A stretch of DNA of 64,000 nt, from positions 54,295 to 118,294 of the forward strand of contig JBMFQZ010000009.1 of NCBI GenBank assembly GCA_049968335.1, given 5' to 3'. This document shows positions 1 to 64,000 of this stretch, one piece after another (position 1 is the stretch's first letter; each line of letters starts with the position of its first letter). The stretch comes from Verrucomicrobiia bacterium (GTDB lineage: Bacteria > Verrucomicrobiota > Verrucomicrobiia > Limisphaerales > JAKPVM01). Below the pieces are notes generated by a model. The model saw only the letters and a program-made list of their open reading frames with translations. It had not been told where the DNA came from and made no database searches. The position numbers were made by a program, and so were the translations under genes.

Positions 1-429
1 TGCGAGTTTCCCGAGCAATTCAATTCCCGGTTTGTCCAGTTCCTCAAGGTATTCTATATCTATCTGTCGTCCGAGAATAAAAACAAGAAACCCTGCAATG
101 ATAAAATTAACAGCCGGACCCGCTAACGCCATAATCAATTCCTGATGCGGTTTTTCCGGGATTCTTAAAATCCGCGCGACTCCGCCGATTGGCAAAAGCG
201 TTATATCAGGCGTTCGTATTCCGAACGAGCGCGCAGCAATTGCATGGCCAAATTCGTGCAGCAATACGCAGCCAAAAAGCGCGAGCACAAAAACAACCCC
301 GTCTAGTGCCGCGCCAGCGCCGCCGAGTGTGTAATATGTAAACCCGATCCATAGTAAAAACAAAATAAAGGTTATATGGATTTTGACATCAATCCCGGCA
401 ACGCGGGCAATTCTTACTGACCAGCGCAT
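1..429 (-). CDS. site-2 protease family (peptidase M50) membrane metalloprotease; C-terminal part lies outside the window
   Basis: Own translation of the minus strand from ATG at 429-427: MRWSVRIARVAGIDVKIHITFILFLLW...VLLHEFGHAIAARSFGI...LLPIGGVARI. The HExxH motif (HEFGH) sits in a hydrophobic context typical of M50/S2P. The ORF runs off the window, so it is missing from the ORF track. Confidence 0.8.
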   Translation of the reverse strand, partial: MRWSVRIARVAGIDVKIHITFILFLLWIGFTYYTLGGAGAALDGVVFVLALFGCVLLHEFGHAIAARSFGIRTPDITLLPIGGVARILRIPEKPHQELIMALAGPAVNFIIAGFLVFILGRQIDIEYLEELDKPGIELLGKLA

Positions 430-641
430 AAAATAATTTTAAAATTCAATAGTTATTCTAAGTTCTATCCAGACGCCAGAAATTATTTAAACAAACCCGG
501 AATATAGATTGTTCCTGTAATATTAAAACCATAAACTCCGGCGCGCTTTAAGAGACTCCGGTTTATTTTGTCCCGCGCCTGTTGAGCGCGATTCAAAACT
601 TTCATACCTGATAACAGTTTAACCCAATAAACAGTCTATTT

Positions 642-687
642 AAAGAAAAGAATCGCCACCGCAGTCGGTATAGACGCGGTGGCGATT
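642..687 (-). terminator. rho-independent terminator downstream of htrA
   Basis: Perfect 12-bp stem aatcgccaccgc (651-662) / gcggtggcgatt (676-687) with a 13-nt loop. On the minus strand it is followed by cttttcttt (complement of 642-650). It lies 35 nt after the htrA stop. Confidence 0.6.
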
Positions 688-721
688 TGCGGTGTAGATT
701 AATCGCAAAACCTGCAAGGTT

Positions 722-2197
722 TTATCTCTTTTTAGAGGCGTCAATCACAACATAATGGCTTCCGCCTTTGCTCCATACACGGAGCAGGACGCGGGAGGAT
801 TTGACCTGACGGCTAGCTTCAATCGCTTCATCAGCTGTCTCAACCCGTTTGCGATTAATTTCAAGGATAACATCGCCCGGTCTTAATTCAGCAGCGGCGG
901 CTGGAGAGTCCGGATCAACATTTACAACGAGCGCGCCGCGAACATAATTCGGGATATCAAACTGACGGCGACTGCGGGCGTCAAGGTCAGCCACTTCAAC
1001 ACCGTCCAGCGGGTCTGCTCCGCCGCGCCGTAATCCGCCGGGTCCGCCGGCTTTTGCAAGTCCTTCGGCTGGCAATTCATCAAGCGTTGCGGTTATTGTT
1101 TTTTCTTTTCCATCGCGAATAATTTTAATATTGACCTTTGTTCCCGGAGGGGTTTGCGCAACCATCAACCGCAGGTGTTTGCTATCAACAACTTTTTTGC
1201 CATTAAACTCAACGATAACATCGCCATCTTTTAACCCGGCGGCTTCAGCAGGAGATTTTGGAGTTACCTCGCCGACAAGCGCGCCAGACTGGTCGCCAAG
1301 TTTGAATTCTTTGGCAAGTTCCGGAGTAACAGGTTGAATGTAAACTCCAAGATAGCCCCGTTTTACTTTGCCTTCGGTAATAATCCGCTCCATAACATAG
1401 CGGGCAAGGTTGATTGGAACGGCAAACCCGATTCCCTGATTTCCGCCGGTGCGGCTCAAGATTGCCGTATTAATTCCGACGAGCCTTCCATCAATATCCA
1501 CAAGCGCCCCGCCGGAGTTGCCCGGATTTATTGACGCGTCTGTTTGAATGAAATCTTCGTAATCAACAATGCCCATTCCGCTTCTGCCTTTTGCGCTAAC
1601 GATGCCATAGGTTACGGTTTGCCCAACACCGAATGGATTTCCAATCGCAAGCACAACATCGCCAACCTCAAGTTTATCGCTGTCGCCTATTGTTATTGCT
1701 GGCAATTTGCTCCCATCAACTTTTACTACGGCGATATCGGTCTGCGGGTCTGCGCCTATAACTTTTGCGTCAAGCACAGTTTTTTCATCGGCGAGCGCAA
1801 CCTTTATTTCGTCCGCGCCATCAACCACGTGATTATTTGTAAGGATGTAGCCGTCCTCGCTTACAATCACGCCTGAACCCAAACTCTGTTCCCGTCGCTC
1901 GCGCGGTATTCTGTCCAGATCGCCCGGCAGACCGAAGAAATACCTGAACATTGGGTCGTTAAACAACGGCGACAACCGCTCATCCATCCGCACTTTTTTT
2001 GTGCTGTAAATATTGACAACGCTTGGCGCGGCTTTTTTAACAATCGGCGCAAAGGTTGCCACTGGCGGGGCGTTTTTTCCAGCTGGTTGCGTATCAATAT
2101 GCAACTTCGGCATCGTAGCCCCGTAGGACATACCTAAAAGCGCAAAATAAAAAACCGTTGCCGCAACTCCATTTACCAGTTTTAATGTCTGTTTCAT
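722..2197 (-). CDS. htrA: Do/DegP/HtrA-family periplasmic serine endoprotease with two PDZ domains
   Basis: 491 aa with an N-terminal signal-like helix. Trypsin-fold triad contexts are present (TNNHVV, DIAVVKV, GNSGGALV), followed by two PDZ-like C-terminal segments. Confidence 0.9.
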   Translation of the reverse strand: MKQTLKLVNGVAATVFYFALLGMSYGATMPKLHIDTQPAGKNAPPVATFAPIVKKAAPSVVNIYSTKKVRMDERLSPLFNDPMFRYFFGLPGDLDRIPRERREQSLGSGVIVSEDGYILTNNHVVDGADEIKVALADEKTVLDAKVIGADPQTDIAVVKVDGSKLPAITIGDSDKLEVGDVVLAIGNPFGVGQTVTYGIVSAKGRSGMGIVDYEDFIQTDASINPGNSGGALVDIDGRLVGINTAILSRTGGNQGIGFAVPINLARYVMERIITEGKVKRGYLGVYIQPVTPELAKEFKLGDQSGALVGEVTPKSPAEAAGLKDGDVIVEFNGKKVVDSKHLRLMVAQTPPGTKVNIKIIRDGKEKTITATLDELPAEGLAKAGGPGGLRRGGADPLDGVEVADLDARSRRQFDIPNYVRGALVVNVDPDSPAAAAELRPGDVILEINRKRVETADEAIEASRQVKSSRVLLRVWSKGGSHYVVIDASKKR

Positions 2198-2512
2198 ATC
2201 CTCACCTCTTTATTTCCACTCCATTTTTATTCACTCACTCTCTACTACTTTTTCCAGACTCTGTCTGGCGTCTACACAGATTTTGACACGACAAAAGAAA
2301 AAATGTTGAATGCGGGTTTTAATACGCTGGGCCGGAACAATTTATATTCAGAAAAATTGCGGTTTCAGGCTTTCAGGTATCATCTTGCAATACTGTTCAC
2401 ACTTGAACAAAATAAAATCAAGGGTTATTAATTATAATGTTTGGATTCTAAAATAATATCATCAATGATATTCTGAAATTGAGTGGATTTTACGAGAGGG
2501 AGAATACTGGAT

Positions 2513-2824
2513 ATGCCGACATACGAGTATGTTTGTGAAAAATGCGGACACGTGTTTGAGGTCTTTCAATCAATGAAAGAGCCTCCGCTAAAGGTTTGCC
2601 CGAAAGAATTGTGCAAGATGGAGAAATGGGGACGCGGCAAGGTCAAACGGAAAATTGGCGCCGGAGCCGGTCTCATTTTTAAAGGCAGCGGTTTTTACAT
2701 CACCGATTACCGTAGCGAGAGTTACAGGTCTGCGGCGAAAAAAGAGACCGTATCGCCAGCAAGCACTGAAAAATCAGCCTCTTCGTCCGCTTCAACTAAA
2801 TCAACAGATACTAAAAAAACTTAA
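2513..2824 (+). CDS. FmdB-family zinc-ribbon putative regulatory protein
   Basis: MPTYEYVCEKCGHVFEVFQSMKEPPLKVCP..LC is the canonical FmdB CxxC...CxxC N-terminus. ATG at 2513 is preceded by gagggag; the track ORF begins earlier at a GTG (2483). The tail is Ser/Thr/Lys-rich. Confidence 0.8.
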   Translation: MPTYEYVCEKCGHVFEVFQSMKEPPLKVCPKELCKMEKWGRGKVKRKIGAGAGLIFKGSGFYITDYRSESYRSAAKKETVSPASTEKSASSSASTKSTDTKKT

Positions 2825-2830
2825 TCAGAT

Positions 2831-4270
2831 ATGATTGTAAAAAGATCAGGAGACTGGAATTTGCTACTGTTAATAGCGGCAACCTGGCTCTTGATTTTAC
2901 ACTCAGTCATCCCGTCAGCGGCGGTAAATAGCAACGGAGTTTCCGGAAAAGATAGCATAACAGTTCGCAGTTTTTCCGGACAGTTTATAGTTAATTCGTC
3001 AAAAACTCTTCCGCCGTTGCCTGCTGCTGCCGGACAATTGGCAACTAACTTGCCAAAAACCATAGAGATTGACCCCAATCTGCTTGTGGTAATTTGCGAG
3101 CGGATAAAGGAAAACATTCTTTTTTTCTTGAAGGCAAACGATGAATGGAAGGGGACTGTAATAATTAATATTTTTCCAGCAAAATCGCTTTTTGATCCTG
3201 TCTGGATCAACGCGCAATACACCGATAGAGGATGGATGTATTACGTTGATGTCCCTTCAAGAATAGATATGGCAAGGCTTGTGAACGCGGTTGTAGGAGT
3301 TTTATTGCAAGAAATGGCTGACAGAGGAGCCGGCTCAAAACCTGCCGAACTGCCGCCGTGGATAGCGCCGGCTTTTAGTTTAAATGTTCAACTCACCGCG
3401 CCAGATATTACTATCATTGAGCCGTTCTCAAAGAAAACCCGTGTTGACCGCAGGACTAATCCGATTAACCTGATTAAAAGAAGGCTCATTTCAGTTGAGC
3501 CGCTCAGCTGGGACGAATTGAGCTGGGGCGACGACCAATATTTCAATGATTTCTCATCCACTAACCAGTACGCAATCTGTTCTTATCTGTTTACACATCA
3601 GTTATTGAGATTGCCCGACGGCGCGGAAAAATTGAAAAAATTCCTTCATATTTTGCCATCGCGATGGAACTGGCAGATTGCGTTTTTAGACGCGTTTAAG
3701 CCGCATTTTTACTCAATGCGCGATGTTGAAAAATGGTGGTCTGTCTCCATCGCCGCCCTGACCGGCAGAACCGAGATGAAAACCCTGACATTTGAAGAAA
3801 CTCTGAAAAAACTGGATGATATTGTGGATTCACCGGTAAAAATCCCGATCAAGAATAATGGTCAGGACCAGACAAATTCCGTTAGCGCGGCTGTAGTAAA
3901 AAAAATTCCGCTTCAACAAATAATCACGCAATATAATTATTCCCAGCACAAACAGCTGATAAGAGAAAAGGCGGCTGAATTGTCGGTTTTAAAACAGCAG
4001 GCTCATCCGGCGCTTAAAAAATTAATTGATGATTACAGGATTGTTCTTGAAAATTATCTCTCCCGTCGTTATCGCGCCGGTTTTGAGGAAGATAGTCCTA
4101 AATTAGTCACGCGCGATACTATTAATAAACTTGATGAACTGGATTTCATCCGTTCAGACTTTAGAGAATATGGAGTTTTTGAACAAGAACAGGCTCCGCT
4201 TTATGACGACTTTTTCAACATCCAGCCCCATCAATCCTCGCAAATTCCGCCTCTAACGCAAAAAAAATAA
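2831..4270 (+). CDS. hypothetical protein with N-terminal signal/anchor helix
   Basis: 479-aa ORF starting 6 nt after the FmdB-like gene. It has a hydrophobic N-terminus (LLLLIAATWLLILHSV). I recognised no family. Confidence 0.55.
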   Translation: MIVKRSGDWNLLLLIAATWLLILHSVIPSAAVNSNGVSGKDSITVRSFSGQFIVNSSKTLPPLPAAAGQLATNLPKTIEIDPNLLVVICERIKENILFFLKANDEWKGTVIINIFPAKSLFDPVWINAQYTDRGWMYYVDVPSRIDMARLVNAVVGVLLQEMADRGAGSKPAELPPWIAPAFSLNVQLTAPDITIIEPFSKKTRVDRRTNPINLIKRRLISVEPLSWDELSWGDDQYFNDFSSTNQYAICSYLFTHQLLRLPDGAEKLKKFLHILPSRWNWQIAFLDAFKPHFYSMRDVEKWWSVSIAALTGRTEMKTLTFEETLKKLDDIVDSPVKIPIKNNGQDQTNSVSAAVVKKIPLQQIITQYNYSQHKQLIREKAAELSVLKQQAHPALKKLIDDYRIVLENYLSRRYRAGFEEDSPKLVTRDTINKLDELDFIRSDFREYGVFEQEQAPLYDDFFNIQPHQSSQIPPLTQKK

Positions 4271-4354
4271 ATAATTTAGGTCCACACGATTTTTTTCCAG
4301 AAGTAATATTGCGATAATGTTTGATAAGTAACATTAAAACAAAAATGATGAACT

Positions 4355-5137
4355 ATGAAAACCAGATCAAATGTTAAAAAGGTCGCGATTGCAGTCATTG
4401 TATTGCTCATTGTTGGAATTGGAGCGGCAATCTATTTTAAAAACAAACAGCCGGTCTATGTGATGCCGGTTCAGGAACAGGCTGTGGGACAAAACAGCAG
4501 CGTTGTAATCAAGGGGAACGAAATGTTTGAAACGTTAAGCCCCGACGCCGTACCGAAAAACGTGGTTGACGCTGTAAAAAAATATCTTCCCGATTTTGCA
4601 ATCAGTGAGGCAGTCTGCAAAACGGATATTCCGGATGGTGATTCTGAATACCGGATGAAACTGACAAAGAATGGCAAGCAGATTCAAGCGCAGATTGATG
4701 TTGATCCCAAAAAAGGAACAATGGACGGCGAGATTAATGAGAGGGTGGCGCCGGGCGAAATTCCACAGCAGGTTGTTGACGCCTTTAAGAAAAACATCCC
4801 TGATGCGCAACTGGGCGAAGCAGAAAAACGGATAGAATTTGATGCCGATTCCAATGGCGCGACAATTACTTATAGATGGGATTTAAAAGATATGCGTGTG
4901 GCGATTTCGCAGGACGGCGGCGCAGTGGAGGTTCGCCAGAGAATGGATGTTGCGGCATTGCCGCAGAATATCGTTGATGCAATGAACAAGGCTCTGCCGG
5001 GCGGACAATTTGACAACAAAGCAGAAAAGAGAATTGAAAACGGCAAGACTTTTTATCGCGTTAAGGCAAAGGCTAATAATAAAAAATACGATTTAACAAT
5101 TTCCGAAACTGGTGAAGTTCAGATAAAAGCTAAATAA
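4355..5137 (+). CDS. membrane-anchored protein with three PepSY-like repeats
   Basis: N-terminal TM helix, then three repeats of roughly 60 aa: VPKNVVDAVKKYLPDF..., IPQQVVDAFKKNIPDA...AEKRIE, LPQNIVDAMNKALPGG...AEKRIENGKTFYRVKAK. This pattern is typical of PepSY-like domains. Confidence 0.65.
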   Translation: MKTRSNVKKVAIAVIVLLIVGIGAAIYFKNKQPVYVMPVQEQAVGQNSSVVIKGNEMFETLSPDAVPKNVVDAVKKYLPDFAISEAVCKTDIPDGDSEYRMKLTKNGKQIQAQIDVDPKKGTMDGEINERVAPGEIPQQVVDAFKKNIPDAQLGEAEKRIEFDADSNGATITYRWDLKDMRVAISQDGGAVEVRQRMDVAALPQNIVDAMNKALPGGQFDNKAEKRIENGKTFYRVKAKANNKKYDLTISETGEVQIKAK

Positions 5138-5173
5138 CCAGCGCGTCAACCCCGAATCCGTGATGCACATAAA

Positions 5174-5200
5174 TGGCGGGAGAAAACCCGCCATTTTTTT
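5174..5200 (+). terminator. rho-independent terminator
   Basis: tggcggg-agaaaa-cccgcca hairpin (5174-5193) followed by seven T (5194-5200), 37 nt after the stop at 5137. Confidence 0.7.
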
Positions 5201-5237
5201 AACTTTTTCACAAAATTATGCGTCTAAATAAATAGGA

Positions 5238-5969
5238 ATGAGAATTTTTATGTTGAAAATAAATAAAGAAAATGAGGAATTAAGGCTAAAAGGGAGATTA
5301 GCCGCGCTTGGTTTTACACTTATTGAGTTGCTTGTTGTGATTGCGATTATCGCGATATTGGCAAGTATGCTTCTGCCTGCAGTGGCAAAGGCAAAAGCAA
5401 AAGCGCAGAGAATAGCCTGCGTAAGCAACCTGCGGCAGGTTACATTAGGTTTTAAACTCTGGGCAGAAGACAACGGCGGGCGTTATCCCTGGTGGATTGA
5501 AGTCACAAACGGCGGTTCAGCAACGTTGCCTGAGGCTTGGATGCACTACATAATCGCTTCAAACGAATTCAGCAATCCGAGAATTCTCGTTTGCCCGAGC
5601 GATACAATCAAAACCCCTGCATCGGACTGGAGCGATGATCCAAATCGAGGTTTCGGCGGATTAAAAGACAAGGCGTTAAGTTATTTCTTCGCCTCTGAAG
5701 CGCGAGATATCTTGCCGCAACATCACCTTGCCGGTGACCGCAATCTTAAAGGACGCGATGGCACATCTTGCGGAGTGGTTAATTTAGTTGGCGTTATAAC
5801 GATGGCAAGTCCGGATGTTGGGGAGTGGGATACCGATATGCATCAGAAAGCCGGCAATATCGCTGTAGTGGATGGAAGCGTTCGCCAGTTGAATTTTGCC
5901 GGGTTAACACAATTTCTATTAAACGCAGGCGACACAAACCTTTCAAACTGCATACTCAAACCCTGGTAA
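5238..5969 (+). CDS. prepilin-type N-terminal cleavage/methylation domain protein with DUF1559-like H-X9-DG C-terminus (type II secretion pseudopilin-like)
   Basis: [24 protein letters not shown] prepilin motif and a C-terminal [12 protein letters not shown] (H-X9-DG). This architecture is abundant in Planctomycetes, Verrucomicrobia and Lentisphaerae. Confidence 0.85.
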
Positions 5970-5990
5970 TTAACAGTTCATCCGAGACAG

Positions 5991-6245
5991 ATCAAATCCC
6001 AAGCATTGAACCCAGTTGATTTTGAAATGGAGTGAAATAGAACGGTATTTTTCTAAGGGATGCAGTGTTGTGGAACTATGCTCTCTCTGTGTTCTTTATC
6101 GTTCATTTTTTCACTATAGAAGGCATAAAAAGGCAATTACATTTAGTCCCTTGCAAGGTCTTTTCAGTCCATTACCAATTAATATTGACAATTATAACTT
6201 CACTCAAAAATTATGATTTAATAAAATGATCAGGATTTAGATTGC
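5991..6245 (+). repeat. non-coding repeat family 1, copy A (candidate structured RNA or regulatory leader)
   Basis: The core atcaaatccc..gcattgaacc..gttgattttgaaatggagtgaaatagaacggtattttt aligns by eye with 8425-8493 and 29567-29636. Further shared blocks: catttagtcc, cccttgcaaggtc, ttcactcaaa, atgatcaggatttag. Confidence 0.6.
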
Positions 6246-6297
6246 CCCAGAATCATTTGCAATTGCGTTGTTTCCATATATCAGGTAGATTATAAGT

Positions 6298-7587
6298 ATG
6301 AGAAGCGCGGCGAGAATTAGAGCGATTTTAGCCATTCTATTTACATTTCAAGTTCTGGCAAAGGGAGTGGAAAAAGTGGGGATGATTGAGGTGGTTGGCG
6401 CAATTGGTCCTGCTACGTCAAGTTATATAGACCGCGCTATAAAGGTTTCTGAACAGGAGGGATATGAATGCCTTATAATCCAGCTTGATACTCCGGGAGG
6501 ATTGCTTGATTCAACCAAAGAAATTGTGCAGGCGTTTTACCGGTCAAAGACGCCGATCGTTGTCTATGTTGCCCCGTCCGGGGCAAATGCCGGAAGCGCA
6601 GGCTGTTTTATTACTTTGGCAGCGGATGTTGCCGCGATGGCGCCAAACACAAGCATTGGCGCCGCTCATCCGGTCGCGATTGGAGGCGGTTTTGGAGACC
6701 ATAAACCGGACGATGTAATGAAACAGAAACTTGAAAACTTTGCCACAAGTTATATTGAGGCTATTGCGGTTAAACGGAACCGGAATGTTGAATGGGCAAA
6801 ATCGGCTGTAAAAGAGAGCGCAAGCATAACTGCCGAAAAAGCGCTTGAGCTAAAAGTTATTGAGATTATAGCAAAGGATGTTGAAGACCTGCTAAAACAG
6901 CTTGATTCGCGAGAGGTAAACGGACGCAAGTTAAAAACTGCTTCCTGCGAGGTTGTGAAAATACCGATGATTCTGCGGGAGAAATTTTTCCAGGTTTTGT
7001 GGAGACCAGAAGTTATGTTTGTGTTGATGTTGATAGCGATCTACGGCATAATCGGAGAGTTAAGCAATCCCGGCGCTATTTTCCCCGGTGTTGCTGGGGC
7101 AATCGCGCTTATTCTGGCGCTTTATATGGCGGCAATTTTGCCTGTAAATCTTGCCGGGCTTGCTCTGATAATCCTTGCTATTGCGCTTTTTATTATGGAT
7201 GTATTTGCAACAACTCACGGTGTGCTGACGATGGGCGGAATCGTTTCATTCGTCCTCGGTTCAGTTATGTTGTTTGATCAGGCGCAAACCGCTATGCGTC
7301 TTTCGCTCTCTCTTGTTATACCATCAGCAATAGTAACCGCTGCGTTTTTTGCGTTCGTAATTGGCAAAGGAATAAGGGCGCAATTCCTTCCGCCAAAAAC
7401 AGGAAAAGAATCTATGATTGGAAAAGTAGCCCAATCAGTCTCCCGTATAGACAGCCATTCAGGAAAAGTTTTTATTGACGGCGAATACTGGAATGCTGTA
7501 AGCAATATGGAAATTCAAGAAGGAGAATCGGTGGAGATCATTGAAATGCAGGGATTGACTTTAAAAGTAAAACCACACAAACAATAA
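6298..7587 (+). CDS. NfeD-family membrane-bound ClpP-class serine protease
   Basis: 429 aa: ClpP-like N-domain (DTPGGLLDS..., GANAGSAGCFI), a central block of TM helices, and a C-terminal NfeD OB-fold (GKVFIDGEYWNAVS...). It sits directly upstream of an SPFH gene, the classical pairing. Confidence 0.85.
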   Translation: MRSAARIRAILAILFTFQVLAKGVEKVGMIEVVGAIGPATSSYIDRAIKVSEQEGYECLIIQLDTPGGLLDSTKEIVQAFYRSKTPIVVYVAPSGANAGSAGCFITLAADVAAMAPNTSIGAAHPVAIGGGFGDHKPDDVMKQKLENFATSYIEAIAVKRNRNVEWAKSAVKESASITAEKALELKVIEIIAKDVEDLLKQLDSREVNGRKLKTASCEVVKIPMILREKFFQVLWRPEVMFVLMLIAIYGIIGELSNPGAIFPGVAGAIALILALYMAAILPVNLAGLALIILAIALFIMDVFATTHGVLTMGGIVSFVLGSVMLFDQAQTAMRLSLSLVIPSAIVTAAFFAFVIGKGIRAQFLPPKTGKESMIGKVAQSVSRIDSHSGKVFIDGEYWNAVSNMEIQEGESVEIIEMQGLTLKVKPHKQ

Positions 7588-7602
7588 AAAGAGGAGATAA
7601 TT

Positions 7603-8373
7603 ATGGAAAGACTAATTCAATTAGCCGGCTGGATAATTCCAATAGTAGTCATCGCATCCATCGTGTTGCCAAGCGTTGTTAGGGTCTTGCGCGAGTATGA
7701 AAGAGGTGTCGTTTTCAGGCTCGGAAAATTGTTAAGAGCAAAAGGTCCCGGGCTTGTCTTCCTGATCCCTATTGTTGACCGTATGGTCAAAATTGATCTG
7801 CGCGTTGTAACAATTGACGTAGCAAAACAGGAGGTAATGAGCCGCGACAACGTTCCGATTACAGTTGACGCCGTTGTCTATTTTAGAGTGGTTGACCCGG
7901 AAGCGGCAATCATTAAAGTTGAAGACTATTTGCGCGCCACTTCTTTAATCGCTCAAACCACTTTGCGAAGCGTTCTGGGTCAGGTTGAACTGGATGAACT
8001 GCTGGCGCATAGAGAAAAAATAAACCAGAAATTGCAGGAGATAATTGACCGTCAAACCGACCCGTGGGGAATAAAAGTTGTTACTGTTGAAGTCAAAGAT
8101 GTTGTTTTGCCAGAGGGCATGAAACGGGCAATGGCAAAACAGGCTGAAACCGAACGTGAAAGACGGGCTAAAATTATCAACGCAGAGGGCGAGTTTCAAG
8201 CCGCTGAAAAACTTGTTCAAGCAGCCGAAATGATCAGCAGCCAGCCGATTGCGCTGCAATTGCGGTTCTTGCAGACTATGCGCGAGATTTCAAGCGAACA
8301 CAACACAACCACATTCTTCCCCATACCGATTGACATCTTAACGCCATTTATTCAGCAGAAAGAAAATAAATAA
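7603..8373 (+). CDS. SPFH/Band-7 (stomatin-like, slipin) protein
   Basis: 256 aa with an N-terminal TM helix and [13 protein letters not shown]...[18 protein letters not shown]...[11 protein letters not shown], typical of prokaryotic stomatins. Confidence 0.9.
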
Positions 8374-8424
8374 AAATCGCTTTTAAATTCCGACTATACC
8401 GGAAAGAATGCAGATGCGAGCGAA

Positions 8425-8722
8425 ATCAAATTTCAAACCCTTGGCATTGACCTCTGTTGATTATGAAATGAAGTGAAATAGAACGGTGTTTTTGAGCGGG
8501 GGCGATATTGCAGAAGAGGGGAATGGCTGTTTCGTTTAACCCATTTAGGGTCATATTGATTGTGTGGCATTTTTAGTCCACCTATTTATGAGTGGTTATT
8601 ATATTAGGCCCCTTTGCGGTCTGTTCTAACCATCGCATTGTTTGTTATAAAATGCTTAGAATTCAGTTTCACTCAAAGATGCACTTTTTTCTTAAATGCT
8701 CAATGGTCAGGCGATTTAATCC
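8425..8722 (+). repeat. non-coding repeat family 1, copy B
   Basis: atcaaatttcaaacccttggcattgacctctgttgattatgaaatgaagtgaaatagaacggtgttttt plus 3' blocks (catttttagtcc, cccctttgcggtc, gtttcactcaaag, atggtcaggcgatttaatc) are colinear with copy A. An extra segment of about 90 nt is inserted. Confidence 0.6.
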
Positions 8723-8842
8723 TTAAGATTTATTCATTTACATAATAAATTATTATAATTATAAAAATATCAATATTGACATTTGTGTTAATTAGTTTGA
8801 TTCTAACTATATAAATGCGGATTTTTCCGCAGTGAACTTAAT

Positions 8843-9259
8843 ATGAATATCTATATTTTGAAACTTTACAGGCTTCAAGAAATTGAAATGGGACCCGATG
8901 CGGGGTCGTCTGAAAACCAAGAGTTGATTAAAAAGTTAAGGGCAGAAATTCCCGAGCAGATTGTCCGTCACTATGATAGATTGCGGAATAACGGGAAGAC
9001 AGGGGTTGCGGTGTTGAGGAATATGGCATGCAGTGGATGCCATATGAAAGTCCCTGTAGCCGTTTATAACAGGACACTTGGCGAGGATATTTCTCTTTGC
9101 GATAACTGCGCCCGATATCTGGTAGTTCTTGAAGAACAGAAGGCGGTTGAACCGGAGCCTTTGAAGGCCGCCGCGCCAGAACCAGAACCTGTCAAGGCGG
9201 AGAAACCTTCAAAACCGCAAAAAAAACGGGCAAAAACAAAACGGGTAAAATCCGCGTAA
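8843..9259 (+). CDS. short C4 zinc-ribbon protein (COG1579/DUF164 C-terminal-like) with Pro/Glu/Lys-rich tail
   Basis: IPEQIVRHYDRLRNNGKTGVAVLRNMACSGCHMKVPVAVYN...CDNCARYLV resembles the C-terminal zinc-ribbon module of COG1579 proteins. The tail is EPEPLKAAAPEPEPVKAEKPSKPQKKRAKTKR. The start may instead be the ATG at 8888. Confidence 0.55.
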   Translation: MNIYILKLYRLQEIEMGPDAGSSENQELIKKLRAEIPEQIVRHYDRLRNNGKTGVAVLRNMACSGCHMKVPVAVYNRTLGEDISLCDNCARYLVVLEEQKAVEPEPLKAAAPEPEPVKAEKPSKPQKKRAKTKRVKSA

Positions 9260-9285
9260 CTGCCCGTTTTCTATAGAATCAACTA

Positions 9286-10488
9286 ATGAATCATAACAGG
9301 GTCAGGAGAAGCGTTGATTTTTTAATTACGCTCCTCAGCGGAGCGGTTTTCATCTCATTTTCAATTGCCGCAGAGGATGTTAGCGGTTTTAAACCCGAAA
9401 AGTTAAGAGAGATAGAAGCGGCGATATCAGAGTCAATTAACGCCCGCAATCTTCCCGGCGCGGTAATCTGCATTGGGCACAGGGAGCATCTTTATTTAAA
9501 GTCTTTTGGGAATCGTTCATTAGCGCCTGAAAAATCGCCAATGACCGTTGACACAATCTTTGACGCCGCATCTCTTACCAAGGTTATTGCTACCGCGCCA
9601 TCAATTATGCTGCTTGTTGAGCGGGGCAAAATTGCGTCGCTTGATGACCCGGTTAAAAACTATATCAAGGAATTTGACCGCGAGGGGAGGGAAAAGATAA
9701 CCATCAGACATCTATTAACGCACACTTCTGGATTAAGGGCGGGAATAAGTCCAAATCCGCCGTGGAACGGATATGATACCGGTATAAAACTTGCCTGCGC
9801 AGAAAAACCGCGCACAGCGCCGGGGACAAATTTTCTGTACAGCGATATAAATTTTATTCTTCTTGGAGAAATCGTTCACAGGGTATCGGGTATGCCTCTG
9901 AATGAGTTTGCTGAAAAAGAGATATTCATTCCGCTGAAGATGTTTGACACCGGTTTTTTGCCGCAAAAAGAGAAGATATCGCGGATTGCGCCCACTCAAT
10001 TTATTGGTAAAGAAATGTTGCGCGGCGTTGTTCACGACCCGGTGGCAAGGAATATGGGCGGCGTTGCCGGGCATGCAGGCGTTTTTACTACAGCCTCTGA
10101 CCTTGCGCGATTTTGCAGGATGTTTTTAAACAATGGAGAACTTGACGGCGTTAGAATTTTAAAGCCTGAGACAGTTAGATTGATGCGAACCGTACAAACG
10201 ACAAATTTAGAGGCAAAACGGGGATTGGGTTGGGACATAGATTCAGGATACAGCAAACCGCGCGGGAAACTTTTCCCTATTGGTTCGTATGGACACACCG
10301 GTTTTACCGGCACCGCATTGTGGATTGATCCATATTCGCAAGTCTTCTGGATTTTTCTATCAAACCGTGTTCATCCCGATGGAAAAGGGAATGTCCTTGC
10401 GCTGGAATATTTTCTCGGCACGCTTGTTGCGGAGGCAATTAATGGCGTTAATTATTCAGAAATCAATACTGAGAATAAATCTAAATAG
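9286..10488 (+). CDS. serine hydrolase, beta-lactamase/transpeptidase-like (class C family)
   Basis: 400 aa with a signal-like N-terminus, an S-x-x-K motif (ASLTKV), and YSDINFILLG and HTGFTG blocks typical of the AmpC/esterase EstB family. Confidence 0.85.
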   Translation: MNHNRVRRSVDFLITLLSGAVFISFSIAAEDVSGFKPEKLREIEAAISESINARNLPGAVICIGHREHLYLKSFGNRSLAPEKSPMTVDTIFDAASLTKVIATAPSIMLLVERGKIASLDDPVKNYIKEFDREGREKITIRHLLTHTSGLRAGISPNPPWNGYDTGIKLACAEKPRTAPGTNFLYSDINFILLGEIVHRVSGMPLNEFAEKEIFIPLKMFDTGFLPQKEKISRIAPTQFIGKEMLRGVVHDPVARNMGGVAGHAGVFTTASDLARFCRMFLNNGELDGVRILKPETVRLMRTVQTTNLEAKRGLGWDIDSGYSKPRGKLFPIGSYGHTGFTGTALWIDPYSQVFWIFLSNRVHPDGKGNVLALEYFLGTLVAEAINGVNYSEINTENKSK

Positions 10489-10549
10489 AACCGGTTAAAT
10501 GACCGATGGTTTTAGCCGTTTGCAAGAATGAACCAAATTAATCAGGCGA

Positions 10550-12436
10550 TTATTTTTTGCCTTTCATTTTTTCAATCCTTGATTGTAGAAAATCGGCATG
10601 ACGGATTGCATAACTGAAATTTGTCGGGTCGTTTATTTGTCTCAAATAGTAGATCGCCTTTTCAATCTCTCCACATTGTTCATAGATTGAGGAAAGATAA
10701 TACCGGGCGTAATTTGCCCGTTTTTCGTCTATGGCGTTATTGATTTGCAGTTGATACGCGGTGATTAGACCGTTTGTTTCATCGGCATTCTGGAATGCCC
10801 GCGCGCTGTAAACAAGCATCTGGTCTAAAAGCGATTTGTCCTGATCTGTCTGTTTGAACAGATTGAGATTTGGAAAAATATAGGCTTCGCTGATGCGCGA
10901 AGCCAGCCAGAAATTTTGGGCGTAATCAAGCGCGCAGCGCATAGCGTCATAAGCAATCTTTAAACCGGTTTGCTTTTTATCAAGCGGCTCAAGTCCAAGC
11001 AGCCTGTCTGCCACCGACAATTGCTCGCCGATGATTTGATAGAGCGCCGAATAACTTGAGGCTTCATTCATTCTTCTAACCATATTGCGAGAAAAAATCC
11101 CGTACTGGTTTTTTTCTTCCTGCTCCTTGGCGGCGAGCTGCCGCTGTAAATCCGACAATTTTTTTCGCAATTCGTCAACGCGCGCGGTTAACTTTTTAAT
11201 CTCATCCTGAGCAGCCTGTTGCGACTTTTCATTTGCCGAAATTTCCTGCGCTATTTTTATAATTTCCTGCCGCGACTTTTTAACATTGTCGTCAATAAAT
11301 GTTATATTTGTTTTTAAATTAAACAGATTAGTCTCAAGCGTTCGCAGATTAGCGGTGTGACTTTTAAGGCTATTTTCCTTCTCTGATAAGGTCTGAGAAA
11401 GGTTTGATATATCTCTTTTTACCCTGTCCAGTTCGTTCTCCTTTGCAAGGATGGTTTTTGTTAATTCATCTATATTGCTCTGCGCCAGTTCAATCTGGCT
11501 CTGCCAGTTTGTTGATTGATTCGTCAAATTAGTAATGCTGCCTTGAATTTCAAGAAGTTTGTTTTTCTCGCTTTGAATCAAGGCAACCTTATCCGATCTA
11601 TTTGTCTTTAACGAATCAATCTTGGCATTCAATTCCAGAATCTTCTTATCAATATCGGCAAGGGCTTTTTCATCCTGTGTATTTGTCGTTTTCTTCGCAA
11701 CAAGATTTGAGACCGACTCTGTCGCTTTGGACAACTCGGCATCGATACCCTGCAAATCCTTTTCCAATCGTGATATGCTTTTTTCGCTCTCAGGAACAGC
11801 GCGGGTTTTCTGTTTTAATTCGGAGGTAACAGCAGTCTGGTTTGTTTTTGCATCAGATAACTTCTGTTTTAATTTTGCCAAACTGCCTTTTTGTTCGCCA
11901 ATCTCATTTGTCAGCGCGGCAGTCTTTTTGTTTAAAGAATCTAATTGTTTTTTCAAATCATCGACTATTGACGTTCTTGCCAGAACATTTGACCGTTCAA
12001 TAGAAACCTCGTCCTCTCTGTTGGTTAGCCGTCGTTGAGCCGATTTCAAATCTTCTTCAAGCGAAGCGGTTTTAGATTTTAACCTGCTCAATTTATCCTG
12101 CAAATCATTGCGATCTTTTCTCAATTTCGCAATGTTGTCTTTTAAAACCGCAACATTTGAATTTGCAAGGAATATCTGGTTGGTAATGCTTGAAATCTCC
12201 ACTTTTATATTCGCAATCGTGGTTTTTATATCAAAATCAAAATCGGATTTAAAATCTTTTCTCGTCGCATTCTTTTTTAAATAACTTCGTATTTCATATT
12301 TTTTAAACCATACGGTATTTGATAAATAACCGTATGCAAAATAAAGACCTGCTACGAACGCGACGATCAGGCAAATTACCCCTATTACTTTTAATAAACT
12401 TTTAAAATTTAAAGGTTCATTAACCTGCTTTAGCAT
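10550..12436 (-). CDS. membrane-anchored long coiled-coil protein with conserved helical-repeat C-terminal module (paralog of 12438..13649)
   Basis: 628 aa: short N-terminus, one TM helix, a basic WFKKYEIRSYLKK box, about 400 aa rich in heptad-like K/E/L/S/N/Q sequence, then a conserved C-terminal module (YAQNFWLASRISEAYIFPNL...LSSIYEQCGEIEKAIYYLRQI). Confidence 0.7.
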   Translation of the reverse strand: MLKQVNEPLNFKSLLKVIGVICLIVAFVAGLYFAYGYLSNTVWFKKYEIRSYLKKNATRKDFKSDFDFDIKTTIANIKVEISSITNQIFLANSNVAVLKDNIAKLRKDRNDLQDKLSRLKSKTASLEEDLKSAQRRLTNREDEVSIERSNVLARTSIVDDLKKQLDSLNKKTAALTNEIGEQKGSLAKLKQKLSDAKTNQTAVTSELKQKTRAVPESEKSISRLEKDLQGIDAELSKATESVSNLVAKKTTNTQDEKALADIDKKILELNAKIDSLKTNRSDKVALIQSEKNKLLEIQGSITNLTNQSTNWQSQIELAQSNIDELTKTILAKENELDRVKRDISNLSQTLSEKENSLKSHTANLRTLETNLFNLKTNITFIDDNVKKSRQEIIKIAQEISANEKSQQAAQDEIKKLTARVDELRKKLSDLQRQLAAKEQEEKNQYGIFSRNMVRRMNEASSYSALYQIIGEQLSVADRLLGLEPLDKKQTGLKIAYDAMRCALDYAQNFWLASRISEAYIFPNLNLFKQTDQDKSLLDQMLVYSARAFQNADETNGLITAYQLQINNAIDEKRANYARYYLSSIYEQCGEIEKAIYYLRQINDPTNFSYAIRHADFLQSRIEKMKGKK

Positions 12437-12437
12437 A

Positions 12438-13649
12438 TCATTTCTTTGTTTGTTTCGGCTGCGGATTTAGTTTTGCTTCAAGCGCTGGTATTCGCCTTAA
12501 TTGAGCCGCAAAGTTATTCGTATTTTGAATTTCTTTTAAATATTTGATCGCCGATTTTAGGTCTCCCATCTGCTCGTAGATTACTGAGAGTTGGACCCGC
12601 GACCAGTCAGCGCGCGCGCTGCCGCCGGTTTTTTCTATCATAGTATGATAGGCGCGTATGACGTTGTTGGTCTCTTCCACATTTCTGAATGCCTGAACTG
12701 ACTCATTCAAAATATTCTCCATACTCAGCGGCATCTTCCAGTTCGGGTCTGTTGCGTCATAAAGGTTCGGCAACAGATACCCTTCGTAAATCCTTGCCGC
12801 AAGCCAGTAGTTCTCCGCATAGTTTTGAGCGTCAAGCGCTGCTTGACGGGCAATTCCGAGCCCAACCTTTCTAAACGCCGGATTCACGCTCTCAAGCAGA
12901 GCGTCCGCAACCCAGAGTTCCTGACCTATCGCCTCATACATTGCCCTGTATGTTGTGGCTTGATTAAGTTTTTCTCTGGTTTTCTTCATAAACTCGTTTT
13001 GGGCGACTACCAGAGCGTTCGTTGGGCTCAATGTTATTGAGCCAAGCAGAGCCTGTTGCTGCGCGTTTATCTGTCCTTGAATCTCCTTTATATCCTGCCA
13101 GTAGGTATCTATCTGTTTTCTGAGAGAATTAAGTTGTTCCTGCTTTGAGGCGAGCGTGGATTGCAGGTTTGCTATTTCTGTGTTATTGGTTCCGATAGAT
13201 GTTGGTTGCCCCGTAGATGTTGAGCCCTGACTTTTCGCAATATCGGCTTTTTTCTGTTCGATTGTCTTTTTAAGATTGTCTATCTCTGCGGTTAGAGTCT
13301 TATTAGAAACAGACAAAACGTCCACTTCCGCCCGCAAGGTCTTGATATCTTTTTTCGTCAATTTGCCGACAAGATTTTCAGATGGCTTGTTTGTCTTTAA
13401 CACATCGGGAACAGTTTGCATTTCTCTTTTTGACGGAAATTGGAAGTCTGTTTGAAAACCTCTCTTGCCTGTCTGCTGCTTAAGATATCTCTGAATTTTC
13501 CATTTAACATACCACGACGGTTTTGAATTTGTTATATAAGACCAGCCGCCAGCAATCCCGCCGATTAAAACGCAGATTATAACTATTGTAATTATTAACG
13601 ATGTCTGTTTTGCGCGGTTTCCCTGAGGGGGTTGATTCTTTGTTTCCAT
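12438..13649 (-). CDS. membrane-anchored coiled-coil protein, shorter paralog of 10550..12436
   Basis: 403 aa with the same architecture: TM, WYVKWKIQRYLKQ box, shorter coiled coil, C-terminal YAENYWLAARIYEGYLLPNL...LSVIYEQMGDLKSAIKYLKEI. Its stop lies 1 nt from the downstream start. Confidence 0.7.
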   Translation of the reverse strand: METKNQPPQGNRAKQTSLIITIVIICVLIGGIAGGWSYITNSKPSWYVKWKIQRYLKQQTGKRGFQTDFQFPSKREMQTVPDVLKTNKPSENLVGKLTKKDIKTLRAEVDVLSVSNKTLTAEIDNLKKTIEQKKADIAKSQGSTSTGQPTSIGTNNTEIANLQSTLASKQEQLNSLRKQIDTYWQDIKEIQGQINAQQQALLGSITLSPTNALVVAQNEFMKKTREKLNQATTYRAMYEAIGQELWVADALLESVNPAFRKVGLGIARQAALDAQNYAENYWLAARIYEGYLLPNLYDATDPNWKMPLSMENILNESVQAFRNVEETNNVIRAYHTMIEKTGGSARADWSRVQLSVIYEQMGDLKSAIKYLKEIQNTNNFAAQLRRIPALEAKLNPQPKQTKK

Positions 13650-13812
13650 AACTTTGTTAACTTTTCTCTGTTAATTAAATAATTTATCAAAACAACATTA
13701 TGCAAATATTACCCAGCATTGATCTTCTTATTCGCAATATTAGACGGCGAGAAGAGGGGATTAATTCAAAGAATGTTTGTCCCGAATACGACCGCGCAAA
13801 ATCATAAAAAAG

Positions 13813-15858
13813 TTAGCCGCCGATTGGCTCCCGGTATGGCTTTGACTGGCGATACAAATCAAGCAATTTTCTATTCTTTTCGATAAATTCCTGTTCTCCG
13901 CGCTCTGTGGCAAGTTGAATTGCCTTTTGAGCGATATTTATAGCGTCGTCAAATCGTCTCATCTCGGCATAAGCCGCCGCGAGCGTTCCGAGAATGACGG
14001 TGTTTTTTCCGCCCGTAAGCCTGTTTGCCTTTTCAGCATATTCCACCGCCTCTTTGCCATTTCTCAATGAATCTTCTGGCAGAGTGGCGAGCAACCATGC
14101 CAGATTATTCAACGCCGCTGGCATAGCGGGATTTAGTTCAACGCACTTTTTATAATGTTCAATCGCCTCGCGGGGAAATCCGTTTGCGGAATATAAAAAT
14201 CCGAGCGTGTATTGAATCTCTGGGTCGTAGCGATTAATTTTTTCTGCCACTTTTGCGGCTTTTAACGCATCCTGTTTATTACCGGATTGATTCAAGACCC
14301 TGGCAAGCGCCTTCCATCCGAACGGAATATCCGGACGCAACTCAATGGCAATCTTGTATTGTTCTTCAGCGGAAGCCAGATTGCCCTCTTTTTCAAAAAC
14401 CATACCGAGGTTAAGTCGCGCTTCAACAAAGCGGGGATGGATCGCAAGGGCGTCTAAAAATTGCTCCTTTGCCTCTTGTATATTTCCTTGATAAAAAAGC
14501 GCCAGACCGTAGTTGCAACGGGCGATAAAGTTGTTTCTCGTATTCTCAAGAGTTTGCCTAAAAAGAGTAAGGCTGTTCTGCCAGTATTTTAACTGATTTG
14601 AAGTTAAAACAATACAGACGCAAATGGTTATCGCAGCGGCGAGTCTATCAATTCTAAACTTAACCAGTCTAACCCCCTCCAGCCGCGACCCCAGCCCCCA
14701 AACAAACATTATAAACAGTCCAATCACAGGAAAATAGAGAAACCGCAGCGCCATTGATTGAATCCCGGCTTGAACAATTCCGCTCACAGGAACCAGCATT
14801 CCTAAGAACCACAACCAGCCCACTAACGGCATAGGCTCTTTGCGACTAATAAACATTAGATAAATCGTTATCGCAATTAACAGAACCAAACTCCCATAAA
14901 CAACATCTCTCTCCCAGATTCCAGGATGCGGGTAGACAATCGCAAAACCAGCGGGAATAATTATTTTCTTAATATAGGCGGCATAAGCGACAATTGCGTT
15001 TTCTATCCGCAATGTAAGCGGCAGACCGCGCATAATCCCGCCAAGCGCGTTGTGCGCAAGTATGGTTATTACGGAGGAGGCAATCGTCAGAGTAAAAAAC
15101 GGTAATTTCTCTATTACAACGCGAGACAGTTGACTCTTTCTATCTGCTTTATTGCTTGATTTAAGAGCAATTCTCCTTAACGGATAAAAATCAAGTATCA
15201 ATAGTAAAAACGGGATTGGCGTCAGCGCCGGTTTTGACATCAAGCAGAATGCGAAAAACAGAATGGACATAATATAATGTTTTACTTTCGCTGTTTTAAC
15301 GTATTTCAAATAACTCCAGAAAACAAGCAATGCAAACAATGTTGCCAGCAGGTTTTTCCTTTCACTTATCCAGGCAACAGTTTCAATCTGGACCGGGTGC
15401 AGGGCGAAGAGGGCTGCAACAATAGCGCTTTTGCCTGGTGAATCTGTAAGACGGTTTAATACCAAAAGAAGGAGGATTGAATTTATTATATGATAAAACA
15501 GGTTCATCAAATGGAATGCGCCCGGTTTTGCTCCAAACAGCTGGCAATCTATAAATAAAGATATCCAGGTTAATGGATGCCAGTATGTTTTTTCAGTATT
15601 GATGTTTGCAAATGCCCATTTAATACCTTCCCACGTTAATCCATTAAGGACATACGGATTGAGTGTGATATAATCCGGGTCATCGTAGATTAAGAACTCA
15701 TAGTATGCGACTGGAAGGTAAACAAGAATAGTCACAACCGCGATAGCGGAGGCATATATCCAGAGCCTCTTGCGGCTATCGCTGTAAAATGATTGATTAT
15801 CGTTGTTTTCAGCCGAAACCATCTTTAAGACAATGCCAGAAATGATTGCTTTGTTCAA
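13813..15858 (-). CDS. polytopic membrane protein with C-terminal TPR repeats, TMTC/PMT_2-like GT-C glycosyltransferase candidate
   Basis: 681 aa with about 10 TM helices, an early loop motif YEFLIYDDPDYITLNPYV (the DD motif typical of TMTC-like and ArnT-like GT-C enzymes), and about 7 C-terminal TPR units. Confidence 0.65.
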   Translation of the reverse strand: MNKAIISGIVLKMVSAENNDNQSFYSDSRKRLWIYASAIAVVTILVYLPVAYYEFLIYDDPDYITLNPYVLNGLTWEGIKWAFANINTEKTYWHPLTWISLFIDCQLFGAKPGAFHLMNLFYHIINSILLLLVLNRLTDSPGKSAIVAALFALHPVQIETVAWISERKNLLATLFALLVFWSYLKYVKTAKVKHYIMSILFFAFCLMSKPALTPIPFLLLILDFYPLRRIALKSSNKADRKSQLSRVVIEKLPFFTLTIASSVITILAHNALGGIMRGLPLTLRIENAIVAYAAYIKKIIIPAGFAIVYPHPGIWERDVVYGSLVLLIAITIYLMFISRKEPMPLVGWLWFLGMLVPVSGIVQAGIQSMALRFLYFPVIGLFIMFVWGLGSRLEGVRLVKFRIDRLAAAITICVCIVLTSNQLKYWQNSLTLFRQTLENTRNNFIARCNYGLALFYQGNIQEAKEQFLDALAIHPRFVEARLNLGMVFEKEGNLASAEEQYKIAIELRPDIPFGWKALARVLNQSGNKQDALKAAKVAEKINRYDPEIQYTLGFLYSANGFPREAIEHYKKCVELNPAMPAALNNLAWLLATLPEDSLRNGKEAVEYAEKANRLTGGKNTVILGTLAAAYAEMRRFDDAINIAQKAIQLATERGEQEFIEKNRKLLDLYRQSKPYREPIGG

Positions 15859-16016
15859 TTCTGAGTTTAGTTCCCGATATGCCGCAAATTTCTATATTTT
15901 AATTGTTTATAATCTGATTAAATTTTATGATGATTGCGAACAAATTCAAAGAAACATAGTCTAATGAAGTAAAATGAGAATTGATTAATTTGATTTTAAT
16001 AGGACGCGGGAAAAAG

Positions 16017-17750
16017 ATGGATCGTTGTAAGAAAAACATAATATTTGTTGCCGTAATTTTATGGCTGTTAGCCGCTGGCGTTCATCTTTGCGCCGCTACA
16101 TTGACTGCGACAATTGATCCTCCAACGGTAACAGTTGGAGAATCAGCAACATTAAACCTTGTTTTTGAAGGCGGCGTTCCTGACAGCGAGGTGAAATTGC
16201 CTGTTATTGACAATTTAGACTTCCAGTTCACCGGACAAAGTTCGCGTCAGATAATTATCAACAATCGAATATCGTCGCAGTATGTAATTTCTTATGCTGT
16301 TTCGTCTCAAAAAGAAGGCGAATACACAATCCCTTCTATCGTTGCCACAGTGGGTGGGCAACGGGTTTCAAGTCAGCCAATAAAATTTGTTGTCGGCAAG
16401 GCGAATAATAGCGATATAGAACGATTTGCCAGATTGCGGCTGACGGTATCAAGAAGTCAGGTCAGGGTGGGGGAACCATTTTATGTGGAAATCCGTCTAT
16501 TATTTCTTGCGATGAATGGGGCTGAACAGCCGCAAATTGGAGCCGATGGATTTACAATTGGAAAACTGGCGCAAAATGAATCCCATACGATTGAAGACGG
16601 CAGGTCGTGGCGTCTGATTACATTTAAAACATTTGCCACAGCGATTAAGCCTGGTGAATTGACGCTTGGTCCTGCAACAATGAAGGTAACGATACCAGCC
16701 AGACTTGAACGAAACTTTTTCGGAGAAACAGTTGTGGCTTCTTGGCGGACTGTTGTTCTTACTACCAGCGCGTATAAGATCAAATCCGAGCCGCTCCCAT
16801 CCATCAATGTGCCGTCAGAATTCAACGGGGCTATCGGTGTTTATAATATGACGGTAAATGTTGCACCGACTAATGTTGCGGTAGGGGACCCAATAACCGT
16901 AAAAGTTACTATCAGCGGACGCGGACCGATTGAGTCGCTCACCCTTCCCGAACAACCGCAGTGGTCTGAATTCAAAGTCTATCCGCCGACAAGCAGGGTT
17001 GAGTTATCAGACCAGTTCGGGCTTGCAGGGTCAAAAATTTTTGAGCAGGTAGTCGTTGCAAAATCCACTGAAACAAGAGAACTACCGCCGTTCACATTCG
17101 CATATTTTGACACCGATAAACAACAATATCAGGTTCTCAAAGGTCCTCTTGTGCCGCTTATCGTAAGACCGAGCGCCGGAAACACTGTCGTATTTGCTTC
17201 AACAAATTCAGAACCGTCAGCAATTCAGACCGATATAGTCCATATCAAAACAAGACCGGGGGCTATCGGTACAATTTCTACGCCGCTTATCACAAGCCCG
17301 GTCTTCTGGACTGTTCAAACAATCCCTGCAATTGCATGGTTTGGTCTTCTTCTAAGAAGAAAACGGCTTGATGAATTAGCAAACAATCCTAAACTGCGCA
17401 GACGTTTGCAAGCCGAGAAAATAATAAAAGAAGAATTGCAAAGGTTGCCGCAACTTGCGCAATCGGAAAAGACAGAAGAATTCTTTGCGGCAGTATTTCG
17501 GATATTGCAGGAGAAACTTGGCGAGCGATTAGACCTGCCTGCCGTCTCAATTACAGAGTCAGTAATTGATGAACAGCTAAGACCCGCAGGCGCGCCAGAA
17601 GAATTAATACAATCATTGCAAAAACTTTTCTTTGAGTGCAATCAGGCTCGCTATGGCGGAGAGAAAAATGTCCGCCAGTTGAACGAATTTATTCCGATGG
17701 TTGAAAAAACTTTAGAAATGCTTTCTGAGATTGAAATCAAAAATAGTTAA
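16017..17750 (+). CDS. batD: BatD-family (aerotolerance operon) protein
   Basis: About 577 aa from ATG 16017: signal peptide, the repeated beta-rich pattern of BatD (ATIDPPTVTVGESATLNLVFEGG; VAPTNVAVGDPITVKVTISGRG), and a single TM near the C-terminus followed by a helical tail. The track ORF starts earlier at a TTG (15981). Confidence 0.75.
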   Translation: MDRCKKNIIFVAVILWLLAAGVHLCAATLTATIDPPTVTVGESATLNLVFEGGVPDSEVKLPVIDNLDFQFTGQSSRQIIINNRISSQYVISYAVSSQKEGEYTIPSIVATVGGQRVSSQPIKFVVGKANNSDIERFARLRLTVSRSQVRVGEPFYVEIRLLFLAMNGAEQPQIGADGFTIGKLAQNESHTIEDGRSWRLITFKTFATAIKPGELTLGPATMKVTIPARLERNFFGETVVASWRTVVLTTSAYKIKSEPLPSINVPSEFNGAIGVYNMTVNVAPTNVAVGDPITVKVTISGRGPIESLTLPEQPQWSEFKVYPPTSRVELSDQFGLAGSKIFEQVVVAKSTETRELPPFTFAYFDTDKQQYQVLKGPLVPLIVRPSAGNTVVFASTNSEPSAIQTDIVHIKTRPGAIGTISTPLITSPVFWTVQTIPAIAWFGLLLRRKRLDELANNPKLRRRLQAEKIIKEELQRLPQLAQSEKTEEFFAAVFRILQEKLGERLDLPAVSITESVIDEQLRPAGAPEELIQSLQKLFFECNQARYGGEKNVRQLNEFIPMVEKTLEMLSEIEIKNS

Positions 17751-17751
17751 A

Positions 17752-18567
17752 ATGAACCGCATCGGTACAACTGCTGTTAACGTTTGGAAAAGTAGATTGA
17801 GATTTTTTGAAATTAGATCAAACGCGTTTTCTTTCTTTTTTGCGATATTGCTGGGGCTGATGTCATTTTCATCGCTTGCCGCCACTGTTGAAGAAGATTT
17901 TGAACAGGCAAACAGGCTATATGAACAGGGACGCTACACCGAATCGGCGCAGGCTTATGAAAAAATTCTTAAAGCCAGCCGCGCATCTGCGGCGGTCTAT
18001 TTTAACTGGGGGAACGCGCTGTTCAAGTCTGGAAAAATCGGTATGGCTATTTACGCTTATTTAAACGCCGAACGGCTAGCGCCGCGCGATCCTGACATCA
18101 AAGCCAACCTTGAATTTGCGCGAAAAACCGTAAACGGCGGCGCGGTTTTAGTTAAGCGACACTGGACAGATTTGGTCAAAAAATTGACTTTAAATGAATG
18201 GGCAATCCTGCTCGCAGTGGCATTCTGGGGATTGTTTATAATGCTCGCATTATGCCAGTGGAAGACCGAATACAAAAACAAACTTCGGTTTCCCATAAAA
18301 CTTTCTGCTTTTCTTCTGATAATTTTTGGACTCTGTCTTGGATTAAACGCTTATGACCGTATGGCAAATAGAATTGCCATAGCAATAGTTCAGAATGGTT
18401 ATGCCCATCAAGGTCCTCTTGACGAATCGCCAAACAAATTTCCGCTCCGCGACGGTCTTGAATTTACTATCCTTGACAGAAAAGGGGAGTGGCTGCAAGT
18501 CACAGATAATTCAAACCGGATCGGCTGGGTAAAGACAAACGATGTAATAGCGCTACCGCAATGGTAG
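17752..18567 (+). CDS. batE: BatE-like TPR plus SH3b domain membrane protein
   Basis: TPR units (ANRLYEQGRYTESAQAYEKIL..., YFNWGNALFKSGK), two TM helices, and a C-terminal SH3b-like GEWLQVTDNSNRIGWVKTNDV. ATG 17752 lies 1 nt after the batD stop. Confidence 0.7.
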   Translation: MNRIGTTAVNVWKSRLRFFEIRSNAFSFFFAILLGLMSFSSLAATVEEDFEQANRLYEQGRYTESAQAYEKILKASRASAAVYFNWGNALFKSGKIGMAIYAYLNAERLAPRDPDIKANLEFARKTVNGGAVLVKRHWTDLVKKLTLNEWAILLAVAFWGLFIMLALCQWKTEYKNKLRFPIKLSAFLLIIFGLCLGLNAYDRMANRIAIAIVQNGYAHQGPLDESPNKFPLRDGLEFTILDRKGEWLQVTDNSNRIGWVKTNDVIALPQW

Positions 18568-18568
18568 A

Positions 18569-21418
18569 CTATCCGTTTAAATTATTTTTTCCAGTTATGA
18601 CCATTACGCAACGTCCGCATAATGTTGGGTGCTGGTCAAAACTGCCAACATCTGTTTCCCAATGCCAGCAACGTTCGCACTTGTTGCCCAGCGCCTTTGT
18701 AACAAGGATGCTCGTCTCTTCTCCGTTTGAATCGTGAATTTCTAATTGCGAGACATTTAACAGTTCCCTCAATGCCTCTAAATGAATCTTTGCGTCAAAT
18801 ACCATCGGATTTTTGCCCTTAATAATCACCTTTGCTTCAAGTGCTTTTCCAATATTTCCCTGCTGACGTTCCTTTTCAAGTTCAGGCAGAACGAGTTCCC
18901 GTAGTTCAAATAACCCATTCCAGGCAGTTCGTTCAATTTCTGAACGTTGGAACTGCGTCGGTTTATAAACAGACAAAAAGAGCGATTCAGATGGTTTGTG
19001 CGGTATATACTCCCAGGCTTCATCGGCAGTGAATGGAATTATTGGTCCAAGCAACTGGCATAGGTTAACCAGAATCGTATACAGCGCCGTTTGAGATGAG
19101 CGTCTGCGCGGAGAATCAGCGCTGTCTGTATATAACCGGTCTTTTATAACATCGTGATAAATAGCGGAGAGCTCAACCGCGGCAAACTGGCTAACCCTCT
19201 GGAATACAGTGTGAAACTCGCAATTCTCATAAGCCTTTAAAACAGCCGCTTCAAGTTTGGAAAACTCCTCAAGAATCCAGCGGTCTAAACCTGTCATTTT
19301 ATCAAACGGGACAGAATCTTTTTGCGGGTCAAAGTCATAAAGGTTTGAGAGTTGATATCTCAAGGTGTTCCTGATCATTCTGTAAATCTCGCCGACTTTT
19401 GTAATTCTCTCCTCGCTAACAACGATGTCATTTCTAAAATCTTGAGACGCAACCCATAGCCGCAAAACATCAACGCCGTACCTCTTCACATACGCCTCAG
19501 AAGTCTGCGGCTTTTCGTAACCGCCCTGTCCTTGCTTGCTTTTTGAAATCTTCTCTCTGTCGGCGTCAACCATAAACCCGTGTGTAAGGACGGTTTTATA
19601 CGGAGCCGCGCCATTAGCCGCAAGCGACAGAAGCAGCGAGGATTGGAACCATCCCCTGTGCTGGTCGCTCCCTTCAAGATAAATATCAGCCTGCCACCAT
19701 AACGGATCGCTACCGTCTCGTCGCAGCTCCTCTCTTCTCATCAATACAGTTCGCGACGATGAGCCGGAATCAATCCAGACATCAAGGGTGTCATTTGACT
19801 TTTCTTCCGCCTCCGCTCCATTCCAGTCTGACGGTTTAAGCAGGTTCCAGAGTTCCTTTGCTGGTTTTTCAAACCAGATATTTGTCCCTTCTTTTTCAAC
19901 AATACCGGCAAATGCCCTCACTATGCGGGCGTCAAGAATTGGATTTCCGTTTTTATCATAAAACGCAGGTATTGGAACGCCCCACGCACGCTGGCGGCTG
20001 ATGCACCAGTCCGGACGAGCCTTTACAGCGGCTTCAATCCTGTTCTTTCCCCAATCCGGCACCCAGTTCACCTTGCCGATCGCTTCAAGCGCCAGGTTTC
20101 TAAACGATTTGCCATCAACAACGTGGTCAACTTTTATAAACCACTGGTCCATTGCCCTAAATATTACAGGTGTTTTGCTCCTCCAGCAGTGGGGGTAACT
20201 GTGAAGATAATTCGCTTCATGAACAAGCAGATTGCGGACGCGCAATTCGTGTAGCACCACATCGTTGGCGTCGCTCTTGCCATGCTTTTCAAGAATGGAC
20301 TTGCCGATCATATGCGATGGCATCTGCTTTTCCGCTGGCAGGTCATTTGTGTATGCAAAACATCCATTGTCATCAACCGGCGAGTAGATTGGCAACCCGA
20401 CTCTGCAGCCCAGCGTATAGTCCTCTAACCCGTGTCCCGGCGCTATATGAACAAACCCGGTGCCTGTTTCATTATCAACGAACTCATCCCCCGGATACAT
20501 TCTGCCGGTGCGGTTGCAGAATGGATGCTGGTATTCTACGTCTTGAAAATGCTCTGCGGTGAGACTTCTAACGATAACAAAATCCTCCCATTTACACTGT
20601 TCCGCGACTTTGCTGATAAGAAAAGTAGAAAGCACATAATCTTCACTGCCATTGACGCGAACCACGGAGTAACTAAATGTTGAATTATATGCCACAGCAA
20701 GATTTGCGGGCAGCGTCCAGGGCGTTGTTGTCCAGATCAACAGATAGGTGTTTGGTTTTCCGATAATTGGAAACTTAACGTAAATGCTCTGGCTGACATG
20801 GTCTTTGTATTCTACCTCTGCCTCAGCAAGGGCTGTTCTGCAAGGTATGCTCCAGTAAACAGGTTTTTTTCCTCTGTAAATGAAGCTCTTTTCAATTAAA
20901 TCGGCAAGTAGCCGCAGTTCATCGGCTTCGTATTGTTTATCAAGGGTCAAATACGGATCATCCCACTCGCCAAGAACCCCGAGCCTCCTGAATTGTTCTT
21001 TTTGAATCTCTACATATTTTAATGCGTAAGAATAGCAGGCTTTGCGGATGGTTGCAGCGTCAGGTTCAGAATTGCCTGATTTACGCAACTCCTGGGCAAC
21101 TTTAAATTCAATCGGCAATCCGTGGCAATCCCATCCCGGTATATACGGAGCATTGTAGCCGCGAAGCGTCTTGTACTTAATGATTATGTCCTTTAATATC
21201 TTATTCAGCGCTGTTCCAATGTGAACGTCGCCGTTTGCAAATGGCGGTCCATCATGAAGGATGAACTTTGGAGAGTTCTGACGCAACTGTTGAATCTTGT
21301 CGTACAGACCTTCCGATTCCCATTTCTTTAAACGTTCCGGTTCCCGCGCAACCAGATCGGCTTTCATCGGAAAACCGGTTCTCGGCAAATTTAATGTATC
21401 TTTATAGTCCATTTTCAA
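18569..21418 (-). CDS. ileS: isoleucine--tRNA ligase
   Basis: 949 aa with a class I HIGH-type motif (PFANGDVHIGTALNK), a KMSKS-type loop (KISKSK), a CP1 editing domain, and C-terminal Cys pairs (CERCWHW...CGRC). Confidence 0.97.
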   Translation of the reverse strand: MKMDYKDTLNLPRTGFPMKADLVAREPERLKKWESEGLYDKIQQLRQNSPKFILHDGPPFANGDVHIGTALNKILKDIIIKYKTLRGYNAPYIPGWDCHGLPIEFKVAQELRKSGNSEPDAATIRKACYSYALKYVEIQKEQFRRLGVLGEWDDPYLTLDKQYEADELRLLADLIEKSFIYRGKKPVYWSIPCRTALAEAEVEYKDHVSQSIYVKFPIIGKPNTYLLIWTTTPWTLPANLAVAYNSTFSYSVVRVNGSEDYVLSTFLISKVAEQCKWEDFVIVRSLTAEHFQDVEYQHPFCNRTGRMYPGDEFVDNETGTGFVHIAPGHGLEDYTLGCRVGLPIYSPVDDNGCFAYTNDLPAEKQMPSHMIGKSILEKHGKSDANDVVLHELRVRNLLVHEANYLHSYPHCWRSKTPVIFRAMDQWFIKVDHVVDGKSFRNLALEAIGKVNWVPDWGKNRIEAAVKARPDWCISRQRAWGVPIPAFYDKNGNPILDARIVRAFAGIVEKEGTNIWFEKPAKELWNLLKPSDWNGAEAEEKSNDTLDVWIDSGSSSRTVLMRREELRRDGSDPLWWQADIYLEGSDQHRGWFQSSLLLSLAANGAAPYKTVLTHGFMVDADREKISKSKQGQGGYEKPQTSEAYVKRYGVDVLRLWVASQDFRNDIVVSEERITKVGEIYRMIRNTLRYQLSNLYDFDPQKDSVPFDKMTGLDRWILEEFSKLEAAVLKAYENCEFHTVFQRVSQFAAVELSAIYHDVIKDRLYTDSADSPRRRSSQTALYTILVNLCQLLGPIIPFTADEAWEYIPHKPSESLFLSVYKPTQFQRSEIERTAWNGLFELRELVLPELEKERQQGNIGKALEAKVIIKGKNPMVFDAKIHLEALRELLNVSQLEIHDSNGEETSILVTKALGNKCERCWHWETDVGSFDQHPTLCGRCVMVITGKNNLNG

Positions 21419-21589
21419 TAACCCGTAATATATAACACAATAATAATTGTATACTTTATACTACTGCCTGTCGCAAATTATTAAACCAACAGGTCAAGTC
21501 CAGACACTATTTTCTACACACAAATTCAACAGGTATCAATAAAGAAGATTTTTACCTGAGTCCTGATCAGAAAAAGAAGGATTCTTTTT

Positions 21590-21640
21590 GGACTGCGGTG
21601 TCCCGAATGCAGGGGGTCGCGACACCGCTTTGTGAGATTG
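21590..21640 (+). repeat. hairpin repeat family 2, copy 1
   Basis: ggactgcggtgtc-ccgaatgcagggggtcgc-gacaccgctttgtgag; the stem is gcggtgtc/gacaccgc. It aligns with the reverse complement of 30342-30387 and with 50655-50745. Confidence 0.6.
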
Positions 21641-21713
21641 GGTAACACAAAAACGAGGGAATAATACCAAGATTAAAAATATAAATCCGTTTTTATCTAC
21701 AAGGTTTGGTTGC

Positions 21714-23351
21714 TTATTTTACCCGGATTAACTGAATGGATTGAGTATCAAACCAGACCTTGCCGGTGGCTGAGGTTAATTCGCATATCAATTCAACCTC
21801 TTTTCCGACCGACCCGATTTCAAATTCATAACTCAATTTTGTCCAACCCGATGTGGCGCCAGAAACCTTGTATTTAGATGATTGCGGCTTTGAATCTATA
21901 GAGGCGCGCAACGCGGCGCTATATCTGTCGCCAGCGAGTTCAATGCCTTCGGTCTTTACCATTCCCTCCAATCTATAAACGCCCGGCTTTAGAAATACAC
22001 GCGAGAAAAATCCCGCTTTTGCCTCGCCATTTGCCTCAATGTAAAAAGTCTCTCTTTCATCAAGTTTAACCTTTGATAAGCGCGCATTTTTATCCCCGCG
22101 TTCCTCCCACTTCTCTATTTTCCCGATGTTCTCTTGAAACTTTACCGCATCGGCAAGCGGTTTTATTACCTGACGATTCAAATTTTCAATCCGTTTTAAT
22201 ATCAAATCTCTTATCCGTTCCACGCCCCATCTAAACTGGTTAAGCAAATTTTTGTCTTCTTTTTCCAGAACAGGCTCAATCGCCGAGACCATCTTTGATA
22301 TCCGATTTGTGATAAAATAGGGAACAAACACTGTCTCAAGCAGTTCAATATAGCGCTGGCGATAGAGTTGTTTAACCTCCGGTATTTCAATTAAAGCGCG
22401 GGCGACCAATCCATTTGGCGGGGTATTCCAGGCGCCGCCCGGTTCCCAGAACATTTGGTCCATTCCGTGGGGGATGAAAATCATTCTGCCGCCGTCGTCC
22501 AGATTATGATAAACCCGATAGTTATTCCTGTTCATCACATAACCGTCCCAATCCCATGTTATATTCTCCATCGCCATATAAGAGATAAACCGTTCCACAT
22601 CAAGAACTTCATTCAGCCGTTGCCATCGTTTGTTTAAATCTTTTTCCATAGCGGCTGCGGCAAGACTTTTTAAATCTGCCCTGTCGGGAACATCATCCCC
22701 TGAGTCTAATTCCAGTGGCTCGGTAATCTCCTTTAAAAAACCGCCATCGTAAAGGTTGCCCTTAGTGTTATTAAAATAAAGACTTAAAAAATCCTTAGTA
22801 AAACCTTCTTTAAGGACATAGAGCCCAAGTTTATTTCCGTTTAATTCTACTAACGCCCAGTTTGCCCGCGCCGCCGGCACCCCTGACTTCCTAAACAACT
22901 CGCCGCAGAGATTCTCGCATATATAAGATGGGTCTTGAACGGAGTTGTTAAGGTGAATCTTCTTTAGTCCGTAAAATCTTTGTCCGGGCAAAAAACGATT
23001 AAAATTCAAAGTCAAAGCCGGTTTATCATGAATACCGCGAAAACTCCCCGCAGCCCCCTTCAAGTGAACCGCCACATTTGAATAAACCACTCCCCCTTCA
23101 ATAAATTCGCAGGGAACATATTTCCTCGGGTCTTTATCAATGCTTTTTAATGCCTGTTCAGAAATGTTTATCTTTATTTTTAAAACCTTATCAGAATCAA
23201 AAAGCAAAGACCCGGGAGCAAGAGGATTATTCTTAATCTCCGAATGATTCGTTGTTGATGCATACGAGACCACCGACCATATCAAGATTGATGATAGGGT
23301 CAACGAGTAAATAAACCATATCTTAATTCTGGTTGTATAAAACCGGCGCAT
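21714..23351 (-). CDS. CotH-family kinase-like protein, secreted
   Basis: 545 aa with a signal/anchor. Blocks ALTLNFNRF, KKIHLNNSVQDPSYICENLCGELFRKSGVPAARANWALVELNGNKLGLYVLKE and WDWDGYVMNRNNYRVYH are typical of CotH. An extra C-terminal beta-rich domain of about 150 aa follows. Confidence 0.8.
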   Translation of the reverse strand: MRRFYTTRIKIWFIYSLTLSSILIWSVVSYASTTNHSEIKNNPLAPGSLLFDSDKVLKIKINISEQALKSIDKDPRKYVPCEFIEGGVVYSNVAVHLKGAAGSFRGIHDKPALTLNFNRFLPGQRFYGLKKIHLNNSVQDPSYICENLCGELFRKSGVPAARANWALVELNGNKLGLYVLKEGFTKDFLSLYFNNTKGNLYDGGFLKEITEPLELDSGDDVPDRADLKSLAAAAMEKDLNKRWQRLNEVLDVERFISYMAMENITWDWDGYVMNRNNYRVYHNLDDGGRMIFIPHGMDQMFWEPGGAWNTPPNGLVARALIEIPEVKQLYRQRYIELLETVFVPYFITNRISKMVSAIEPVLEKEDKNLLNQFRWGVERIRDLILKRIENLNRQVIKPLADAVKFQENIGKIEKWEERGDKNARLSKVKLDERETFYIEANGEAKAGFFSRVFLKPGVYRLEGMVKTEGIELAGDRYSAALRASIDSKPQSSKYKVSGATSGWTKLSYEFEIGSVGKEVELICELTSATGKVWFDTQSIQLIRVK

Positions 23352-23632
23352 TTCTCTTACCTTTGACGAAAAACAACCGATCAGGTTTCAAAAATAATTC
23401 AAGATTATAAGAAGTTAAATCTTGAGCATTGATCTTAATCATTAGCCTTTTAATGAAAAATGCGCTTTTCCCTAAAATGCTAATTATTCGGTTTAATCTC
23501 AAAATGCAAATTTTCCTGGTTCCCTCCATATTTAGATAGATGAGCCTGATAATTTGCATAATTTATTAATAGTGTTATATTTGATTAGCGGAAACTGTTA
23601 TAAATTACCAACCCCTAATTCTGGAGGCAAAT

Positions 23633-23935
23633 ATGGCGAAGACGGCGAAGAAAAAACAACAAGAGGCTCTGATTGAACAAGTGTTTTCATACACTGCTCC
23701 TGGCGCGTTGAGCGTGCTGCTGGTTGGCGATTTCACTCACTGGCAGGGGAATCCGATTCCGATGAAAAAACAGCCCGATGGCTCCTGGCGGGCAACGGTA
23801 AAACTTGCCCCCGGCACATATCATTACAGATTCATTGTTGATGGCGAGTGGCGTGATGACCCTGAATGCACTTTGCGAGTTCCGAATCCATTTGGTCAAG
23901 AAAACTGCGTACGCGTAGTTTCCGCTCAAAGCTAG
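23633..23935 (+). CDS. small CBM48/AMPK-beta glycogen-binding-domain-like protein
   Basis: 100 aa with VLLVGDFTHWQGNPIPMKKQPDGSWRATVKLAPGTYHYRFIVDGEWRDDP, the classic early-set/CBM48 signature. Confidence 0.75.
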   Translation: MAKTAKKKQQEALIEQVFSYTAPGALSVLLVGDFTHWQGNPIPMKKQPDGSWRATVKLAPGTYHYRFIVDGEWRDDPECTLRVPNPFGQENCVRVVSAQS

Positions 23936-23942
23936 CGAGTTG

Positions 23943-26900
23943 TTATTTTATTAATTTTTCAGTCTCATCAATCTGTTTTATATCCGGAGCCTGCCAGATT
24001 TTAATATTTTGACGCGAGCCGCTGCCAACAAAGCAACCGACTACGAGCGTTGTACCATCGGGAGAGAATAAAAGCGTCCCCACATCGTCTTTAAAATCGT
24101 CAATAGTCATCAATTCCTGAAAATTAACAAGGCTCCAGAATTTTACCGAATCATCTGTGCTTCCGGTAACTAATGTTCGGGAGTCTGGAGTGACGGCAAT
24201 TGATGTAATTGCTTCTTTATGTCCGGATAACGAGGCGAGTTTAACGCCGTTGAGCGGGTTCCAGACTATTGCCGCGCCATCCATACCGGCGCTTATCAGC
24301 ATATTTGAATTGGGTGAAAATGTCATCGCCCAGATTGTCCATTTATGACCTGAGAGGGTAAACTTTTCTGCTCCGGACATAATTTCCCATAGTTTTACGT
24401 TGTAATTTGTGTCGGTGCCGACAACGAATTTTTCATCCGGGGAAATAGATAGAGGTCCGGTAAATCCTGATTTTTCAAAAACAAGTTTTAAACTGTTAAA
24501 ATCCCACAATTTAATTTCATCTGCTGTTGCGGTTGCTAAAAAGCGATTATCATCGGATACCGCAAGCCAGACTACAGGCTCGGTGTGCGCCGCGAATTCT
24601 TTTACAACTTTCCCGTTATTTTCAATTGCCATTATTTCAACCGTTCCGGAACGTCTGCCGACCAGACAGAATTTGAGGTCTTTTGATACTGCGAGCGCTG
24701 TTCGCTCGTAATCGCTGTAGGCAGGCATCGGGTTTGAGATTTTAGTTCGCGAAGATAAATTCCATAATTGAAACTGGCGGTCAAAACCCAGGGCAAGCAA
24801 TTTTGAACTGTCTCTGGAAAATGCCAGAGGAACCATTCCGTTTGTGAGCGTGTTATCTGTTGTTCGTGTAGAAGCAAGCCATATTTTTGCGGTAGAATCT
24901 TTGCCCCCGGAAGCAATCCAGTTTCCATCTTTTGAAAAACAGACAGACCAGACTTCATTATGATGACCATACAATGTTGCAAGCTGCGCGCAGGTTGGTA
25001 TTTCCCAGATTTTAATCGTCTGGTCAACCCCTGCTGTTACAAGCATTTTAGAGTCGTATGAAAAATTCAACGCCGCGACAGTGCTTTGATGCGCGGTCCA
25101 GGATGAAATTTCTGAACCGGTTGTGGCGTCCCACAACCTCACTGTGCCGCGCCATTCTGCTACCGCAACATACCTGCCGTTAGGCGAGACAGCCATCGCG
25201 GTCGGGTTTTCTAACTGGCAGATAAACGGATTTGAAATAGTTTTTCCAGAGATATCCCAGAGCTGAAGGTATTGTGTCTGTTCTTCTCCCTTGGAAATTA
25301 AATATATTTTTCCATCAGGCGAGACCGCCCTGAATATCCCGATATCCGCGAATTGAGCTTCGGGAAAATCGCGCGGCTCCCAGGTTATTGTTTCAAAGAA
25401 GAGTGTCCCTATTACAAACGATTTAGCCGCGACTGTTTGATTGTCTGGTAAAAAAAACAGCGGCAGGTTTGCCCGTTGCAATTGAGCGATTTGAGTCCAT
25501 TTTTTCGAATCAAAAATGTAGATGCTCAACGCGGTTTGAAAAATGAGCATCGTTCCGTCGTTAGAGAAAAACAGGGTGCCGCGAGCGGGCGGACTATCAA
25601 GTTCGCCGAGTTTTGCTATCAATTTTTTGGTTTTGATATCCCAGACATATACAAACGGGTCTCGTTGAGCGGTTAACAACTTTTTGCCATCCGGAGAGAT
25701 TAGAACCGCTTCCACAAAATCATTTTGTTGAAAAGAGAATATCTCCTGACCGCGTGTCAGGTTCCATAAATAACGCCATTCAAAGCCGCGCAGATCAACC
25801 TGATTTTTTGCGGGAATATGTTTTTTTAAAAGTTCGTATGCCCTGCCGCGATTGTTTTCCGCGAGCGCTCTTTGCGCAAGGTTGATATCGGCGACATACA
25901 GGTTCTGGAGCGATTCAAGAGCCGATTTTTCAGCCCTGGTTGCCTGTTTTGCCGCGTCAATAGCCTTTTGTTCCGCCAGTTGTTTTGCGGCTATCGCCTC
26001 GCGCCATTGCCATAAAACGCCTCCGACTCCGAATGCCGCCACAATTATAAGAAGCAAAATGAGTGTTGCTATTGCTGGCTTTCGTTTAGCCCATTTTTTA
26101 AATTTTTGAATTCGCGAAACCGGACGCGCAAGTATTGGCTCGCCGTTTAACCACCGTTCAAGTTCAAGCGCAAGTTCTCCCGCAGAGCCATACCTGTGTT
26201 CAGGCTGTTTCTCAAGACATTTTAGACAGATAGTCTCCAGTTCCGGGTCGACTTTCGGATTTATTTCTGAGGGCTTTCGCGGCTCGGTGTCTATAACCTG
26301 TTTTATTGTTTCTACAAAATTTCTCCCTGCAAAAGGGGGTCTGCCTGTGAGCATCTCATATAGTATTGCGCCAAGACTATATACATCTGAAGCCACCGAT
26401 ATTGCCGCGCTCTTTCCGAGCGCTTGTTCCGGCGACATATAACTTGCGCTTCCGAGAACCGCCTGACTCTGCGTAAACGTCTCTTGCTGTTCAAGCAACT
26501 TTGCAAGTCCAAAATCGGTCAATAGCGGTTCGCCGTTTTTGTCTATCAACACATTTGTCGGTTTCAAATCGCGGTGAAGAATCCCGTGCTGGTGGGCATA
26601 ATGAATTGCGCGAACGATAGCCAGCAATATTTTTGCGGCTTTTTTACCCTCCATTGGTTGTTTATTGATAAGCGCCGAGAGATTTTGCCCATCTATGTAG
26701 CGCATTGAATAGAAATAAATCCCCTCCTGTTCGCCAATTTCATAGATAGGGACAATGTTCGGATGGTCAAGTCTTGCGGCGGCAGCCGCTTCGGTTTTAA
26801 ACCGTTGCACTTCACCTGCTGACGCCAGCTGGCCGGACTTGATCATCTTTAAAGCGACTGTGCGATTTAGACTTTTTTGAATCGCCTTATAAACAATCCC

Positions 26901-27128
26901 CATTCCCCCCTCGGCAACCGGTTCTATGATTTCGTAGTCGCTAAAACTTTTAGTAGATTCAGCGCCTTTATCTGCGCGGTTTTGCCCTGTCGGTTTGTCT
27001 TCTCCGCTGGTCGAAATGATTTCTAACCCCTGTTTTAACAAACAAGCGGGACACAGCCCGTCAGGAACATCAGACTGCAACGTGGCGCCGCATACAGGGC
27101 ATTTTTTTACAGAATCCATACAGGACAA
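23943..27128 (-). CDS. Ser/Thr protein kinase with N-terminal zinc ribbon, one TM helix and a large WD40 beta-propeller region
   Basis: CPVCGATL...CPACLL; kinase motifs GGMGIVYKA, HRDLKPTNVL, DFGLAK, SPEQ; TM ATLILLLIIVAAFGVGGVLW; many WD-like units (e.g. TIKIWEI, TAKIW, VKLWEI, VKFWSL). Confidence 0.9.
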   Translation of the reverse strand: MSCMDSVKKCPVCGATLQSDVPDGLCPACLLKQGLEIISTSGEDKPTGQNRADKGAESTKSFSDYEIIEPVAEGGMGIVYKAIQKSLNRTVALKMIKSGQLASAGEVQRFKTEAAAAARLDHPNIVPIYEIGEQEGIYFYSMRYIDGQNLSALINKQPMEGKKAAKILLAIVRAIHYAHQHGILHRDLKPTNVLIDKNGEPLLTDFGLAKLLEQQETFTQSQAVLGSASYMSPEQALGKSAAISVASDVYSLGAILYEMLTGRPPFAGRNFVETIKQVIDTEPRKPSEINPKVDPELETICLKCLEKQPEHRYGSAGELALELERWLNGEPILARPVSRIQKFKKWAKRKPAIATLILLLIIVAAFGVGGVLWQWREAIAAKQLAEQKAIDAAKQATRAEKSALESLQNLYVADINLAQRALAENNRGRAYELLKKHIPAKNQVDLRGFEWRYLWNLTRGQEIFSFQQNDFVEAVLISPDGKKLLTAQRDPFVYVWDIKTKKLIAKLGELDSPPARGTLFFSNDGTMLIFQTALSIYIFDSKKWTQIAQLQRANLPLFFLPDNQTVAAKSFVIGTLFFETITWEPRDFPEAQFADIGIFRAVSPDGKIYLISKGEEQTQYLQLWDISGKTISNPFICQLENPTAMAVSPNGRYVAVAEWRGTVRLWDATTGSEISSWTAHQSTVAALNFSYDSKMLVTAGVDQTIKIWEIPTCAQLATLYGHHNEVWSVCFSKDGNWIASGGKDSTAKIWLASTRTTDNTLTNGMVPLAFSRDSSKLLALGFDRQFQLWNLSSRTKISNPMPAYSDYERTALAVSKDLKFCLVGRRSGTVEIMAIENNGKVVKEFAAHTEPVVWLAVSDDNRFLATATADEIKLWDFNSLKLVFEKSGFTGPLSISPDEKFVVGTDTNYNVKLWEIMSGAEKFTLSGHKWTIWAMTFSPNSNMLISAGMDGAAIVWNPLNGVKLASLSGHKEAITSIAVTPDSRTLVTGSTDDSVKFWSLVNFQELMTIDDFKDDVGTLLFSPDGTTLVVGCFVGSGSRQNIKIWQAPDIKQIDETEKLIK

Positions 27129-27147
27129 TCTTACTTATAGAAAAGCA

Positions 27148-28563
27148 TTACGGCTCATAAGGAACAGTTCCGGTTGCGTCAACAGTGTACCCCCATTTTT
27201 TAATATAATAATCCGCAGGTTTAAACTCATCTTTTGTTTCCTTTAATTTTTTATTCAGCGATTTATCTAACCGGTTTTGAAGAGACTTAAATTCGTTTTT
27301 ATTTGCAAGATTTTCCAGTTGAAACGGGTCTTTATAATTATCAAACAGAAGCCATACACCGTTCAGATCGCGAACATAAGTATATCGCGAGGTTCTTATC
27401 CCTCTATATTCTCTGCCTCCAACATTGCGCGACCATTGACCGAACGGAGCTGGGCAGGCTATTAATACTGAACCGTCGTTTGGATTTTTTCCACCGCGCG
27501 TAATATAATTGCTGAAATCTAAACCCTCCACGCTTTCGGGAATCTTTGCCCCGCACAATCCAAGCAATGTCGGCATAACATCTTCCATACTGATCAAGGC
27601 TTCAACTTTCTTTGGTTTAACCACAGAGGGATATCTGATGAGCAACGGTATGCGGATTGACTCTTCATACGGCTGTTGTTTGTCATGCGCCCCGTGCGAG
27701 CCGAGCATATCGCCGTGGTCTGAAATAAAAACGAATATTGTGTTTGTTTTTATTCCAGTCTCTTCAACCGTTTTCATTACATCGCCAACGCATTTATCAA
27801 GCGCAGCGCAATGCGCGTAATAGCCCCAGAGCATATTGCGGGCTTTTTGTTCCCATTCGGGCGGGACATTTGGACGGAGTTTGAATTTAGTTGGATCAAA
27901 CAACTTTTTGTATTCCGCCGGCACTATATGATACGGGTCGTGAGGCGGACCAAAGGAAAGCATAAGGAAAAACGGTTTGTCGTTTTGTCTTCTATTTTTA
28001 ATATATTCAACTGCATCGCGCGTCTGGGCAAAGGCGTCGTAGCCTTCCCACTTCAATTTTTTAGGACTATCTGCATAATAAAATGAGTTAGAATAATTAT
28101 GCGTGCATTCAAGAACCTTCCAGTAATCAAAACCTTGCCGTCTTTCCTTTGGAATAAAATTAGACCTGCCGTGCCCGTCTATGTGCCATTTTCCGATATA
28201 TGCAGTATCGTATCCGATAGATTTTAAAACTTTAGCGATCGTAACCGCATTGGTTGAAAGCGGCACATCGTTCATAAAAACCCCGTGGGTTAGCGGACGT
28301 TGCCCCGTCATAAAGGTCGCTCTTGCCGGACAACATACCGGCACTGGCGATATTGCATTCATAAACCAAACACTTTCAGAACACAATCTGTCAAGGTTTG
28401 GCGTCCTTGCATTAACATCGCCAGCATAACCTGTAGCCTGCGCCCGCCACTGATCAGCCATAATAACGATAAGATTTGGTTTCTGGCTTTGAGCGTTCAG
28501 GTTAAACATCTGAACAGAGAGGCTTATTAACAATAAGCCGGTTATAATTTTAATTTTTTTCAT
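27148..28563 (-). CDS. formylglycine-dependent sulfatase (arylsulfatase family), secreted
   Basis: 471 aa with a signal peptide, PNLIVIMADQ, a C-x-P-x-R FGly motif (VCCPARATFMTGQ), and GKWH and DHGD blocks. Confidence 0.9.
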   Translation of the reverse strand: MKKIKIITGLLLISLSVQMFNLNAQSQKPNLIVIMADQWRAQATGYAGDVNARTPNLDRLCSESVWFMNAISPVPVCCPARATFMTGQRPLTHGVFMNDVPLSTNAVTIAKVLKSIGYDTAYIGKWHIDGHGRSNFIPKERRQGFDYWKVLECTHNYSNSFYYADSPKKLKWEGYDAFAQTRDAVEYIKNRRQNDKPFFLMLSFGPPHDPYHIVPAEYKKLFDPTKFKLRPNVPPEWEQKARNMLWGYYAHCAALDKCVGDVMKTVEETGIKTNTIFVFISDHGDMLGSHGAHDKQQPYEESIRIPLLIRYPSVVKPKKVEALISMEDVMPTLLGLCGAKIPESVEGLDFSNYITRGGKNPNDGSVLIACPAPFGQWSRNVGGREYRGIRTSRYTYVRDLNGVWLLFDNYKDPFQLENLANKNEFKSLQNRLDKSLNKKLKETKDEFKPADYYIKKWGYTVDATGTVPYEP

Positions 28564-29428
28564 ATAACCCTTTTAAAAAGGAAAAGACTAACTCCGGCAG
28601 TTCTTTGCTATAACCGCCTTCAAGCGCGCAAAAAATCGGAATGCCGGTTTTACTCAATTGACGCCCGAGCCAGTAGTAATCTTCAATGATAAGGGATTGA
28701 GTTGCCAGCGTGTCTTTTTCAAAGGCGTCAAAACCGGCGGAGACTCCAATTATAGTTGGTTTGAATTTTAATAAGTCTTCCAGAGCCTTGCCGAGCGCTG
28801 AAAGATAATCATTTCTTGGACTATTTGGTGCAACAGGATAGTTAAAACAATTGTTGCCGGCGTTCTCCCCGCCGGTTCCAGGATAATGCGGATATTCATG
28901 AATGGAATAAAAGGCAATTTGCGGATGATTTAAAACAATCTCTTCGGTGCCGTTTCCGTGATGCACATCAAAATCATAGATAGCTACTTTGCAGTCTGGA
29001 TATCTTTCTGTTAAATAAAGAGCGGCTGCCGCGATGTTGTTAAAATAACAAAATCCCATTGCTTGCGACTTTGTCGCGTGATGCCCTGGTGGTCTAAGAA
29101 GACTGAATGATGTCTCGCCTTTCATAGCAGTTTCCGCGGCCTTTATAGCCCCGTCAACCGCGCGCAGGGCATATTCATATATGTTTGGATACGCAGGCGT
29201 GTCAGAATCAAAATCGCCCTTTGGATTTTTTACCGCTTCAATCAACTCAGGTGTGTGTGTTTTTAAAAGAATTGAATCTTCAGGAAACGCGGCTGGCTCC
29301 CACTCTATATTTATCTCACATTGATTTTTTAATTTCTCTATTGTTTTAAGCACCCGTTCAGGCCGTTCAGGATGTCTTTTCTGATAATATTCCCCGCACT
29401 TCTCATCCGTGATTATCTTAATCGCCAT
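28550..29428 (-). CDS. histone deacetylase-family (arginase-fold) deacetylase/amidohydrolase
   Basis: 292 aa with RPPGHHA, DFDVHHGNGT and GFD blocks. Its 3' end overlaps the sulfatase start by 14 nt. Confidence 0.85.
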   Translation of the reverse strand: MAIKIITDEKCGEYYQKRHPERPERVLKTIEKLKNQCEINIEWEPAAFPEDSILLKTHTPELIEAVKNPKGDFDSDTPAYPNIYEYALRAVDGAIKAAETAMKGETSFSLLRPPGHHATKSQAMGFCYFNNIAAAALYLTERYPDCKVAIYDFDVHHGNGTEEIVLNHPQIAFYSIHEYPHYPGTGGENAGNNCFNYPVAPNSPRNDYLSALGKALEDLLKFKPTIIGVSAGFDAFEKDTLATQSLIIEDYYWLGRQLSKTGIPIFCALEGGYSKELPELVFSFLKGLYEKN

Positions 29429-29566
29429 AGCCTTTTACTTTTTCATATTGTATGATTGAATTTTTAATCTTTTACCCAGCGCAATATTTTTCGGCACTTC
29501 ATTTCCATTTTTAGAATTATTAAAAACAAATTTAAATATAAATCATTCAATTGCCAAATTTTTTAT

Positions 29567-29811
29567 TCAAAATCCCGAACGTTGATTGTTGGACTGCGGG
29601 TTGATTTTAAATACGGCGAAAAAGAACTGTATTTTTCAAAAGAACGCGTTCCAGCGGAATCGTTAACCGGAATTGCCATTCCAGTTAAGAATTCTCCCAA
29701 AATATTTTAACAGTTATAATTTTACACGAAATTGCAATTTTCATTAGTTTGTTAAGAAGTCTGAATAGAACTCTTATTTTGACTTCTCTTCTTCATAATG
29801 TTAGTTTCACT
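29567..29811 (+). repeat. non-coding repeat family 1, copy C (more diverged)
   Basis: ttcaaaatcccgaacgttga..gggttgattttaaatacggcgaaaaagaactgtattttt aligns with the cores of copies A and B. The 3' gtttcact (29804-29811) matches the B 3' block. It also contains a ggactgcgg fragment of repeat family 2. Confidence 0.45.
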
Positions 29812-29830
29812 TTATAAACTTTTAAAATTT

Positions 29831-30307
29831 ATGCCAGAAAGAGACATCCGCCCGGAACGAAAGGCTGTTTATTATGCTGGAATGACAATAACAGCGCTTG
29901 GATTTTTAATTTTCATCTCAATTTTTATCACAGCCGCGCTTCATTTTGGAGATTTCAGCAATTTTGAAGGGAGGGCAAAATCAATGGGGTTTCGCGGGAT
30001 TGGCGGAATGATTATGATAATTATTGGAGGGATTTTGATGGGCGTTGGCAGGTTAGGTGTTGCTGGTTCTGGAATCAAATTAGACCCGCAACAGGCGCGA
30101 AAGGATGTAGAGCCATGGGCGCGAATGAGCGGCGGTGTTGTAAAGGATGCGCTGGATGAAGCCGGGATTAAATTTGGTTCAGACAAAAATAGTGATGACC
30201 TGCCATTTGACGAAAAACTTCGCCGTCTCAGTAAATTACGCGATGATGGCGTGATAAATCAGGAAGAGTTTGATTATCTCAAAAAGAGGATAATGGATAG
30301 CGTTTGA
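29831..30307 (+). CDS. membrane protein with C-terminal SHOCT domain
   Basis: Two TM helices (ITALGFLIFISIFITAALHF; GGMIMIIIGGILMGVG) and a C-terminal LSKLRDDGVINQEEFDYLKKRI, the SHOCT signature. The track ORF starts at 29798, but that part overlaps repeat copy C. Confidence 0.65.
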   Translation: MPERDIRPERKAVYYAGMTITALGFLIFISIFITAALHFGDFSNFEGRAKSMGFRGIGGMIMIIIGGILMGVGRLGVAGSGIKLDPQQARKDVEPWARMSGGVVKDALDEAGIKFGSDKNSDDLPFDEKLRRLSKLRDDGVINQEEFDYLKKRIMDSV

Positions 30308-30341
30308 TATGCGATTTGCGAAATAGGTTAAATCAAATCTT

Positions 30342-30387
30342 ACAAAGCGGTGTCGAGACTGCCCCCGCGCTCTTGCCACCGCAGTTT
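30342..30387 (-). repeat. hairpin repeat family 2, copy 2 (inverted orientation)
   Basis: acaaagcggtgtcgagactgcccccgcgctcttgccaccgcagttt is the reverse complement of the pattern ..actgcggtgg..gggggc..gacaccgctttgt seen at 21590. It lies 35 nt after the SHOCT gene stop and is followed by an A/T run. Confidence 0.6.
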
Positions 30388-30566
30388 AAAAAAATGCGCT
30401 TTTTCGAAATGCTCGGAATTCAGTTAAATTCCACAAAATACAAGAATCAATTTGACATAGGTTGGAATTGAAACAAAGTTTATAGAATTAAAGATTTTGT
30501 TTACAGCACCGGAGAGGATAGAAAAATCAACTCTCAGTTTTGAAGGTAAATAGTTTTATTAACGCA

Positions 30567-30965
30567 ATGCAAAAAGTAATTTTATTATTTTTAGGCGGCG
30601 GTTTGGGCACACTCATTCGGTGGGCGGCTTCCGGATTTGTGGCATCGCGCTTTGGAGAATTGTTCCCCTGGGGGACATTGTTCGTAAATGTAACCGGTTC
30701 GTTCGCGATCGGATTTATTGCAACATTGACAGCGCCGGATGGGCGTCTTTTCCTTTCGCCTGAAGCGCGGCAATTTTTGATGTTCGGTCTGCTCGGCGGT
30801 TACACAACATTTTCATCGTTCAGTTTGCAGACGTTAAACCTGATAAATGACGGCGAGGCGCTTTTAGCCATCGGGAATGTACTTCTTTCAGTATTTCTGT
30901 GTCTGGTCGGCGTCTGGCTCGGTCATCTGATTGCATTAAAATTGAATTTGCTGAACTGGTTTTAA
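30567..30965 (+). CDS. crcB: fluoride ion channel CrcB/FluC
   Basis: MQKVILLFLGGGLGTLIRW..., four TM helices, and GGYTTFSSF, the canonical CrcB motifs. The track ORF starts at a TTG (30540). Confidence 0.9.
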   Translation: MQKVILLFLGGGLGTLIRWAASGFVASRFGELFPWGTLFVNVTGSFAIGFIATLTAPDGRLFLSPEARQFLMFGLLGGYTTFSSFSLQTLNLINDGEALLAIGNVLLSVFLCLVGVWLGHLIALKLNLLNWF

Positions 30966-30976
30966 CTTTATAAAAT

Positions 30977-31321
30977 ATGACTATGCAAATACCACAGGAT
31001 GCGCTGCTTCTACGGATTTTTATTGGCGAAAGCGATAAGTATGGAAAGTTGCCACTATACGAGGCAATTGTTTTAAAGGCTCGGGAGATGCATCTTGCAG
31101 GTGCAACTGTTTTAAGGGGACCTACCGGTTTCGGAAAATCCAGCCGCTTGCACACTGCAAAAATATTGAGGCTTTCAATGGATTTGCCGATCGTTATTGA
31201 AATCGTTGATTCCGAAGAAAAAATTAATTCGTTTTTGCCTGAGTTGGAAAAAATGTTTAAAGGCGGATTGATAACCCTTGAAAAAGTAAAGGTGATTAAA
31301 TATAGCTCTGGACAAACATAA
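30977..31321 (+). CDS. DUF190 (PII-like fold) protein commonly paired with crcB
   Basis: 114 aa with LLRIFIGESDKYGKLPLYEAIVLKAREMHLAGATVLRGPTGFG...LPIVIEIVD, the typical DUF190 pattern, starting 11 nt after crcB. Confidence 0.8.
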   Translation: MTMQIPQDALLLRIFIGESDKYGKLPLYEAIVLKAREMHLAGATVLRGPTGFGKSSRLHTAKILRLSMDLPIVIEIVDSEEKINSFLPELEKMFKGGLITLEKVKVIKYSSGQT

Positions 31322-31403
31322 ATTTTGTAAATTAGTTCTCGTATAAGATTGTTTTAATAGATGAAATTAATAAGTTGTGTTTTAAAAAAATCGAACTACC
31401 GCG

Positions 31404-33827
31404 TTAATTGTTCGATTTTCTTTTGTTTTCGAATGTCAGGGCAAGTGGTATAATTTCATCAATCTTTTTAATAAAATATGGTTTGATTTTCTTTTTAATT
31501 TCATCCGGTATATCTTCCCAGTCGCCGCGGTTATCTTCCGGAAGGATAACTCTTTTGATTCCATAACGGGCGGCGGCGAGGACTTTTTCTTTGATGCCGC
31601 CAACTTTTAGAACGCGTCCGCGAAGGCTAATTTCCCCTGTCATTGAGACGTCTGATCTTATAGGTCTTTTAGTAAATAGCGAAGCGAGAGCGGCAATGAT
31701 TGTAACGCCTGCGCTCGGTCCGTCTTTTGGAGTTGCCCCTGCCGGGACGTGGATGTGGATGTCGGTTTTATCATAATCAAGGAATTCAATATTGAGTCTG
31801 GCAGATTGACTTCTCAAATAACTCAAAGCGGTCTGGGCGCTTTCTTTCATAACATCGCCGAGCGAGCCTGTAAGGAGTAATTTTCCGGAGCCGGGCATAC
31901 GGGTTGCTTCTACGAAAAGGACTTCTCCGCCTGTTGGGGTCCATGCCAGTCCGAGGGCAATTCCAATGTCTGTTATCTTTTCTGTTGATTCACTCTTATA
32001 TTCGGGTTGCCCGAGCAGTTGTTTTAAATCCTGGGGGTTGAAAATCAATTTGTCGCCGCCATTGAGCGATATTTTAAGAGCCGCTTTGCGCATAAGGGCA
32101 GCTAGTTCCCGTTCAAGTTGTCTAACGCCAGCCTCGCGGGTGTAATCTGTTATAATCGTTTTTATAGTTGTTGGCAGGATTTTGAGTTGCGACGGTTTAA
32201 GCCCGTGTTCATCAAGCAATCTCGGAATGAGGTGACGGCGCGCGATGAAATATTTTTCCGTTGCGGTGTAGCTCGGGATGTTGAGGATTTCTAACCTGTC
32301 GCGCAACGCAGGATGAACCGGTTCAAGCCAGTTTGCCGTTGTGATGAAAAGAACGCGCGACAGGTCAAACGGGATGTCAAGGTAATGATCAATAAATGCG
32401 GAGTTTTGCTGCGGGTCAAGAACTTCAAGCAGGGCGGACGCCGGGTCACCTCTGAAGTCAGAACCAATCTTGTCAAGTTCATCAAACAGTATAACAGGAT
32501 TTTTAGATTCCACGCGCCGCAGACTTTGAATAATCCTGCCGGGTAATGCCCCGACATAAGTTCTGCGGTGTCCGCGAATTTCCGCTTCATCCCTAACACC
32601 GCCGAGCGATATTCTGACAAATTTGCGTCCCAGAGCGTCTGCAACGCTTTTGCCCAGAGATGTTTTCCCAACCCCCGGTGGACCGACAAGGCAAAGAATC
32701 GGTCCTTTGAGTTCCTGTTTTAATTTCAAAACAGCAAGAAATTCAAGCAGCCTGTCTTTGACTTTTTGCAAGCCATAATGTTGTTCGTTTAGAATTTCAG
32801 CGGCTTTTTTTATGTCGTAATTATCCTGTGTTGTCTGAATCCACGGGAGGCTTAAAATCCAGTCCAGATAATTTTTCGTAACCGCATATTCCGCCATTGC
32901 CGGATTAAGTTGCTGAAGACGCTCAAGTTCTTTCAAAGCCACTTTTCTAGCCTCTTCAGGCAATTGCGTTTTATCAATCCGTTCGCGCAGCTGATTTGCT
33001 TCAGCCGCTAACGGATCTCCCTCGCCAAGTTCTTTCTGGATCGCGCGCAGCTGTTCGCGCAGAAAGTAATCGCGCTGGCTTTTAGACATTGCGCTGGCGA
33101 CTTCGGACGCAATTTTTGAACCTATATTTAATACTTCTATCTCTTTCGCAAGAAGCGGCAACAGTTTTGACAGCCGTTGTTTTACATCCAAAGTTTCAAG
33201 CAGTTGCTGGCGTTCTTGAAGATTTATATTTACATTGGACGCGATTAAATCGGCAAGCCTGCCCGGTTGAGAGGTATTGAGATTTGCCGCTTTTATCTGG
33301 TCTGCAAGAGCCGGGGTTAGTTTTATTATCTCTTGAAATTGTTCCAGCGCCTTGCGCGCCATTGCTTCAAGTTCAATGGATTCTTCAATTTTTTCTTCAA
33401 GATATTCTACCCGCGCTTGTAGATATGGAGATGTAGATTCAAATGCGTCAATCTTAAATCGTTTAACCCCTTCAACAAGAATTCGTACAACCCCCTCCTG
33501 AAGCCTGAGCATTTTGAGAATCTTGCCGGCGCAACCAACACTGTAGAGGTCTTTTGCAGTCGGGTTTTTTGATTCAGGATTCTTTTGCAGCACAAGCCCG
33601 ATCCACCTGTTTCCCGCAACTGCGTCGTCAATCAATTGCGCGCTTTGTTCCGATTCAATTAGCAACGGCGCAACCTGACCGGGAAAAATAACAATATCTT
33701 CAAGACCCAGAAGTGGAAGAATATCAGGCAATGACTTTACCGAACGTTGTTGCTGCTGGTGTGAATCTTCACTCGCAACCCCATCCTGAGTAAATATTTT
33801 TATAAATTCTGTGTCGGATTCATTCAT
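31404..33827 (-). CDS. lon: ATP-dependent Lon protease (LonA)
   Basis: 807 aa with an LON substrate-binding N-domain, Walker A GPPGVGKTS, Walker B ILFDELDK, and the proteolytic Ser context PKDGPSAG. Confidence 0.97.
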   Translation of the reverse strand: MNESDTEFIKIFTQDGVASEDSHQQQQRSVKSLPDILPLLGLEDIVIFPGQVAPLLIESEQSAQLIDDAVAGNRWIGLVLQKNPESKNPTAKDLYSVGCAGKILKMLRLQEGVVRILVEGVKRFKIDAFESTSPYLQARVEYLEEKIEESIELEAMARKALEQFQEIIKLTPALADQIKAANLNTSQPGRLADLIASNVNINLQERQQLLETLDVKQRLSKLLPLLAKEIEVLNIGSKIASEVASAMSKSQRDYFLREQLRAIQKELGEGDPLAAEANQLRERIDKTQLPEEARKVALKELERLQQLNPAMAEYAVTKNYLDWILSLPWIQTTQDNYDIKKAAEILNEQHYGLQKVKDRLLEFLAVLKLKQELKGPILCLVGPPGVGKTSLGKSVADALGRKFVRISLGGVRDEAEIRGHRRTYVGALPGRIIQSLRRVESKNPVILFDELDKIGSDFRGDPASALLEVLDPQQNSAFIDHYLDIPFDLSRVLFITTANWLEPVHPALRDRLEILNIPSYTATEKYFIARRHLIPRLLDEHGLKPSQLKILPTTIKTIITDYTREAGVRQLERELAALMRKAALKISLNGGDKLIFNPQDLKQLLGQPEYKSESTEKITDIGIALGLAWTPTGGEVLFVEATRMPGSGKLLLTGSLGDVMKESAQTALSYLRSQSARLNIEFLDYDKTDIHIHVPAGATPKDGPSAGVTIIAALASLFTKRPIRSDVSMTGEISLRGRVLKVGGIKEKVLAAARYGIKRVILPEDNRGDWEDIPDEIKKKIKPYFIKKIDEIIPLALTFENKRKSNN

Positions 33828-33932
33828 TGTTGTTCCGGGCCTGATATACCCATTTCCTTACAAAGATTATTTTATAAAATATCAATTCCGTCAATAATTT
33901 AGACACCAGGAATTGATAATTTGTTTTAAATT

Positions 33933-34337
33933 TTATTCGCCATTCCGGATAGGAATTTTTACGGAGGAATTTGGATCAATCGGTGGGATATCTATTCTTA
34001 AAAAACCGTTTTGATATAAGGCTTTTGCTTTTGATACATCGTAGCCTGAGGGAATTTCTATAACGCTTTCAAACGGACCATAATTAATTTCCATTAATAT
34101 AAATGAGCATTTGCCGGCGCGGCAACCATCAATTCTTTGTCCTGAGATTTTCAACCGGTTTCCTTCGACGGTAAGTTCAAGGTCCTCGCGCCTCATCCCC
34201 GCCAATTCAACCTTAATCACAAGTCCAGTCTCGGCAATCCAGACATCTGTGTTAGGCACCCAATGCATTTGACCGGCGCTACTATGTTTTTCAGACACCG
34301 AACTTATAAAACTTACTGTTGAATTGGTCTTGATCAT
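33933..34337 (-). CDS. Hsp20/alpha-crystallin small heat-shock protein
   Basis: Alpha-crystallin domain with WVPNTDVWIAETGLVIKVELAGMRREDLELTVEGNRLKISG and a C-terminal GFLRIDIP. The first ATG is at 34337; the track begins at a TTG (34346). Confidence 0.9.
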   Translation of the reverse strand: MIKTNSTVSFISSVSEKHSSAGQMHWVPNTDVWIAETGLVIKVELAGMRREDLELTVEGNRLKISGQRIDGCRAGKCSFILMEINYGPFESVIEIPSGYDVSKAKALYQNGFLRIDIPPIDPNSSVKIPIRNGE

Positions 34338-34411
34338 TTTAAACAACTTTCACAACTCTAACTCATAATTTATATTAATTCAAACGCTCAATCAAAATTT
34401 TCTATTAATTT

Positions 34412-34600
34412 TCACAATTTCATTACTATTTTAGGGCGTTCGCCTTTTTTAACACTATAAGTGATAGAACCTCTTCGCGCAGACGAAACCTCGCAACATT
34501 CAGGAACAAATCCGCGTTTTCGTTTCTTAATAAATTTAACCGCAAGCAGTATTGCCGCCAACGCCACAATAGTTAAAGCAGTTATTTCTTGCCAGTCCAT
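34412..34600 (-). CDS. small single-TM protein with basic and Cys motif (possibly FeoB-associated Cys-rich membrane protein-like)
   Basis: 62 aa: MDWQEITALTIVALAAILLAVKFIKKRKRGFVPECC.... A TM helix followed by a polybasic stretch and Cys resembles that small-protein family. The assignment is weak. Confidence 0.35.
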   Translation of the reverse strand: MDWQEITALTIVALAAILLAVKFIKKRKRGFVPECCEVSSARRGSITYSVKKGERPKIVMKL

Positions 34601-34909
34601 TTTTAAAACAAATTGCTAAAGTATAAAATAATTGCCTTTTGCAATTTCGCAAATGATTTTGCAATAATATAATACATTCCATAGCCGCTGTCATTATCTG
34701 ATTAAATAAAAACTAAAAGGAGATCAGAAATCTTTTAAACATTCGGTCTGTTCGTCAGATATATGAATTAAGCAAAAAAGGCAAAAAATGTAAATAGAAT
34801 GACAAATTATGTTAGGACTATTTAAAGATAAGAATAAATTATGTAGTAGATAGAAAAGAATAAGAAAAAATTAATAATTAAAATAAGAACCACTAATTCC
34901 ACAATGTTT

Positions 34910-35683
34910 ATGAATGCTTATGTGTTAATAAAAATGGCGCCCGACCCTGTGGAAGAATTAAATGTGTCTGACAATGGAAAAGCGCTTGATTCAGAGTTTC
35001 TCAGATTCAAATGCGGCGACCCGGAGGAACATTCTTTAGAGCAGGCTTTATTATTAAAAGAAAGATATGGAGGCAAGGTTACGGTTATTGGACTCGACGC
35101 GCCTGAGATTGACGATGTTTTTTATACCGCTCTAGCAAAAGGGGCTGATAGCGCTGTAAAAATAGCGCTTGACCAGACAAAACTTGGTTCCATAGCCACG
35201 GCGACTGTTTTAGCCTCGTATTTTAAAGAGAAGGTTCAAATTACCGAAGATACTCTGATTATGCCTGGCACTCAATCTATAGACGATATTGAGGGGGAGG
35301 TTGGCGCAATGCTCTCGGAGTTGCTCGGTTTGCCTTACATTGGCGTCGTGAGCGGGTTAAATCTTGAAGGTAGCAAGGCGATTGTCATCAAAGAGTTTCG
35401 CAGCGGCATTCGCGGCGAATACGAGGTTCAACTTCCTGCGGTGCTGGGGATTCAATCGGCAGAAAAACCGCCTCGCTATGTGCCTGTGGCAAAGGTGCGG
35501 GCGGTGATGAAATCGGCAAAGATTGATGTGGTTGATCTGCCGGAGCCTGAAAAGGCGATGGCGCTTGAAATAGAGAGATTGTACAAACCTGAGGTTGCGG
35601 GCAGGGCGCAAATAATAGAAGGCGACGCGCAGGCAGTTGCGGGAAAACTGGCAGATATTTTTGCCGAACGTGGAATTATCTGA
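34910..35683 (+). CDS. etfB: electron transfer flavoprotein beta subunit
   Basis: MNAYVLIKMAPDP... matches the EtfB N-terminal pattern (M..LV.IK.VPD); length is about 257 aa and etfA follows directly. Confidence 0.9.
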   Translation: MNAYVLIKMAPDPVEELNVSDNGKALDSEFLRFKCGDPEEHSLEQALLLKERYGGKVTVIGLDAPEIDDVFYTALAKGADSAVKIALDQTKLGSIATATVLASYFKEKVQITEDTLIMPGTQSIDDIEGEVGAMLSELLGLPYIGVVSGLNLEGSKAIVIKEFRSGIRGEYEVQLPAVLGIQSAEKPPRYVPVAKVRAVMKSAKIDVVDLPEPEKAMALEIERLYKPEVAGRAQIIEGDAQAVAGKLADIFAERGII

Positions 35684-35706
35684 GCTGGAAAAACCATCTA
35701 AAAGTT

Positions 35707-36690
35707 ATGAGCGACCGCGTAAACATAATAGTTTTAATTGAACACCTCAAAGGTTCAATTCCCGAGATATCCTACGAGATGCTCGGAGCAGCAAGAAAGA
35801 TTGCGGATTTATCCGACGGAAAGGTCTATGCCTTTATAGGTGGGAGAGGTGCGAAGGAACTTGCCGCTGGACTTGGCGCCGCGGATACAGCGCTTGTGAT
35901 GGATGATCCGGCGATAGAAAGACTTACCGATGATGTGATTATTGAGGCGCTGCATAAGGCTGCTTTGGAGAAACAAGCGTCGCTGCTGTTTATCGGTTGT
36001 TCAAATATCTCTTTTGGCATCGGAGCAAGGCTTGCCGCGCGAGCCGGGATTCCGTATGTCAACTGGGTAAAAGAGATTAAGCCGCTTGACGGCGGGTTTG
36101 TGTTAACAAGCGCAATGTTTGGCGGAAAGATATTGAGCGATATTTTATTAAAGCAAGGCAAGGGCGTTCTTGGAATTCTATCAGGTTCGTTTCCGCCTGA
36201 TGCTGGCAAGATACAGAGAGAGCCGCTTATAGAAGAGGTAGCAAAACCCGATGTGAAGTCAAAGATCGCGTTTCGTTCATTGATTGAACCAAAAGCCGGA
36301 GATATTGACATAACGCGGATGGATGTGCTCGTTTCGGTTGGAAGAGGAATTCAAACCCCGGACAATATACCGCTTGCCGAAGAACTCGCAAACGCCCTTG
36401 GCGGCGCCGTAAGCGCTTCGCGTCCAGTGGTCGATCAAGGCTGGCTGCCGCTGACTCGACAGGTCGGCAAATCCGGTATGAGTGTTGCCCCAAGACTCTA
36501 TCTTGCTCTTGGAATAAGCGGCGCCCCTGAACATTACGAAGGAATGAAAGGGTCAAAACTTATCGTTGCAATTAATACCGACCCGAAAGCGCCGATTTTT
36601 GATTTCGCCCATTATGGAGCGGTTGTGGATTGCCTTGAACTAATTGAGCCGTTAAAAGAAGAAATCTTAAAACGCAAAGGCGCTAAATAA
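35707..36690 (+). CDS. etfA: electron transfer flavoprotein alpha subunit
   Basis: 327 aa with the C-terminal FAD-binding block VSASRPVVDQGWLPLTRQVGKSGMSVAPRLYLALGISGAPEHYEGMKGSKLIVAINTDPKAPIF, canonical for EtfA. Confidence 0.92.
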   Translation: MSDRVNIIVLIEHLKGSIPEISYEMLGAARKIADLSDGKVYAFIGGRGAKELAAGLGAADTALVMDDPAIERLTDDVIIEALHKAALEKQASLLFIGCSNISFGIGARLAARAGIPYVNWVKEIKPLDGGFVLTSAMFGGKILSDILLKQGKGVLGILSGSFPPDAGKIQREPLIEEVAKPDVKSKIAFRSLIEPKAGDIDITRMDVLVSVGRGIQTPDNIPLAEELANALGGAVSASRPVVDQGWLPLTRQVGKSGMSVAPRLYLALGISGAPEHYEGMKGSKLIVAINTDPKAPIFDFAHYGAVVDCLELIEPLKEEILKRKGAK

Positions 36691-36808
36691 GTTTTTTAAA
36701 ACAATCAGAGAGTGGCGGTTAAATTATTGCGCGGCTAACAAAGTGGTAAGTCGCGCCTGCATTTAGATAAACCCAGGATTTCATTTATGTGAGTTAACTA
36801 TGTGATTT

Positions 36809-38911
36809 ATGACCCCGATAAGACCATTATTTTACAATATTCATACTAATTATAAGTGGGCAGAACCGCTTGCTTATATATTAGGAGCGATTGCCGCATT
36901 CATTTGCATCTACGGAATATATTCTCATATAAGAAAATGGAAGACAGGCAGGGGAGAAGATTTCCCGGTGTTTTCACCACAACGGCTGAAGTCGTTCATA
37001 AAATTTGCGCTGATGCAGGGACGGCTTGTTTGCGACAAATATGCCCTGTTAATGCATCTTGCCATATTCTCTGGAATGGTTGTTCTGTTTTTAGGGACTG
37101 CTCTTGCGACAATTGATCAGGATGTTGCTCATCTATTGTTTGGCAATCAGATTTTAAAAGGGAGTTTTTATTTAAGTTATAAATTGTTTCTTGATTGGTT
37201 TGGCGCTCTATTAATTATTGGTCTTTTACTGGCGTTCATCAGGCGGTATCTACTAAAACTAGATAGATTAAAAAACCTTGTTTATCCGACCTTCCCCTTA
37301 GATTCATTTTATCTGCTTGGGATACTGCTTTTTATAGCAGCAAGCGGATTTTTTGTTGAAGCAATTCGTTTAGCAGCCACAAAACCGCCCTGGGCGGTTT
37401 ACTCTCCGGTCGGGAATTTAATTTCTGGATTATTTACGAGCCTTGATTCAAAAACTCTTTCTTCGCTCCATTTCTGCATCTGGTCATTGCACGGAGTGGC
37501 AGCCCTGACTTTTATTGCTTTAATACCTTATTCAAAGGCGTTTCACCTCTTTTCCTCTGCGGCAAATATTTATTTAAGGAATCTTAAACCTGTTGGGGCG
37601 CTGGTTGTAACTAATCCGGAGGGAGTGAGCAGACTTACAGATTTTACGTGGAGACAATTGCTGCAATTTGACGCCTGCACCTGGTGCGGAAGATGTCAGG
37701 AGATTTGCCCGGCGTATATTAGCGGCTCAAAGTTATCTCCAAAAAATGTTATAATGAAACTTGGATCGCAGTTGAGGGTTTTTAAACCGCAGAAAGAGCG
37801 TAAAAATGGAAACCAATCTAACAATCCATCCGCCATAGCGACTGATAATAAAGTTGATAGTTCTTCTCGGTTGGAGGTTAAGCCATTGCAGGAGACAGTT
37901 TTTGAGCCGTCAGAACTCTGGGCTTGCGCGACTTGCAGGGCGTGCGAAGAGGTCTGTCCGGTCTTCATTGAACAACCAAAGGCAATAATAGATATGCGTC
38001 GCTATCTTGTCGGTCAGGGGATAATGGATAAAACAGTTCAAGACGCGCTCAATAGCCTCAACAGGTATGGCAACTCATTCGCAAAATCAGACCGTATGCG
38101 AGCGAAATGGACGCAGGGGTTGACGGTAAAGATTAAGGACGCAAGAAAAGAGCCGGTTGAATGTCTCTGGTTTTTAGGTGATTACGCCAGTTTTGATCCG
38201 CGACTCACCGCTATAACACAGTTAAACGCAAAAATACTTTCAAATTGCGGCGTTGATTTTGGAATCCTTTACGAAGGGGAACGCAATTCCGGCAACGACG
38301 TTCGCAGAATCGGCGAAGAGGGTTTGTTTGAACTGTTAAGAGATAAGAACCTTGAAGCGTTTTCAAAAGTTCAATGGAAGAATGGAAGCAGATTAATAAT
38401 AACTACAGACCCGCACTCTTATAACACTTTAAAAAATGAATATGAATTAAGTACTAATGGCGAGAATGTCGTGGTTAAACATTACACGGAATTTTTCTTT
38501 GAGCTAATAAAAAGCGGGAAGTTGACTTTTAAGAAAAAACTCAACGGCAAGGTTACCTACCACGACCCCTGTTATTTAGGACGCTACAACGGGATTTATG
38601 AAGAACCGCGTCAAGTGATAACGGCGCTTGGGCTTGAACTTGTAGAGATGCCGAGAAACCGTTCGCGCAGTCATTGTTGCGGAGCCGGCGGCGGACGGAT
38701 GTGGATGGAAGACACCGATGAAATAAAAGAAAGACCTGCCGAAAATCGCGTCAAAGAGGCGGCTTCGCTAAATGATGTTGGGACAATTGTCGTAGCCTGT
38801 CCTAAAGACCTTGCAATGTTCAAAGACGCAGTCAAGACGACAGGCAACGAGGGACGACTTGTTGTTAAAGATATTGCCGAGCTGGTTGCTGAAGCAATGG
38901 AAATTCAGTGA
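36809..38911 (+). CDS. membrane-anchored Fe-S oxidoreductase: N-terminal multi-helix membrane domain fused to an HdrD-like module (2x[4Fe-4S] plus two CCG domains); candidate Etf:quinone oxidoreductase
   Basis: 700 aa with about 6 N-terminal TM helices, CTWCGRCQEICP and CATCRACEEVCP ferredoxin motifs, and CCG-type cysteine motifs (YHDPCYLGRYNG, CCGAGGG). It lies immediately downstream of etfBA. Confidence 0.8.
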   Translation: MTPIRPLFYNIHTNYKWAEPLAYILGAIAAFICIYGIYSHIRKWKTGRGEDFPVFSPQRLKSFIKFALMQGRLVCDKYALLMHLAIFSGMVVLFLGTALATIDQDVAHLLFGNQILKGSFYLSYKLFLDWFGALLIIGLLLAFIRRYLLKLDRLKNLVYPTFPLDSFYLLGILLFIAASGFFVEAIRLAATKPPWAVYSPVGNLISGLFTSLDSKTLSSLHFCIWSLHGVAALTFIALIPYSKAFHLFSSAANIYLRNLKPVGALVVTNPEGVSRLTDFTWRQLLQFDACTWCGRCQEICPAYISGSKLSPKNVIMKLGSQLRVFKPQKERKNGNQSNNPSAIATDNKVDSSSRLEVKPLQETVFEPSELWACATCRACEEVCPVFIEQPKAIIDMRRYLVGQGIMDKTVQDALNSLNRYGNSFAKSDRMRAKWTQGLTVKIKDARKEPVECLWFLGDYASFDPRLTAITQLNAKILSNCGVDFGILYEGERNSGNDVRRIGEEGLFELLRDKNLEAFSKVQWKNGSRLIITTDPHSYNTLKNEYELSTNGENVVVKHYTEFFFELIKSGKLTFKKKLNGKVTYHDPCYLGRYNGIYEEPRQVITALGLELVEMPRNRSRSHCCGAGGGRMWMEDTDEIKERPAENRVKEAASLNDVGTIVVACPKDLAMFKDAVKTTGNEGRLVVKDIAELVAEAMEIQ

Positions 38912-38990
38912 CGTAGATAACTCGCCACGAGCGGTGATTATTTTAATTTGAAGCACTTATTAAAACAAAATTTTCGAAAGGCATAAAATT

Positions 38991-40214
38991 ATGACAACGA
39001 GCGCAATAACAATAGAACATCCGGAACTGACTGTATGCAGGTTAGGAACAAACCTTGATAACCTGCTTGAACAACCGGAGGGACAACGGCTGTTGACCTG
39101 CATCCAGTGCGGGACCTGTTCAGGGACCTGCCCTTACGGGGAGTTTATGCAATATCCGCCACGTAAGATAATCGCAATGTTGCGGCGTGGACTTATTGAT
39201 GAGGTGTTGCAGAGCGACAGTATGTTAAAATGCGTTGCGTGTTATTCTTGTATGATAAAATGTCCGCGCGGGATACGGCTCTCAGACGTTTTGCTGCCGC
39301 TGGTTAAAGAGCAGACTTTAATTCGCGCCACAGAAATGCCTGCTGAATTGCAACGTTCGCTTCAGAATACTTTAAGATATGGCAATCCGATGGGCGAAAG
39401 TTCACGCAAACGCGCCGCGTGGGTTGCTACTTCAAAATATCCTGTGCCAATAATGTCCGAAATCAGGCGGCCTGTGGATGTTCTCTGGTTTGTTGAGTGC
39501 TACACATCTTATTATGCCAGGGGGCAAGATAACAGCCGCGCGGTGGCGAAAATCTTCAACAAACTCGGAATTGATTTTGCCATTCTGGGGAACGAGGAGA
39601 AATGCGCCGGCGACTGCGGTCAACTCACATGGGAGTCGGGTCTTTTTGAAACCCTTACAGACTATAATATGGTCATTTTCAGGAAATACGATTTCAACCG
39701 CATAGTAACTGGCGACCCTCATGCGTTCAACGCCTTTAGGGTGCGTTATCCAATGTATGGATTTAACTACGAGGTCTGGCACACAACGCCGTTCATCGCG
39801 CAATATCTGAATAAATTAAAACCGCTCCTTAAAAAACCGCTCAATATTACAGTTACATACCACGATTCTTGCTGTGTGGGACGGCGAGCTGGATTTTACG
39901 AAGAAGGTCGGGCGCTGCTCAAAGCAATTCCAGGGGTAAAACTTGTTGAAATGGTCCACAACCATATGAACTCCATCTGCTGTGGCGGCGGTGGCGGCGG
40001 CATGTGGTTAGATACTTATTTCAAACAGAAGGGAATGGAGCGATTGTCGGAAAGGAGAATAAAAGAAGCGATTGCGACCGGCGCGGATGTCCTTGCGGTT
40101 TCATGTCCGTATGAGATTTACCGATTTGAAGACGCGTTAAAGACGGTTCCGCACGAAAAACCGATGATTGTCCGCGATGTTGTGGAACTTCTGGCTGAAT
40201 CTATGGAAGACTGA
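38991..40214 (+). CDS. soluble HdrD-like (fused HdrC/HdrB-type) heterodisulfide-reductase-related Fe-S protein
   Basis: 407 aa with CIQCGTCSGTCP and CVACYSCMIKCP, then CCG motifs (KCAGDCG, YHDSCCVGRRAG, CCGGGGGG). I saw no TM segment. Confidence 0.8.
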   Translation: MTTSAITIEHPELTVCRLGTNLDNLLEQPEGQRLLTCIQCGTCSGTCPYGEFMQYPPRKIIAMLRRGLIDEVLQSDSMLKCVACYSCMIKCPRGIRLSDVLLPLVKEQTLIRATEMPAELQRSLQNTLRYGNPMGESSRKRAAWVATSKYPVPIMSEIRRPVDVLWFVECYTSYYARGQDNSRAVAKIFNKLGIDFAILGNEEKCAGDCGQLTWESGLFETLTDYNMVIFRKYDFNRIVTGDPHAFNAFRVRYPMYGFNYEVWHTTPFIAQYLNKLKPLLKKPLNITVTYHDSCCVGRRAGFYEEGRALLKAIPGVKLVEMVHNHMNSICCGGGGGGMWLDTYFKQKGMERLSERRIKEAIATGADVLAVSCPYEIYRFEDALKTVPHEKPMIVRDVVELLAESMED

Positions 40215-40244
40215 TTTAAACAATTAACCGGAGGGTTTGAAGTT

Positions 40245-42248
40245 ATGATGACACCAAAAAAATATGATCCGATACGCATAGGTTACTACATCTGCCATTG
40301 CGGCACAAATATCGCCGGGGTCATTGATGTTGATGCTGTCGCAAAATACATTGCAAAACTGCCAAATGTGGTTATCTCGCGTACTTATAAATATATGTGT
40401 TCTGACCCGGGGCAAAAACTGATTCAGGACGATATTAAGGAGAATAATTTAAACCGCATTGTAGTAGCCGCGTGTTCGCCTCTTTTGCATGAAGCAACAT
40501 TCAGAAACGCTGTTAAAAAAACCGGGTTAAATCCGTATTACTTCCAGATGGTCAATGTGCGCGAACACGACGCATGGGTGCATCAGGATAAAGTGGAAGC
40601 AACGCGAAAGGCAATGGCGCTTTCTCGAGCGGCAATAGAAAGGGTTCCTATTCATAAGCCTCTGGACATCAAAAAAATTCCTATTAATCCCGCAGTCCTT
40701 ATTGTCGGCGGCGGCATAGCCGGCATTCATAGCGCCCTTGTTCTTGCCAATGCGGGCAAACATGTTTATCTGGTTGAACGGGAGCCGACGATCGGCGGGC
40801 ATATGGCGAAATTTGATAAAACCTTCCCAACCCTTGATTGCGCGGCTTGTGTTCTGACTCCAAAGATGGCGGCTGTCGGCAAGCATCCAAATATTACCCT
40901 CTGGACATACTCGGATGTTATTAAAGTAGATGGTTACGTGGGGAATTACAAAGTTACTGTTCGAAGGCGTCCAAGGTATGTAATAGAAGACCTTTGCACT
41001 GGATGTCTGGAGTGCATAGACGCCTGCGTTTATAAAGAGCCAAAATTCCCGGATGAATTTAATTTAGGTCTCGGCAAACGAAAACCTGTTTATTTGCCAT
41101 TCGCTCAAGCAATCCCGTCTGTGGCCACAATAGACCCGAACACTTGCATTGAATTAAAGACTGGCAAATGCAAGAAAACCTGCGTAGAAGCCTGCGGAGA
41201 TAGAAAAGCCATTGATTTTAAACAACAGGAAGTAATTAAAGAAATCACTGTTGGAACAATAATAATTGCGACTGGATTCAAGACCTTTGACCCAAGGAAG
41301 ATTCTCTATTACGGCTACGGTGTATATCCAAACGTAATCACCTCGCTTGAAGCGGAGCGGTTGTTGAACGCGGCAGGTCCCACGGGAGGCGAATTCCTTA
41401 CAAAAGAAGGCCGCAAACCGGTGCGTGTAGCCATTATCCACTGTGTTGGTTCTCGCGATGAAAATACAAACCGTTGGTGTTCGCGCGTATGCTGTCTATA
41501 TTCCTTAAAACTTGCTCATCTCATCCATGAAAGAACCGGCGCGGAGGTTTACAACTTTTACATTGATATTCGAACGCCCGGCAAGAGTATGGAAGAATTC
41601 TACACGCGCGTTGCCGAAGAAGGGATAAACTTTGTCCGTGGCAAAGTCGCCGATATTTATCCTGATCCATCGGACGGTTCAACAGGCAAGTTAGTTGTTC
41701 AGGCAGAAGACACTCTGCTCGGCAGGATTTTAAAAGTGCCTGTGGATATGGTTGTGCTTTCCGTCGGTCTTGAGCCCGACCCGGAAGCAGAAAATATTAG
41801 AAAGATGTTCAATTTAAGTTGTAGCGCGGAAGGTTGGCTTCTCGAAAGGCATCCAAAACTTGCTCCAGTTAGTTCGTTCAACGATGGCATCTTCATCGCT
41901 GGCTGTTGCCAGGGACCAAAAGATATCCCCGACACCGTTGCGCAAGCAGGCGCTGCTGCAGCTGAAGCGTTCAGTCTAATTGACCTTGGAAATATTGAAA
42001 TGGAACCAAACACGGCATACATAATAGAATCCGAATGTTCGGGCTGCAAATCCTGCATCTCTCTCTGTCCGTATTCGGCAATCTCGTTTGACACTGTTAA
42101 GAAGAAATCCGTTATAAATGAAGCCTTATGCAAAGGGTGCGGAACTTGTGTTGCTTCTTGCCCTTCTGGCTCAATTGTGCAAAACTTATTTGAAGATAGC
42201 GAAATTATTAGCGAAATTAATGGACTTTTGGAACCATTACAGATATAA
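40245..42248 (+). CDS. hdrA: HdrA-like FAD- and Fe-S-containing heterodisulfide reductase subunit A
   Basis: 667 aa with N-terminal YYICHCGTNIAG, FAD fold VGGGIAGIHSAL, internal cysteine clusters, and C-terminal CSGCKSCISLCP...CKGCGTCVASCP. Confidence 0.9.
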   Translation: MMTPKKYDPIRIGYYICHCGTNIAGVIDVDAVAKYIAKLPNVVISRTYKYMCSDPGQKLIQDDIKENNLNRIVVAACSPLLHEATFRNAVKKTGLNPYYFQMVNVREHDAWVHQDKVEATRKAMALSRAAIERVPIHKPLDIKKIPINPAVLIVGGGIAGIHSALVLANAGKHVYLVEREPTIGGHMAKFDKTFPTLDCAACVLTPKMAAVGKHPNITLWTYSDVIKVDGYVGNYKVTVRRRPRYVIEDLCTGCLECIDACVYKEPKFPDEFNLGLGKRKPVYLPFAQAIPSVATIDPNTCIELKTGKCKKTCVEACGDRKAIDFKQQEVIKEITVGTIIIATGFKTFDPRKILYYGYGVYPNVITSLEAERLLNAAGPTGGEFLTKEGRKPVRVAIIHCVGSRDENTNRWCSRVCCLYSLKLAHLIHERTGAEVYNFYIDIRTPGKSMEEFYTRVAEEGINFVRGKVADIYPDPSDGSTGKLVVQAEDTLLGRILKVPVDMVVLSVGLEPDPEAENIRKMFNLSCSAEGWLLERHPKLAPVSSFNDGIFIAGCCQGPKDIPDTVAQAGAAAAEAFSLIDLGNIEMEPNTAYIIESECSGCKSCISLCPYSAISFDTVKKKSVINEALCKGCGTCVASCPSGSIVQNLFEDSEIISEINGLLEPLQI

Positions 42249-42274
42249 TCGGTATTTATTTAATAAGGATTACC

Positions 42275-42799
42275 ATGGCAAACGAAGTTAAAAATGATAG
42301 CAATAACGGAAATTGGTCGCCGCGAATAGTGGCGTTTTTCTGCAATTGGTGCACCTACACGGCGGCAGACCTCGCGGGAGTTTCCCGTATGAAATACGCT
42401 CCAAACATACGGGTGATTCGCCTGATGTGTTCTGGACGCGTTGATCCGCAGTTCATTCTTGAAGCGCTGGCTCGGGGCGCTGACGGCGTTTTAATTGGCG
42501 GCTGTCACCCCGGCGATTGCCATTACTCAGAAGGCAATTATAAATGCCTGCGCAGGTTCAAGATGTTAAAGCGGATGTTAAACGATATGGGGATTGAAGA
42601 CAAGAGGGTGCGGCTGGAATGGATCAGCGCCGCCGAGGGCGAAAAAGTAAAGCGGGTCGTGAATGAAATGGTTGCGGAAATTCAAGAATTAGGACCGCTC
42701 GGCATTCCCAAGAAGTTTGAGGAGTGGGATAGAGAAATAGAACATTTAAAGCAACATATTGAAACACAGGAATTTAAACAGGAAACAGTTAAACAATAG
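42275..42799 (+). CDS. mvhD: MvhD-like (methyl-viologen-reducing hydrogenase delta subunit) protein
   Basis: VAFFCNWCTYTAADLAG...IRLMCSGRVDP...GADGVLIGGCHPGDCHY is the canonical MvhD/FlpD pattern. Confidence 0.9.
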   Translation: MANEVKNDSNNGNWSPRIVAFFCNWCTYTAADLAGVSRMKYAPNIRVIRLMCSGRVDPQFILEALARGADGVLIGGCHPGDCHYSEGNYKCLRRFKMLKRMLNDMGIEDKRVRLEWISAAEGEKVKRVVNEMVAEIQELGPLGIPKKFEEWDREIEHLKQHIETQEFKQETVKQ

Positions 42800-42819
42800 T
42801 TTTTTGAAAGGGCTTTATT

Positions 42820-43803
42820 ATGGCGAAACCTAAAATTGCGATTTACTGGTGCGCTTCTTGCGGCGGATGCGAGGAAGCGGTTGTTGACCTTGCGGAGGAC
42901 ATACTCGGAGTAGTAGAAAAACTGGATATTGTTCTCTGGCCTGTGGCGATGGATTTTAAAAGAAAAGATATTGAGGCAATGCCGGATAAATCCATAGTCG
43001 CCACTCTGCTTAATGGCGCTATCCGAACCTCGGAACAGGAAGAGATGGCGCATCTATTGCGGCGAAAAAGCGTTTATATGATCGCCTACGGCGCCTGTTC
43101 TCATCTTGGGGGCATCCCCGGTCTGGCAAATCAGTTTTCAAAAGAGCAGATTCTCAAGTTTGTCTATGAAGACGCTCCGACGGATGTTAATCCAGAAAAA
43201 ACGCGTCCTCTGCCGCACTCAAAGGTTAACGGACACGATCTTGAACTCCCTGTCTTTAGAAATGTGGTCAGAACTCTGGACCAGGTTGTGGATGTGGATT
43301 ATTACATCCCGGGATGTCCTCCAACACCTCAAATTACAAAAAACGCGATTGCCACTCTTTTAGATGGTAGACTGCCGGCAAAAGGAAGCGTTCTTGCGCC
43401 GGATGTCGCACTTTGCGATGAATGCCCGCGCAAAGAGACAAAGCCGCCAGAGTTCAGTTTCAAAGAATTCTATCGTCCACATCAAAAACCAATTGACCCT
43501 GAACAATGTCTCCTTGCGCAAGGACTTGTATGTCTGGGTCCTGCTACCCGCGCTGGTTGTGGGGCACTTTGCCCCAGAGGTAATATGCCTTGCACAGGAT
43601 GTTTTGGTCCCACTTCCCGCGTAAAAGACCAAGGCGCAAAGATGCTATCTTCCATTTGCGCAAATGTTGAGCCTAAGACCGATGAGGAAATTGACAAGGT
43701 ACTCGCGGGAATACCTGACCCGGTCGGAACATTTTATCGTTACGGTCTTGCGAAGAGCATTCTCCGAAGGAGAATTGACCTGCCGTTCAATGACGGAAAG
43801 TAA
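42820..43803 (+). CDS. mvhG: [NiFe] hydrogenase small subunit, MvhG-like (group 3)
   Basis: KIAIYWCASCGGCEEAVVDL N-terminus, YIPGCPP proximal-cluster motif, further Cys clusters, and no Tat signal, consistent with a cytoplasmic enzyme. Confidence 0.85.
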   Translation: MAKPKIAIYWCASCGGCEEAVVDLAEDILGVVEKLDIVLWPVAMDFKRKDIEAMPDKSIVATLLNGAIRTSEQEEMAHLLRRKSVYMIAYGACSHLGGIPGLANQFSKEQILKFVYEDAPTDVNPEKTRPLPHSKVNGHDLELPVFRNVVRTLDQVVDVDYYIPGCPPTPQITKNAIATLLDGRLPAKGSVLAPDVALCDECPRKETKPPEFSFKEFYRPHQKPIDPEQCLLAQGLVCLGPATRAGCGALCPRGNMPCTGCFGPTSRVKDQGAKMLSSICANVEPKTDEEIDKVLAGIPDPVGTFYRYGLAKSILRRRIDLPFNDGK

Positions 43804-43846
43804 CCTTTAAACCAGAACCAGAAACCTTTAAAAAGATAGATTTATT

Positions 43847-45376
43847 ATGGATAAAGCAGTAGAGCAAGTTTGGAATCAGGCAAATCAACAGGCAAACGCC
43901 AATTACATTCAATCAAGACGTCGCGCGGTTGTTGATCCGATAACCCGTCTTGAAGGTCACGGCAAGATTGACATCTTTTTGAACGACAGGGGCGATGTGG
44001 AGCGCGCTTATCTCCAGATACCTGAGTTGCGCGGATTTGAGGTCTTTTCCATAGGTCGCCCGGCGGAAGATATGCCGCAGATTACAAGCCGTATCTGCGG
44101 TGTTTGCCCAACCGCTCATCATATGGCGGCAACAAAGGCGTTGGATGACCTTTATAAAGTCCAGCCGACACCAACGGCGCGAAAACTTCGGGAACTGGTG
44201 TATAACGCCTTTATGTTTGAAGACCACACGCTCCATGTTTACATCCTTGGCGGACCGGACTTTATCGTTGGACCTGAAGCGCCTGCCGCTGAACGCAATG
44301 TCGTTGGAGTAATTAATAAGGTTGGTCTTGAAGTTGGCAAAAAGGTCATCGGGATTCGCAGACGAGTGCGTCAAATGATGACTGAACTCGCCGGTAAAGT
44401 TATTCATCCGGTATTCGGATTGCCCGGCGGCGTGGCAAAAGCAATGGACCCGGCAAAATTGCCAGAATATAAAGAGATTGCGAAAGACGCCCTTGATTTT
44501 GCCTTATTCACGCTTCAGGTGTTCAAGGATATAGTGCTAAAAAATCAGGACTATGTAAAACTAATCACATCCGATGCCTTTACTCACAAGACCTATTATA
44601 TGGGGCTTGTTGATGAGAAGAACAGGGTCAATTTTTATGACGGTCAGTTGCGAGTTGTAACTCCAGATGGAAAAGAATACGCCAAATTCCCGGTTCAGAA
44701 ATATCGCGACTTTGTTGCTGAACACACAGAACCGTGGAGTTACATCAAATTCTGTTATCTAAAACCGGTTGGTTGGAAAGGGTTTGAAGAAGGAGAACAG
44801 AGCGGCGTTTATGCAGTGGCTCCGCTCGCGCGGCTTAACGCGGCTGATGGAATGGCGACGCCGCAGGCGCAAAAAGCCTACGAAGAATTCTTCAACACGC
44901 TTGGCGGAAAACCGGTTCATCACACACTTGCCACACACTACGCGCGTGTGGTTGAGATCATTCAGGCGGCGGAGACAATGGTTCAACTTCTTAACGACCC
45001 AGAAATTACAGGCAAGGATATTCGCAATATTCCAACAGAAAAACCGACCGTTGGCGTTGGTGTTGTTGAAGCTCCGCGCGGAACATTGTTCCATCATTAT
45101 GAAACCGATGAACAGGGGCTTATCAAGATGGCGAACCTGATTGTTGCTACGCAGAACAATGCCGCTCGCATTGCAATGAGCGTGGATAGAGCCGCTAAGG
45201 GGCTTATTAAAAACGGCGTTGTTAGCGAGGGGTTGTTGAATAAAATTGAAATGGCGTTCCGCGCTTACGACCCGTGTTTTGGTTGCGCCACGCACTCATT
45301 GCCAGGAAGCACGCCGCTCGTGGTGAATATTTACAATGATAAAAATCAGTTGGTTAATCAGTTAATTCAGGGTTAA
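43847..45376 (+). CDS. mvhA: [NiFe] hydrogenase large subunit, MvhA-like (group 3c-like)
   Basis: ITRLEGHGKI, N-terminal Ni-binding RICGVCPTAHH, and C-terminal DPCFGCATH followed by a 26-aa extension. Confidence 0.9.
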   Translation: MDKAVEQVWNQANQQANANYIQSRRRAVVDPITRLEGHGKIDIFLNDRGDVERAYLQIPELRGFEVFSIGRPAEDMPQITSRICGVCPTAHHMAATKALDDLYKVQPTPTARKLRELVYNAFMFEDHTLHVYILGGPDFIVGPEAPAAERNVVGVINKVGLEVGKKVIGIRRRVRQMMTELAGKVIHPVFGLPGGVAKAMDPAKLPEYKEIAKDALDFALFTLQVFKDIVLKNQDYVKLITSDAFTHKTYYMGLVDEKNRVNFYDGQLRVVTPDGKEYAKFPVQKYRDFVAEHTEPWSYIKFCYLKPVGWKGFEEGEQSGVYAVAPLARLNAADGMATPQAQKAYEEFFNTLGGKPVHHTLATHYARVVEIIQAAETMVQLLNDPEITGKDIRNIPTEKPTVGVGVVEAPRGTLFHHYETDEQGLIKMANLIVATQNNAARIAMSVDRAAKGLIKNGVVSEGLLNKIEMAFRAYDPCFGCATHSLPGSTPLVVNIYNDKNQLVNQLIQG

Positions 45377-45401
45377 CCGCAGGTCTTACAACAATTAGAA
45401 C

Positions 45402-45440
45402 AGACCCGAATCCGAGCGCAGGATTCGGGTCTTTATTTAT
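45402..45440 (+). terminator. rho-independent terminator after the hydrogenase operon
   Basis: 12-bp perfect stem agacccgaatcc / ggattcgggtct with a 7-nt loop gagcgca, followed by ttatttat; 26 nt after the mvhA stop. Confidence 0.8.
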
Positions 45441-45516
45441 ATATTGAAGCATATAGAATTATTACAAAGAAAGATGATGATTTTGTTTAGATCAACGCGC
45501 AAAATAGGATAAACAG

Positions 45517-47880
45517 ATGATTGCGCGGGTAATACTTGAGATTGCGTTGAACAAGGATTTTGACTACCTTGTTCCGCCTGAGTTTGAAAAGATTATTCAG
45601 GTTGGAAGCAGGGTAAAGGTGCCGTTTGGTTCGCGTTATCTGTTTGGTTTTGTAAGCGAGTTGACCGAACATAGTACGTATCCGAACCTCAAGCCAATTG
45701 CAAAAGTTGTCGGCTCTCAGGGAACAATAACGCCGCAGGTATTAAAACTGGCGCGATGGATTGCAGATTATTATTGTTGCGCCCCGGAGATTGCTTTAAA
45801 GAGCATTGTTCCTAAAGCGGTGCGTAGGGAAAAAGAGGGGTGGCAAAACCAACTTTTTGTGCGGTTGTTGCCGTATAATCGTTCAAACGCGGATTTTAAA
45901 CTTACCCGACGCCAGATGGAGGTTCTGGCAATAGTTGAAGAATATCGCGAATTGCCGCTGGGAAAACTGGTTTCGCTTGCGCAGACAACGGCTGCGACTG
46001 TTCGTAAACTTGAAGACAAAGGGATAGTTGAAATATCGCCGCAGCGCGTTGAGCGCGACCCGTATGAAAACGAGATAATCCTGCCGACCAATCCATTGCC
46101 GCTCAACAGCGACCAGCAGGCTGCATTTGACGCAATAAAAAAGGCTATTGAGAATGAATATTCTAAAATATTTCCGCCGGGTCAGGTTGATAAAAAAGAG
46201 GCTTCGTTAAAACCCTCGCCGGTATTTTTGTTGAACGGGGTAACAGGCAGCGGGAAGACAGAGATTTATCTGCAGGCGATTGCAAGCGCGTTAGAAAAGG
46301 GCAAAGGCGCCATTGTCCTTGTTCCTGAAATCTCGCTTACTCCGCAGACTGTTGAGAGGTTTAAAGCCCGATTCTCGCACGGAAGATTACAAACCTCTGT
46401 TGCGGTTTTGCACAGTCACTTGTCAGAAGGCGAACGGCATGACCAGTGGCACAGGATTAGAGAAGGCAGGGCAAAGATTGTAATCGGGGCGCGCTCGGCT
46501 ATATTTGCGCCGATTGACCCGCTCGGGTTAATAATAGTAGATGAGGAACACGAGCATTCTTACAAACAGGAAGAAGCGCCAAGATACAATGCGCGGGATG
46601 TTGCGGTCGTCAGGGGACAGATGGAAGGCGCGGTCGTTGTCCTCGGTTCTGCCACGCCTTCTCTTGAAAGTTATTACAACGCGCAACGAGGAAAATATAT
46701 TTTATTAAACCTTCCAAAACGGGCGGACGATAAAAAGATGCCGCTTGTCCGCGTAATAGATTTGCGAACAGCCGTTCACTCTAACAAAGGCGCGCCGCTT
46801 TTTTCGCCGCAATTAAAAGAGGCAATACTTCAACGGCTGGAGAAAAAGGAACAAATAATCCTTTTTTTAAATCGCAGGGGATATTCAACTTCACTCCAAT
46901 GCCCGATTTGCGGATATGTTGCGCAATGTCAGAATTGCAGCGTTGCGCTCACATATCACCGCCAGTATGAAAAACTGCTCTGCCACATCTGCGGATACGA
47001 AGAACAGGCTCCTGCAATTTGTCCGAATGAAAAATGCAAGAATCCGCACATTCGTTTTTCAGGATTTGGAACGCAGAAAATAGAGGAAGCCTTAAAGAGA
47101 ATTTTTCCAAAGGCGGTCATCGCGCGAATGGATTCAGACACAATGCAGCGAAAAGACGATTACCGCCAGATTTTATCTGAATTCAGAACAGGCAAGATAG
47201 ATATAATCATTGGCACGCAGATGATTGCCAAGGGATTGCATTTTCCAAATGTTACGCTTGTCGGCATAATTTACGCAGACCTTGCCTTGCACCTGCCTGA
47301 TTTTCGCGCCGGTGAACGAACATTTCAGCTTGTAACTCAAGTTGCTGGACGCGCCGGACGCGGCGATATTGAAGGCGAGGTAATTGTGCAATCCTTTACT
47401 CCATATCATCCAGCAATACAATTTGCAAGACGCCACGACTATGAAGGATTTTTCGACGAAGAACTCCGTTTTAGAACCCAGCTTTATTACCCGCCAATAA
47501 GTCGCGTCGCGCTGATTACCTTTAAAGGACACAATGAAGATAAGGTAAAATTCTTCGCTAATTATTTTAGAGACGAGTTATTAAAATTTCTAAAAATAAA
47601 TCCTGACTCATCTATGATAATAAGGGCTGGCAGGAGGCTGGTAGAAGAGGCAGACAAGAATGCCAACGCCCAGCAAAAACCTGTCGTAGATGATTTGATA
47701 ATAGCCGGACCGGCGCCCGCTCCAATTTTAAAAATCCAGTCTTATTACCGCTATCATATTATGTTGCGAACAAAAAAGATGTTAACATTGAGCAGAAAAA
47801 TAGCCGAATTTCTACAACAGATAAAACCGCTAAAAGATATATCTATAATCGTTGATATTGACCCGACGAGTTTGATCTGA
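45517..47880 (+). CDS. priA: primosomal replication-restart helicase PriA
   Basis: 787 aa with Walker A GVTGSGKTE, DEEH box, and a Cys-rich zinc-binding insert (CPICGYVAQCQNCSVALTYH...CHICGY). Confidence 0.95.
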   Translation: MIARVILEIALNKDFDYLVPPEFEKIIQVGSRVKVPFGSRYLFGFVSELTEHSTYPNLKPIAKVVGSQGTITPQVLKLARWIADYYCCAPEIALKSIVPKAVRREKEGWQNQLFVRLLPYNRSNADFKLTRRQMEVLAIVEEYRELPLGKLVSLAQTTAATVRKLEDKGIVEISPQRVERDPYENEIILPTNPLPLNSDQQAAFDAIKKAIENEYSKIFPPGQVDKKEASLKPSPVFLLNGVTGSGKTEIYLQAIASALEKGKGAIVLVPEISLTPQTVERFKARFSHGRLQTSVAVLHSHLSEGERHDQWHRIREGRAKIVIGARSAIFAPIDPLGLIIVDEEHEHSYKQEEAPRYNARDVAVVRGQMEGAVVVLGSATPSLESYYNAQRGKYILLNLPKRADDKKMPLVRVIDLRTAVHSNKGAPLFSPQLKEAILQRLEKKEQIILFLNRRGYSTSLQCPICGYVAQCQNCSVALTYHRQYEKLLCHICGYEEQAPAICPNEKCKNPHIRFSGFGTQKIEEALKRIFPKAVIARMDSDTMQRKDDYRQILSEFRTGKIDIIIGTQMIAKGLHFPNVTLVGIIYADLALHLPDFRAGERTFQLVTQVAGRAGRGDIEGEVIVQSFTPYHPAIQFARRHDYEGFFDEELRFRTQLYYPPISRVALITFKGHNEDKVKFFANYFRDELLKFLKINPDSSMIIRAGRRLVEEADKNANAQQKPVVDDLIIAGPAPAPILKIQSYYRYHIMLRTKKMLTLSRKIAEFLQQIKPLKDISIIVDIDPTSLI

Positions 47881-47960
47881 GAATTGCCTGCGGCGTTGTC
47901 TCAATTCTTGCTTTGACATTGATAAAGCGGCGGATTAAATAAAGCGTAAAAAAAGATCAA

Positions 47961-48818
47961 ATGAATAGGATAGGAATAATTGGCGGAACCGGTTTATACG
48001 AGATTGAAGGGCTTAAAAACCAAAAATGGGTTACAGTAAAAACTCCGTTCGGAAATCCATCGGATAAAATATTACTGGGCGAATTGTGCGGACGCGAGGT
48101 GCTGTTTTTGCCAAGACACGGTCGCGGGCATCGCATCTTGCCGGGCGAACTCAATCACAGGGCAAATATATGGGCGTTAAAAAAATTAGGTGTTTCCTGG
48201 ATTATAAGCGTCAGCGCCGTTGGTTCTTTGCAGGAGAAGTATAAGCCGCGCGATATCGTTGTTATTGACCAGTTTGTTGACCGCACAAAGAAGAGCGCCG
48301 AACACACATTCTTCGGCAACGGCATCGTCGTTCACATAGCGTTTGCCCACCCTGTTTGCGAAGAGTTAAGAAAGATATTGTTTGAAAGCGCGCAAGAACT
48401 TGGACTCCCCGTTCACAATGGCGGCAGTTATGTGAATATGGAAGGACCGGCTTTCAGCACAAAAGCAGAGTCTATAGCAAATCATAACTCCGGTTTTAGC
48501 GTTATTGGAATGACAAATTTGGGCGAGGCAAAATGCGCCCGCGAGGCAGAAATTGCTTACGCCACGCTCGCAATGGTGACTGATTACGATTGCTGGAAAG
48601 AAAACGAAGAACACGTCACGGTAGAAATGGTCGTTGAACATTTAAAATATAACGCGCAAAACGCAAAAAATATTATCGTTAAATCTATACCGCGAATTCC
48701 ATCAGAGCCTTCCTGCTCCTGTCATAACGCTTTAAAAAACGCAATCCTCACAGACAAAAAATACTGGACCAAAGCGGCAATAAAACGGCTAAAACCTATT
48801 ATCGGAAAATATCTTTAA
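47961..48818 (+). CDS. mtnP: S-methyl-5'-thioadenosine phosphorylase
   Basis: MNRIGIIGGTGLYEIEGL..., FLPRHGRGH, and VIGMTNLGEAKCAREAEIAYATLAMVTDYDCW, canonical for MTAP. Confidence 0.9.
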   Translation: MNRIGIIGGTGLYEIEGLKNQKWVTVKTPFGNPSDKILLGELCGREVLFLPRHGRGHRILPGELNHRANIWALKKLGVSWIISVSAVGSLQEKYKPRDIVVIDQFVDRTKKSAEHTFFGNGIVVHIAFAHPVCEELRKILFESAQELGLPVHNGGSYVNMEGPAFSTKAESIANHNSGFSVIGMTNLGEAKCAREAEIAYATLAMVTDYDCWKENEEHVTVEMVVEHLKYNAQNAKNIIVKSIPRIPSEPSCSCHNALKNAILTDKKYWTKAAIKRLKPIIGKYL

Positions 48819-49663
48819 TTAACGCTGTTTAAATGGGGAAAAATAAATTTTGTCAGACCGACAAATTGCTTCAGACTGACCGATTCGCCTCTTGCTTCAT
48901 CCGGGATTGAATTGTGTGAAAACGCCTCTTTCAACAACGGCGACGGAAAATCCGATTTTAAAAGTTTAAACATCATCTTTCTTCTCTGGCTAAAAGCGCG
49001 GCTGACGATTTTATAAAATAACTCTCGCTGGTTTTGTAATGGCAAAAGATCATCCCTTCGTTTTTCAAGCCTTATACAAGCGGAATCCACTTTTGGTTCA
49101 GGAAAAAAACAGGAGGGCGGGATTTTAAAATACGCTGCGGGAATATATCGCAGTTGAATAAATAATGTCAGCAATCCGTAATCCGGTTGCGAAGGGGAAG
49201 CGACAATCCTATCCGCAACTTCGGATTGAATGGTTACCACTATTTTTTGAGGCGGCAGGACAAGTTTTGAAAATTCAACCAGAATCGGCGAGGCAACGGA
49301 ATAGGGAAGGTTTGAAACAATGACCCACTGGCTAAAATCTTGATCGCTGTTTTTTATAAGATACAAAAGGGCGTCATCGTTGATTATTTTAAGGTTTTCA
49401 ACTTTGCCAAATCTTGTTTTTAAGATTTGCGCAAGCCGTTCATCTTTTTCAATTACAAGAACCTCCTTTGAATTGTGAACCAGCAGTTCAGTCAACGGAC
49501 CAAGTCCGGGACCTATTTCCATCACTTTATCGGTTTTATTCAATTGCGCAGTAGCGACGATCTTGCGGAGCTGGTTTGCGTCGTGCAAAAAATTTTGTCC
49601 GAGCCGTTTGCTAAGCCTTATATCGTATTGAGCAAGCAACCGTTTGATTTCGGATATTGTCAT
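48815..49663 (-). CDS. rsmA: 16S rRNA (adenine1518/1519-N6)-dimethyltransferase
   Basis: RLSKRLGQNFLHD, VMEIGPGLGPLT and VSNLPY motifs of the KsgA/RsmA family. Confidence 0.92.
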   Translation of the reverse strand: MTISEIKRLLAQYDIRLSKRLGQNFLHDANQLRKIVATAQLNKTDKVMEIGPGLGPLTELLVHNSKEVLVIEKDERLAQILKTRFGKVENLKIINDDALLYLIKNSDQDFSQWVIVSNLPYSVASPILVEFSKLVLPPQKIVVTIQSEVADRIVASPSQPDYGLLTLFIQLRYIPAAYFKIPPSCFFPEPKVDSACIRLEKRRDDLLPLQNQRELFYKIVSRAFSQRRKMMFKLLKSDFPSPLLKEAFSHNSIPDEARGESVSLKQFVGLTKFIFPHLNSVN

Positions 49664-49683
49664 CCTATCACATTATTAAATCT

Positions 49684-50553
49684 TTAAAGTTCGCCATTAT
49701 CAATCAACCGCGTTGTTCCGACAAATACGGCAAGCGCAATGCGAGCCCCTTTTGAAACCTTTTCTACCGGTTCAAACGTTTCAGGATCAAAAAATTCTAT
49801 GTAATCAACCCGAGCCGACGGCTCTTTTTCAATAAATTGTTTTAACTCGGTTTTTAACTTTGAAGAATCAGCGGTTTTTTCATTTGCTACAATTTCTTTT
49901 GCCTTTTGAATTGCCCGGTACAACGCAGTTGCCTGTTGACGTTCTGACTGATTGAGGTAACTGTTTCGGGAACTCATTGCCAGACCGTCCGGTTCTCGCA
50001 CTGTTGGACAGACAACAATTTTTATCGGAAAATTCAGGTCTTTGACCATTCGTTTGATTATCGCAGCCTGTTGAAAGTCCTTTGCGCCAAACAGCGCGGC
50101 GTCCGGCAAAACTATATTAAATAATTTTGCCACAACAGTAGTTACGCCGCGGAAATGCCCCGGTCGCGACGCTCCCTCCATATTTTTAGAAAGTCGTTCT
50201 TCAACAACATAAGTGCTGTAAAGTCCGTGCTCTTTTCCCGGATACATCTCAGAATCGTTTGGTGTAAATACAATATCGGTCTGATTTTCCCGGCATAGTT
50301 TCAAGTCCCGTAAAAGGTCTCTTGGATATCGGGACAAATCCTCAGAAGGTCCAAACTGAGTTGGATTTACATAAATACTCACTACTACAACTCCGTTTTT
50401 GCCTGCTAATTTTCGCGCGGTTTTAATCAGGCTTATATGCCCGTCGTGCAAATATCCCATTGTGGGCACAAAAACTATTTTTTTCCCTTTCCGCCGCAAT
50501 TTCAACGCGGCGTTTTGCATTGCTTTTACAGTTTTTATCACTTTCATAAGCAA
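49684..50553 (-). CDS. panC: pantoate--beta-alanine ligase
   Basis: FVPTMGYLHDGHISL (HxGH), VSIYVNPTQF and LAMSSRN blocks. The first ATG is at 50547; the track starts at a TTG two codons earlier. Confidence 0.95.
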   Translation of the reverse strand: MLMKVIKTVKAMQNAALKLRRKGKKIVFVPTMGYLHDGHISLIKTARKLAGKNGVVVVSIYVNPTQFGPSEDLSRYPRDLLRDLKLCRENQTDIVFTPNDSEMYPGKEHGLYSTYVVEERLSKNMEGASRPGHFRGVTTVVAKLFNIVLPDAALFGAKDFQQAAIIKRMVKDLNFPIKIVVCPTVREPDGLAMSSRNSYLNQSERQQATALYRAIQKAKEIVANEKTADSSKLKTELKQFIEKEPSARVDYIEFFDPETFEPVEKVSKGARIALAVFVGTTRLIDNGEL

Positions 50554-50654
50554 AATCTCATTATATCGTCGTTTAAAAATAAATGAATTTCAATGACAAT
50601 TAGATTGCGTGAGTTCCTCTCCGAATCAATGGCATTTCAGGGAAAAGCGCGCCT

Positions 50655-50745
50655 TTTGGATTGGAGTGGCAAGACATACCGCTTGCGGTCTGTTGCAAGA
50701 CCGTCCCGCTGCGCGGGACTGCAGCGATGCCGCCAACACTACAAA
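50655..50745 (+). repeat. hairpin repeat family 2, copy 3 (composite)
   Basis: ttggattggagtggcaagacataccgcttgcgg shares tggcaaga..accgctt with the other copies. It is followed by the hairpins cggtct-gttgca-agaccg and gtcccgc-tgc-gcgggac, and a second ggactgcagcg unit. Confidence 0.5.
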
Positions 50746-50829
50746 ATATAAAATAATCATTCAGTTTATTTTAAAAATGTATTGAATCTTTGTGTGAGAA
50801 TAAGATAAAAAGACGGAAATCCCGGGATT

Positions 50830-52197
50830 ATGAATTCAAAGAATGAAAAAGTTACGAGCGGTTATGTTGTTTTAATAAGTTTGGTTGCGGCTTTTGGCGG
50901 ATTTTTATTTGGCTATGACACGGCGGTTGTTTCTGGCGCAATAGGTTTTTTAAGGCAACATTTTAACTTAACATCAGACCTCACAGGATGGGCGGCTTCA
51001 AGTATGCTTGTTGGGTGTATGGTTGGAGCCGTTGCGGCAGGACCGGCTGGAGACAGGTTTGGCAGAAAATGGAGTCTTGCCCTCTGCGGACTTCTGTTTG
51101 CGGTTTCATCCGCAGGCGCGGCTCTTCCACACTCGCTTGCGCAGTTTGCCTGGGCGCGATTTGCCGGCGGCATTGCTATCGGCTCGGCGTCAATACTCTC
51201 GCCGGTTTATATAGCCGAGGTTTCACCGGAAAAAATTCGCGGCAGGCTCGTTGCGCTGTATCAACTTGCCATAGTGATTGGCATCTTAATAGTGTTCTTT
51301 GTCAACTTGCAGATTCAAAGAAGCGGCGATTTGAACTGGAATGTGAACACCGGATGGAGATGGATGTTCGCATCGCTTGTTCCGCCTTCAATATTATTTT
51401 GCATTTTAATGGCGCTCGTGCCCGAAAGTCCGCGCTGGCTTCTAAAAATTGAAAAAAAGGATAAAGCCCGCGCTATTCTTGAGAAGATATCCGGTCCTGA
51501 GAATGCCGAAATTCAGATTCAAAAAATCATAGAGACGCTAAAAGAAGAGCAGGGAAGGTGGTCTGAATTGTTCAATCGTGGATATCTACGGGCGTTGATC
51601 GTCGGCGCATTGCTCGCTGTTTTTAGCCAGTTTAGCGGCATTAACGCAATAATGTATTACGGACCGGAGGTATTCAAATCCTCCGGTGTTGCTCAGGACG
51701 CGGCATTTGCTCAGACGGTTATCGTCGGCGCTATAAATCTTGTCTTTACATTTGTTGCTATTGGATTTGTCGATAAAGCAGGCAGACGTCCGCTGCTTTT
51801 AATCGGCACGGCGATTCAAACGGTGGCTCACCTATTTATCGGCATATTTTTCCTTAAGAACATAAACGGAATACCATTGCTACTCGGAATTCTCTTATTC
51901 GTTGCGGCGTTCGCAATGGCTATGGGACCTGTCTCATGGATTGTTAATTCTGAAATCTTTCCTACAAAACTGCGCGGCAGGGCAATGGCAATATCAATAC
52001 TGCTATTGTGGTTTGCAGACTGGCTGGTTACTCAAACATTTCCGATCCTGCAAGATTCCATAGGACCAACAAAGACCTTCTGGGTTTACGGTTTCTTCAG
52101 CCTTGCCAGTTTTATTTTTATTTATCTATTTGTTCCCGAGACAAAAGGCAAGACCCTTGAAGAGATTGAGGCATTCTGGCGTCGGACTGTTAAATGA
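50830..52197 (+). CDS. MFS sugar porter family transporter (sugar:H+ symporter)
   Basis: 455 aa with 12 TM helices and the sugar-porter signatures GDRFGRKWSL, PESPRWL and VPETKGKTLEEIE. Confidence 0.9.
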   Translation: MNSKNEKVTSGYVVLISLVAAFGGFLFGYDTAVVSGAIGFLRQHFNLTSDLTGWAASSMLVGCMVGAVAAGPAGDRFGRKWSLALCGLLFAVSSAGAALPHSLAQFAWARFAGGIAIGSASILSPVYIAEVSPEKIRGRLVALYQLAIVIGILIVFFVNLQIQRSGDLNWNVNTGWRWMFASLVPPSILFCILMALVPESPRWLLKIEKKDKARAILEKISGPENAEIQIQKIIETLKEEQGRWSELFNRGYLRALIVGALLAVFSQFSGINAIMYYGPEVFKSSGVAQDAAFAQTVIVGAINLVFTFVAIGFVDKAGRRPLLLIGTAIQTVAHLFIGIFFLKNINGIPLLLGILLFVAAFAMAMGPVSWIVNSEIFPTKLRGRAMAISILLLWFADWLVTQTFPILQDSIGPTKTFWVYGFFSLASFIFIYLFVPETKGKTLEEIEAFWRRTVK

Positions 52198-52266
52198 CAG
52201 TCTGTTGCGGATTTTACAATTTCTCAATTCTTGTGCTAAATTCCTCTGTGTTTTTAATAAATTAAG

Positions 52267-53295
52267 ATGGTTGAACATATAAAAAATGTTAAAATTCTTC
52301 CTGCCTTTACAGAGGAAGAGATTGTAAAAGCGGTTGATGAAGCGGTGGCGTTGCTCAAAGCGGGCGATGTCGTCGCGCTTCCGACTGAAACCGTTTACGG
52401 TTTGGCTGCGAATGCATTCAACCCCGCTGCGGTGGAAAAGATTTTTAAGATAAAAGGCAGACCATCAAACAACCCGCTTATCGTGCATATTTCAGATATT
52501 GAAATGGCTAAGAGATGCGTTAGAGAATGGAATGAAGCGGCGCAGCGACTTGCCGACAATTTTTGGCCTGGTCCACTTACGATTGTTTTGCCAAAATCCG
52601 ACTCAATACCGTCAGTTGTTACTGCTGGCGGTGATACTGTAGGCGTTCGTTTCCCTGCGCATACGGTTATTCAGCGTGTTATCAAACATTGCGGTTTTCC
52701 TCTTGCCGCTCCGAGCGCAAATGTTTCAAACCGCGTCTCTCCCACAACCGCGCAACATGTGTTTAAACAATTAGGCGACAGAATAAAACTTATTGTTGAT
52801 GGCGGCGCCTGCAATGTGGGTATTGAATCCACAGTATTTGACTTAACATCAAAACCGCCGCGGGTCCTCAGACCGGGAATTATCCATGAAGATTCAATCC
52901 TTGCGGTTTTATCCGGGCTCAAATCCTCATCGGTTCTTTTCCATAATAAAGATGCTACAACGTTGCGTAGTCCCGGGATGTTAAAAAAACATTACTCTCC
53001 TGTTGCAAAGTTGATTTGCCTTAACTGGCAGAGTGAAGATGAATTAAAACAAAGGCTAATTTCTCTGGGCTGCGACCCCGCGTTGACCTGCATTTTAGCC
53101 TGGGCAAATCCCCCATCAAAGTTTGGAAAAGTCACATTGATGCCAAAACAGGCAAAGGCTTATGCGCGGGCGTTGTATTCTGAATTGCATCACTGCGACG
53201 AATTGGGCGCAAAATGGATTATCGTTCAAACCCCGCCAGATTCTCCAGAATGGCGCGCCATACATGATAGACTCCTTCGCGCTTCTGCAGAATAA
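52267..53295 (+). CDS. tsaC: L-threonylcarbamoyladenylate synthase (YrdC domain plus Sua5 C-terminal domain)
   Basis: VALPTETVYGLAANA, KGRPSNNPLIVH, SANVSNRVSPTTAQHV and LRPG motifs. The 342-aa length fits the long Sua5 form. Confidence 0.9.
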   Translation: MVEHIKNVKILPAFTEEEIVKAVDEAVALLKAGDVVALPTETVYGLAANAFNPAAVEKIFKIKGRPSNNPLIVHISDIEMAKRCVREWNEAAQRLADNFWPGPLTIVLPKSDSIPSVVTAGGDTVGVRFPAHTVIQRVIKHCGFPLAAPSANVSNRVSPTTAQHVFKQLGDRIKLIVDGGACNVGIESTVFDLTSKPPRVLRPGIIHEDSILAVLSGLKSSSVLFHNKDATTLRSPGMLKKHYSPVAKLICLNWQSEDELKQRLISLGCDPALTCILAWANPPSKFGKVTLMPKQAKAYARALYSELHHCDELGAKWIIVQTPPDSPEWRAIHDRLLRASAE

Positions 53296-53334
53296 TTAAT
53301 GTGGTTTGAAAAGGTTATTTAAGTTTTATGGTTA

Positions 53335-54414
53335 TTATTCCGTCGGGCGGACAACCTGCAAAATCACAACCGCGCTGCTGCAGCCCCAAGAATACCTGCG
53401 TCCTTCCGGTGTCGGTTGAGGCCATCTGCACCAACAGAGATTGTCGGAATGTCTGCGCGACCTCCACGCGGCATCTGCGTTTTTCTGCAACCACGGTTCA
53501 AAGGTAGATTGCAAACCGCGCTCATTCATAAACCGCGCTATCCACCGCGCTGCAATGCCGTTGAATCCGCCGCCATCGCCGCTTTCGCCAGCAGGCGGAA
53601 AATAGCCATCCCTGCACATCCTGTTCATTGTATAACTTGCGGCGAGGAATGCCTCGTTTGTGAAGCCGAGAAAGTTTGCGGCTCCGACAAATGTTCCCTG
53701 ATTGTATGTAGTCGAAAACGTGGCGTGCCTGCCGTTCGTGTTTATGTTGTCGTAAACCTTGCCGGTTGTTTTTTCAAACAATGTGTCGCGTTCCCAGAGG
53801 AAAAGGTTTGTTGAGATTTTAAAATACTCGCGATTCCCTGTGGCTTTCCCGAGTAGAAACGCGGCGATTGCCCCCGGTCCGTTCACGCAGGCATTTTTTG
53901 AACGATTATCTGTCCGCCAATATAAACCGCCGCCAAGGTTTGTAGAATAGGCGCGTTTATAACACAGGTCAAAGTTTGCCTTGCCAACATCGCGAAATTC
54001 AGGATTGCCTGAGAGCAAGTATCCGCGTGCGCAGGCTATGACCATCCACATAATATCGTCGTTGTATTCGTTGCGTTCCCATGTTCGTCCGTGGTCGGCA
54101 ATAAATCCGCGAAACAGGTTCGTAAAAAGCGAAAGCATCCGCGGATTCTTTGTCCTTTCGTAGGCGTCCAGAATCATCTCCATCTGCTCAGCTCGCATCC
54201 AGAAGGAGACCTTGCCGCCGTCTGTGGATTCTAAAAACCACGCGTGTCCATCTTTTTCCCTGTAAAACGCCTTTATGTGCGCGTTCAAAATCGCGTCGGC
54301 ATCAGCCGCTGTAAATCCAGCGGCGGAAAAAGCAATGCAAAAGGATAAAATTGCGATTAGTCCGTAGATATATCGAGAAAATGGAAAAAACGAGGCTAAT
54401 TCTAACTTTTTCAT
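53335..54414 (-). CDS. glycoside hydrolase family 76-like (alpha-1,6-mannanase type)
   Basis: 359 aa with a signal peptide, DDIMWMVIACARGYLLSGN, and GGGLYWRTDNRSKNACVNGP, characteristic of GH76. Confidence 0.75.
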   Translation of the reverse strand: MKKLELASFFPFSRYIYGLIAILSFCIAFSAAGFTAADADAILNAHIKAFYREKDGHAWFLESTDGGKVSFWMRAEQMEMILDAYERTKNPRMLSLFTNLFRGFIADHGRTWERNEYNDDIMWMVIACARGYLLSGNPEFRDVGKANFDLCYKRAYSTNLGGGLYWRTDNRSKNACVNGPGAIAAFLLGKATGNREYFKISTNLFLWERDTLFEKTTGKVYDNINTNGRHATFSTTYNQGTFVGAANFLGFTNEAFLAASYTMNRMCRDGYFPPAGESGDGGGFNGIAARWIARFMNERGLQSTFEPWLQKNADAAWRSRRHSDNLCWCRWPQPTPEGRRYSWGCSSAVVILQVVRPTE

Positions 54415-54489
54415 AAATTAGTCTGTTCTGTTTTTCGTTTTAGTTGTTGACAAATTTAGACAAAAACCTTTTGACCTATTATTTAAAGA

Positions 54490-55575
54490 TCACCCAAGTT
54501 TCTCCGGTATCTCTTTCATCGGTCCCATCCATTTCAACTCGCGTTCAATGTCATCGTGCATCTGGTATTTTTTTGCGACATCGGCAATCTTCGCGCCGCG
54601 GACTACGATGTTTTCCAGATTCGCGTTGCCGAGACCTGAGTTTGCGCAAAAGTTCAGATACCCCACCCATTCGGGATTAATCCCCATAACCTCAATCCCG
54701 ACGCGATCGGCGGCGATGTAATCTGTAGAGGCAATAGCGATTTTTGATTGAACAGGCTTGCCGTTATTCGGTCCGTTGCCTTCCATACCTTCCCATCCGT
54801 CAATAACGGTTGCGCCCCAGTATGGTTTGAGCCGCTGCGCCGTAAGGGCGATATCAACGTGGGTCTGGCGAACCCCACCGTGGAAGACCCGTTTATCATT
54901 CCAGCGCTGCGTATCCTTGCGCGCGTTATGAAGCGGCGCTCCAAGAGCCATATTTTTTATTGAAAGCGTCGCCACCACTGTGTTGTGCGTCTTTAAAATT
55001 GCCGAGCAGATAATAAAGGCGTCCGGGTCTAACAACCGCGCTGCGAGGCGGATTGGAACGAAATGCAGGTCTCCGTTAAGGATGCTGTGAGTCTTGTATT
55101 TTCCTTCTTCGTTTAAATCAACAAGCTGAACATCCAGCGGTTTGAATTCCTGCGGAAGTTTTACATAGCCAAAATTCTCGTATCCTTCAATTGTGTATCC
55201 AGCGCTGGATTCGGCGATTAACACCGGACCTTTGAAACGAGGCGCAAGAAAATCAAGAATCCCCCTCAAACAATCTGCGTGGGTTGACGCAAGCTGATTG
55301 CGCGTATTAACGATGTTTGGTTTTATAATTACGTATTTCTTGGTTTTAAGTTTTGGCATTATCTGGTCTTCGATAGCAAGCAACGCCTCGTAGGCATTTT
55401 TCCGACGACTATCGCCGTTAGCAATGGAGACAATTGATTTTTCAATCGCGGGTTGCTCTGATGCCGCCGTGTTGCCTGCCCCTTGTTGTCCGCGAAGCAG
55501 CGCCGTCGTCGCGGTAAAAGCGGCAGCGGATAATATAAAATGCCGTCTTGATACCTTGTGTTCGCCGATGTTCAT
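54490..55575 (-). CDS. DUF362 domain protein with twin-arginine signal
   Basis: Tat-like SRRHFILSAAAFTATTALL plus the DUF362 hallmark YVIIKPNIVN. Confidence 0.8.
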   Translation of the reverse strand: MNIGEHKVSRRHFILSAAAFTATTALLRGQQGAGNTAASEQPAIEKSIVSIANGDSRRKNAYEALLAIEDQIMPKLKTKKYVIIKPNIVNTRNQLASTHADCLRGILDFLAPRFKGPVLIAESSAGYTIEGYENFGYVKLPQEFKPLDVQLVDLNEEGKYKTHSILNGDLHFVPIRLAARLLDPDAFIICSAILKTHNTVVATLSIKNMALGAPLHNARKDTQRWNDKRVFHGGVRQTHVDIALTAQRLKPYWGATVIDGWEGMEGNGPNNGKPVQSKIAIASTDYIAADRVGIEVMGINPEWVGYLNFCANSGLGNANLENIVVRGAKIADVAKKYQMHDDIERELKWMGPMKEIPEKLG

Positions 55576-55723
55576 ATTCCAAGTTTACACAAATCTTTTT
55601 TAATTTAAAAGAATTAAAATTCCAGGAATAAAATCGCAAGAGTATCCCCCCGTTTTTACAAAAAATTACAGAAATGTTTTAAATATTTATATAAGTAAGC
55701 CACTCGGCAGTATCCGCTGATTT

Positions 55724-56440
55724 CTACCTCTTATCCTTAGATAGTCTCTGCAATAAATTTTCAAATAGCCTGTTAGAAATATTTTTATATTCAGGAAAAA
55801 TAACCTTTGTATCAGACAAAATTTTTTCCGGATTTATTATCGTGTTGAGGGCTCTAACTTCTTCCTCATAACCGATCAACCATTCACGGATTGAAACATC
55901 ATCCAGTTCAAAGTGGCATTGAAATCCATAAACATTAGGCTTAAAGCGAACAATTTGATTCTTGCACAAGTCTGAGCTTGCTAACAAAACCGCATCCTCC
56001 GGAAGATCAAAAGTATCTCCATGCCAGTGAAAGGCGTAAAATCTTTCAGGCAGCCCTTGTAATACGGGGTCTAATGAAGCAACGTTTGTCAAATAAATTT
56101 CATACCATCCAATTTCAACCGCTCTGTTCTTGTAAACCGGAGCCCCTAAAGCCTTCGCAATTAGTTGAGCCCCTAAACATATTCCGACAATTGGAACCTC
56201 TGTTTTTAAAGATTTTTTTATATATTCTATTTCAGGCGCCAAAAACGGATATTTATCTTCCTCATTAACGCCCATCGGACCGCCTAAAACGAGTATGAAA
56301 TCATATTCTTCAGCAGATTTATCCGGAAATTCTCCCCGATCAAGATTAACTTCCTCTATATTCCATCCCCTCTGCCGCAAAAACTCACCGAGCATTGCGG
56401 GTCCTTCTAAACAAATGTGTTTTAACGCAAGTGCATTCAT
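55724..56440 (-). CDS. class I (type 1) glutamine amidotransferase
   Basis: MNALALKHICLEGPAML start, nucleophile elbow GICLGAQL, and HWHGDTF. The track ORF begins 13 codons earlier. Confidence 0.8.
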   Translation of the reverse strand: MNALALKHICLEGPAMLGEFLRQRGWNIEEVNLDRGEFPDKSAEEYDFILVLGGPMGVNEEDKYPFLAPEIEYIKKSLKTEVPIVGICLGAQLIAKALGAPVYKNRAVEIGWYEIYLTNVASLDPVLQGLPERFYAFHWHGDTFDLPEDAVLLASSDLCKNQIVRFKPNVYGFQCHFELDDVSIREWLIGYEEEVRALNTIINPEKILSDTKVIFPEYKNISNRLFENLLQRLSKDKR

Positions 56441-56663
56441 TTTAAAAATATTAATCAAAAAGTATTTTAAAACCTTCACTCCGACAATAGCAAAATTGTT
56501 ACCACTGAAATTCCACGAGCCATTACCAATTTGAACCAGAGATTGGATTTCAAAATACTATTCCCCATCGCCCTGATTATTATCCTTGAAACATTGCGTT
56601 AAAACTTTTACAAAAATTCTAAAACCGTTGCGCCGCAACAAAAGTTTATTGTTTTAAAATTTT

Positions 56664-58061
56664 ATGGGAAAACCGACCGACATTCAGGTTCGCGAAACTG
56701 CGCTCTATTTAATCCCGATTAAAACAAGGGTGCCGTTAAAGTTTGGCACGGAAACGCTCACATCCGTCACCTGCGCCCGCGTTCGCGTCACGGTCTCAGA
56801 CTCGCGCGGAAACAAAGCCATCGGCTGGGGTGAAACTCCATTAAGCGTCCAATGGGTTTGGCCATCTCAAATCTCTTACGATGAACGTCATAAGTCCCTA
56901 ATTGAATTTTGCAAACTCCTCGCTCGCGAGTGGCGACTCTTCCCGGAAAAAGGTCATCCGCTTGAACTTGGCAACGATTTTATCAAGTTCCGATTGCTGC
57001 CGCTTTTGGAACAGTTCAACCAGAATCGTCAGGAAAAAATGCCATATCTTGCCGCCTTGCTCTGCTGCTCGCCGTTTGATATCGCAATTCACGACGGCTA
57101 CGGCAACCTCGTTGGCAGACCTGTCTATGAAACTTACAATCCCGATTTTATGAATCGCGACCTTGCGGCTTTCATTGAAGCGTCGCCGGACGCAAATGTG
57201 AATTTTACATCCCGTTACCCGCACGAGTTCATAATCCCGCGACGCAATAGGATGAAGGCATGGCATCTTGTTGGCGGATTAGACCCGATTGACCCCTCCG
57301 ATTTAACCGGAAACGAACCATCAGACGGTTACCCCGTTCTGCTCCGCGACTGGATTCGCCGCGACGGACTCAAATGCCTGAAAATCAAACTCTGCGGAAA
57401 CGACGAAGGCTGGGACTGCGAACGGATTGTGCGCGTGGGAAAAATTGCGATTGAGGAAGGCGTGGACTGGTTAAGCGCCGATTTTAACTGCACCGTCACA
57501 ATCCCCGGCTACGTAAATAGAATCCTTGACAAACTCCGCGATGAAAATCCGCGCATCTACGGAATGATTCTCTACGTTGAACAACCGTTCCCGTATGAAT
57601 TGGAAAAATTCCCGATTGACGTCCGCAGCGTCTCAGCGCGTAAACCGCTCTTTTTAGACGAAAGCGCCCACGACTGGAAGATGATAAGACTTGGCAGGTC
57701 GCTCGGCTGGAGCGGCGTTGCATTAAAAACCTGCAAGACCCAGACCGGCGCCATACTCTCCGCCTGCTGGGCAGAAGCGCACGGAATGACCCTTATGGTT
57801 CAAGACTTAACAAACCCGATGCTCGCGCAGATTCCTCACCTTTTGCTCGCCGCGCATCTGAACACAATCATGGGCGTTGAAACAAACTCAATGCAGTTTT
57901 ATCCCGAAGCCTCCGCGCCGGAAGCGGCTGTTCACCCGGAAATTTACCGCCGCCAGAATGGAACCGTTGACCTCTCATCCATCAGCGGCAGCGGCTTCGG
58001 CTACCGCATCAACGAAATCAACCGCCCTCTGCCAAAACCTGCAGTTGAATACCGAGATTGA
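56664..58061 (+). CDS. enolase-superfamily enzyme (mandelate racemase/muconate lactonizing type)
   Basis: KxK motif (CLKIKLCG) and the metal-ligand series DxN (SADFN), EQP (YVEQPFP) and DES (LFLDESAHD) in canonical order. Substrate unknown. Confidence 0.75.
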   Translation: MGKPTDIQVRETALYLIPIKTRVPLKFGTETLTSVTCARVRVTVSDSRGNKAIGWGETPLSVQWVWPSQISYDERHKSLIEFCKLLAREWRLFPEKGHPLELGNDFIKFRLLPLLEQFNQNRQEKMPYLAALLCCSPFDIAIHDGYGNLVGRPVYETYNPDFMNRDLAAFIEASPDANVNFTSRYPHEFIIPRRNRMKAWHLVGGLDPIDPSDLTGNEPSDGYPVLLRDWIRRDGLKCLKIKLCGNDEGWDCERIVRVGKIAIEEGVDWLSADFNCTVTIPGYVNRILDKLRDENPRIYGMILYVEQPFPYELEKFPIDVRSVSARKPLFLDESAHDWKMIRLGRSLGWSGVALKTCKTQTGAILSACWAEAHGMTLMVQDLTNPMLAQIPHLLLAAHLNTIMGVETNSMQFYPEASAPEAAVHPEIYRRQNGTVDLSSISGSGFGYRINEINRPLPKPAVEYRD

Positions 58062-58249
58062 TTGTGTGTTAAAACCAGATTTTCCGTTGTTTATATGTCT
58101 GGAGAATTTGAATAAAAGGAAAACTATGGATGCGCAGGTGAAAATAAATACAAAACCACTTGAAATATGATTTGACTTTGGAACACACCGCATCCATTTC
58201 ATTTGATCTCACTATGTTTCCCCGTATTTTCGTCGGTCTGTTTTTTACC

Positions 58250-58390
58250 ATAGAGAAAAACAGAGATATACAGAGAGAAAGGAATAAGGAATAAAATAAG
58301 TTAATGAATTAACACCTCTGTTCCCTCTGCGCGCCTTCGTGCCCTTTGTGGTGAGAAAAAAGAATTAACCACAGAGAACACAGAGAATGA
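58250..58390. repeat. CAGAGA-rich direct and inverted repeat cluster (repeat family 4)
   Basis: ccatagagaaaaacagagatatacagagag and ttaaccacagagaacacagagaa are direct copies, and ctctgttccctctgcgcgccttcgtgccctttgtggtgag is inverted. ctttgtggt can pair with accacagag (9 bp including one G-U). Confidence 0.5.
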
Positions 58391-58565
58391 CTGTTAATGC
58401 TTGCCCTCTTCCGGGTCTGTTCAGCCTATTAGCAAATTTTTTTGACAAATGTTACCTCGGCTCACATTTATAATTCTCTGGAATGCGAATGAATCGTTTC
58501 AAATTCATCGCTAAATCAAATTGACTCAATAGAGTTGAAGGGCGAAAATCGGTGAGACACGTCTT

Positions 58566-59891
58566 ATGAATAAAAATCGTATGAAGCGGGTTACCCGGCG
58601 AGAATTTTTGACCTCTGGCATTAAGGTGGCTGGCGTTGTTGCAATGCCTTTTATTATCCCGGGGTCAGCGCTCGGACTCAATGGAAGGATTGCCCCAAGC
58701 GAGCGAATCGTGATGGCGGGAATCGGGCTCGGCGGTCGCGGATTTTACGACCTTAGCGTAATGATCAACCAGAACGACGTCCAATGGGTGGCTGTTTGCG
58801 AGGTCACAAAGGGGCGACGGGAAGCCGCAAAAAAGTTTGTTGATGAAAAATACGGAAACAAGGATTGCGCCGTATACAGCGACTTGCGTCAACTCCTTGC
58901 CGAAAGAACCGACGTGGACGCCGTTTTGATTGCAACCGGCGACCGCTGGCATGCGCTGGCTTCCATCTGGGCAATGCGCGCAGGCAAAGATGTTTATTGC
59001 GAAAAACCGGCGTGTCTAACGATGGAGCAGGGAAAAATGGTTGTTGAAACCGCCCGCCGCTACGGCAGAGTTTACCAAACCGGCGCCCAACGGCTCAGCG
59101 AGCCGCCTCACGTCTATGCAATTGAACTTGCCCGCTCAGGACGACTCGGCAAAATCCAGACCATTTACGCAGATATCCGCTGGCGCGACGGCAACCGCCA
59201 CGACTGGCTTCCTGCCGAACCTGAACCGCCTAAAGAGGAACTTGACTGGGATTTGTTCATCGGTCCGTCTCCGTGGCGACCATTCAACCGCGGTTATCTT
59301 AATGGCGGATGGTATCACTTTTACGATCTTGCCACAGACGTTGCAATGTGGGGCGCCCACACAGTTGCACAGGCACTCGCCGGAATTGATAGAGAAAATC
59401 TCTCCTTCATTGAATTTGAATACTCTGGACCCGAGGCAAGCATCGTTACGCATCTTTCCAACGGCATCAAACTTATCCTTTATCGCAAACCCGGCTCTGT
59501 CTGGGAACCGTGCGAATACTGGCGCGGCGCTTGCGGCGAGCGATTTGACGGCACCGAAGGCTGGGCAGCCGCAGCCGACGGTTATTCAAAAACCGATGTT
59601 TCATCACCCGCTCTGCTGGAGGATTACAAAAAATTGCTTAATGAATACACAACGCGAACACAACGACCGCTTGATCACGTTCGCGACTTCCTTGACTGTG
59701 TAAAATCGCGCAGACAAACCGTGGCAAACCCCGATGTAATGTATCAATCAATGTGCATCTGTTTAGCGGCGGACATTGTGGGTCAGCTAAAGAGGAATTT
59801 AAAATTTGACCTGCGCAAGGCTGAATTTGTCGGCGACGAAGAGGCAAACCGCCTGCGCCTGCGCGCAATGCGAGCGCCGTATATTATATGA
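58566..59891 (+). CDS. Gfo/Idh/MocA-family oxidoreductase with twin-arginine signal
   Basis: Tat motif TRREFLTSGIKVAGVVAMPFI, Rossmann start VMAGIGLGGRG, and DVYCEKP block. Confidence 0.9.
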   Translation: MNKNRMKRVTRREFLTSGIKVAGVVAMPFIIPGSALGLNGRIAPSERIVMAGIGLGGRGFYDLSVMINQNDVQWVAVCEVTKGRREAAKKFVDEKYGNKDCAVYSDLRQLLAERTDVDAVLIATGDRWHALASIWAMRAGKDVYCEKPACLTMEQGKMVVETARRYGRVYQTGAQRLSEPPHVYAIELARSGRLGKIQTIYADIRWRDGNRHDWLPAEPEPPKEELDWDLFIGPSPWRPFNRGYLNGGWYHFYDLATDVAMWGAHTVAQALAGIDRENLSFIEFEYSGPEASIVTHLSNGIKLILYRKPGSVWEPCEYWRGACGERFDGTEGWAAAADGYSKTDVSSPALLEDYKKLLNEYTTRTQRPLDHVRDFLDCVKSRRQTVANPDVMYQSMCICLAADIVGQLKRNLKFDLRKAEFVGDEEANRLRLRAMRAPYII

Positions 59892-60013
59892 GTTTGGCAA
59901 AAGGCCACAGTAGTTTAAAAAATCTGCATATTTTTTAAAAATTATTGGCAATAACAATACCTCCAATCGTAACGCGAAATAATAAATCTATTTCTGATCG
60001 AATACCTTTTTAG

Positions 60014-60152
60014 CACAGGCATTCCTGCCTGTGGCACATTCGTCCTCGCCTGCACAGCAATCCCTACCTGCTGCTTCAGCGGTTTCACTTTCGCAGACGG
60101 AAAAGAGACAGACAGGAATGTCTGTGCTACCAACGCAGACAGGAATGTCTGC
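60014..60152. repeat. three short tetraloop hairpin repeats (repeat family 3)
   Basis: cacaggca-ttcc-tgcctgtg (60014-60033), acagaca-ggaa-tgtctgt (60108-60125) and gcagaca-ggaa-tgtctgc (60135-60152). The first is the inverse orientation of the other two. Confidence 0.7.
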
Positions 60153-61893
60153 GCTACCTTATGATTTAAAACGTTACTGCATTGAACATTCGCTATACGG
60201 TGTAGATATTGACCCCGGAGCAGTTGAAATCTGCAAATTAAGATTCTGGCTTTCTATGATCGTTGATGAAGAAGATTTTCACCACATTAAACCTCTCCCT
60301 AACCTCGATTATAAAATAGTCTGCGGAGATTCATTGTTGGGTGTTGAAAAGAATGTTTTAAATTGGCAAAGTTTCAATCAACTTGAAAAATTAAAATCTC
60401 AATATTTCAATGAAACAAATGCGTCAAAGAAACAGGAGTACAAAAAACAGATTGATGGATTGATTAAAGAAATAACAAAAGGACATACACAATTTGATTT
60501 TGAGGTTTACTTTTCTGAAGTTTTTCATAAAGATTCTAAATTCGACATCGTAATTGGAAACCCGCCGTATATCCAATTGCAAAAAGATGGCGGAAGACTG
60601 GCTAAACTTTACGAAAAGCAAAATTATAAAACCTTTGCCCGCACGGGCGATATTTATTGCCTGTTTTACGAAAAAGGAATACAATTGCTGAAAGACAACG
60701 GAATACTTTGCTACATTACCTCGAATAAATGGATGCGTGCAGGCTACGGCGAAAAACTGCGAAGCTTTTTTATGCAATACAACCCTACAACACTGATTGA
60801 TTTAGGACCAGGTATATTCGAAAATGCAACGGTTGATACTAATATTTTGTTGATACAAAAAACAAAAACACATAATAAGCAGCTTAAAGCCGTAACCCTG
60901 CAAAAACAAAACGATACGGTAAATATTGAACAACAATTACAAGAACGGGCTGTAATCCTTGAAAAACTTACCCAAGATGCCTGGTTTATAGGCAGTAGCG
61001 CCGAGCAGCAACTTAAAGAAAAAATAGAACGCATTGGAAAACCGCTGAAAGATTGGAATGTGAATATTTATCGTGGAGTATTAACCGGTCTTAACGAAGC
61101 CTTTATCATAACCAAAGAAAAGCGCAACGAGATACTTGCCAATTGCAAAGACGAAGATGAACGCCGCCGCACCGAAGCCATCATCAAACCCATTTTACGC
61201 GGAAGAGACATAAAACGGTATTACTACGAGTGGGCAGGGCTGTGGGTGATAGGAACATTTCCTGCATTATGTTTAAATATTGAAGATTATCCTGCAATTA
61301 AAAAGTACTTTTTAGACAATTTTGATATAAGACAATTAGAACAATCGGGCAAAAAATATCCTGAACTTGGTTTTGATGCACGCAAGAAAACAGGAAACAA
61401 ATGGTTTGAAACACAAGACCAAATTGCCTACTACCCCGAGTTTGAGAAGGAGAAGATTATTTACATTGAAATAATGACCGATAACTGGGAAGAAGGTTAT
61501 GAATTTCCATGTTACACTTACAAAAATGACACATGTTTTGTGCTAAATACAGCTTACATTATGACAGGAAAGAATTTAAAATATATTTTAGGTGTGTTGA
61601 ATTCAAACTTTGGGAGTTACCTTGTTAAACAACATGTAACTCAGCTTCAAAAAAGACAATTTAGAATGTTAGCACAATATGTTAACAATTTTGAGATTCC
61701 CCCCATCACGCCTGCCAACCAGCCCATTGTATCGCAAATAGAAGCACTGGTGGATAAAATCCTTGCAGCAAAGAAAGAAAACCCGCAGGCGGATACAAAA
61801 AATTTTGAAGAGGAAATTGACCATTTAGTTTATAATTTGTATGATTTAATACCAGATGAAATAAAGATAATTGAAGGAGGGAAAAAATTATGA
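60031..61893 (+). CDS. Eco57I-family N6-adenine DNA methyltransferase with TaqI_C-like target-recognition domain; N-terminally truncated (no AdoMet motif I), possibly a remnant
   Basis: YGVDIDPGAVEICKLRFWLSMIVDEE...LPNLDYKIVCGDSLLG, catalytic FDIVIGNPPYIQLQ (NPPY), and TRD block IYRGVLTGLNEAFII. The first ~45 codons (..RQTGMSVLPTQTGMSALP) are translated hairpin repeats, and the true start is unclear (in-frame ATGs at 60118 and 60145). The upstream gene ends at 59891, so there is no room for motif X/I. Confidence 0.75.
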   Translation: MAHSSSPAQQSLPAASAVSLSQTEKRQTGMSVLPTQTGMSALPYDLKRYCIEHSLYGVDIDPGAVEICKLRFWLSMIVDEEDFHHIKPLPNLDYKIVCGDSLLGVEKNVLNWQSFNQLEKLKSQYFNETNASKKQEYKKQIDGLIKEITKGHTQFDFEVYFSEVFHKDSKFDIVIGNPPYIQLQKDGGRLAKLYEKQNYKTFARTGDIYCLFYEKGIQLLKDNGILCYITSNKWMRAGYGEKLRSFFMQYNPTTLIDLGPGIFENATVDTNILLIQKTKTHNKQLKAVTLQKQNDTVNIEQQLQERAVILEKLTQDAWFIGSSAEQQLKEKIERIGKPLKDWNVNIYRGVLTGLNEAFIITKEKRNEILANCKDEDERRRTEAIIKPILRGRDIKRYYYEWAGLWVIGTFPALCLNIEDYPAIKKYFLDNFDIRQLEQSGKKYPELGFDARKKTGNKWFETQDQIAYYPEFEKEKIIYIEIMTDNWEEGYEFPCYTYKNDTCFVLNTAYIMTGKNLKYILGVLNSNFGSYLVKQHVTQLQKRQFRMLAQYVNNFEIPPITPANQPIVSQIEALVDKILAAKKENPQADTKNFEEEIDHLVYNLYDLIPDEIKIIEGGKKL

Positions 61894-63239
61894 AAAATAA
61901 AATTGATTTTGAAAAAGACAATATTTTGTTCATTAGCAATGAACAAATTTATATCGATGATTTTAAAAAAGACAATGATTATCACAGGCAAAAAATTAGA
62001 GAAAAAATTGAACCTTGGTTAACAGCTGTATTTCAAAGCGAACACTTATCTTTACTTGTAGGGTCAGGGTTGCCGATATCATTGAATTCTGTAAAAGTTG
62101 AAAATACCGAAAAAAGTACTAAATCCGAAGATAATAAAGATTCAACGGATAATGAAAATTCCATGATGAATAGAATTGAATTTGAAAATACAGCTTATAA
62201 AGATTTAATAAAAAATAAAGCCGATAAAGAAGCCAAGCAAATGGGGCGAGGTGAAGCAAATTTTGAAGATGATTTGCGTGTTGCTATTGAATTACTAAAG
62301 GGGTATGAAATATTAAATAATAGCCAAGAGCCCGAATCACTTAAGCAAGAAATAAATAAATATTTAAATCAACTCATTCAATCAATATTAAAAAATGAAC
62401 AAAACTTTTTTTCGAAACAAGAAACTTTGTTGATTCTGAAGAAATTTCTTTTAAGTTTCTCTGCACGCTCAGCAACACGGGATAGATTAAAAATTTTTAC
62501 AACCAATTACGATCGATTTATTGAATATGGACTTGATGAAGCAGGTATACTTACACTGGATAGGTTTATAGGCAAGTTAAAACCAATTATGCGGTTTCAT
62601 AAAATTGACCTTGATTATCACTATAATCCGCCAGGTATTCGGGGCGAACCTCGTTATGTAGAAGGCGTTGTAAGATATACAAAACTTCACGGTTCGCTTG
62701 ACTGGCAATTTGAAGATGGGAATATTGTTAAAATGCCTATTCCATTTGGAGCTGAAGTCGATGAAAAATATTTTAATAATCCATTTGATAAGGTTGTAAT
62801 TTATCCTAATTCTTCAAAGGCGGTAGAAACCTCTTTCTTCCCATACTCTGAACTTTTTAGAGATTTTTCAACTGCAATTTGTAGGCCTAATTCTGTGTTA
62901 GTAACCTATGGTTATGGATTTGGTGATTCACATATTAATAGAATTATTGGAGATATGCTTACTATTCCATCAACTCATCTGGTTATTATATCCTATGATT
63001 TAGCAAATAATCGTATTAAAAATTTCATTGAAAAATGCAATGAATCTCAATTAACTTTTTTGATTGGTGGAGAATTGGCAAATATTGAACATTTAACCAA
63101 TTATTATCTTCCCAAACCTGCTATTGATAGAATAACCGATAGACAGACAAAAATTCTTGAAAAAAGGAAATCAACACTTGAGAAAAAAGAAAATGATATA
63201 AATAATAATGATGGAGACATCAATGAAACAGAATTTTAA
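61890..63239 (+). CDS. SIR2_2-type sirtuin-like protein (defence-associated SIR2, partner of HerA)
   Basis: 449 aa with LLVGSGLPISL, IFTTNYDRFIEY (TTNYD), TKLHGSLDW and YGYGFGDSHINR, the hallmark order of SIR2_2 domains. ATG overlaps the MTase stop (ATGA at 61890-61893) and is preceded by ggaggg. Confidence 0.85.
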   Translation: MKNKIDFEKDNILFISNEQIYIDDFKKDNDYHRQKIREKIEPWLTAVFQSEHLSLLVGSGLPISLNSVKVENTEKSTKSEDNKDSTDNENSMMNRIEFENTAYKDLIKNKADKEAKQMGRGEANFEDDLRVAIELLKGYEILNNSQEPESLKQEINKYLNQLIQSILKNEQNFFSKQETLLILKKFLLSFSARSATRDRLKIFTTNYDRFIEYGLDEAGILTLDRFIGKLKPIMRFHKIDLDYHYNPPGIRGEPRYVEGVVRYTKLHGSLDWQFEDGNIVKMPIPFGAEVDEKYFNNPFDKVVIYPNSSKAVETSFFPYSELFRDFSTAICRPNSVLVTYGYGFGDSHINRIIGDMLTIPSTHLVIISYDLANNRIKNFIEKCNESQLTFLIGGELANIEHLTNYYLPKPAIDRITDRQTKILEKRKSTLEKKENDINNNDGDINETEF

Positions 63240-64000
63240 TGATATAAGAAATCAAGTGATAGGAACTGTAGAATTTGTTTCTTCCAGAGAGATAAAAGTA
63301 TTGCTTGAGATTGATGCGCCACAAAGTACTTCCATTAATACAGGGATACCACAATTATTTCCACGAATTAACGGTTTCTTACTGATACCAAATGAGGCAG
63401 GTGCTTTAATTGGAATGATTACTTGGATAGGTATAGAATATTCTGCCTATCCAAAGAGAAAAGGATATAAGGATTTTGACCTTGTTGATCTTCCTTTCCC
63501 ACTACGCAAACTTTCATTATCTCCATTAGGTATTTTAAAGGAAAAAGAAGATGGTTATGAGATAGAAAGAGGTGTTAATAGCTATCCATCGGTTGGAGAT
63601 ATTGTAATAATTCCAAGTAATGAACAACTCAAAGCCATTGTACAGAAAAAAGATGAAAATGCTAAAGTCAAAATAGGCAATTCACCGCTTGCTTCAAATG
63701 CTCCTGTTTTTGTTGATCCTGATAAAATCTTTGGGCGACATCTTGCAATTCTTGGGAACACTGGAAGTGGAAAATCTTGTTCTGTTGCAGGGCTTATTAG
63801 ATGGTCAATTGAAAGTGCTCAGAATGAAGTTAAGGATAATAAGGAGGTTAATGCTCGTTTTATTATCCTTGATCCCAATGGAGAATACGGAGAATGTTTT
63901 AATGACTTTGGAAATATAAAAAGATATGCAGTAAAAATAAGAGAGGATGAAAATATTCATCAACTAAAAGTTCCATCCTGGATGTGGAATAGCTGGGAAT
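63224..64000 (+). CDS. HerA-like (DUF87) ATPase, N-terminal 259 codons only; cut by window end
   Basis: Own translation from ATG 63224: MKQNFNDIRNQVIGTVEFVSSREIKVLLEID... (HAS-barrel-like), then FGRHLAILGNTGSGKSCSVAGLI (Walker A) and FIILDPNGEY. It overlaps the SIR2 gene by 16 nt, and ggag lies 6 nt upstream. It has no stop in the window, so it is missing from the ORF track. Confidence 0.85.

Follow-up and report, generated by a model that had tools for sequence, protein, structure and literature searches.

Eight adjacent genes in a 64,000-nucleotide stretch of the genome of a Verrucomicrobiia bacterium, here termed the window, bring together EtfBA, two HdrD-like proteins, HdrA and an Mvh-type [NiFe] hydrogenase. 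We give an even chance to the reading that their products form a single, functionally coupled redox system and represent a variant of MvhAGD-HdrABC in which electrons from H2 would pass to both ferredoxin and quinone.

Organization and conservation of the gene cluster

Gene labels were checked by Pfam, NCBIfam and PDB comparisons, and all eight identities given in the first-pass annotation were confirmed (Table 1). The plus-strand coordinates likewise hold, with intergenic gaps from etfB to MvhA of 23, 118, 79, 30, 26, 20 and 43 nt; the range of 23-118 nt given earlier is corrected, as the smallest gap is 20 nt. The strong terminator noted at the operon end is a hairpin with a 12-bp stem (7 G-C pairs) followed by UUUAUUUAU, and its folding (-22.3 kcal/mol, z = -6.2) was equalled by 0/200 shuffles. 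Folding of the gaps inside the operon revealed no significant RNA structure. The region upstream of etfB, which also borders a divergent small minus-strand ORF and hsp20, contains sigma-70-like hexamers on the plus strand (e.g. 34646-34673, a putative promoter) and shows patchy conservation when aligned with relatives. The eight genes are probably a co-transcribed and co-expressed set.

Table 1. Features of the redox gene cluster (positions within the window)
Feature	Position	Strand	Description
Presumed operon promoter region	34347-34903		AT-rich, intergenic, 5' of etfB
etfB	34904-35683	+	EtfB
etfA	35707-36690	+	EtfA
memD	36809-38911	+	Putative membrane EMO/EtfD-like Etf:menaquinone oxidoreductase
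solD	38991-40214	+	Soluble fusion of HdrC-like ferredoxin and EMO/EtfD-like non-cubane-cluster domains
HdrA gene	40245-42248	+	FAD, multi-[4Fe-4S] flavoprotein
MvhD gene	42275-42799	+	[2Fe-2S] connector, hydrogenase to HdrA
MvhG gene	42820-43803	+	[NiFe] hydrogenase small subunit
MvhA gene	43847-45376	+	Catalytic large subunit, putative group-3c-type [NiFe] hydrogenase
Intrinsic terminator at operon end	45402-45442	+	Hairpin 45402-45432 and U-rich tail

Relatives of solD occur in at least 581 species genomes, mainly from Verrucomicrobiota and Acidobacteriota with some from Gemmatimonadota, Bacteroidota and others. Among the carriers are hundreds of uncultured bacteria from soils and sediments, and the top matches included no cultured one. 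EtfBA and memD lie beside solD in 43/43 testable loci, HdrA does so in 36/37 and MvhDGA in most. The full eight-gene set is present in 19 of the 32 testable loci and 8 further loci are cut off after MvhD or MvhG; the hydrogenase is not an obligatory partner, since five of the 32 (L015, L023, L062, L070 and L086) have the five-gene core and no Mvh genes within 10 kb of it. Gene order differs between phyla while the set is kept, with solD lying downstream of memD in some cases and upstream of etfB in others, and NuoF/NuoG-like modules intervene in two loci (L008 and L082). As the grouping is syntenic in dozens of species genomes of several phyla with unrelated flanks, it is far beyond chance. 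The combination had been considered unusual for a PVC-type glycan degrader; it is instead the standard arrangement in many members of Verrucomicrobiota and is found again in Acidobacteriota and further phyla, so that the adjacency is neither unique nor unconserved. This conserved synteny strongly backs the earlier proposal of one coupled H2/ferredoxin/Etf/quinone system, although clustering as such demonstrates joint inheritance and makes co-expression probable, and does not reveal a physical path of electrons.

Median identity among orthologs separates two rate classes, with 71-75% for solD and HdrA/Mvh and 60, 53 and 45% for EtfB, EtfA and memD, respectively. The slow class set against the faster one fits a stable Mvh-HdrA-solD complex with more loosely associated Etf and memD. 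The same rate difference would suit two independent modules sharing an operon, in which EtfAB-memD serves catabolic dehydrogenases and solD-HdrA-MvhDGA uses a non-Etf acceptor. Stand-alone EtfAB with an EMO/HdrF-like protein exists (e.g. hdrF3-etfAB of D. autotrophicum, PMC2702500), as does a second such set in L008, and canonical HdrCBA-MvhDGA occurs without Etf in L003-L005. We allow this arrangement a small chance, given that EtfBA and memD accompany solD at every testable locus across phyla despite rearrangement, that the HdrA paralog is specific to the solD/Etf set, and that solD lacks an intact catalytic site for a soluble substrate and has Etf-docking domains as its nearest relatives.

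The Etf and the HdrD-like proteins

EtfB, the small (beta) subunit, matches Pfam ETF and has the non-bifurcating M. methylotrophus ETF (1o94_C) as its best solved relative. EtfA, the large (alpha) subunit with the electron-transfer FAD, matches ETF and ETF_alpha with support from PDB matches, and has conserved FAD motifs (GKSG and GISGAPEH). EtfB has neither of the group-2 motifs RxGV and SPTxV, and EtfA has another residue in place of the bifurcation-essential Arg of RPxFGG (TSAMFGG in the window protein); about 74 orthologs agree in all three points. The absence of all three speaks against a bifurcating EtfB, for which a check had been suggested, and the motif pattern indicates a one-FAD, non-bifurcating Etf in all of these orthologs. 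With an Etf devoid of bifurcating-type motifs, any bifurcation must sit at HdrA. An Etf that itself bifurcates, passing electrons from NADH to ferredoxin and through memD to quinone in the manner of FixABCX/EtfABCX, would share with EtfABCX the logic of a high-potential quinone and a low-potential ferredoxin acceptor (PMC10734219), but is very improbable in view of the missing motifs, the kinship of EtfB and the absence of a Pfam ferredoxin domain from EtfA.

The memD product (700 aa) has M. smegmatis EtfD as its best solved relative (9ojn_A, 228 bits) and combines a NarI-like cytochrome b domain and five hydrophobic segments with two cubane [4Fe-4S] sites and a single non-cubane cluster site. 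Residues H83/H228/H246, R145/R146 and eight Cys are invariant in 57 orthologs. The proximal site retains four Cys with His and Asp, and the distal-cluster ligands are all lost (D/N/S/D/S). This full EMO membrane signature (five TM, His triad, eight cubane Cys) identifies memD as a probable EMO/EtfD-type Etf:quinone oxidoreductase, in agreement with the EtfAB-linked quinone reductase originally proposed. Docking of Etf on memD would be an extrapolation, because memD has lost the distal non-cubane cluster, some form of which is kept by both characterised EMOs.

The N-terminal domain of solD is 41% identical to bacterial HdrC (87 bits), compared with only 29 bits for the ferredoxin domain of memD, which fits solD as the HdrA-docking subunit. 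The remainder of solD is 37% identical to memD, and the best PDB matches of solD are again EtfD by sequence (9ojn_A, 149 bits) and by fold (9ojn, E 4.5e-17, TMq 0.73), with HdrB reaching only ~1e-7 to 1e-6. The protein is 64-95% identical across phyla. In SaEMO:ETF cryo-EM, Etf docks and delivers electrons at the EMO non-cubane domain (bioRxiv 10.64898/2026.08.18.745454). In both SaEMO and MsEtfD the EMO/EtfD-type His occludes the substrate site. Both solD and memD carry this His and lack equivalents of the bridging HdrB residues Cys81 and Cys234; in solD the bridging positions are Ala and Glu in all sampled orthologs and the His is invariant. The loss of the catalytic cysteines together with the blocking His argues for electron-transfer modules rather than disulfide reductases, and makes the "unknown disulfide" substrate suggested in the first-pass annotation unlikely.

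The distal site of solD is partial and non-standard (C170, C205, C209) and could bind a different cluster or substrate. Three to four distal-site cysteines, with two extra invariant Cys (C209 and C294/C295) unseen in EtfD, leave some room for a true disulfide or small-molecule reductase in which His/Glu/Asp and the extra Cys (CAGDC, SCC) replace the bridging pair, and CCG-domain proteins are diverse in function. Such a reductase is nonetheless improbable, as the residues of HdrB catalysis are substituted in every sampled ortholog, the occluding His never varies and the cluster has no conserved gene for a thiol cofactor or a carrier protein.

HdrA, the hydrogenase and the proposed electron path

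HdrA aligns end to end with methanogen HdrA (8rvu_a, 724 bits) and conserves all cluster-ligand Cys. The HdrA phylogeny called for earlier, here a neighbor-joining tree, places it in a solD/Etf-linked clade separate from HdrBC-linked copies, and canonical HdrCB-HdrA, in the cases where it occurs as well, comes as a second copy beside the Etf-associated one; HdrA is thus a distinct paralog travelling with solD and Etf, and is the proposed site of electron bifurcation. All subunits of the Mvh-HdrA module are intact. MvhD matches Pfam FlpD (190 bits) and 5odc_D (178 bits), and MvhG matches NCBIfam VhuG (213 bits) and 5odc_E (223 bits) well above A. mobile HydS (77 bits) and Hox (64 bits). MvhA scores 384 bits with NCBIfam VhuA against 171 bits for the next family, and its PDB matches are 7t2r_D (top, A. 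mobile HydL, 364 bits) and 5odc_F (351 bits). Its L1 (RICGVCPTAHH) and L2 (AYDPCFGCATH) motifs, defined as in PMC6085437, and the 5ODC matches support the assignment to the Mvh/group-3c type, as first annotated.

In the electron path that we propose, the modules would be physically coupled and run in the direction of H2 uptake. H2 would be oxidised by MvhA/G and MvhD would hand electrons to the FAD of HdrA, where they would bifurcate. The low-potential electron would reach ferredoxin, the presumed low-potential partner, via the ferredoxin domains of HdrA. The high-potential electron would enter solD, with its HdrC-like cubane domain docked on HdrA and its EMO-like non-cubane domain acting as a wire only, and would continue to the single FAD of non-bifurcating EtfAB, to memD as an EMO/EtfD-type membrane cytochrome b/Fe-S protein, and to menaquinone. 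The net reaction would be 2 H2 + Fd(ox) + MK -> Fd(red) + MKH2 + 2 H+, reversible in principle at very low H2. We infer that this quinone route replaces the heterodisulfide branch of methanogens. With potentials of -74 mV for MK, -140 mV for the heterodisulfide and -414 mV for H2 (PMC8880783, PMC10734219), MK is as suitable as the heterodisulfide as a high-potential acceptor for H2-driven ferredoxin reduction. No ferredoxin, menaquinone-synthesis or hydrogenase-maturation genes were found within the window.

The same architecture, with the same synteny and ligand evidence, could operate as confurcation, in which reduced Etf and reduced ferredoxin join at HdrA to convert protons to H2, and this has a modest chance of being correct. 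Etf would receive its electrons from a dehydrogenase linked to it or, by way of memD, from menaquinol, and ferredoxin would be reduced, for example, by pyruvate:ferredoxin oxidoreductase, allowing a fermenting glycan degrader to dump mid-potential electrons as H2. The sulfatase, GH76 and sugar transporter encoded in the window suggest that the host degrades polysaccharides with a fermentative or facultative lifestyle, the syntroph EMO operates together with H2/formate production, and flavin-based bifurcation is reversible in principle. Against this, H2 formation from MKH2 (-74 mV) and ferredoxin (-450 to -500 mV) was calculated to need ~1-10 Pa H2 or lower, no Etf-linked dehydrogenase (acyl-CoA, lactate etc.) is conserved beside the cluster, and the characterised group-3c complex in the literature surveyed runs in the uptake direction.

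Relation to characterised systems

The cluster shares with MvhAGD-HdrABC of methanogens (5ODC, 8RVU) a group-3c-type MvhA/G, MvhD, a full-length HdrA with all Fe-S ligands and an HdrC-like two-cubane domain, and flavin-based bifurcation at HdrA is probably the same. It differs in lacking HdrB, in fusing the HdrC-like domain to an EMO-like domain without Cys81/Cys234, in adding EtfAB and a membrane quinone reductase, and in the separate clade of its HdrA. To our knowledge, these bacteria would not be expected to have CoM/CoB metabolism. Like the EMO/EtfD systems (S. aciditrophicus SaEMO; M. smegmatis EtfD, 9OJN), memD has a five-TM NarI-like domain with a His triad, two cubane clusters, a His-ligated proximal non-cubane cluster and an adjacently encoded non-bifurcating EtfAB. 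Unlike them, it has Asp at the fifth Cys and no ligand for the distal cluster (a [4Fe-5S] cluster in SaEMO, a linear [3Fe-4S] one in MsEtfD); it is linked to a hydrogenase and HdrA instead of genes for beta-oxidation, and it is accompanied by a second, soluble EMO-like paralog.

In EtfABCX/FixABCX, as in the proposed system, the reduction of ferredoxin is paid for by that of quinone and Etf lies on the path (PMC10734219). Those complexes, however, bifurcate at a flavin of Etf itself, take their electrons from NADH and reduce quinone through EtfCX, an unrelated enzyme of the ETF-QO type, whereas here H2 would be the donor and HdrA is the likely place of bifurcation. Cytochrome-containing methanogens have HdrDE, which similarly pairs an HdrC+HdrB fusion (HdrD) with a five-TM cytochrome b (EMO preprint). 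HdrDE uses electrons from methanophenazine to reduce heterodisulfide and has retained its catalytic cysteines, whereas the membrane protein of the window is a single chain without them. FlxABCD-HdrABC and NiFe-HydABCSL are likewise HdrA/MvhD-type or hydrogenase-linked bifurcation systems of bacteria, and the NuoF/NuoG-like modules at L008 and L082 resemble those of HydABCSL; the window differs in having no NuoE/F/G-like or Flx subunits and an MvhG-type small subunit (223 vs 77 bits).

The one earlier mention of such a cluster that we found is a Chloroflexi preprint that places group-3c NiFe hydrogenase genes after Hdr genes, 'in some cases' also with an ETF complex with 'ETF-QO', and suggests electron bifurcation (bioRxiv 10.1101/2021.08.23.457424); we found no characterised example. 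That mention is a passing genomic one from another phylum, in a main text without ligand analysis, distribution survey or electron-path model. New here are the apparently non-catalytic HdrD-like pair, the probably non-bifurcating Etf and the separate HdrA paralog clade. The cluster probably represents an uncharacterised way to link H2, ferredoxin and the respiratory quinone pool.

Composition and setting of the eight-gene cluster

The redox cluster comprises eight plus-strand open reading frames encoding EtfB, EtfA, a membrane protein of the EMO/EtfD type (memD), a soluble fusion of HdrC-like and EMO/EtfD-like parts (solD), HdrA, MvhD, MvhG and MvhA, at the coordinates assigned in the first-pass annotation. 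All eight of its gene labels were confirmed by Pfam and NCBIfam, and the parts are almost certainly what these labels say. The gap range of 23-118 nt that it gave holds at its upper bound only; in order, the gaps measure 23, 118, 79, 30, 26, 20 and 43 nt, a true range of 20-118 nt. The strong terminator described after the cluster was recovered as a hairpin with a 12-bp stem, seven G-C pairs and a U-rich tail (-22.3 kcal/mol; z = -6.2 against shuffled sequences), and the same comparison found no significant RNA structure in the intergenic gaps inside the cluster. Terminator and unstructured gaps are consistent with, short of proof, a single transcription unit.

Coordinates of the cluster genes and of other features in the window
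Feature	Position	Strand	Length
EtfB	34904-35683	+	259 aa
EtfA	35707-36690	+	327 aa
memD	36809-38911	+	700 aa
solD	38991-40214	+	407 aa
HdrA	40245-42248	+	667 aa
MvhD	42275-42799	+	174 aa
MvhG	42820-43803	+	327 aa
MvhA	43847-45376	+	509 aa
Terminator hairpin	45402-45432
Palindrome TTTGC-N6-GCAAA	34637-34654
Small ORF between hsp20 and etfB	34412-34600	-	62 aa
Ser/Thr kinase-WD40 gene	23943-27128	-	1061 aa
Low-GC tail	60031-63239

The cluster is flanked by unrelated housekeeping genes, with Lon and Hsp20 upstream on the minus strand and PriA, a nucleoside phosphorylase, KsgA and PanC downstream. No genes for HdrBC, hyp/hycI, ferredoxin, menaquinone synthesis or acyl-CoA dehydrogenase were found within the window. 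A conserved regulatory motif 5' of etfB was unsupported, the alignment with relatives being too patchy; the imperfect palindrome in the divergent promoter zone upstream of etfB may be due to chance. The small ORF product is hydrophobic at its N-terminus and contains a pair of Cys, and an ORF of equal size at the same place in the closest MAGs is weakly called FeoB-associated. Elsewhere in the window are PVC-style genes for a sulfatase, a GH76 protein, the Ser/Thr kinase-WD40 protein, BatD and a prepilin-type N-methyl protein. The kinase is fused to multiple WD40 beta-propellers, and its gene adjoins the sulfatase and a histone-deacetylase-family protein, which are typical PVC-type genes. In the low-GC tail (GC 0.32-0.36, against ~0.44 elsewhere in the window), the gene for an Eco57I-like restriction-modification methylase (620 aa) precedes that for a protein with a SIR2-like domain (449 aa); this stretch is likely to be a defence island gained by horizontal transfer.

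Cofactor sites of the component proteins

The large subunits of group-3c hydrogenases carry the motifs L1 ICGxCxxxH and L2 AYDPCxxCATH (PMC6085437), and MvhA contains both, as RICGVCPTAHH and AYDPCFGCATH. Its best NCBIfam model is VhuA (384 bits; HysA, ShyA, FrhA and HydA score at most 171), a match that is not at ortholog level because it falls below the equivalog cut-off of 800. Among solved structures, MvhA scores about equally with A. mobile HydL (364 bits) and methanogen MvhA (5odc_F, 351), and higher than with Hox of group 3d (308). MvhG scores 223 bits against 5odc_E versus 77 against the small subunit (HydS) of A. mobile NiFe-HydABCSL and 64 against Hox, and the [2Fe-2S] subunit MvhD scores 178 bits against 5odc_D. 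From the MvhA motifs, the best-family similarity and the adjacent MvhG and MvhD partners, we accept the Mvh/group-3c type proposed in the first-pass annotation as the predicted hydrogenase class. A search for sequences identical to MvhA had no match, but relatives at 75-87% identity number in the thousands, many of them labelled Verrucomicrobiota. HdrA aligns end to end with the methanogen protein (8rvu_a, 724 bits, residues 9-662) and possesses the FAD domain, the Cys of the N-terminal, inserted and C-terminal ferredoxin domains, and all conserved Fe-S ligand Cys columns.

The two proteins termed HdrD-like were compared with a further family. ETF:menaquinone oxidoreductases (EMO/EtfD) combine a five-TM NarI-like cytochrome b bearing a conserved His triad with an HdrB-related non-cubane-cluster domain and, between these two parts, two cubane clusters; in the non-cubane domain a His blocks the substrate site and the clusters merely relay Etf electrons; the triad ligating heme is H87/H233/H251 in the S. 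aciditrophicus enzyme (SaEMO) and H78/H223/H241 in M. smegmatis EtfD (MsEtfD), and the His at the proximal non-cubane cluster is H534 and H583, respectively (PMC13083937; 10.64898/2026.08.18.745454). MsEtfD (9ojn_A) is the best solved relative of both memD (228 bits) and solD (149 bits). The five hydrophobic segments of memD are accompanied by H83, H228 and H246, invariant in 57 orthologs, the last two at the 18-residue spacing of SaEMO H233/H251. R145/R146 and eight Cys are likewise invariant in the 57 orthologs; C290/293/296/300 and C373/376/379/383, which align with MsEtfD C412-C422, form the two expected cubane ligand sets. In solD, the N-terminal ferredoxin domain has the HdrC-like ligands of two [4Fe-4S] clusters (C37/40/43/47 and C81/84/87/91, invariant) and is 41% identical to bacterial HdrC (87 bits; 64 bits to 5odc_C), and the remainder is 37% identical to memD. 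The ferredoxin domain of memD is not HdrC-like, scoring only 29 bits against bacterial HdrC.

The ligands of the non-cubane domain were compared in an alignment of HdrB 9sfi_C, the canonical bacterial HdrB of four relatives' loci (L001 and L003-5), the MsEtfD fragment, and memD and solD orthologs.

Residues at the ten HdrB cysteine positions (genuine HdrB: 9sfi_C, L001, L003-5)
Protein	9	41	42	78	81	153	193	194	231	234
Genuine HdrB	C	C	C	C	C	C	C	C	C	C
memD	D	N	S	D	S/T	C	C	C	C	D
solD	C	C	A	D (C in Acidobacteriota)	A	C	C	C	C	E

In HdrB, the bridging cysteines displaced during catalysis are Cys81 and Cys234 (10.64898/2026.08.18.745454); because both are replaced, memD and solD lack a heterodisulfide-reductase active site. 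The proximal site retains four of its five Cys, the fifth being Asp in memD and Glu in solD, and the EMO-type His is invariant in both proteins, one residue before the Cys81 position. Every ligand position of the distal cluster (FeS4/D1) is substituted in memD, which in contrast to both characterised EMOs has wholly lost this site; from its sequence, memD would be a member of the EMO/EtfD family with one defining feature missing. The distal site of solD is partial and atypical (C170 and C205, with an extra invariant C209 and a Cys doublet at 294/295). In a fold search with the AlphaFold2 model of solD (pLDDT 76, pTM 0.79), the predicted structure matched 9OJN first (E 4.5e-17, TMq 0.73), with HdrB chains following at ~1e-7 to 1e-6. 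We regard it as very unlikely that solD still reduces a disulfide or small molecule at a remodelled site. The cluster shares a full-length HdrA and HdrC-like features with the HdrABC heterodisulfide reductases, but it falls outside them in the strict sense because neither memD nor solD retains all ten HdrB cysteines.

The Etf was typed by aligning the window proteins and ~74 orthologs together with reference Etfs of both the bifurcating and the non-bifurcating kind. The closest similarity of EtfB is to the M. methylotrophus ETF, which is non-bifurcating. Bifurcating (group-2) Etfs are marked by RxGV and GxxSPTxV in the small subunit and, in the large subunit, by RPxFGG with its essential Arg (PMC10734219); at these sites the window proteins read LDSEFLRF, AMALEIE and TSAMFGG, and the motifs are likewise missing in the ~74 orthologs; the ET-FAD motifs of EtfA are kept throughout. 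The second FAD/NADH site of bifurcating Etfs, considered for EtfB in the first-pass annotation, is thus not borne out, and the absence of the group-2 motifs marks the Etf as a one-FAD carrier. On the same grounds we rejected bifurcation by the Etf itself, in the manner of Fix systems, as barely credible.

Obligate co-inheritance of the five-gene core

An alignment-based scan of one genome per GTDB species found solD relatives encoded in at least 581 species-level genomes, and 80 loci (64-95% identical) were kept for analysis. By record title these include 33 Verrucomicrobiota and 31 Acidobacteriota, the rest being Gemmatimonadota, Bacteroidota, Eisenbacteria, Ignavibacteriota, Zixibacteria and others; these labels were assigned by the submitters of the MAGs, a few of which are probably binned wrongly, e.g. 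'Thermoplasmatota' and 'Paceibacterota'. None of the best 120 solD homologs comes from a cultured or named carrier, all being MAG or metagenome proteins, and public databases give the family generic names only, '(Fe-S)-binding protein'. When the eight window proteins were mapped on those loci whose flanks were long enough, EtfB, EtfA and memD lay beside solD in 43 of 43 loci and HdrA in 36 of 37. The complete set was present in 19 of 32, with eight more loci ending right after MvhD/G and five without Mvh within range. The five genes from etfB to hdrA form an obligately co-inherited core, of which Mvh is the usual neighbour.

The conservation of the eight-gene order in related MAGs, raised by the first-pass annotation, was found in the closest relatives, with differing flanks in L006 and L007; the closest genomes are the Verrucomicrobiia MAGs GCA_049968735.1 and GCA_049969835.1, with solD at 95% identity and flanks as in the window. 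Verrucomicrobiota share the window order, etfB-etfA-memD-solD-hdrA-mvhDGA. The order in Acidobacteriota and Gemmatimonadota is solD-etfB-etfA-memD-hdrA-(hdrC-hdrB-hdrA2)-mvhDGA, and L001 carries the cluster genes in a different order. Distant MvhA relatives (L003-L005) lie in canonical HdrC-HdrB-HdrA-MvhD-MvhG-MvhA clusters without Etf.

In a neighbour-joining tree, calculated without bootstrap, HdrA splits into two paralog clades: all 13 of the canonical copies adjacent to HdrBC/MvhD fall in one, and every Etf/solD-linked copy, including that of the window, falls in the other. No cofactor-level difference was found between the clades, the Cys ligands being all common to both and the odd spacing Cx7Cx3Cx3C being general to bacterial HdrA; they differ at six signature residues only. 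Five of the six (R455, D470, Y472, P473 and K497) are grouped within residues 455-497 (window 41607-41735), which may be a partner-docking surface.

These data bear on whether the cluster holds merely two independent modules in a shared operon. Each half also occurs by itself in other settings, and the two fall into different rate classes: in the 22 loci where all eight proteins are present, median identity to the window is 71% for solD, alongside 71-75% for HdrA, MvhD, MvhG and MvhA, with EtfB (60%), EtfA (53%) and memD (45%) evolving faster. We nevertheless consider such independence improbable given the co-occurrence in 43 of 43 loci despite rearrangements, the dedicated HdrA paralog and a solD without a catalytic site. 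The eight genes probably constitute one functional system.

Several relatives vary the arrangement. At L008 (3392-8501) and L082 (11205-20498), GltD/NfnB-like, NuoF-like and NuoG-like (Bfu-type) modules stand between solD and MvhD-MvhG-MvhA, either replacing HdrA or being present in addition, and L082 has [FeFe]-hydrogenase-like fragments as well, an indication that the Etf/solD core is able to combine with other bifurcating front ends. In one Verrucomicrobiota genome (L015, 13306-15139), the riboflavin biosynthesis genes ribBA and ribH directly follow the five-gene core, with no Mvh nearby, an adjacency that may be relevant to a flavin-rich complex. A histidine kinase and two response-regulator genes lie within the hydrogenase cluster of an 83%-identical relative, between mvhG and hdrC-hdrB-mvhA (L001, 4818-8444; L002, 3569-7195), which hints at dedicated two-component regulation, and the canonical HdrCBA-MvhDGA cluster of L004 has a RES-Xre toxin-antitoxin pair between mvhG and mvhA (8942-9897).

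A candidate electron path to menaquinone

All functional statements here are drawn from sequence and gene context. The cluster resembles Mvh-Hdr at its front end and EMO/EtfD-EtfAB at its back end, and its overall logic parallels that of EtfABCX, with quinone paying for ferredoxin reduction. Electrons from H2 would pass through MvhA/G and MvhD to the FAD of HdrA and bifurcate there, one going to ferredoxin and the other travelling by way of solD, the EtfAB FAD and memD to menaquinone. In the SaEMO:ETF structure, Etf docks via EtfB on the non-cubane domain (10.64898/2026.08.18.745454); we place Etf between the two paralogous modules because this domain is its docking site and because the cluster has exactly two such domains, in an HdrA-type partner and in a quinone reductase. 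Reported potentials are -414 mV for H2, -140 mV for the heterodisulfide, -74 mV for menaquinone and ~ -450 mV for ferredoxin (PMC8880783, PMC10734219), so that as a high-potential acceptor the quinone would equal or surpass the heterodisulfide. We give this specific path, together with the H2-uptake direction, an even chance of being correct.

The same wiring could instead serve fermentation as a confurcating, H2-evolving system, which is ecologically plausible. Running in reverse demands very low H2, roughly 1-10 Pa or below by our own estimate from the quoted potentials, and no Etf-partner dehydrogenase was found conserved beside the cluster across the loci compared or in the window; we consider this direction unlikely. 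A conserved ferredoxin gene was likewise not found there. The H2-uptake reading leads to a tentative proposal, held at somewhat less than even confidence: that the cluster represents an uncharacterised class of flavin-based bifurcating system, common among Verrucomicrobiota, Acidobacteriota and further phyla abundant in soils and sediments, in which menaquinone reduction would pay for the reduction of ferredoxin by Mvh-type H2 oxidation and a one-FAD Etf would shuttle between a soluble, HdrA-paralog-bound module and a membrane EMO-like module.

The pieces are known separately from D. autotrophicum, which has hdrF3 with etfAB and mvhADG with hdrA (PMC2702500). A 2021 preprint on Chloroflexi remarks that Hdr genes and an ETF complex in some cases lie ahead of the genes for a group-3c hydrogenase, and proposes bifurcation (bioRxiv 10.1101/2021.08.23.457424). 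That passing note is the sole mention, and no description of the eight-gene system was found, in a full-text literature that takes in few subscription journals; the association appears to have been glimpsed earlier, and neither analysed nor tested. As far as can be told, what is new here is how widely and how strictly the synteny is kept, the five-gene core, the separate HdrA paralog, the loss of catalytic Cys in both CCG proteins and the non-bifurcating Etf.

Mvh-type hydrogenases and HdrA are common in bacteria that lack coenzyme M and coenzyme B, and to our knowledge the high-potential acceptor of such systems is generally not known. The cluster offers a concrete, testable candidate in Etf and the menaquinone pool, and the carrier genomes, at least 581 in number, belong to environmentally abundant, mostly uncultured lineages. 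If the proposal is true, it would answer what stands in for the methanogen heterodisulfide in bacterial Mvh/HdrA systems and would give EMO/EtfD-type non-cubane Fe-S modules a wider role than that in beta-oxidation. It would also couple the respiratory chain of these heterotrophs directly to H2 metabolism, provide a new route to low-potential ferredoxin from H2 or to the venting of electrons as H2, and alter how H2 cycling is read from soil, peat and sediment metagenomes.

Follow-up and report, generated by a model that had tools for sequence, protein, structure and literature searches.

Does the methyltransferase (MTase) gene that runs directly into a SIR2-HerA pair at the end of a stretch of Verrucomicrobiia DNA (64 kb, referred to here as the window, meaning the whole stretch that was analysed) belong to that anti-phage module, or is it what remains of a neighbouring R-M gene? 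An earlier note on this DNA leaned towards a translationally coupled MTase acting as a third partner or self/non-self layer, and kept a decayed neighbouring R-M gene as its fallback. In this article, I will argue that the locus is a known SIR2-HerA module with an adjoining decayed R-M gene and not a new three-part system, a reading to which I would assign a probability of about 0.85.

Gene layout

The arrangement that raises the question can be read from the sequence much as the earlier note had described it, with three co-directional ORFs (Table 1), an ATGA at 61890-61893 common to the ORF1 stop and the SIR2 start, and Shine-Dalgarno sites before both downstream genes (GGAGG, 9 nt before the SIR2 ATG, and GGAG at 63213-63216, 6 nt before the HerA ATG at 63223-63225). 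The SIR2 and HerA genes do overlap, but by 17 nt (63223-63239) and not by the 16 nt that had been claimed.

Table 1. Features at the end of the window, in order of position.
Feature	Position	Strand	Remarks
REP-type hairpins capping the broken MTase 5' end	60011..60153	.	Inverted pair 60011-60033 / 60104-60127 (REPIN-like) and hairpin 60134-60153
ORF1, putative remnant of a 5'-truncated Eco57I/TaqI_C-type N6-adenine MTase	60031..61893	+	620 codons, GTG start
5' flank of ~100 bp, coding sequence of the MTase C-terminal tail	61792..61889	+	Travels with SIR2-HerA; holds the SIR2 Shine-Dalgarno site (61876-61880)
SIR2 (SIR2_2) gene, predicted NADase effector	61890..63239	+	449 aa
HerA ATPase gene, 5' part	63223..64000	+	259 codons, Walker A and the N-terminal barrel region included; runs off the window at 64000

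The SIR2-HerA pair

Judged by sequence, positions 61890-64000 hold a clear SIR2-HerA pair of the standard two-gene anti-phage type, with HerA partial, because the family, defence-profile and solved-structure matches agree and because HerA lies directly 3' of SIR2 in 77 of the 77 loci with downstream sequence (within a set of 80 GTDB species-level loci). The SIR2 ORF contains the VGSGLP, TTNYD, KLHGS and GYGFGD motifs, exceeds the cut-off of Pfam SIR2_2 (PF13289; 1.7e-9), and matches both the PADLOC profile SIR2 PDLC04079 (2.2e-165) and the SIR2 chains of the solved SIR2-HerA complexes 8j4u, 8yhx and 8w9l. TTNYD, which supplies the catalytic Asn, and KLHGS, which supplies the catalytic His, are both present, align with 8j4u_A and are invariant in the alignment of SIR2 homologues (alignment A1); the homologues number 6992, and dN/dS against relatives is 0.15-0.29. 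The HerA fragment has the Walker A motif GNTGSGKS and matches Pfam DUF87 (3.4e-17) and PADLOC HerA PDLC04098 (1.8e-119, profile positions 1-262 of 686). Its homologues are ~650-720 aa long, and the window shows residues 1-259, with Walker B, the arginine finger and the C-terminal part lying beyond position 64000; a full-length orthologue (L001), 95% identical over the part visible here, matches the HerA chains of solved SIR2-HerA and DUF4297-HerA complexes. The earlier identification of the pair as a SIR2-HerA module (Gao_19/Nezha-type) is upheld by these Pfam, PADLOC and structural matches.

The pair is not, however, of the same subfamily as the structurally studied systems, to which its PDB sequence matches reach only E ~1e-22. 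Since the NCBIfam equivalog models score far below their cut-offs (NF042942 SIR2_antiphage, 130.7 bits against 500; NF042943 and NF042944 HerA_antiphage, 56.4 bits against 800 and 54.1 bits against 850 for the HerA fragment), it can be placed in another subfamily, the one covered by PDLC04079 and PDLC04098. It resembles the SIR2-HerA systems (Gao_19, Nezha) of E. coli, Paenibacillus sp. 453MF and S. aureus (cryo-EM structures 8j4u/8su9, 8yhx and 8w9l/8wld) in that a SIR2_2 gene comes first and the HerA gene overlaps its end, with TTNYD and KLHGS in the one product and an N-terminal barrel plus Walker A in the other, and it differs from them in that HerA is incomplete at 64000 and that the pair is known from its genes. 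By homology with these characterised systems (PMC11472057; PMC11514289; PMC13434337), HerA hexamers and SIR2 12- to 14-mers would form a large complex, phage infection would unleash the NADase activity of SIR2 and the ATPase, helicase and nickase activities of HerA, and the ensuing depletion of NAD+ would stop the infected cell (abortive infection).

What is left of the methyltransferase

The assignment of ORF1 to the Eco57I/TaqI_C type was correct, as shown by its matches to Pfam Eco57I (PF07669; 4.5e-45) and to TaqI_C (PF12950; 4.7e-8, over the cut-off, so a target recognition domain, TRD, is present), and with these all four families named in the earlier note, SIR2_2, DUF87, Eco57I and TaqI_C, are found in the three products. 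The assumption that the MTase gene is complete fails, since residues 43-618 correspond to positions 580-1146 of the 1148 in the PADLOC profile REase_MTase_IIG PDLC03596 (2e-198), which is the C-terminal half only. Homology to MTases begins at codon ~43 (nt ~60157), some 13 residues before YGVDID, and true homology covers 60157-61890 (576 codons). Like type IIG-like Eco57I/TaqI_C MTases, ORF1 keeps motif II (YGVDID), motif IV (GNPPY, residues 176-180, invariant in alignment A4 of the MTases), the TRD and the C-terminal tail, and it is 53-72% identical to the matching part of the L003, L004 and L007 MTases; unlike its intact type IIG-like relatives, it has neither the SAM-binding motif I (DPAxGSG) nor motif X nor the ~600 N-terminal residues, as judged from alignment A4 and the PADLOC profile, nor a helicase-nuclease partner. 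DPA[CV]GSG stands ~90 residues before YGVDI in L003, L007, L038 and L077, and the same motif I columns of the alignment are filled in ORF1 by REP-derived residues; Pfam MmeI_Mtase, which covers the motif I region, matches L003, L007 and L038 and gives no match in ORF1. Searches of the 64 kb by tblastn with the full-length MTases of L001, L007 and L038 found no 5' half, all matches falling within 60151-61881, and a search with the PLD-SNF2 protein of L001 found nothing in the window, whereas in intact relatives (L001, L007, L129 and L130) a PLD(HKD)-SNF2 helicase-nuclease gene lies upstream of an intact MTase. With motif I and the entire N-terminal half gone, ORF1 could not be an active MTase; it appears to be the 3' half of a broken R-M gene and not a whole methyltransferase, and the absence of motif I, of the 5' half and of PLD-SNF2 favours the fallback of the earlier note over its first choice.

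A truncated protein could conceivably have been kept for a non-catalytic role, for example with TaqI_C binding DNA on behalf of SIR2-HerA, as adaptor or sensor, and several features of ORF1 look like those of a maintained gene. The frame is open, NCBI PGAP annotates it as a protein and not as a pseudogene, dN/dS against relatives is 0.11-0.19 (0.11 against L004), private amino-acid changes are not in excess (11 in ORF1, 19 in L004 and 25 in L003), its TRD differs from that of L004 as if specificity mattered, and TRD, tail, SIR2 and HerA form a block common to the window and L003 that was recently co-inherited (dS 0.1-0.2). However, the open frame, the lack of excess private changes, the low dN/dS and the PGAP call are all what a recent truncation would lead one to expect, the divergence having then built up mostly in intact genes, and they do not alone prove that ORF1 has lost its function. 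Against L004, dS is 1.05 for the MTase fragment and 0.31 for SIR2, a contrast that points to a mosaic history; furthermore, the fragment begins partway through the catalytic fold and would probably not fold, the 'short' homologues of ~580-620 aa that were examined (L129-L131) are frameshifted genes with the N-half directly upstream, and no recurrent stand-alone MTase C-half beside SIR2-HerA was found among the loci examined. Taking both sides together, I regard a retained adaptor or sensor as highly improbable.

REP hairpins at the break

The first 42 codons of ORF1 are a read-through of REP hairpins. The 16-mer CAGACAGGAATGTCTG (allowing up to 2 mismatches) occurs three times, at 60016-60031, 60109-60124 and 60136-60151, against a chance expectation of 0.01, and nowhere else in the 64 kb, which suggests that the hairpins arrived with the island and are not part of a host-wide REP family; as DNA, the hairpin region folds at -34.3 kcal/mol (z = -5.8). 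The same repeat forms a 7-unit array beside a Y1_Tnp (RAYT) gene in the sister locus L004, where the order is the MTase 5' part (IKICDPAVGSGAFPIGMMHEIV...), the Y1_Tnp gene, the REP array and then a junction identical to that in the window (CTACC followed by TTAYGA), and this RAYT element sits in the same linker of the MTase gene as the hairpins do here. The break resembles REP/RAYT elements (IS200/IS605-like Y1) in its short GC-rich hairpins with a conserved tail and an inverted pair, and it differs from a full element in having three hairpins only and no RAYT gene within the 64-kb window.

The decay of the neighbouring R-M gene may accordingly be pictured as follows. The ancestor of ORF1 would have been an Eco57I/TaqI_C-type MTase of ~1030-1220 aa, of the kind that in intact loci pairs with the PLD-SNF2 helicase-nuclease as an R-M-like system; a RAYT/REP element would have inserted in the linker that separates motif I from motif II; and the helicase gene would then have been lost, as would the 5' half of the MTase gene with its motif I, the REP hairpins being left to cap the break. 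Both the ATGA overlap and what looks like translational coupling would have been inherited from a state in which SIR2-HerA already stood immediately behind the MTase C-terminal tail, and they are not evidence for a functional three-gene system.

Is the methyltransferase a partner?

A working three-gene system, in which the MTase methylates host DNA and thereby gives SIR2-HerA its self/non-self discrimination, would account for the co-directional genes with their overlapping stop and start codons and Shine-Dalgarno sites, and for the recurrence of the MTase-SIR2-HerA order in L003, L004 and L007. Yet the loss described above takes with it the Rossmann central strand and the SAM-binding loop, L004 represents a transposon-interrupted gene and not an evolved short form, and characterised SIR2-HerA works as two genes (PMC11472057; PMC11514289). 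In the nearest relatives of this SIR2-HerA pair, L001 and L002 (93% SIR2 identity), no MTase ORF runs into SIR2, and all that precedes SIR2 of the MTase is a ~100-bp relic of its tail with a frameshift. The expectation that an MTase of this family would recur in front of SIR2-HerA was disappointed, since just 6 of 68 species-level loci (L007, L021, L038, L043, L050 and L077) have an Eco57I-type gene as the immediate upstream neighbour of SIR2, that place being taken in the others by R-M genes of another kind or by unrelated genes. This count and the relic in L001 and L002 both argue that SIR2-HerA is independent of the MTase, and I consider a third partner or self/non-self layer, which the evidence does not support, extremely improbable.

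The piece of MTase that does accompany the pair is its tail. L001 and L002 have the flank at 95% conservation, with its frame shifted and no MTase ORF running across it, and it is repeated downstream of HerA in L001, L003 and L004. A promoter-like site lies within it at 61817-61845 (TTGACC-17-TATGAT, 10/12 positions), such sites being no more frequent than chance would give in DNA this rich in AT. Direct repeats of the upstream MTase C-terminal tail bracket SIR2-HerA in L001 (81 bp, 96%), L003 (49 bp, 92%) and L005 (167 bp, 96%).

Probable foreign origin of the block

The GC content drops at about 60000 from the ~0.45-0.55 of the host to ~0.30-0.39, the host genes are annotated as Verrucomicrobiia, SIR2-HerA is 95-96.5% identical in nucleotides to cassettes in unrelated contexts, and host relatives (L086-L088) are without SIR2-HerA downstream of the same Gfo gene, all of which suggests that the entire low-GC block was probably acquired horizontally by this Verrucomicrobiia genome, a view that shares the probability given to the main reading as a whole. 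The record is a metagenome-assembled genome (MAG), and one may ask whether a Verrucomicrobiia contig was joined to foreign low-GC DNA at a repeat during assembly, as the sharp GC change at the REP hairpins and the near identity of the cassette to copies elsewhere might suggest. Such a chimera is very unlikely, for in L086-L088 the corresponding position 3' of the Gfo gene is occupied by a decayed MTase tail of the same family together with a decayed RAYT, which indicates that such an R-M gene is native to the locus, and the rest of the window holds no repeats of the REP motif that could have led an assembler astray.

Discussion

If the MTase of this locus is a relic, its position next to SIR2-HerA may still reflect something broader. 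An R-M component of any type lies directly upstream in ~23 of the 68 loci (Eco57I 6, N6_N4_Mtase 6, ResIII 6 and Methylase_S 5), RloB is the immediate upstream neighbour in 3 more, and at least four loci (L009, L076, L079 and L081) have SIR2-HerA placed between hsdS and hsdR. Adjacency to R-M systems has already been reported for Streptococcus thermophilus, in which SIR2/HerA is placed between or downstream of R/M systems (PMC11514479). It invites a comparison with PrrC/RloC, restriction-linked abortive-infection genes that lie embedded in type I R-M loci and which SIR2-HerA homologues resemble in lying often directly behind or inside R-M operons, with the differences that the R-M gene is broken in the window and that the linkage of SIR2-HerA is one of gene placement. 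One could propose that in intact loci SIR2-HerA is a PrrC-like backup triggered when a phage disables the neighbouring R-M enzyme, the window being a relic of that state. I hold this to be unlikely, given that clustering in defence islands alone predicts frequent R-M neighbours, that the R-M types are heterogeneous, that about two thirds of the loci have no R-M neighbour, and that SIR2-HerA is active alone in heterologous hosts, with phage proteins as its known triggers (PMC13434337).

A related and equally tentative thought comes from the bracketing direct repeats and the block co-inherited with L003, namely that pairs of this SIR2-HerA subfamily may behave like mobile cassettes, settling at the 3' ends of R-M genes, where they may serve as restriction-linked backup effectors. 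Were this doubtful proposal true, the locus described here would represent such a pairing in decayed form.

The SIR2-HerA pair and its setting

Three ORFs lie on the same strand in the final 4 kb of the window, and the first of them (ORF1) resembles an Eco57I/TaqI_C-type methyltransferase (MTase). The earlier note read the other two as a SIR2-HerA module, and this call is correct: Pfam returns SIR2_2 (1.7e-9) and DUF87/HerA (3.4e-17), and PADLOC agrees, with SIR2 matching PDLC04079 (2.2e-165) and the HerA fragment covering positions 1-262 of the 686 in PDLC04098 (1.8e-119). The quoted SIR2 motifs (VGSGLP, TTNYD, KLHGS and GYGFGD) are all present, as are GNTGSGKS in HerA and the Shine-Dalgarno sites, GGAGG (61876-80) before the SIR2 start and GGAG (63213-16) before that of HerA; both reported gene overlaps also exist, with HerA starting at 63223 rather than 63224 and sharing 17 nt, not 16, with SIR2. 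The observation as a whole is real and needs only small corrections, while its reading of ORF1 is taken up below.

Coordinates of the features discussed (window or comparison locus)
Feature	Locus	Position	Strand	Remarks
ORF1	window	60031-61893	+	620 codons, GTG start
SIR2 gene	window	61890-63239	+	449 aa; ATG overlaps ORF1 stop as ATGA
HerA gene, 5' part	window	63223 to window end	+	259 codons, then cut by window end
REP hairpins	window	60016-60031, 60109-60124, 60136-60151		3 matches vs 0.01 expected, none elsewhere in window
MTase-tail relics	L086; L087; L088	11727-11936; 7064-7279; 11751-11936		~70 codons, internal stop, ~400 bp 3' of Gfo
PLD-SNF2 + MTase pairs	L001; L007; L129; L130	2168-9019; 2963-9990; 911-7776; 932-7734		
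MTase genes split by frameshift	L129; L130; L131	4253-7776; 4394-7734; 219-3807		in motif I-motif II linker
RAYT gene	L004	183-1150		inside motif I-motif II linker, in frame from MTase N-part
RAYT gene	L003	5596-6171		directly 3' of MTase tail
RAYT gene, decayed	L088	~11945-12260		directly 3' of MTase tail
Tail direct repeats	L001	9906-10000, 13458-13545		81 bp, 96%
Tail direct repeats	L003	~2060-2170, 5480-5590, 6180-6330		49 bp, 92%
Tail direct repeats	L005	~9805-9970, 13450-13620		167 bp, 96%

SIR2 chains of the solved SIR2-HerA complexes 8j4u, 8yhx and 8w9l match the window SIR2, with TTNYD and KLHGS aligned, and the full-length HerA orthologue of a related locus (L001), 95% identical over the part visible in the window, matches HerA chains of both SIR2-HerA and DUF4297-HerA complexes. 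At E <= 1e-10 the window SIR2 matches 6992 homologues, and among 80 sampled loci, one genome per GTDB species, all 77 with downstream sequence have HerA behind SIR2; compared with close relatives, SIR2 and HerA alike give dN/dS values of 0.15-0.31. Since both proteins score far below the cut-offs of the NCBIfam anti-phage equivalog models, the pair belongs to a subfamily other than the E. coli-type ones, yet one that PADLOC already models. I regard it, as predicted from sequence, as genuine and ordinary. Described complexes combine a HerA hexamer with a SIR2 12- to 14-mer (~1 MDa), possess NADase, ATPase, helicase and nuclease/nickase activities, and are triggered by phage proteins with NAD+ depletion as the outcome (PMC11472057, PMC11514289, PMC13434337); the mechanism of the window pair is presumed by analogy with these systems.

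GC content falls from ~0.45-0.55 upstream to ~0.30-0.39 from 60000 on, and the genes upstream of this island encode Verrucomicrobiia MAG proteins (MGC8743502-518) on the same 131-kb NCBI contig as the SIR2 protein (MGC8743520.1). Rfam and tRNA scans found zero Rfam families and zero tRNAs at the island boundary, and a promoter/terminator scan of 59700-64000 was uninformative (18 promoter-like sites vs 16.8 expected). A second low-GC stretch (0.36-0.39, surroundings ~0.5) at 55500-56750 spans a minus-strand 251-aa ORF (55724-56479) and its flank. The boundary is unlikely to be an assembly chimera, since three host relatives (L086-L088, in which the Gfo gene is 85-86% identical) argue against it: they are without SIR2-HerA and carry, 3' of Gfo, a decayed tail of ORF1's MTase family and a decayed RAYT (REP-associated tyrosine transposase, Y1_Tnp), which points to a native variable spot. 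In all three a radical SAM gene comes last, after Gfo, the MTase-tail relic and the RAYT remnant in that order. In the host lineage, the region 3' of Gfo has apparently long been a variable spot for defence genes.

The methyltransferase-like ORF

ORF1 matches Eco57I (4.5e-45) and TaqI_C (4.7e-8) in Pfam, and its best PADLOC model, REase_MTase_IIG (PDLC03596, 2e-198), places residues 43-618 on profile positions 580-1146 of 1148. Aligned with the longer MTases lying directly 5' of SIR2-HerA in L003 (partial, >724 aa), L007 (1221 aa), L038 (1226 aa) and L077 (1212 aa), all of which carry the SAM-binding motif I (DPA[CV]GSG) ~90 residues before YGVDI(D/Q), ORF1 shows homology only from ~13 residues before YGVDID, and it therefore lacks motif X, motif I and ~600 N-terminal residues while keeping motif II, NPPY, the target recognition domain (TRD) and the conserved C-terminal tail. 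Gamma-class MTases need the central beta-1 strand and glycine loop to bind SAM, and because both are absent ORF1 is predicted to be unable to do so. ORF1 is thus best read as half a gene. NCBI PGAP treats the 620-aa product (P0148) as a normal protein, an 'Eco57I restriction-modification methylase domain-containing protein', and not as a pseudogene.

Intact relatives in L001, L007, L129 and L130 are directly preceded by a PLD(HKD)-SNF2 helicase-nuclease, a two-gene arrangement of the type III-like restriction-modification (R-M) sort that PADLOC files as type IIG. This partner is ~1080-1120 aa long and has PADLOC 'HKD+Snf2' (C3a139) and DrmD-like matches. Neither the missing MTase 5' half (tblastn, full-length relatives as queries) nor the PLD-SNF2 gene was found in the 64 kb. 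Assignment to a DISARM or BREX MTase was rejected, the weak partial DrmMI and PglX matches lying far below cut-offs and DrmA/DrmB and Brx genes being absent.

Many database homologues of ORF1 are ~580-620 aa long and at first resembled a natural short form; however, in each of the three inspected (L129, L130 and L131) a single gene has been frameshifted and its motif I half lies just 5', so a genuine short or split MTase form was rejected for these loci. Such frameshift splits are frequent among homologous genes, for which gene callers then report halves of ~455-575 and ~580-620 aa; decay, sequencing error and phase variation are all possible causes.

As to how the half gene arose, its first 42 codons read through three REP-type hairpins, short GC-rich repeats that fold strongly and include an inverted REPIN-like pair (-34.3 kcal/mol, z = -5.8). 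In L004, whose SIR2 is 89% identical, seven units of this repeat stand in an array after a RAYT gene, the array runs into an MTase junction (CTACC|TTAYGA) identical to that of the window, and the MTase motif I region (IKICDPAVGSGAFPIGMMHEIV...) still lies 5' of the RAYT; this order indicates an element inserted in the motif I-motif II linker. A RAYT/REP element would thus have entered the linker, after which the sequence 5' of the REPs would have been lost in the window, where the host Gfo/Idh/MocA gene now abuts them. RAYT genes recur around this MTase family (see the table), and in protein P0215 PF01797 is fused to Eco57I and TaqI_C domains.

The fragment is also a mosaic, with codons 43-400 long diverged from L003 and L004 alike (dS >1, dN/dS ~0.1) and, from ~nt 61230, the TRD, tail, SIR2 and HerA forming one recent block common to L003 (dS 0.1-0.2), so that low dN/dS would reflect evolution in intact genes and not selection on the fragment. 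Private substitutions in ORF1 show no excess (11 vs 19 in L004 and 25 in L003), a count that is consistent with recent truncation and that, confounded by the mosaic history, decides nothing on decay.

Restriction-modification neighbours

The earlier note suggested testing whether an MTase of this family recurs directly upstream of SIR2. Among 68 species-level loci tabulated for their direct upstream neighbour an Eco57I-family gene occurs in only 6 (four type IIG-like, one M.Eco57I-like, one type ISP). N6_N4_Mtase genes and ResIII-type restriction subunits each account for another 6/68, type I HsdS (Methylase_S) for 5/68 and RloB for 3/68, with unrelated genes in the rest. HsdR is among the downstream neighbours in 5/55 loci, placing SIR2-HerA at times inside a type I operon. 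The pair sits between hsdS (5') and hsdR (3') in L009, L076, L079 and L081, the classic slot of PrrC/RloC-type restriction-linked genes, and in L013, where the contig ends on the upstream side, hsdR lies 3' of HerA. R-M genes of one type or another are therefore frequent neighbours, in about one third of species-level loci, with no specificity for ORF1's MTase family. In S. thermophilus, SIR2-HerA 'inserted between or downstream of R/M systems' is already published (PMC11514479); literature searches found no report of SIR2-HerA with a type IIG or MTase partner.

The closest relatives, L001 and L002 (93% SIR2 identity, 95% nucleotide identity, with a DUF3800 gene upstream), have before SIR2 only a frameshifted ~100-bp MTase-tail relic that includes the ATGA, so the overlap would be the inherited 5' flank of a cassette and not proof of coupling. 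The translationally coupled, unusual MTase partner gives way to a transposon-truncated R-M gene remnant, and the note's own fallback, a decayed neighbouring R-M gene, is the reading that the evidence favours.

MTase-tail sequence is repeated 3' of HerA in L001, L003 and L004, and in L005 the pair is flanked by direct repeats of tail sequence from an N6_N4 MTase, an unrelated enzyme. A search of all loci for such repeats around the pair returned three only (L001, L003 and L005), L018 and L022 giving no more than short matches; bracketing is not a general property of these loci. The three suggest insertion of the pair at the 3' ends of R-M genes, or recombination through them. The window ends before the site where a downstream tail copy would fall.

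Implications

The locus is one more SIR2-HerA, here in a Verrucomicrobiia MAG, among thousands of members of which several have structures, and it offers little new biology. It does carry lessons for annotation: an open, Shine-Dalgarno-coupled and PGAP-called 'Eco57I methylase' protein can be a transposon-truncated half gene, and a stop/start overlap can be an ancestral relic and not proof of a functional operon partner. The sole partly novel reading, weakly supported, is that SIR2-HerA cassettes may lodge at R-M gene tails and may have a functional link to R-M. With R-M genes upstream in about one third of loci and a few tail-repeat cassettes, the question becomes whether Abi modules that deplete NAD+ are connected to R-M systems.

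Follow-up and report, generated by a model that had tools for sequence, protein, structure and literature searches.

Near the right end of the 64-kb stretch of Verrucomicrobiia DNA analysed here (the window), a gene annotated as a restriction-modification methylase begins within a cluster of palindromic repeats. The initial annotation proposed that its AdoMet-binding N terminus is missing, and offered two alternatives, namely a pseudogene created when the left end of an island was rearranged or a truncated protein serving as a DNA-recognition subunit without methylation. The locus therefore raises the question of what this gene is, where its repeats come from and how the two came to be joined.

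The ORF encodes the C-terminal part of a type IIG-like methylase

The ORF (60031-61893, + strand in the ORF list) has a GTG start and encodes a 620 aa protein identical to the NCBI protein P0001, which is annotated on a 131,486-bp Verrucomicrobiia MAG contig under the name [quoted passage not shown]. The first 42 residues derive from REP repeats and residues 43-620 are native. The native part (60157-61893, + strand) corresponds to 578 codons of an Eco57I/MmeI-like methylase of about 1080 aa, classed as type IIG by PADLOC, as indicated by Pfam, PADLOC and homologs. The Pfam domain Eco57I begins at residue 54 (E = 4.5e-45) and N6_Mtase is also matched, while the PADLOC type IIG profile PDLC03596 (REase_MTase_IIG) aligns residues 43-618 with its positions 580-1146 of 1148 (E = 2e-198), so that profile positions 1-579 have no counterpart in the ORF.

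Methylase motifs II, IV and V-VIII are all present. Motif II, YGVDID (60196-60213, + strand), starts at residue 56, where the initial annotation had placed it. The catalytic NPPY of motif IV (60559-60570, + strand) is found at residue 177 and a TaqI_C target-recognition domain (TRD) at residues 386-553 (about 61186-61689, + strand; Pfam), both intact as had been read from the sequence. All 60 invariant columns of the family alignment are retained in the native part, and the ORF shares 55-70% sequence identity with family members of about 1080 aa. A Foldseek search with a model of the ORF matched CamA (E = 2e-21), BseCI, MmeI and PglX, the fold match to CamA and BseCI spanning about 600 columns. 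The ORF is thus the 3' stump of a gene for a gamma-class N6-adenine methylase of about 1080 aa, the methylase/specificity protein of a type IIG-like restriction system. Like type IIG/IIL enzymes and Eco57I-family methylases (MmeI, BpuSI), it displays motifs II-VIII, including NPPY, followed by a TaqI_C TRD; CamA, M.BseCI, M.TaqI and the BREX proteins PglX/BrxX are structural relatives.

The cofactor-binding half is missing

The stump differs from the type IIG/Eco57I family in that the first 530 or so residues, which include motifs X and I, are missing. Neither motif X (YYTP) nor motif I (DPxxGxG) was found in the ORF, even when a loose motif I pattern was used. In full-length relatives (about 1080 aa), motif X (YYTPREIV) lies at residues 366-429 and motif I (DPAVGSGAF) at residues 428-521, with 46-57 residues between motifs I and II; this falls within the 30-100 residues upstream of YGVDID where the AdoMet loop had been expected. 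In the alignment with CamA, ORF residues 46-87 correspond to CamA 102-143 and the first 100 or so residues of CamA remain unmatched. The AlphaFold model of the ORF is disordered over residues 1-41 (pLDDT <50), its first element is a helix at residues 43-53, residues 43-110 reach a pLDDT of only about 70, and strand beta-1 is absent. The two checks that the initial annotation had suggested, an alignment with the full-length family and a structure model inspected for a complete Rossmann fold, thus agree with each other, with the profile coordinates and with the CamA alignment that the AdoMet-binding N terminus is missing. Since strand beta-1, the glycine loop and motif X are all lacking, the product of the stump would be unable to bind AdoMet or to methylate DNA by itself. 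Searches with tblastn returned only chance matches to the N-terminal methylase half within the 64-kb window.

The ORF opens at a host/island junction

Upstream of the ORF lies a Gfo/Idh/MocA oxidoreductase gene (58566-59891, + strand; Pfam GFO_IDH_MocA and its C2 domain), the last host-type gene, with a GC content of about 50-55%. Its end at 59891 had been reported before and is supported by both the ORF list and Pfam. It is followed by an AT-rich spacer (59892-60010) with an A/T palindrome at 59914-59945 and the host/island junction at its right edge; no similarity of this spacer to any fetched locus was detected by blastn-short. The earlier remark that all frames in between are full of stops holds for the three forward frames over 59892-59997, and the ORF's own frame opens at 59998 only. 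Host DNA of 44-48% GC adjoins the first repeat, in the "+" orientation, at 60010/60011, and the GC content steps at about 60.1 kb from 42-48% on the host side to 32-36% in the island. No tRNA gene was found at the island border, no known plasmid or phage was matched, and promoter and terminator scans around the junction gave nothing better than shuffled sequence.

The hairpin repeats are GTAG-type REP elements

The claim that the 5' end of the gene is made of hairpin repeats is borne out, residues 1-42 being encoded by them. The repeats follow the consensus GGTAG-CACAGACA-TTCC-TGTCTG. The "+" copy (TTAGCACAGGCATTCCTGCCTGTG; 60011-60034, + strand) has a degenerate TTAG head, an 8-bp stem and a TTCC loop, and its 3' stem contains the annotated GTG start at 60031. 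A spacer (60035-60107) in which a degraded REP-like hairpin (GCACAGCAATCCCTACCTGCTGC) is accompanied by a short GC hairpin (60068-60082; seen on folding and as a terminator-like match) separates it from two "-" copies, both of which read GGTAG-C[A/G]CAGACA-TTCC-TGTCTG. The first (60108-60131, - strand; reverse complement GGTAGCACAGACATTCCTGTCTGT) has a GTAG head and hairpin, encodes QTGMSVLP in the frame of the ORF and provides an in-frame ATG at 60118; the second (60135-60158, - strand; reverse complement GGTAGCGCAGACATTCCTGTCTGC) provides an in-frame ATG at 60145 and directly adjoins the native methylase sequence. The "+" copy and the first "-" copy pair as a REPIN-like long hairpin, with arms of 22 nt (60011-60032 and 60108-60129) that are 91% complementary. 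The core CAGRCAGGAATGYCTG occurs three times against 0.10 expected, a count reached by none of 100 shuffles, and the repeat region folded as single-stranded DNA has an MFE of -34.3 kcal/mol (z = -5.55). No further copy was found elsewhere in the 64-kb window, even by a loose hairpin pattern.

GTAG-type REPs, REPINs and REPtrons were reportedly described by Nunvar 2010, Bertels & Rainey 2011 and Ton-Hoang 2012. In the repeats of the locus a GTAG head precedes a stem of 6-8 bp with a 4-nt loop, and they share with this class the GTAG head, the short perfect hairpin, the occurrence in both orientations and the REPIN-like long hairpin. The core was seen in 120 genome stretches, with inverted doublets in 26 loci. 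In 130 of 165 matches the four bases 2 nt beyond the core are CCAC, CTAC, TCAC or TTAC, which gives these copies the heads GTGG, GTAG, GTGA or GTAA. The family is present at several loci in other MAGs (for example JAAFIV01, at L033, L041, L052 and L053) and in Verrucomicrobiales chromosomes, where its usual position is downstream of genes (L021, L030); the GTAG-type REP family is known from PVC bacteria as well. REPs and REPtrons of this type have been described in detail (Di Nocera 2013, PMC3733652), together with REP-coded N termini of ORFs, so that the annotated N terminus of the present ORF is an annotation effect of a kind already described for REPs (PMC3733652).

A sister locus places a REPtron inside the methylase gene

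The origin of the repeats became apparent from locus L001, in which motif I (KICDPAVGSGAF...LLAVYI) is followed by two "+" REPs, a RAYT ORF, two "+" REPs, seven tandem "-" REPs, PYELKRHC with the rest of the methylase, SIR2 and HerA. L001 therefore retains the motif I/N-terminal part and the RAYT gene that are lost in the window, and its order indicates that the ancestral gene contained a REPtron between motifs I and II. The "+" REP of the window has its counterpart in the final "+" REP to the right of the RAYT gene (L001 884-907; 20/20 core positions identical). The order of variants is common to the two loci, a "+" GGCA variant and then "-" GACA copies, and the two can be aligned nucleotide by nucleotide across the REP/methylase junction, GYTACC|TTAYGA. 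No stop interrupts the methylase frame across the right-hand REPs of L001, and the RAYT frame is offset from it by a single 1-nt shift. Taken together, the sequence comparisons identify the repeats of the window as GTAG-type REP elements that would be the right flank of a REPtron formerly inserted in the methylase gene, an origin that accounts for the breakpoint as well as for the repeat-coded 5' end.

The RAYT of L001 is a putative Y1 transposase whose best NCBIfam match, REP_Tyr_transpos, reaches 63.7 bits and stays under the 80-bit cut-off; it belongs to a clade with over 2000 relatives. The extended relatives that were inspected have flanks encoding TDIPVC and QTGMSV, a single REP read on its two strands, and the QTGMSV peptide flanks many RAYT homologs. 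A tblastn search for a RAYT gene within the 64-kb window gave chance matches only. Among the best 120 homologs of the ORF, retrieved from among 5.8 billion protein clusters, P0002 is the only one with a REP-coded N terminus like that of the ORF.

The locus resembles a REPtron in that the sister locus carries a presumed cognate RAYT flanked by the same repeats. In contrast to REPs and REPtrons described so far, the window has three copies in 64 kb, at one site only, and no RAYT; besides, the element lies inside a coding gene and not between genes, and in relatives the whole REPtron is in frame. A CRISPR-like array and tandem coding repeats were ruled out because the copies are found in both orientations, GTAG heads are present and a cognate RAYT exists. 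A host-wide REP located upstream of the gene by chance was likewise rejected, as the 64 kb hold no other copy and the order of variants matches the REPtron flank of L001.

SIR2-HerA is an autonomous neighbour of the stump

Downstream of the stump we found a SIR2 gene (61890-63239, + strand; Pfam SIR2_2; PADLOC PDLC04079, E = 2e-165) and the 5' part of a HerA (DUF87) ATPase gene (63211-64000, + strand; Walker A GNTGSGKS; PADLOC PDLC04098, E = 2e-119), which is cut by the window end. The SIR2 ATG overlaps the methylase stop by 4 nt (ATGA), as it does in L001, whose SIR2 is 90% identical; the NCBIfam model SIR2_antiphage scores 130.7 bits, below its cut-off of 500. The adjacent overlapping SIR2_2 and DUF87/HerA genes are like the two-gene anti-phage system SIR2-HerA (Nezha; PMC11472057), from which the window differs in the presence of a methylase stump that reads through into the pair, its stop overlapping the SIR2 start.

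The synteny of the pair extends to L001, L006 and L008, and its relatives adjoin unrelated genes (hsdM and a RAYT in L006, a TIR-KAP NTPase in L008), none of the relatives L005, L006 and L008 having a methylase partner. To our knowledge, no methylase stump is a partner of SIR2-HerA. Conversely, SIR2-HerA was not found downstream of the full-length methylases at L002, L131, L138 or P0012/L004. In L002, L131 and L138 the methylase is accompanied by a PLD-SNF2 helicase gene, a neighbour that the window stump lacks, and P0012 in L004 has neither PLD-SNF2 nor SIR2-HerA as a neighbour within the stretch fetched. As both the SIR2-HerA relatives and the full-length methylases have other neighbours, a conserved three-gene methylase-SIR2-HerA system was ruled out. 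The Hma Snf2-nuclease system was considered as a match for the PLD-SNF2 partner and rejected, since the paper describes a different system. Judged by its gene neighbourhoods, SIR2-HerA is an autonomous defence pair and would be the true defence unit at this locus.

The reading frame of the stump is preserved

Both the stump and the L001 methylase are intact ORFs, and their comparison yields a dN/dS of 0.18 at a dS of about 1.0, compared with a dS of about 0.3 in SIR2 and HerA next to them. The stump deviates at 2 of 154 highly conserved family positions. The C-terminal parts of these methylases are mosaics relative to the family, the stump TRD being 80% identical to that of P0019 and 29% to that of P0002. 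The lack of decay fits a recent deletion, and the likeliest explanation of the intact frame is that the deletion is recent relative to long purifying selection on a REPtron-bearing gene; a further contribution may come from selection against nonsense mutations with polar effects on the overlapping SIR2-HerA genes downstream. That the gene has been dead since the REPtron inserted is very unlikely, because a dS of about 1.0 with a dN/dS of 0.18 needs either a REPtron-bearing gene that was functional for long, for which the in-frame nested REPtrons of L138 and L131 are indirect support, or mosaic recombination that imported selected sequence. The SIR2 stop/start overlap conserved between the window and L001 counts against a dead remnant and leaves room for a retained role.

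A deletion at a REP is the best explanation of the truncated gene

From these data we infer an order of events, a deletion mechanism and a loss of function. In the ancestor, the gene would have harboured a REPtron (RAYT flanked by GTAG-type REPs), placed in the variable loop that links the helix following motif I to the "PYxxKR" helix preceding motif II. The lineage of the window would then have lost everything left of the last "+" REP, that is the N-terminal 530 or so codons, the left REPs and the RAYT gene. Because the breakpoint lies exactly at a REP head, the loss probably occurred via REP-REP recombination or via RAYT cleavage and rejoining. What was left would be the right-flank REP cluster, called as a 42-residue N terminus, followed by 578 native codons. 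We give this history, a methylase stump whose left part was lost at a REP of a REPtron inside the ancestral gene, a probability of about 0.7. Of the two alternatives in the initial annotation it favours the remnant of a rearrangement at the left end of the island, and the recognition subunit gained no positive support.

Such a subunit would be a truncated protein kept for its TRD and catalytic-domain scaffold, a non-methylating DNA-recognition or DNA-binding partner of SIR2-HerA. The intact ORF, with its dN/dS of 0.18 and changes at 2 of 154 conserved positions, speaks for it, as do the ATGA overlap with SIR2 kept in the window and L001, the in-frame ATGs at 60118 and 60145 supplied by REP loops, and a TRD swapped between alleles as in active specificity genes. 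However, the SIR2-HerA relatives L005, L006 and L008 do without a methylase partner, and among the best 120 homologs one other protein only is truncated in this way. Folding of a Rossmann domain that lacks its central strand, beta-1, is improbable (model residues 43-110, pLDDT about 70), and no candidate start has a usable Shine-Dalgarno spacing, AGGA abutting the ATG and the GTG lying in a hairpin stem. Moreover, L001 retains the N-terminal part and RAYT, so that what is conserved is not the truncated form; we regard a retained partner as unlikely. Activity restored in trans, by an N-terminal fragment with motifs X and I encoded outside the window, appears highly improbable. Split or shortened family members are common (P0007/L132, P0017, P0030, P0033) and the stump is undamaged, but tblastn detected no N-terminal part in the 60 kb upstream, and we know of no viable gamma-class methylase architecture in which the Rossmann sheet is split between beta-1 and beta-2. 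The one short form examined as a possible designed split gene, L132, proved to be a plain frameshift in a T/A run.

Two further alternatives concern the join itself. IS200/IS605-family Y1 transposases are known to be target-specific, and the junction shared by the window and L001 could reflect independent target-specific REPtron insertions into diverged alleles, which would alter the history only. The higher dS of the C-terminal part (about 1.0 vs about 0.3 for the adjacent SIR2 and HerA), the mosaic C-terminal parts and the different REP/RAYT pairs at a second shared site after motif X (P0064/L131, P0085/L138, P0128) all point in that direction. Yet the same REP variants occur in the same order and are joined at the same nucleotide, an AT-rich gene of 3.2 kb offers many short target sites, and REPtrons are reported to be unable to self-propagate (PMC3733652), which makes repeated insertion rather unlikely. 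The join could also be an assembly chimera at the REP cluster, the 60 kb of host DNA and the AT-rich island coming from different places, or from different organisms sharing the REP, and the island methylase being complete in reality, with or without a REPtron. This we consider quite improbable. A GC step of about 10 points does fall exactly in the repeat cluster, the REP family occurs in Verrucomicrobiales chromosomes (L021, L030), the "+" REP and first "-" REP of the window could by themselves be a host REPIN, and tandem REP arrays break assemblies, as the 100-N gap in L138 illustrates. However, the shared repeats measure only 22-27 nt, below the k-mers usual in final assembly graphs, and AT-rich defence islands are commonplace in higher-GC hosts. 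The "+" copy is besides a rare GGCA/TGCC variant that also precedes the "-" array in L001, which suggests that the whole cluster came from the REPtron flank.

REPtrons nested in methylase genes

Further REPtrons were found within methylase genes. L138 reads as one ORF of about 1560 aa, comprising the methylase N-terminal part, REP-coded tandem repeats, the RAYT and the sequence from motif I to the C terminus; it is interrupted by a scaffold gap (100 N) inside the repeat array only, and an intact PLD-SNF2 partner gene lies upstream. In P0064 and P0085 the RAYT is kept in frame though the two are only 60% identical. A second insertion site just after motif X is shared by P0064/L131, P0085/L138 and P0128, with different REP/RAYT pairs. 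These observations raise the tentative possibility that whole REPtrons are maintained in frame and translated within an otherwise working methylase gene, where they would occupy two permissive surface loops (after motif X, and between motifs I and II), the host gene staying functional and the RAYT being made within the host protein or occasionally excising or deleting DNA. A functional host gene with an in-frame REPtron would explain the identical junction in alleles at a dS of about 1 and a dN/dS of 0.18. If so, RAYT excision or deletion events would switch or destroy the restriction system and yield stumps like that of the window.

For the annotation, these results argue that the protein named Eco57I methylase is a presumably catalytically incompetent stump with a repeat-coded false N terminus, as predicted from alignments and a structural model, and it should not be counted as a methylase or restriction system in predicted defence repertoires or methylomes. 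The locus would offer a dated snapshot of REP/RAYT elements remodelling defence islands. The general view of REPtrons is that they are immobile, domesticated and extragenic. Their repeated occurrence in frame within restriction-methylase genes, and at a deletion breakpoint, suggests that their action can extend to coding DNA and that they are tolerated or attracted by restriction genes. RAYT activity has so far been hard to demonstrate in vivo and, if confirmed, these loci would provide a natural system for studying it.

A 5'-truncated methylase gene without its cofactor-binding part

The ORF at 60031–61893 (+ strand, GTG start) is what remains of a type IIG-like methylase gene after loss of its 5' part, hereafter the stump. 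It encodes a 620 aa protein identical to P0001 (NCBI 'Eco57I restriction-modification methylase domain-containing protein', from a 131,486-bp Verrucomicrobiia MAG contig), which displays the Pfam domains Eco57I (54–258 aa), N6_Mtase and TaqI_C (386–553 aa). Native methylase sequence starts at PYDLKRYCIEHSLYGVDID, the YGVDID and NPPY motifs start at residues 56 and 177, and a motif search of the ORF detected neither motif X (YYTP) nor motif I (DPxxGxG) in any form. Upstream, the Gfo/Idh/MocA gene extends to 59891; stops occur in all three forward frames between 59892 and 59997, and the stump frame opens only from 59998. The initial annotation had described the YGVDID block without a preceding motif I, the end of the upstream gene and intervening frames filled with stops; as coordinates, motifs and frames are all confirmed, it was right in every detail, and motif X is likewise absent.

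Homologs of the stump number in the thousands, with full-length proteins of 1050–1085 aa, and P0005, a homolog 68% identical to the stump, carries ...GVYYTPREIVHYM...VCDPAVGSGAFPIGMMHEIVRLRHLLAEYLGEQAKPYDLKRHCIEKSLYGVDID. Across five full-length relatives, motif X is found at residues 366–429 and motif I at 428–521; motif II, where it was matched, follows motif I by 46–57 residues, and motif IV comes about 120 residues after motif II. Positions 580–1146 of the 1148 in the PADLOC type IIG profile PDLC03596 match window residues 43–618 (E = 2e-198). In a comparison with solved structures, CamA 102–143 aligns with window residues 46–87; since this alignment begins at 102, the first ~100 residues of CamA, with motifs X and I, are unmatched in the stump. 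An AlphaFold2 model of the stump (34 homologs as input, mean pLDDT 72) has pLDDT below 50 for residues 1–41, a helix at 43–53 as its first element and no more than a short bridge at motif II, while strand beta-1 is missing; its Foldseek matches were CamA (E = 2e-21), M.BseCI, MmeI, PglX/BrxX and M.TaqI. The proposed loss of the AdoMet-binding N-terminus is thus borne out by the relatives, the profile coordinates, the CamA alignment and the model, in which residues 1–120 hold no complete AdoMet fold. Reading the gene as a methylase remnant deprived of cofactor binding was correct, as motif X, the glycine loop and beta-1 are all missing; because of this the stump would be dead as a methylase, and its product is predicted from sequence and model to have no methylase activity.

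REP hairpins code the apparent N-terminus

What looks like the N-terminus consists of the REP cluster from the right flank of a REPtron, a RAYT (Y1 transposase) gene flanked by REP hairpins, that once split the methylase gene; the hairpin repeats initially proposed to code the residues before the YGVDID block are this cluster. It comprises one '+' copy (60011–60034), two '-' copies (60108–60131 and 60135–60158) and, between the '+' copy and the first of these, a decayed copy. Read on their own strand, the '-' copies are GGTAG-C[A/G]CAGACA-TTCC-TGTCTG; a GTAG head precedes a perfectly paired 6–8-bp stem with its 4-nt loop, the arrangement by which GTAG-type REP elements are defined (PMC3733652). 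A REPIN-type long hairpin (22 nt, 91% complementary) can form between the '+' copy and the nearer '-' copy, and the region folds with a minimum free energy of -34.3 kcal/mol (z = -5.55). The 16-nt REP core occurs three times here (0.1 expected) and nowhere else in the 64-kb window.

When 185,579 species genomes were scanned, at least 120 stretches contained the core; those listed come mostly from Planctomycetota, Verrucomicrobiota, Acidobacteriota, Ignavibacteria and neighbouring lineages. By our own estimate about 500 chance occurrences of a 16-mer are expected in 596 Gb, and lone matches therefore prove nothing. Yet among the matches listed, the four bases 2 nt past the core are CCAC, CTAC, TCAC or TTAC in 130 of 165, corresponding to heads GTGG, GTAG, GTGA and GTAA, and 26 loci have inverted core doublets within 150 nt. 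Head bases and doublets show the matches to be real REPs, and the range of this single REP sequence is unusually broad. The core CAGACA[GA]GAATGTCTG with a GTGG or GTAG head was seen in many phyla (also Zixibacteria, KSB1 and others), and the loci L011–L130 that carry it often have inverted doublets 30–70 nt apart (for example L021 7834–7905, L030 4655–4725 and 4860–4930, and L019 2965–3095). According to Di Nocera et al., GTAG REPs exist in the PVC superphylum, Opitutus terrae has a GTGG head, REPs can be intragenic and in frame, and there are ORF N-termini coded by REPs that are probably untranslated (PMC3733652).

A sister locus retains the REPtron

Among the best 120 homologs only P0002 (647 aa, 70% identical to the stump) shares a REP-coded N-terminus, made of seven tandem MSGLPVEPTQTR copies followed by LPYELKRHC. 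Its 6.4-kb contig, L001, carries in order the methylase motif I region (KICDPAVGSGAFPIGMMHEIVKLRQLLAVYI), two '+' REPs, a Y1_Tnp ORF, two '+' REPs, seven tandem 36-nt '-' REPs, the methylase C-part, SIR2 and HerA. The top NCBIfam match of the Y1 protein is the REP-associated tyrosine transposase (63.7 bits, cut-off 80), with an IS200 score of 30.5. This RAYT has >2000 relatives, many of them named RayT by JGI and many found in Kiritimatiellia, Victivallaceae, Opitutaceae and Lentimonas; in the inspected flanks of extended relatives, TDIPVC and QTGMSV are the same REP translated from its two strands. At L001 1–100 and 140–230 the motif I region (DIKVCDPAVGSGAFPIGMM...) is partly duplicated in tandem and diverged, and the first copy, at the contig start, contains a stop codon; this is either a contig-end assembly artefact or further damage to the N-part.

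The junction and the last '-' REP match base for base between window (...GCGCTACC followed by TTATGATTTAAAACG) and L001 (...GGGTTACC followed by TTACGAATTAAAGCG), and a GGCA/TGCC variant is common to the window '+' copy and the '+' copy before the L001 '-' array. From this shared junction and variant, a REPtron would therefore have interrupted the ancestral methylase gene. Its site maps to a length-variable loop between the post-motif-I helix and the PYxxKR helix, and its right flank appears to be the sole part kept in the window, where neither the methylase N-terminal half nor a RAYT gene was found elsewhere in the 64 kb. GC drops from 42–48% across the first 60 kb to 32–36% from about 60.1 kb, so the left border of the AT-rich island coincides with the '+' REP head. 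Separately, 55400–56800, upstream of an enolase-superfamily gene, has 33–41% GC and a strongly negative GC skew (down to -0.32), with genes of ordinary composition around it.

Expression and the SIR2-HerA neighbours

An AT-rich defence island has the stump at its left edge, and from there reading continues into a SIR2-HerA pair. Its annotated GTG start sits within a REP stem, and the in-frame ATGs at 60118 and 60145 sit in REP loops with AGGA directly against the ATG, which leaves no credible translation start; a promoter scan around the junction scored no better than shuffled sequence. In both window and L001 the stump stop overlaps the SIR2 start (ATGA), so the expression of SIR2-HerA may still be affected by transcription, and perhaps also by translation, running through the stump.

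SIR2-HerA is known as an autonomous defence pair (PMC11472057), recognised here by PADLOC (SIR2 E = 2e-165, HerA E = 2e-119). Its relatives have other neighbours, hsdM and a RAYT gene in L006 and a TIR-KAP NTPase in L008, so the methylase is not a conserved partner; no SIR2-HerA was seen downstream of full-length methylases in the loci examined. The full-length methylase is instead paired with a preceding ~1100-aa PLD (HKD) nuclease-SNF2 helicase gene in L002 (4702–8001), L131 (1139–4483) and L138 (706–4107), matched in PADLOC by 'HKD+Snf2' C3a139 and DrmD-like profiles. This suggests that the working system has two genes, one for a helicase-nuclease and one for a methylase/specificity protein, and is not a single-chain type IIG enzyme. 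P0012 (L004) has neither neighbour within the stretch fetched, and short methylase forms in L132 and L133 have downstream SLFN_AlbA_2 and HATPase_c_4 genes.

Age of the junction and rival explanations

Over the C-part, window and L001 proteins are 74% identical (dS 1.02, dN/dS 0.18) and both ORFs are intact. Of 154 positions highly conserved in the family, the window protein differs from the consensus at 2, one of the smallest counts in the 34 sequences compared, and decay is at least not detectable from its sequence. SIR2 and HerA (window 61890–63999, L001 2866–4978) are 90% identical with dS 0.26–0.31, and synonymous divergence climbs toward the SIR2 5' end (first ~60 codons), which suggests a recombination breakpoint there. 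The methylase C-part is a mosaic by segment-wise best matches: window and P0002 are reciprocal best matches at residues 171–290 and 561–618, P0002 is nearest to P0005 at 111–170, the window is nearest to P0005 (93%) at 361–462, and in the target-recognition domain (TRD) the window is nearest to P0019 (80%), its identity to P0002 being just 29%.

Divergence and mosaicism therefore mean that one junction is common to two alleles of very different age, which is hard to reconcile with gene death at the arrival of the REPtron. The simplest reading, and a plausible one, is that REPtron-bearing methylase genes can stay open and under selection for long, that the identical junction was inherited, and that the 5' deletion in the window would be a later, recent event. 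Alternatively, the identical junction could reflect independent, targeted REPtron insertion, or the recombinational mosaicism just described. The host/island join, which falls in a repeat cluster, may also be a chimeric assembly. Finally, that the stump retains a role, in keeping with its lack of decay, is a minority possibility.

REPtrons nested in frame in related methylases

In L138 (4145–8861, Ignavibacteria MAG GCA_029907405.1) a REPtron is inserted just after motif X. After an intact PLD-SNF2 helicase gene comes the methylase N-part, which runs in frame via ...GSYYTPREIVDYMVNESLIAYL... into REP-coded tandem repeats (EGSTTLDINNISRTQ), then a RAYT domain, a REP-coded linker, motif I and the remaining methylase. 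The array holds a 100-N scaffold gap, beyond which the identical repeat resumes in the identical reading, and methylase and RAYT apparently form a single ORF of about 1560 aa, gap excepted. P0064 (L131 5584–9069) has the same layout with the frame kept on both sides; P0064 and P0085, the L138 protein, are only 60% identical, and the frame is kept in both. With the REP type of the window, RAYT also lies in a methylase at L137 474–1406, and in P0128 it is in frame with a methylase N-part reaching through motif X. P0122, also of this REP type, consists of a methylase mid-part, RAYT and just the last ~15 methylase residues, a REPtron-associated internal deletion analogous to that of the window. 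In L001 the methylase N-part shares its frame with the RAYT gene (183–944), and the methylase-C frame (845–2869) is open from 845 back across both right-hand '+' REPs (NTDTLVCESNTGIPACEPSQTRMSGLP...); all that separates the two frames is a 1-nt shift near 858–860, at the RAYT gene end, which either a genuine mutation or an error in the consensus of a repeat-rich MAG contig could explain.

Genes of this methylase family are broken in other ways too: in L132 (1790–1830) the reading frame shifts within a T/A homopolymer run directly after motif I, and the N-part in L131 has a 14-nt tandem duplication (5555–5582, TACGAAGACAAATT twice). RAYT genes of the L001 clade also lie inside other restriction loci, between hsdS and an AlbA_2 gene of a type I hsdM-hsdS-...-hsdR operon (L136 5001–5783) and between hsdM and SIR2-HerA (L006 1124–1696), and JGI names two RAYT homologs 'type I restriction enzyme R subunit'. 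A counter-example is the L134 RAYT, in a polysaccharide gene cluster, and a claim of association is more than so small and biased a sample can support.

No description of in-frame REPtron nesting in this methylase family was found in the searchable literature, and a survey of Y1 transposases dropped 'unexpectedly long proteins', taking them for fusions or errors of annotation (PMC6006769). The window feature is of known kinds, a further truncated restriction gene and a further GTAG REP; recurrent in-frame REPtron nesting, seen in the related loci only, is the part that deserves follow-up.
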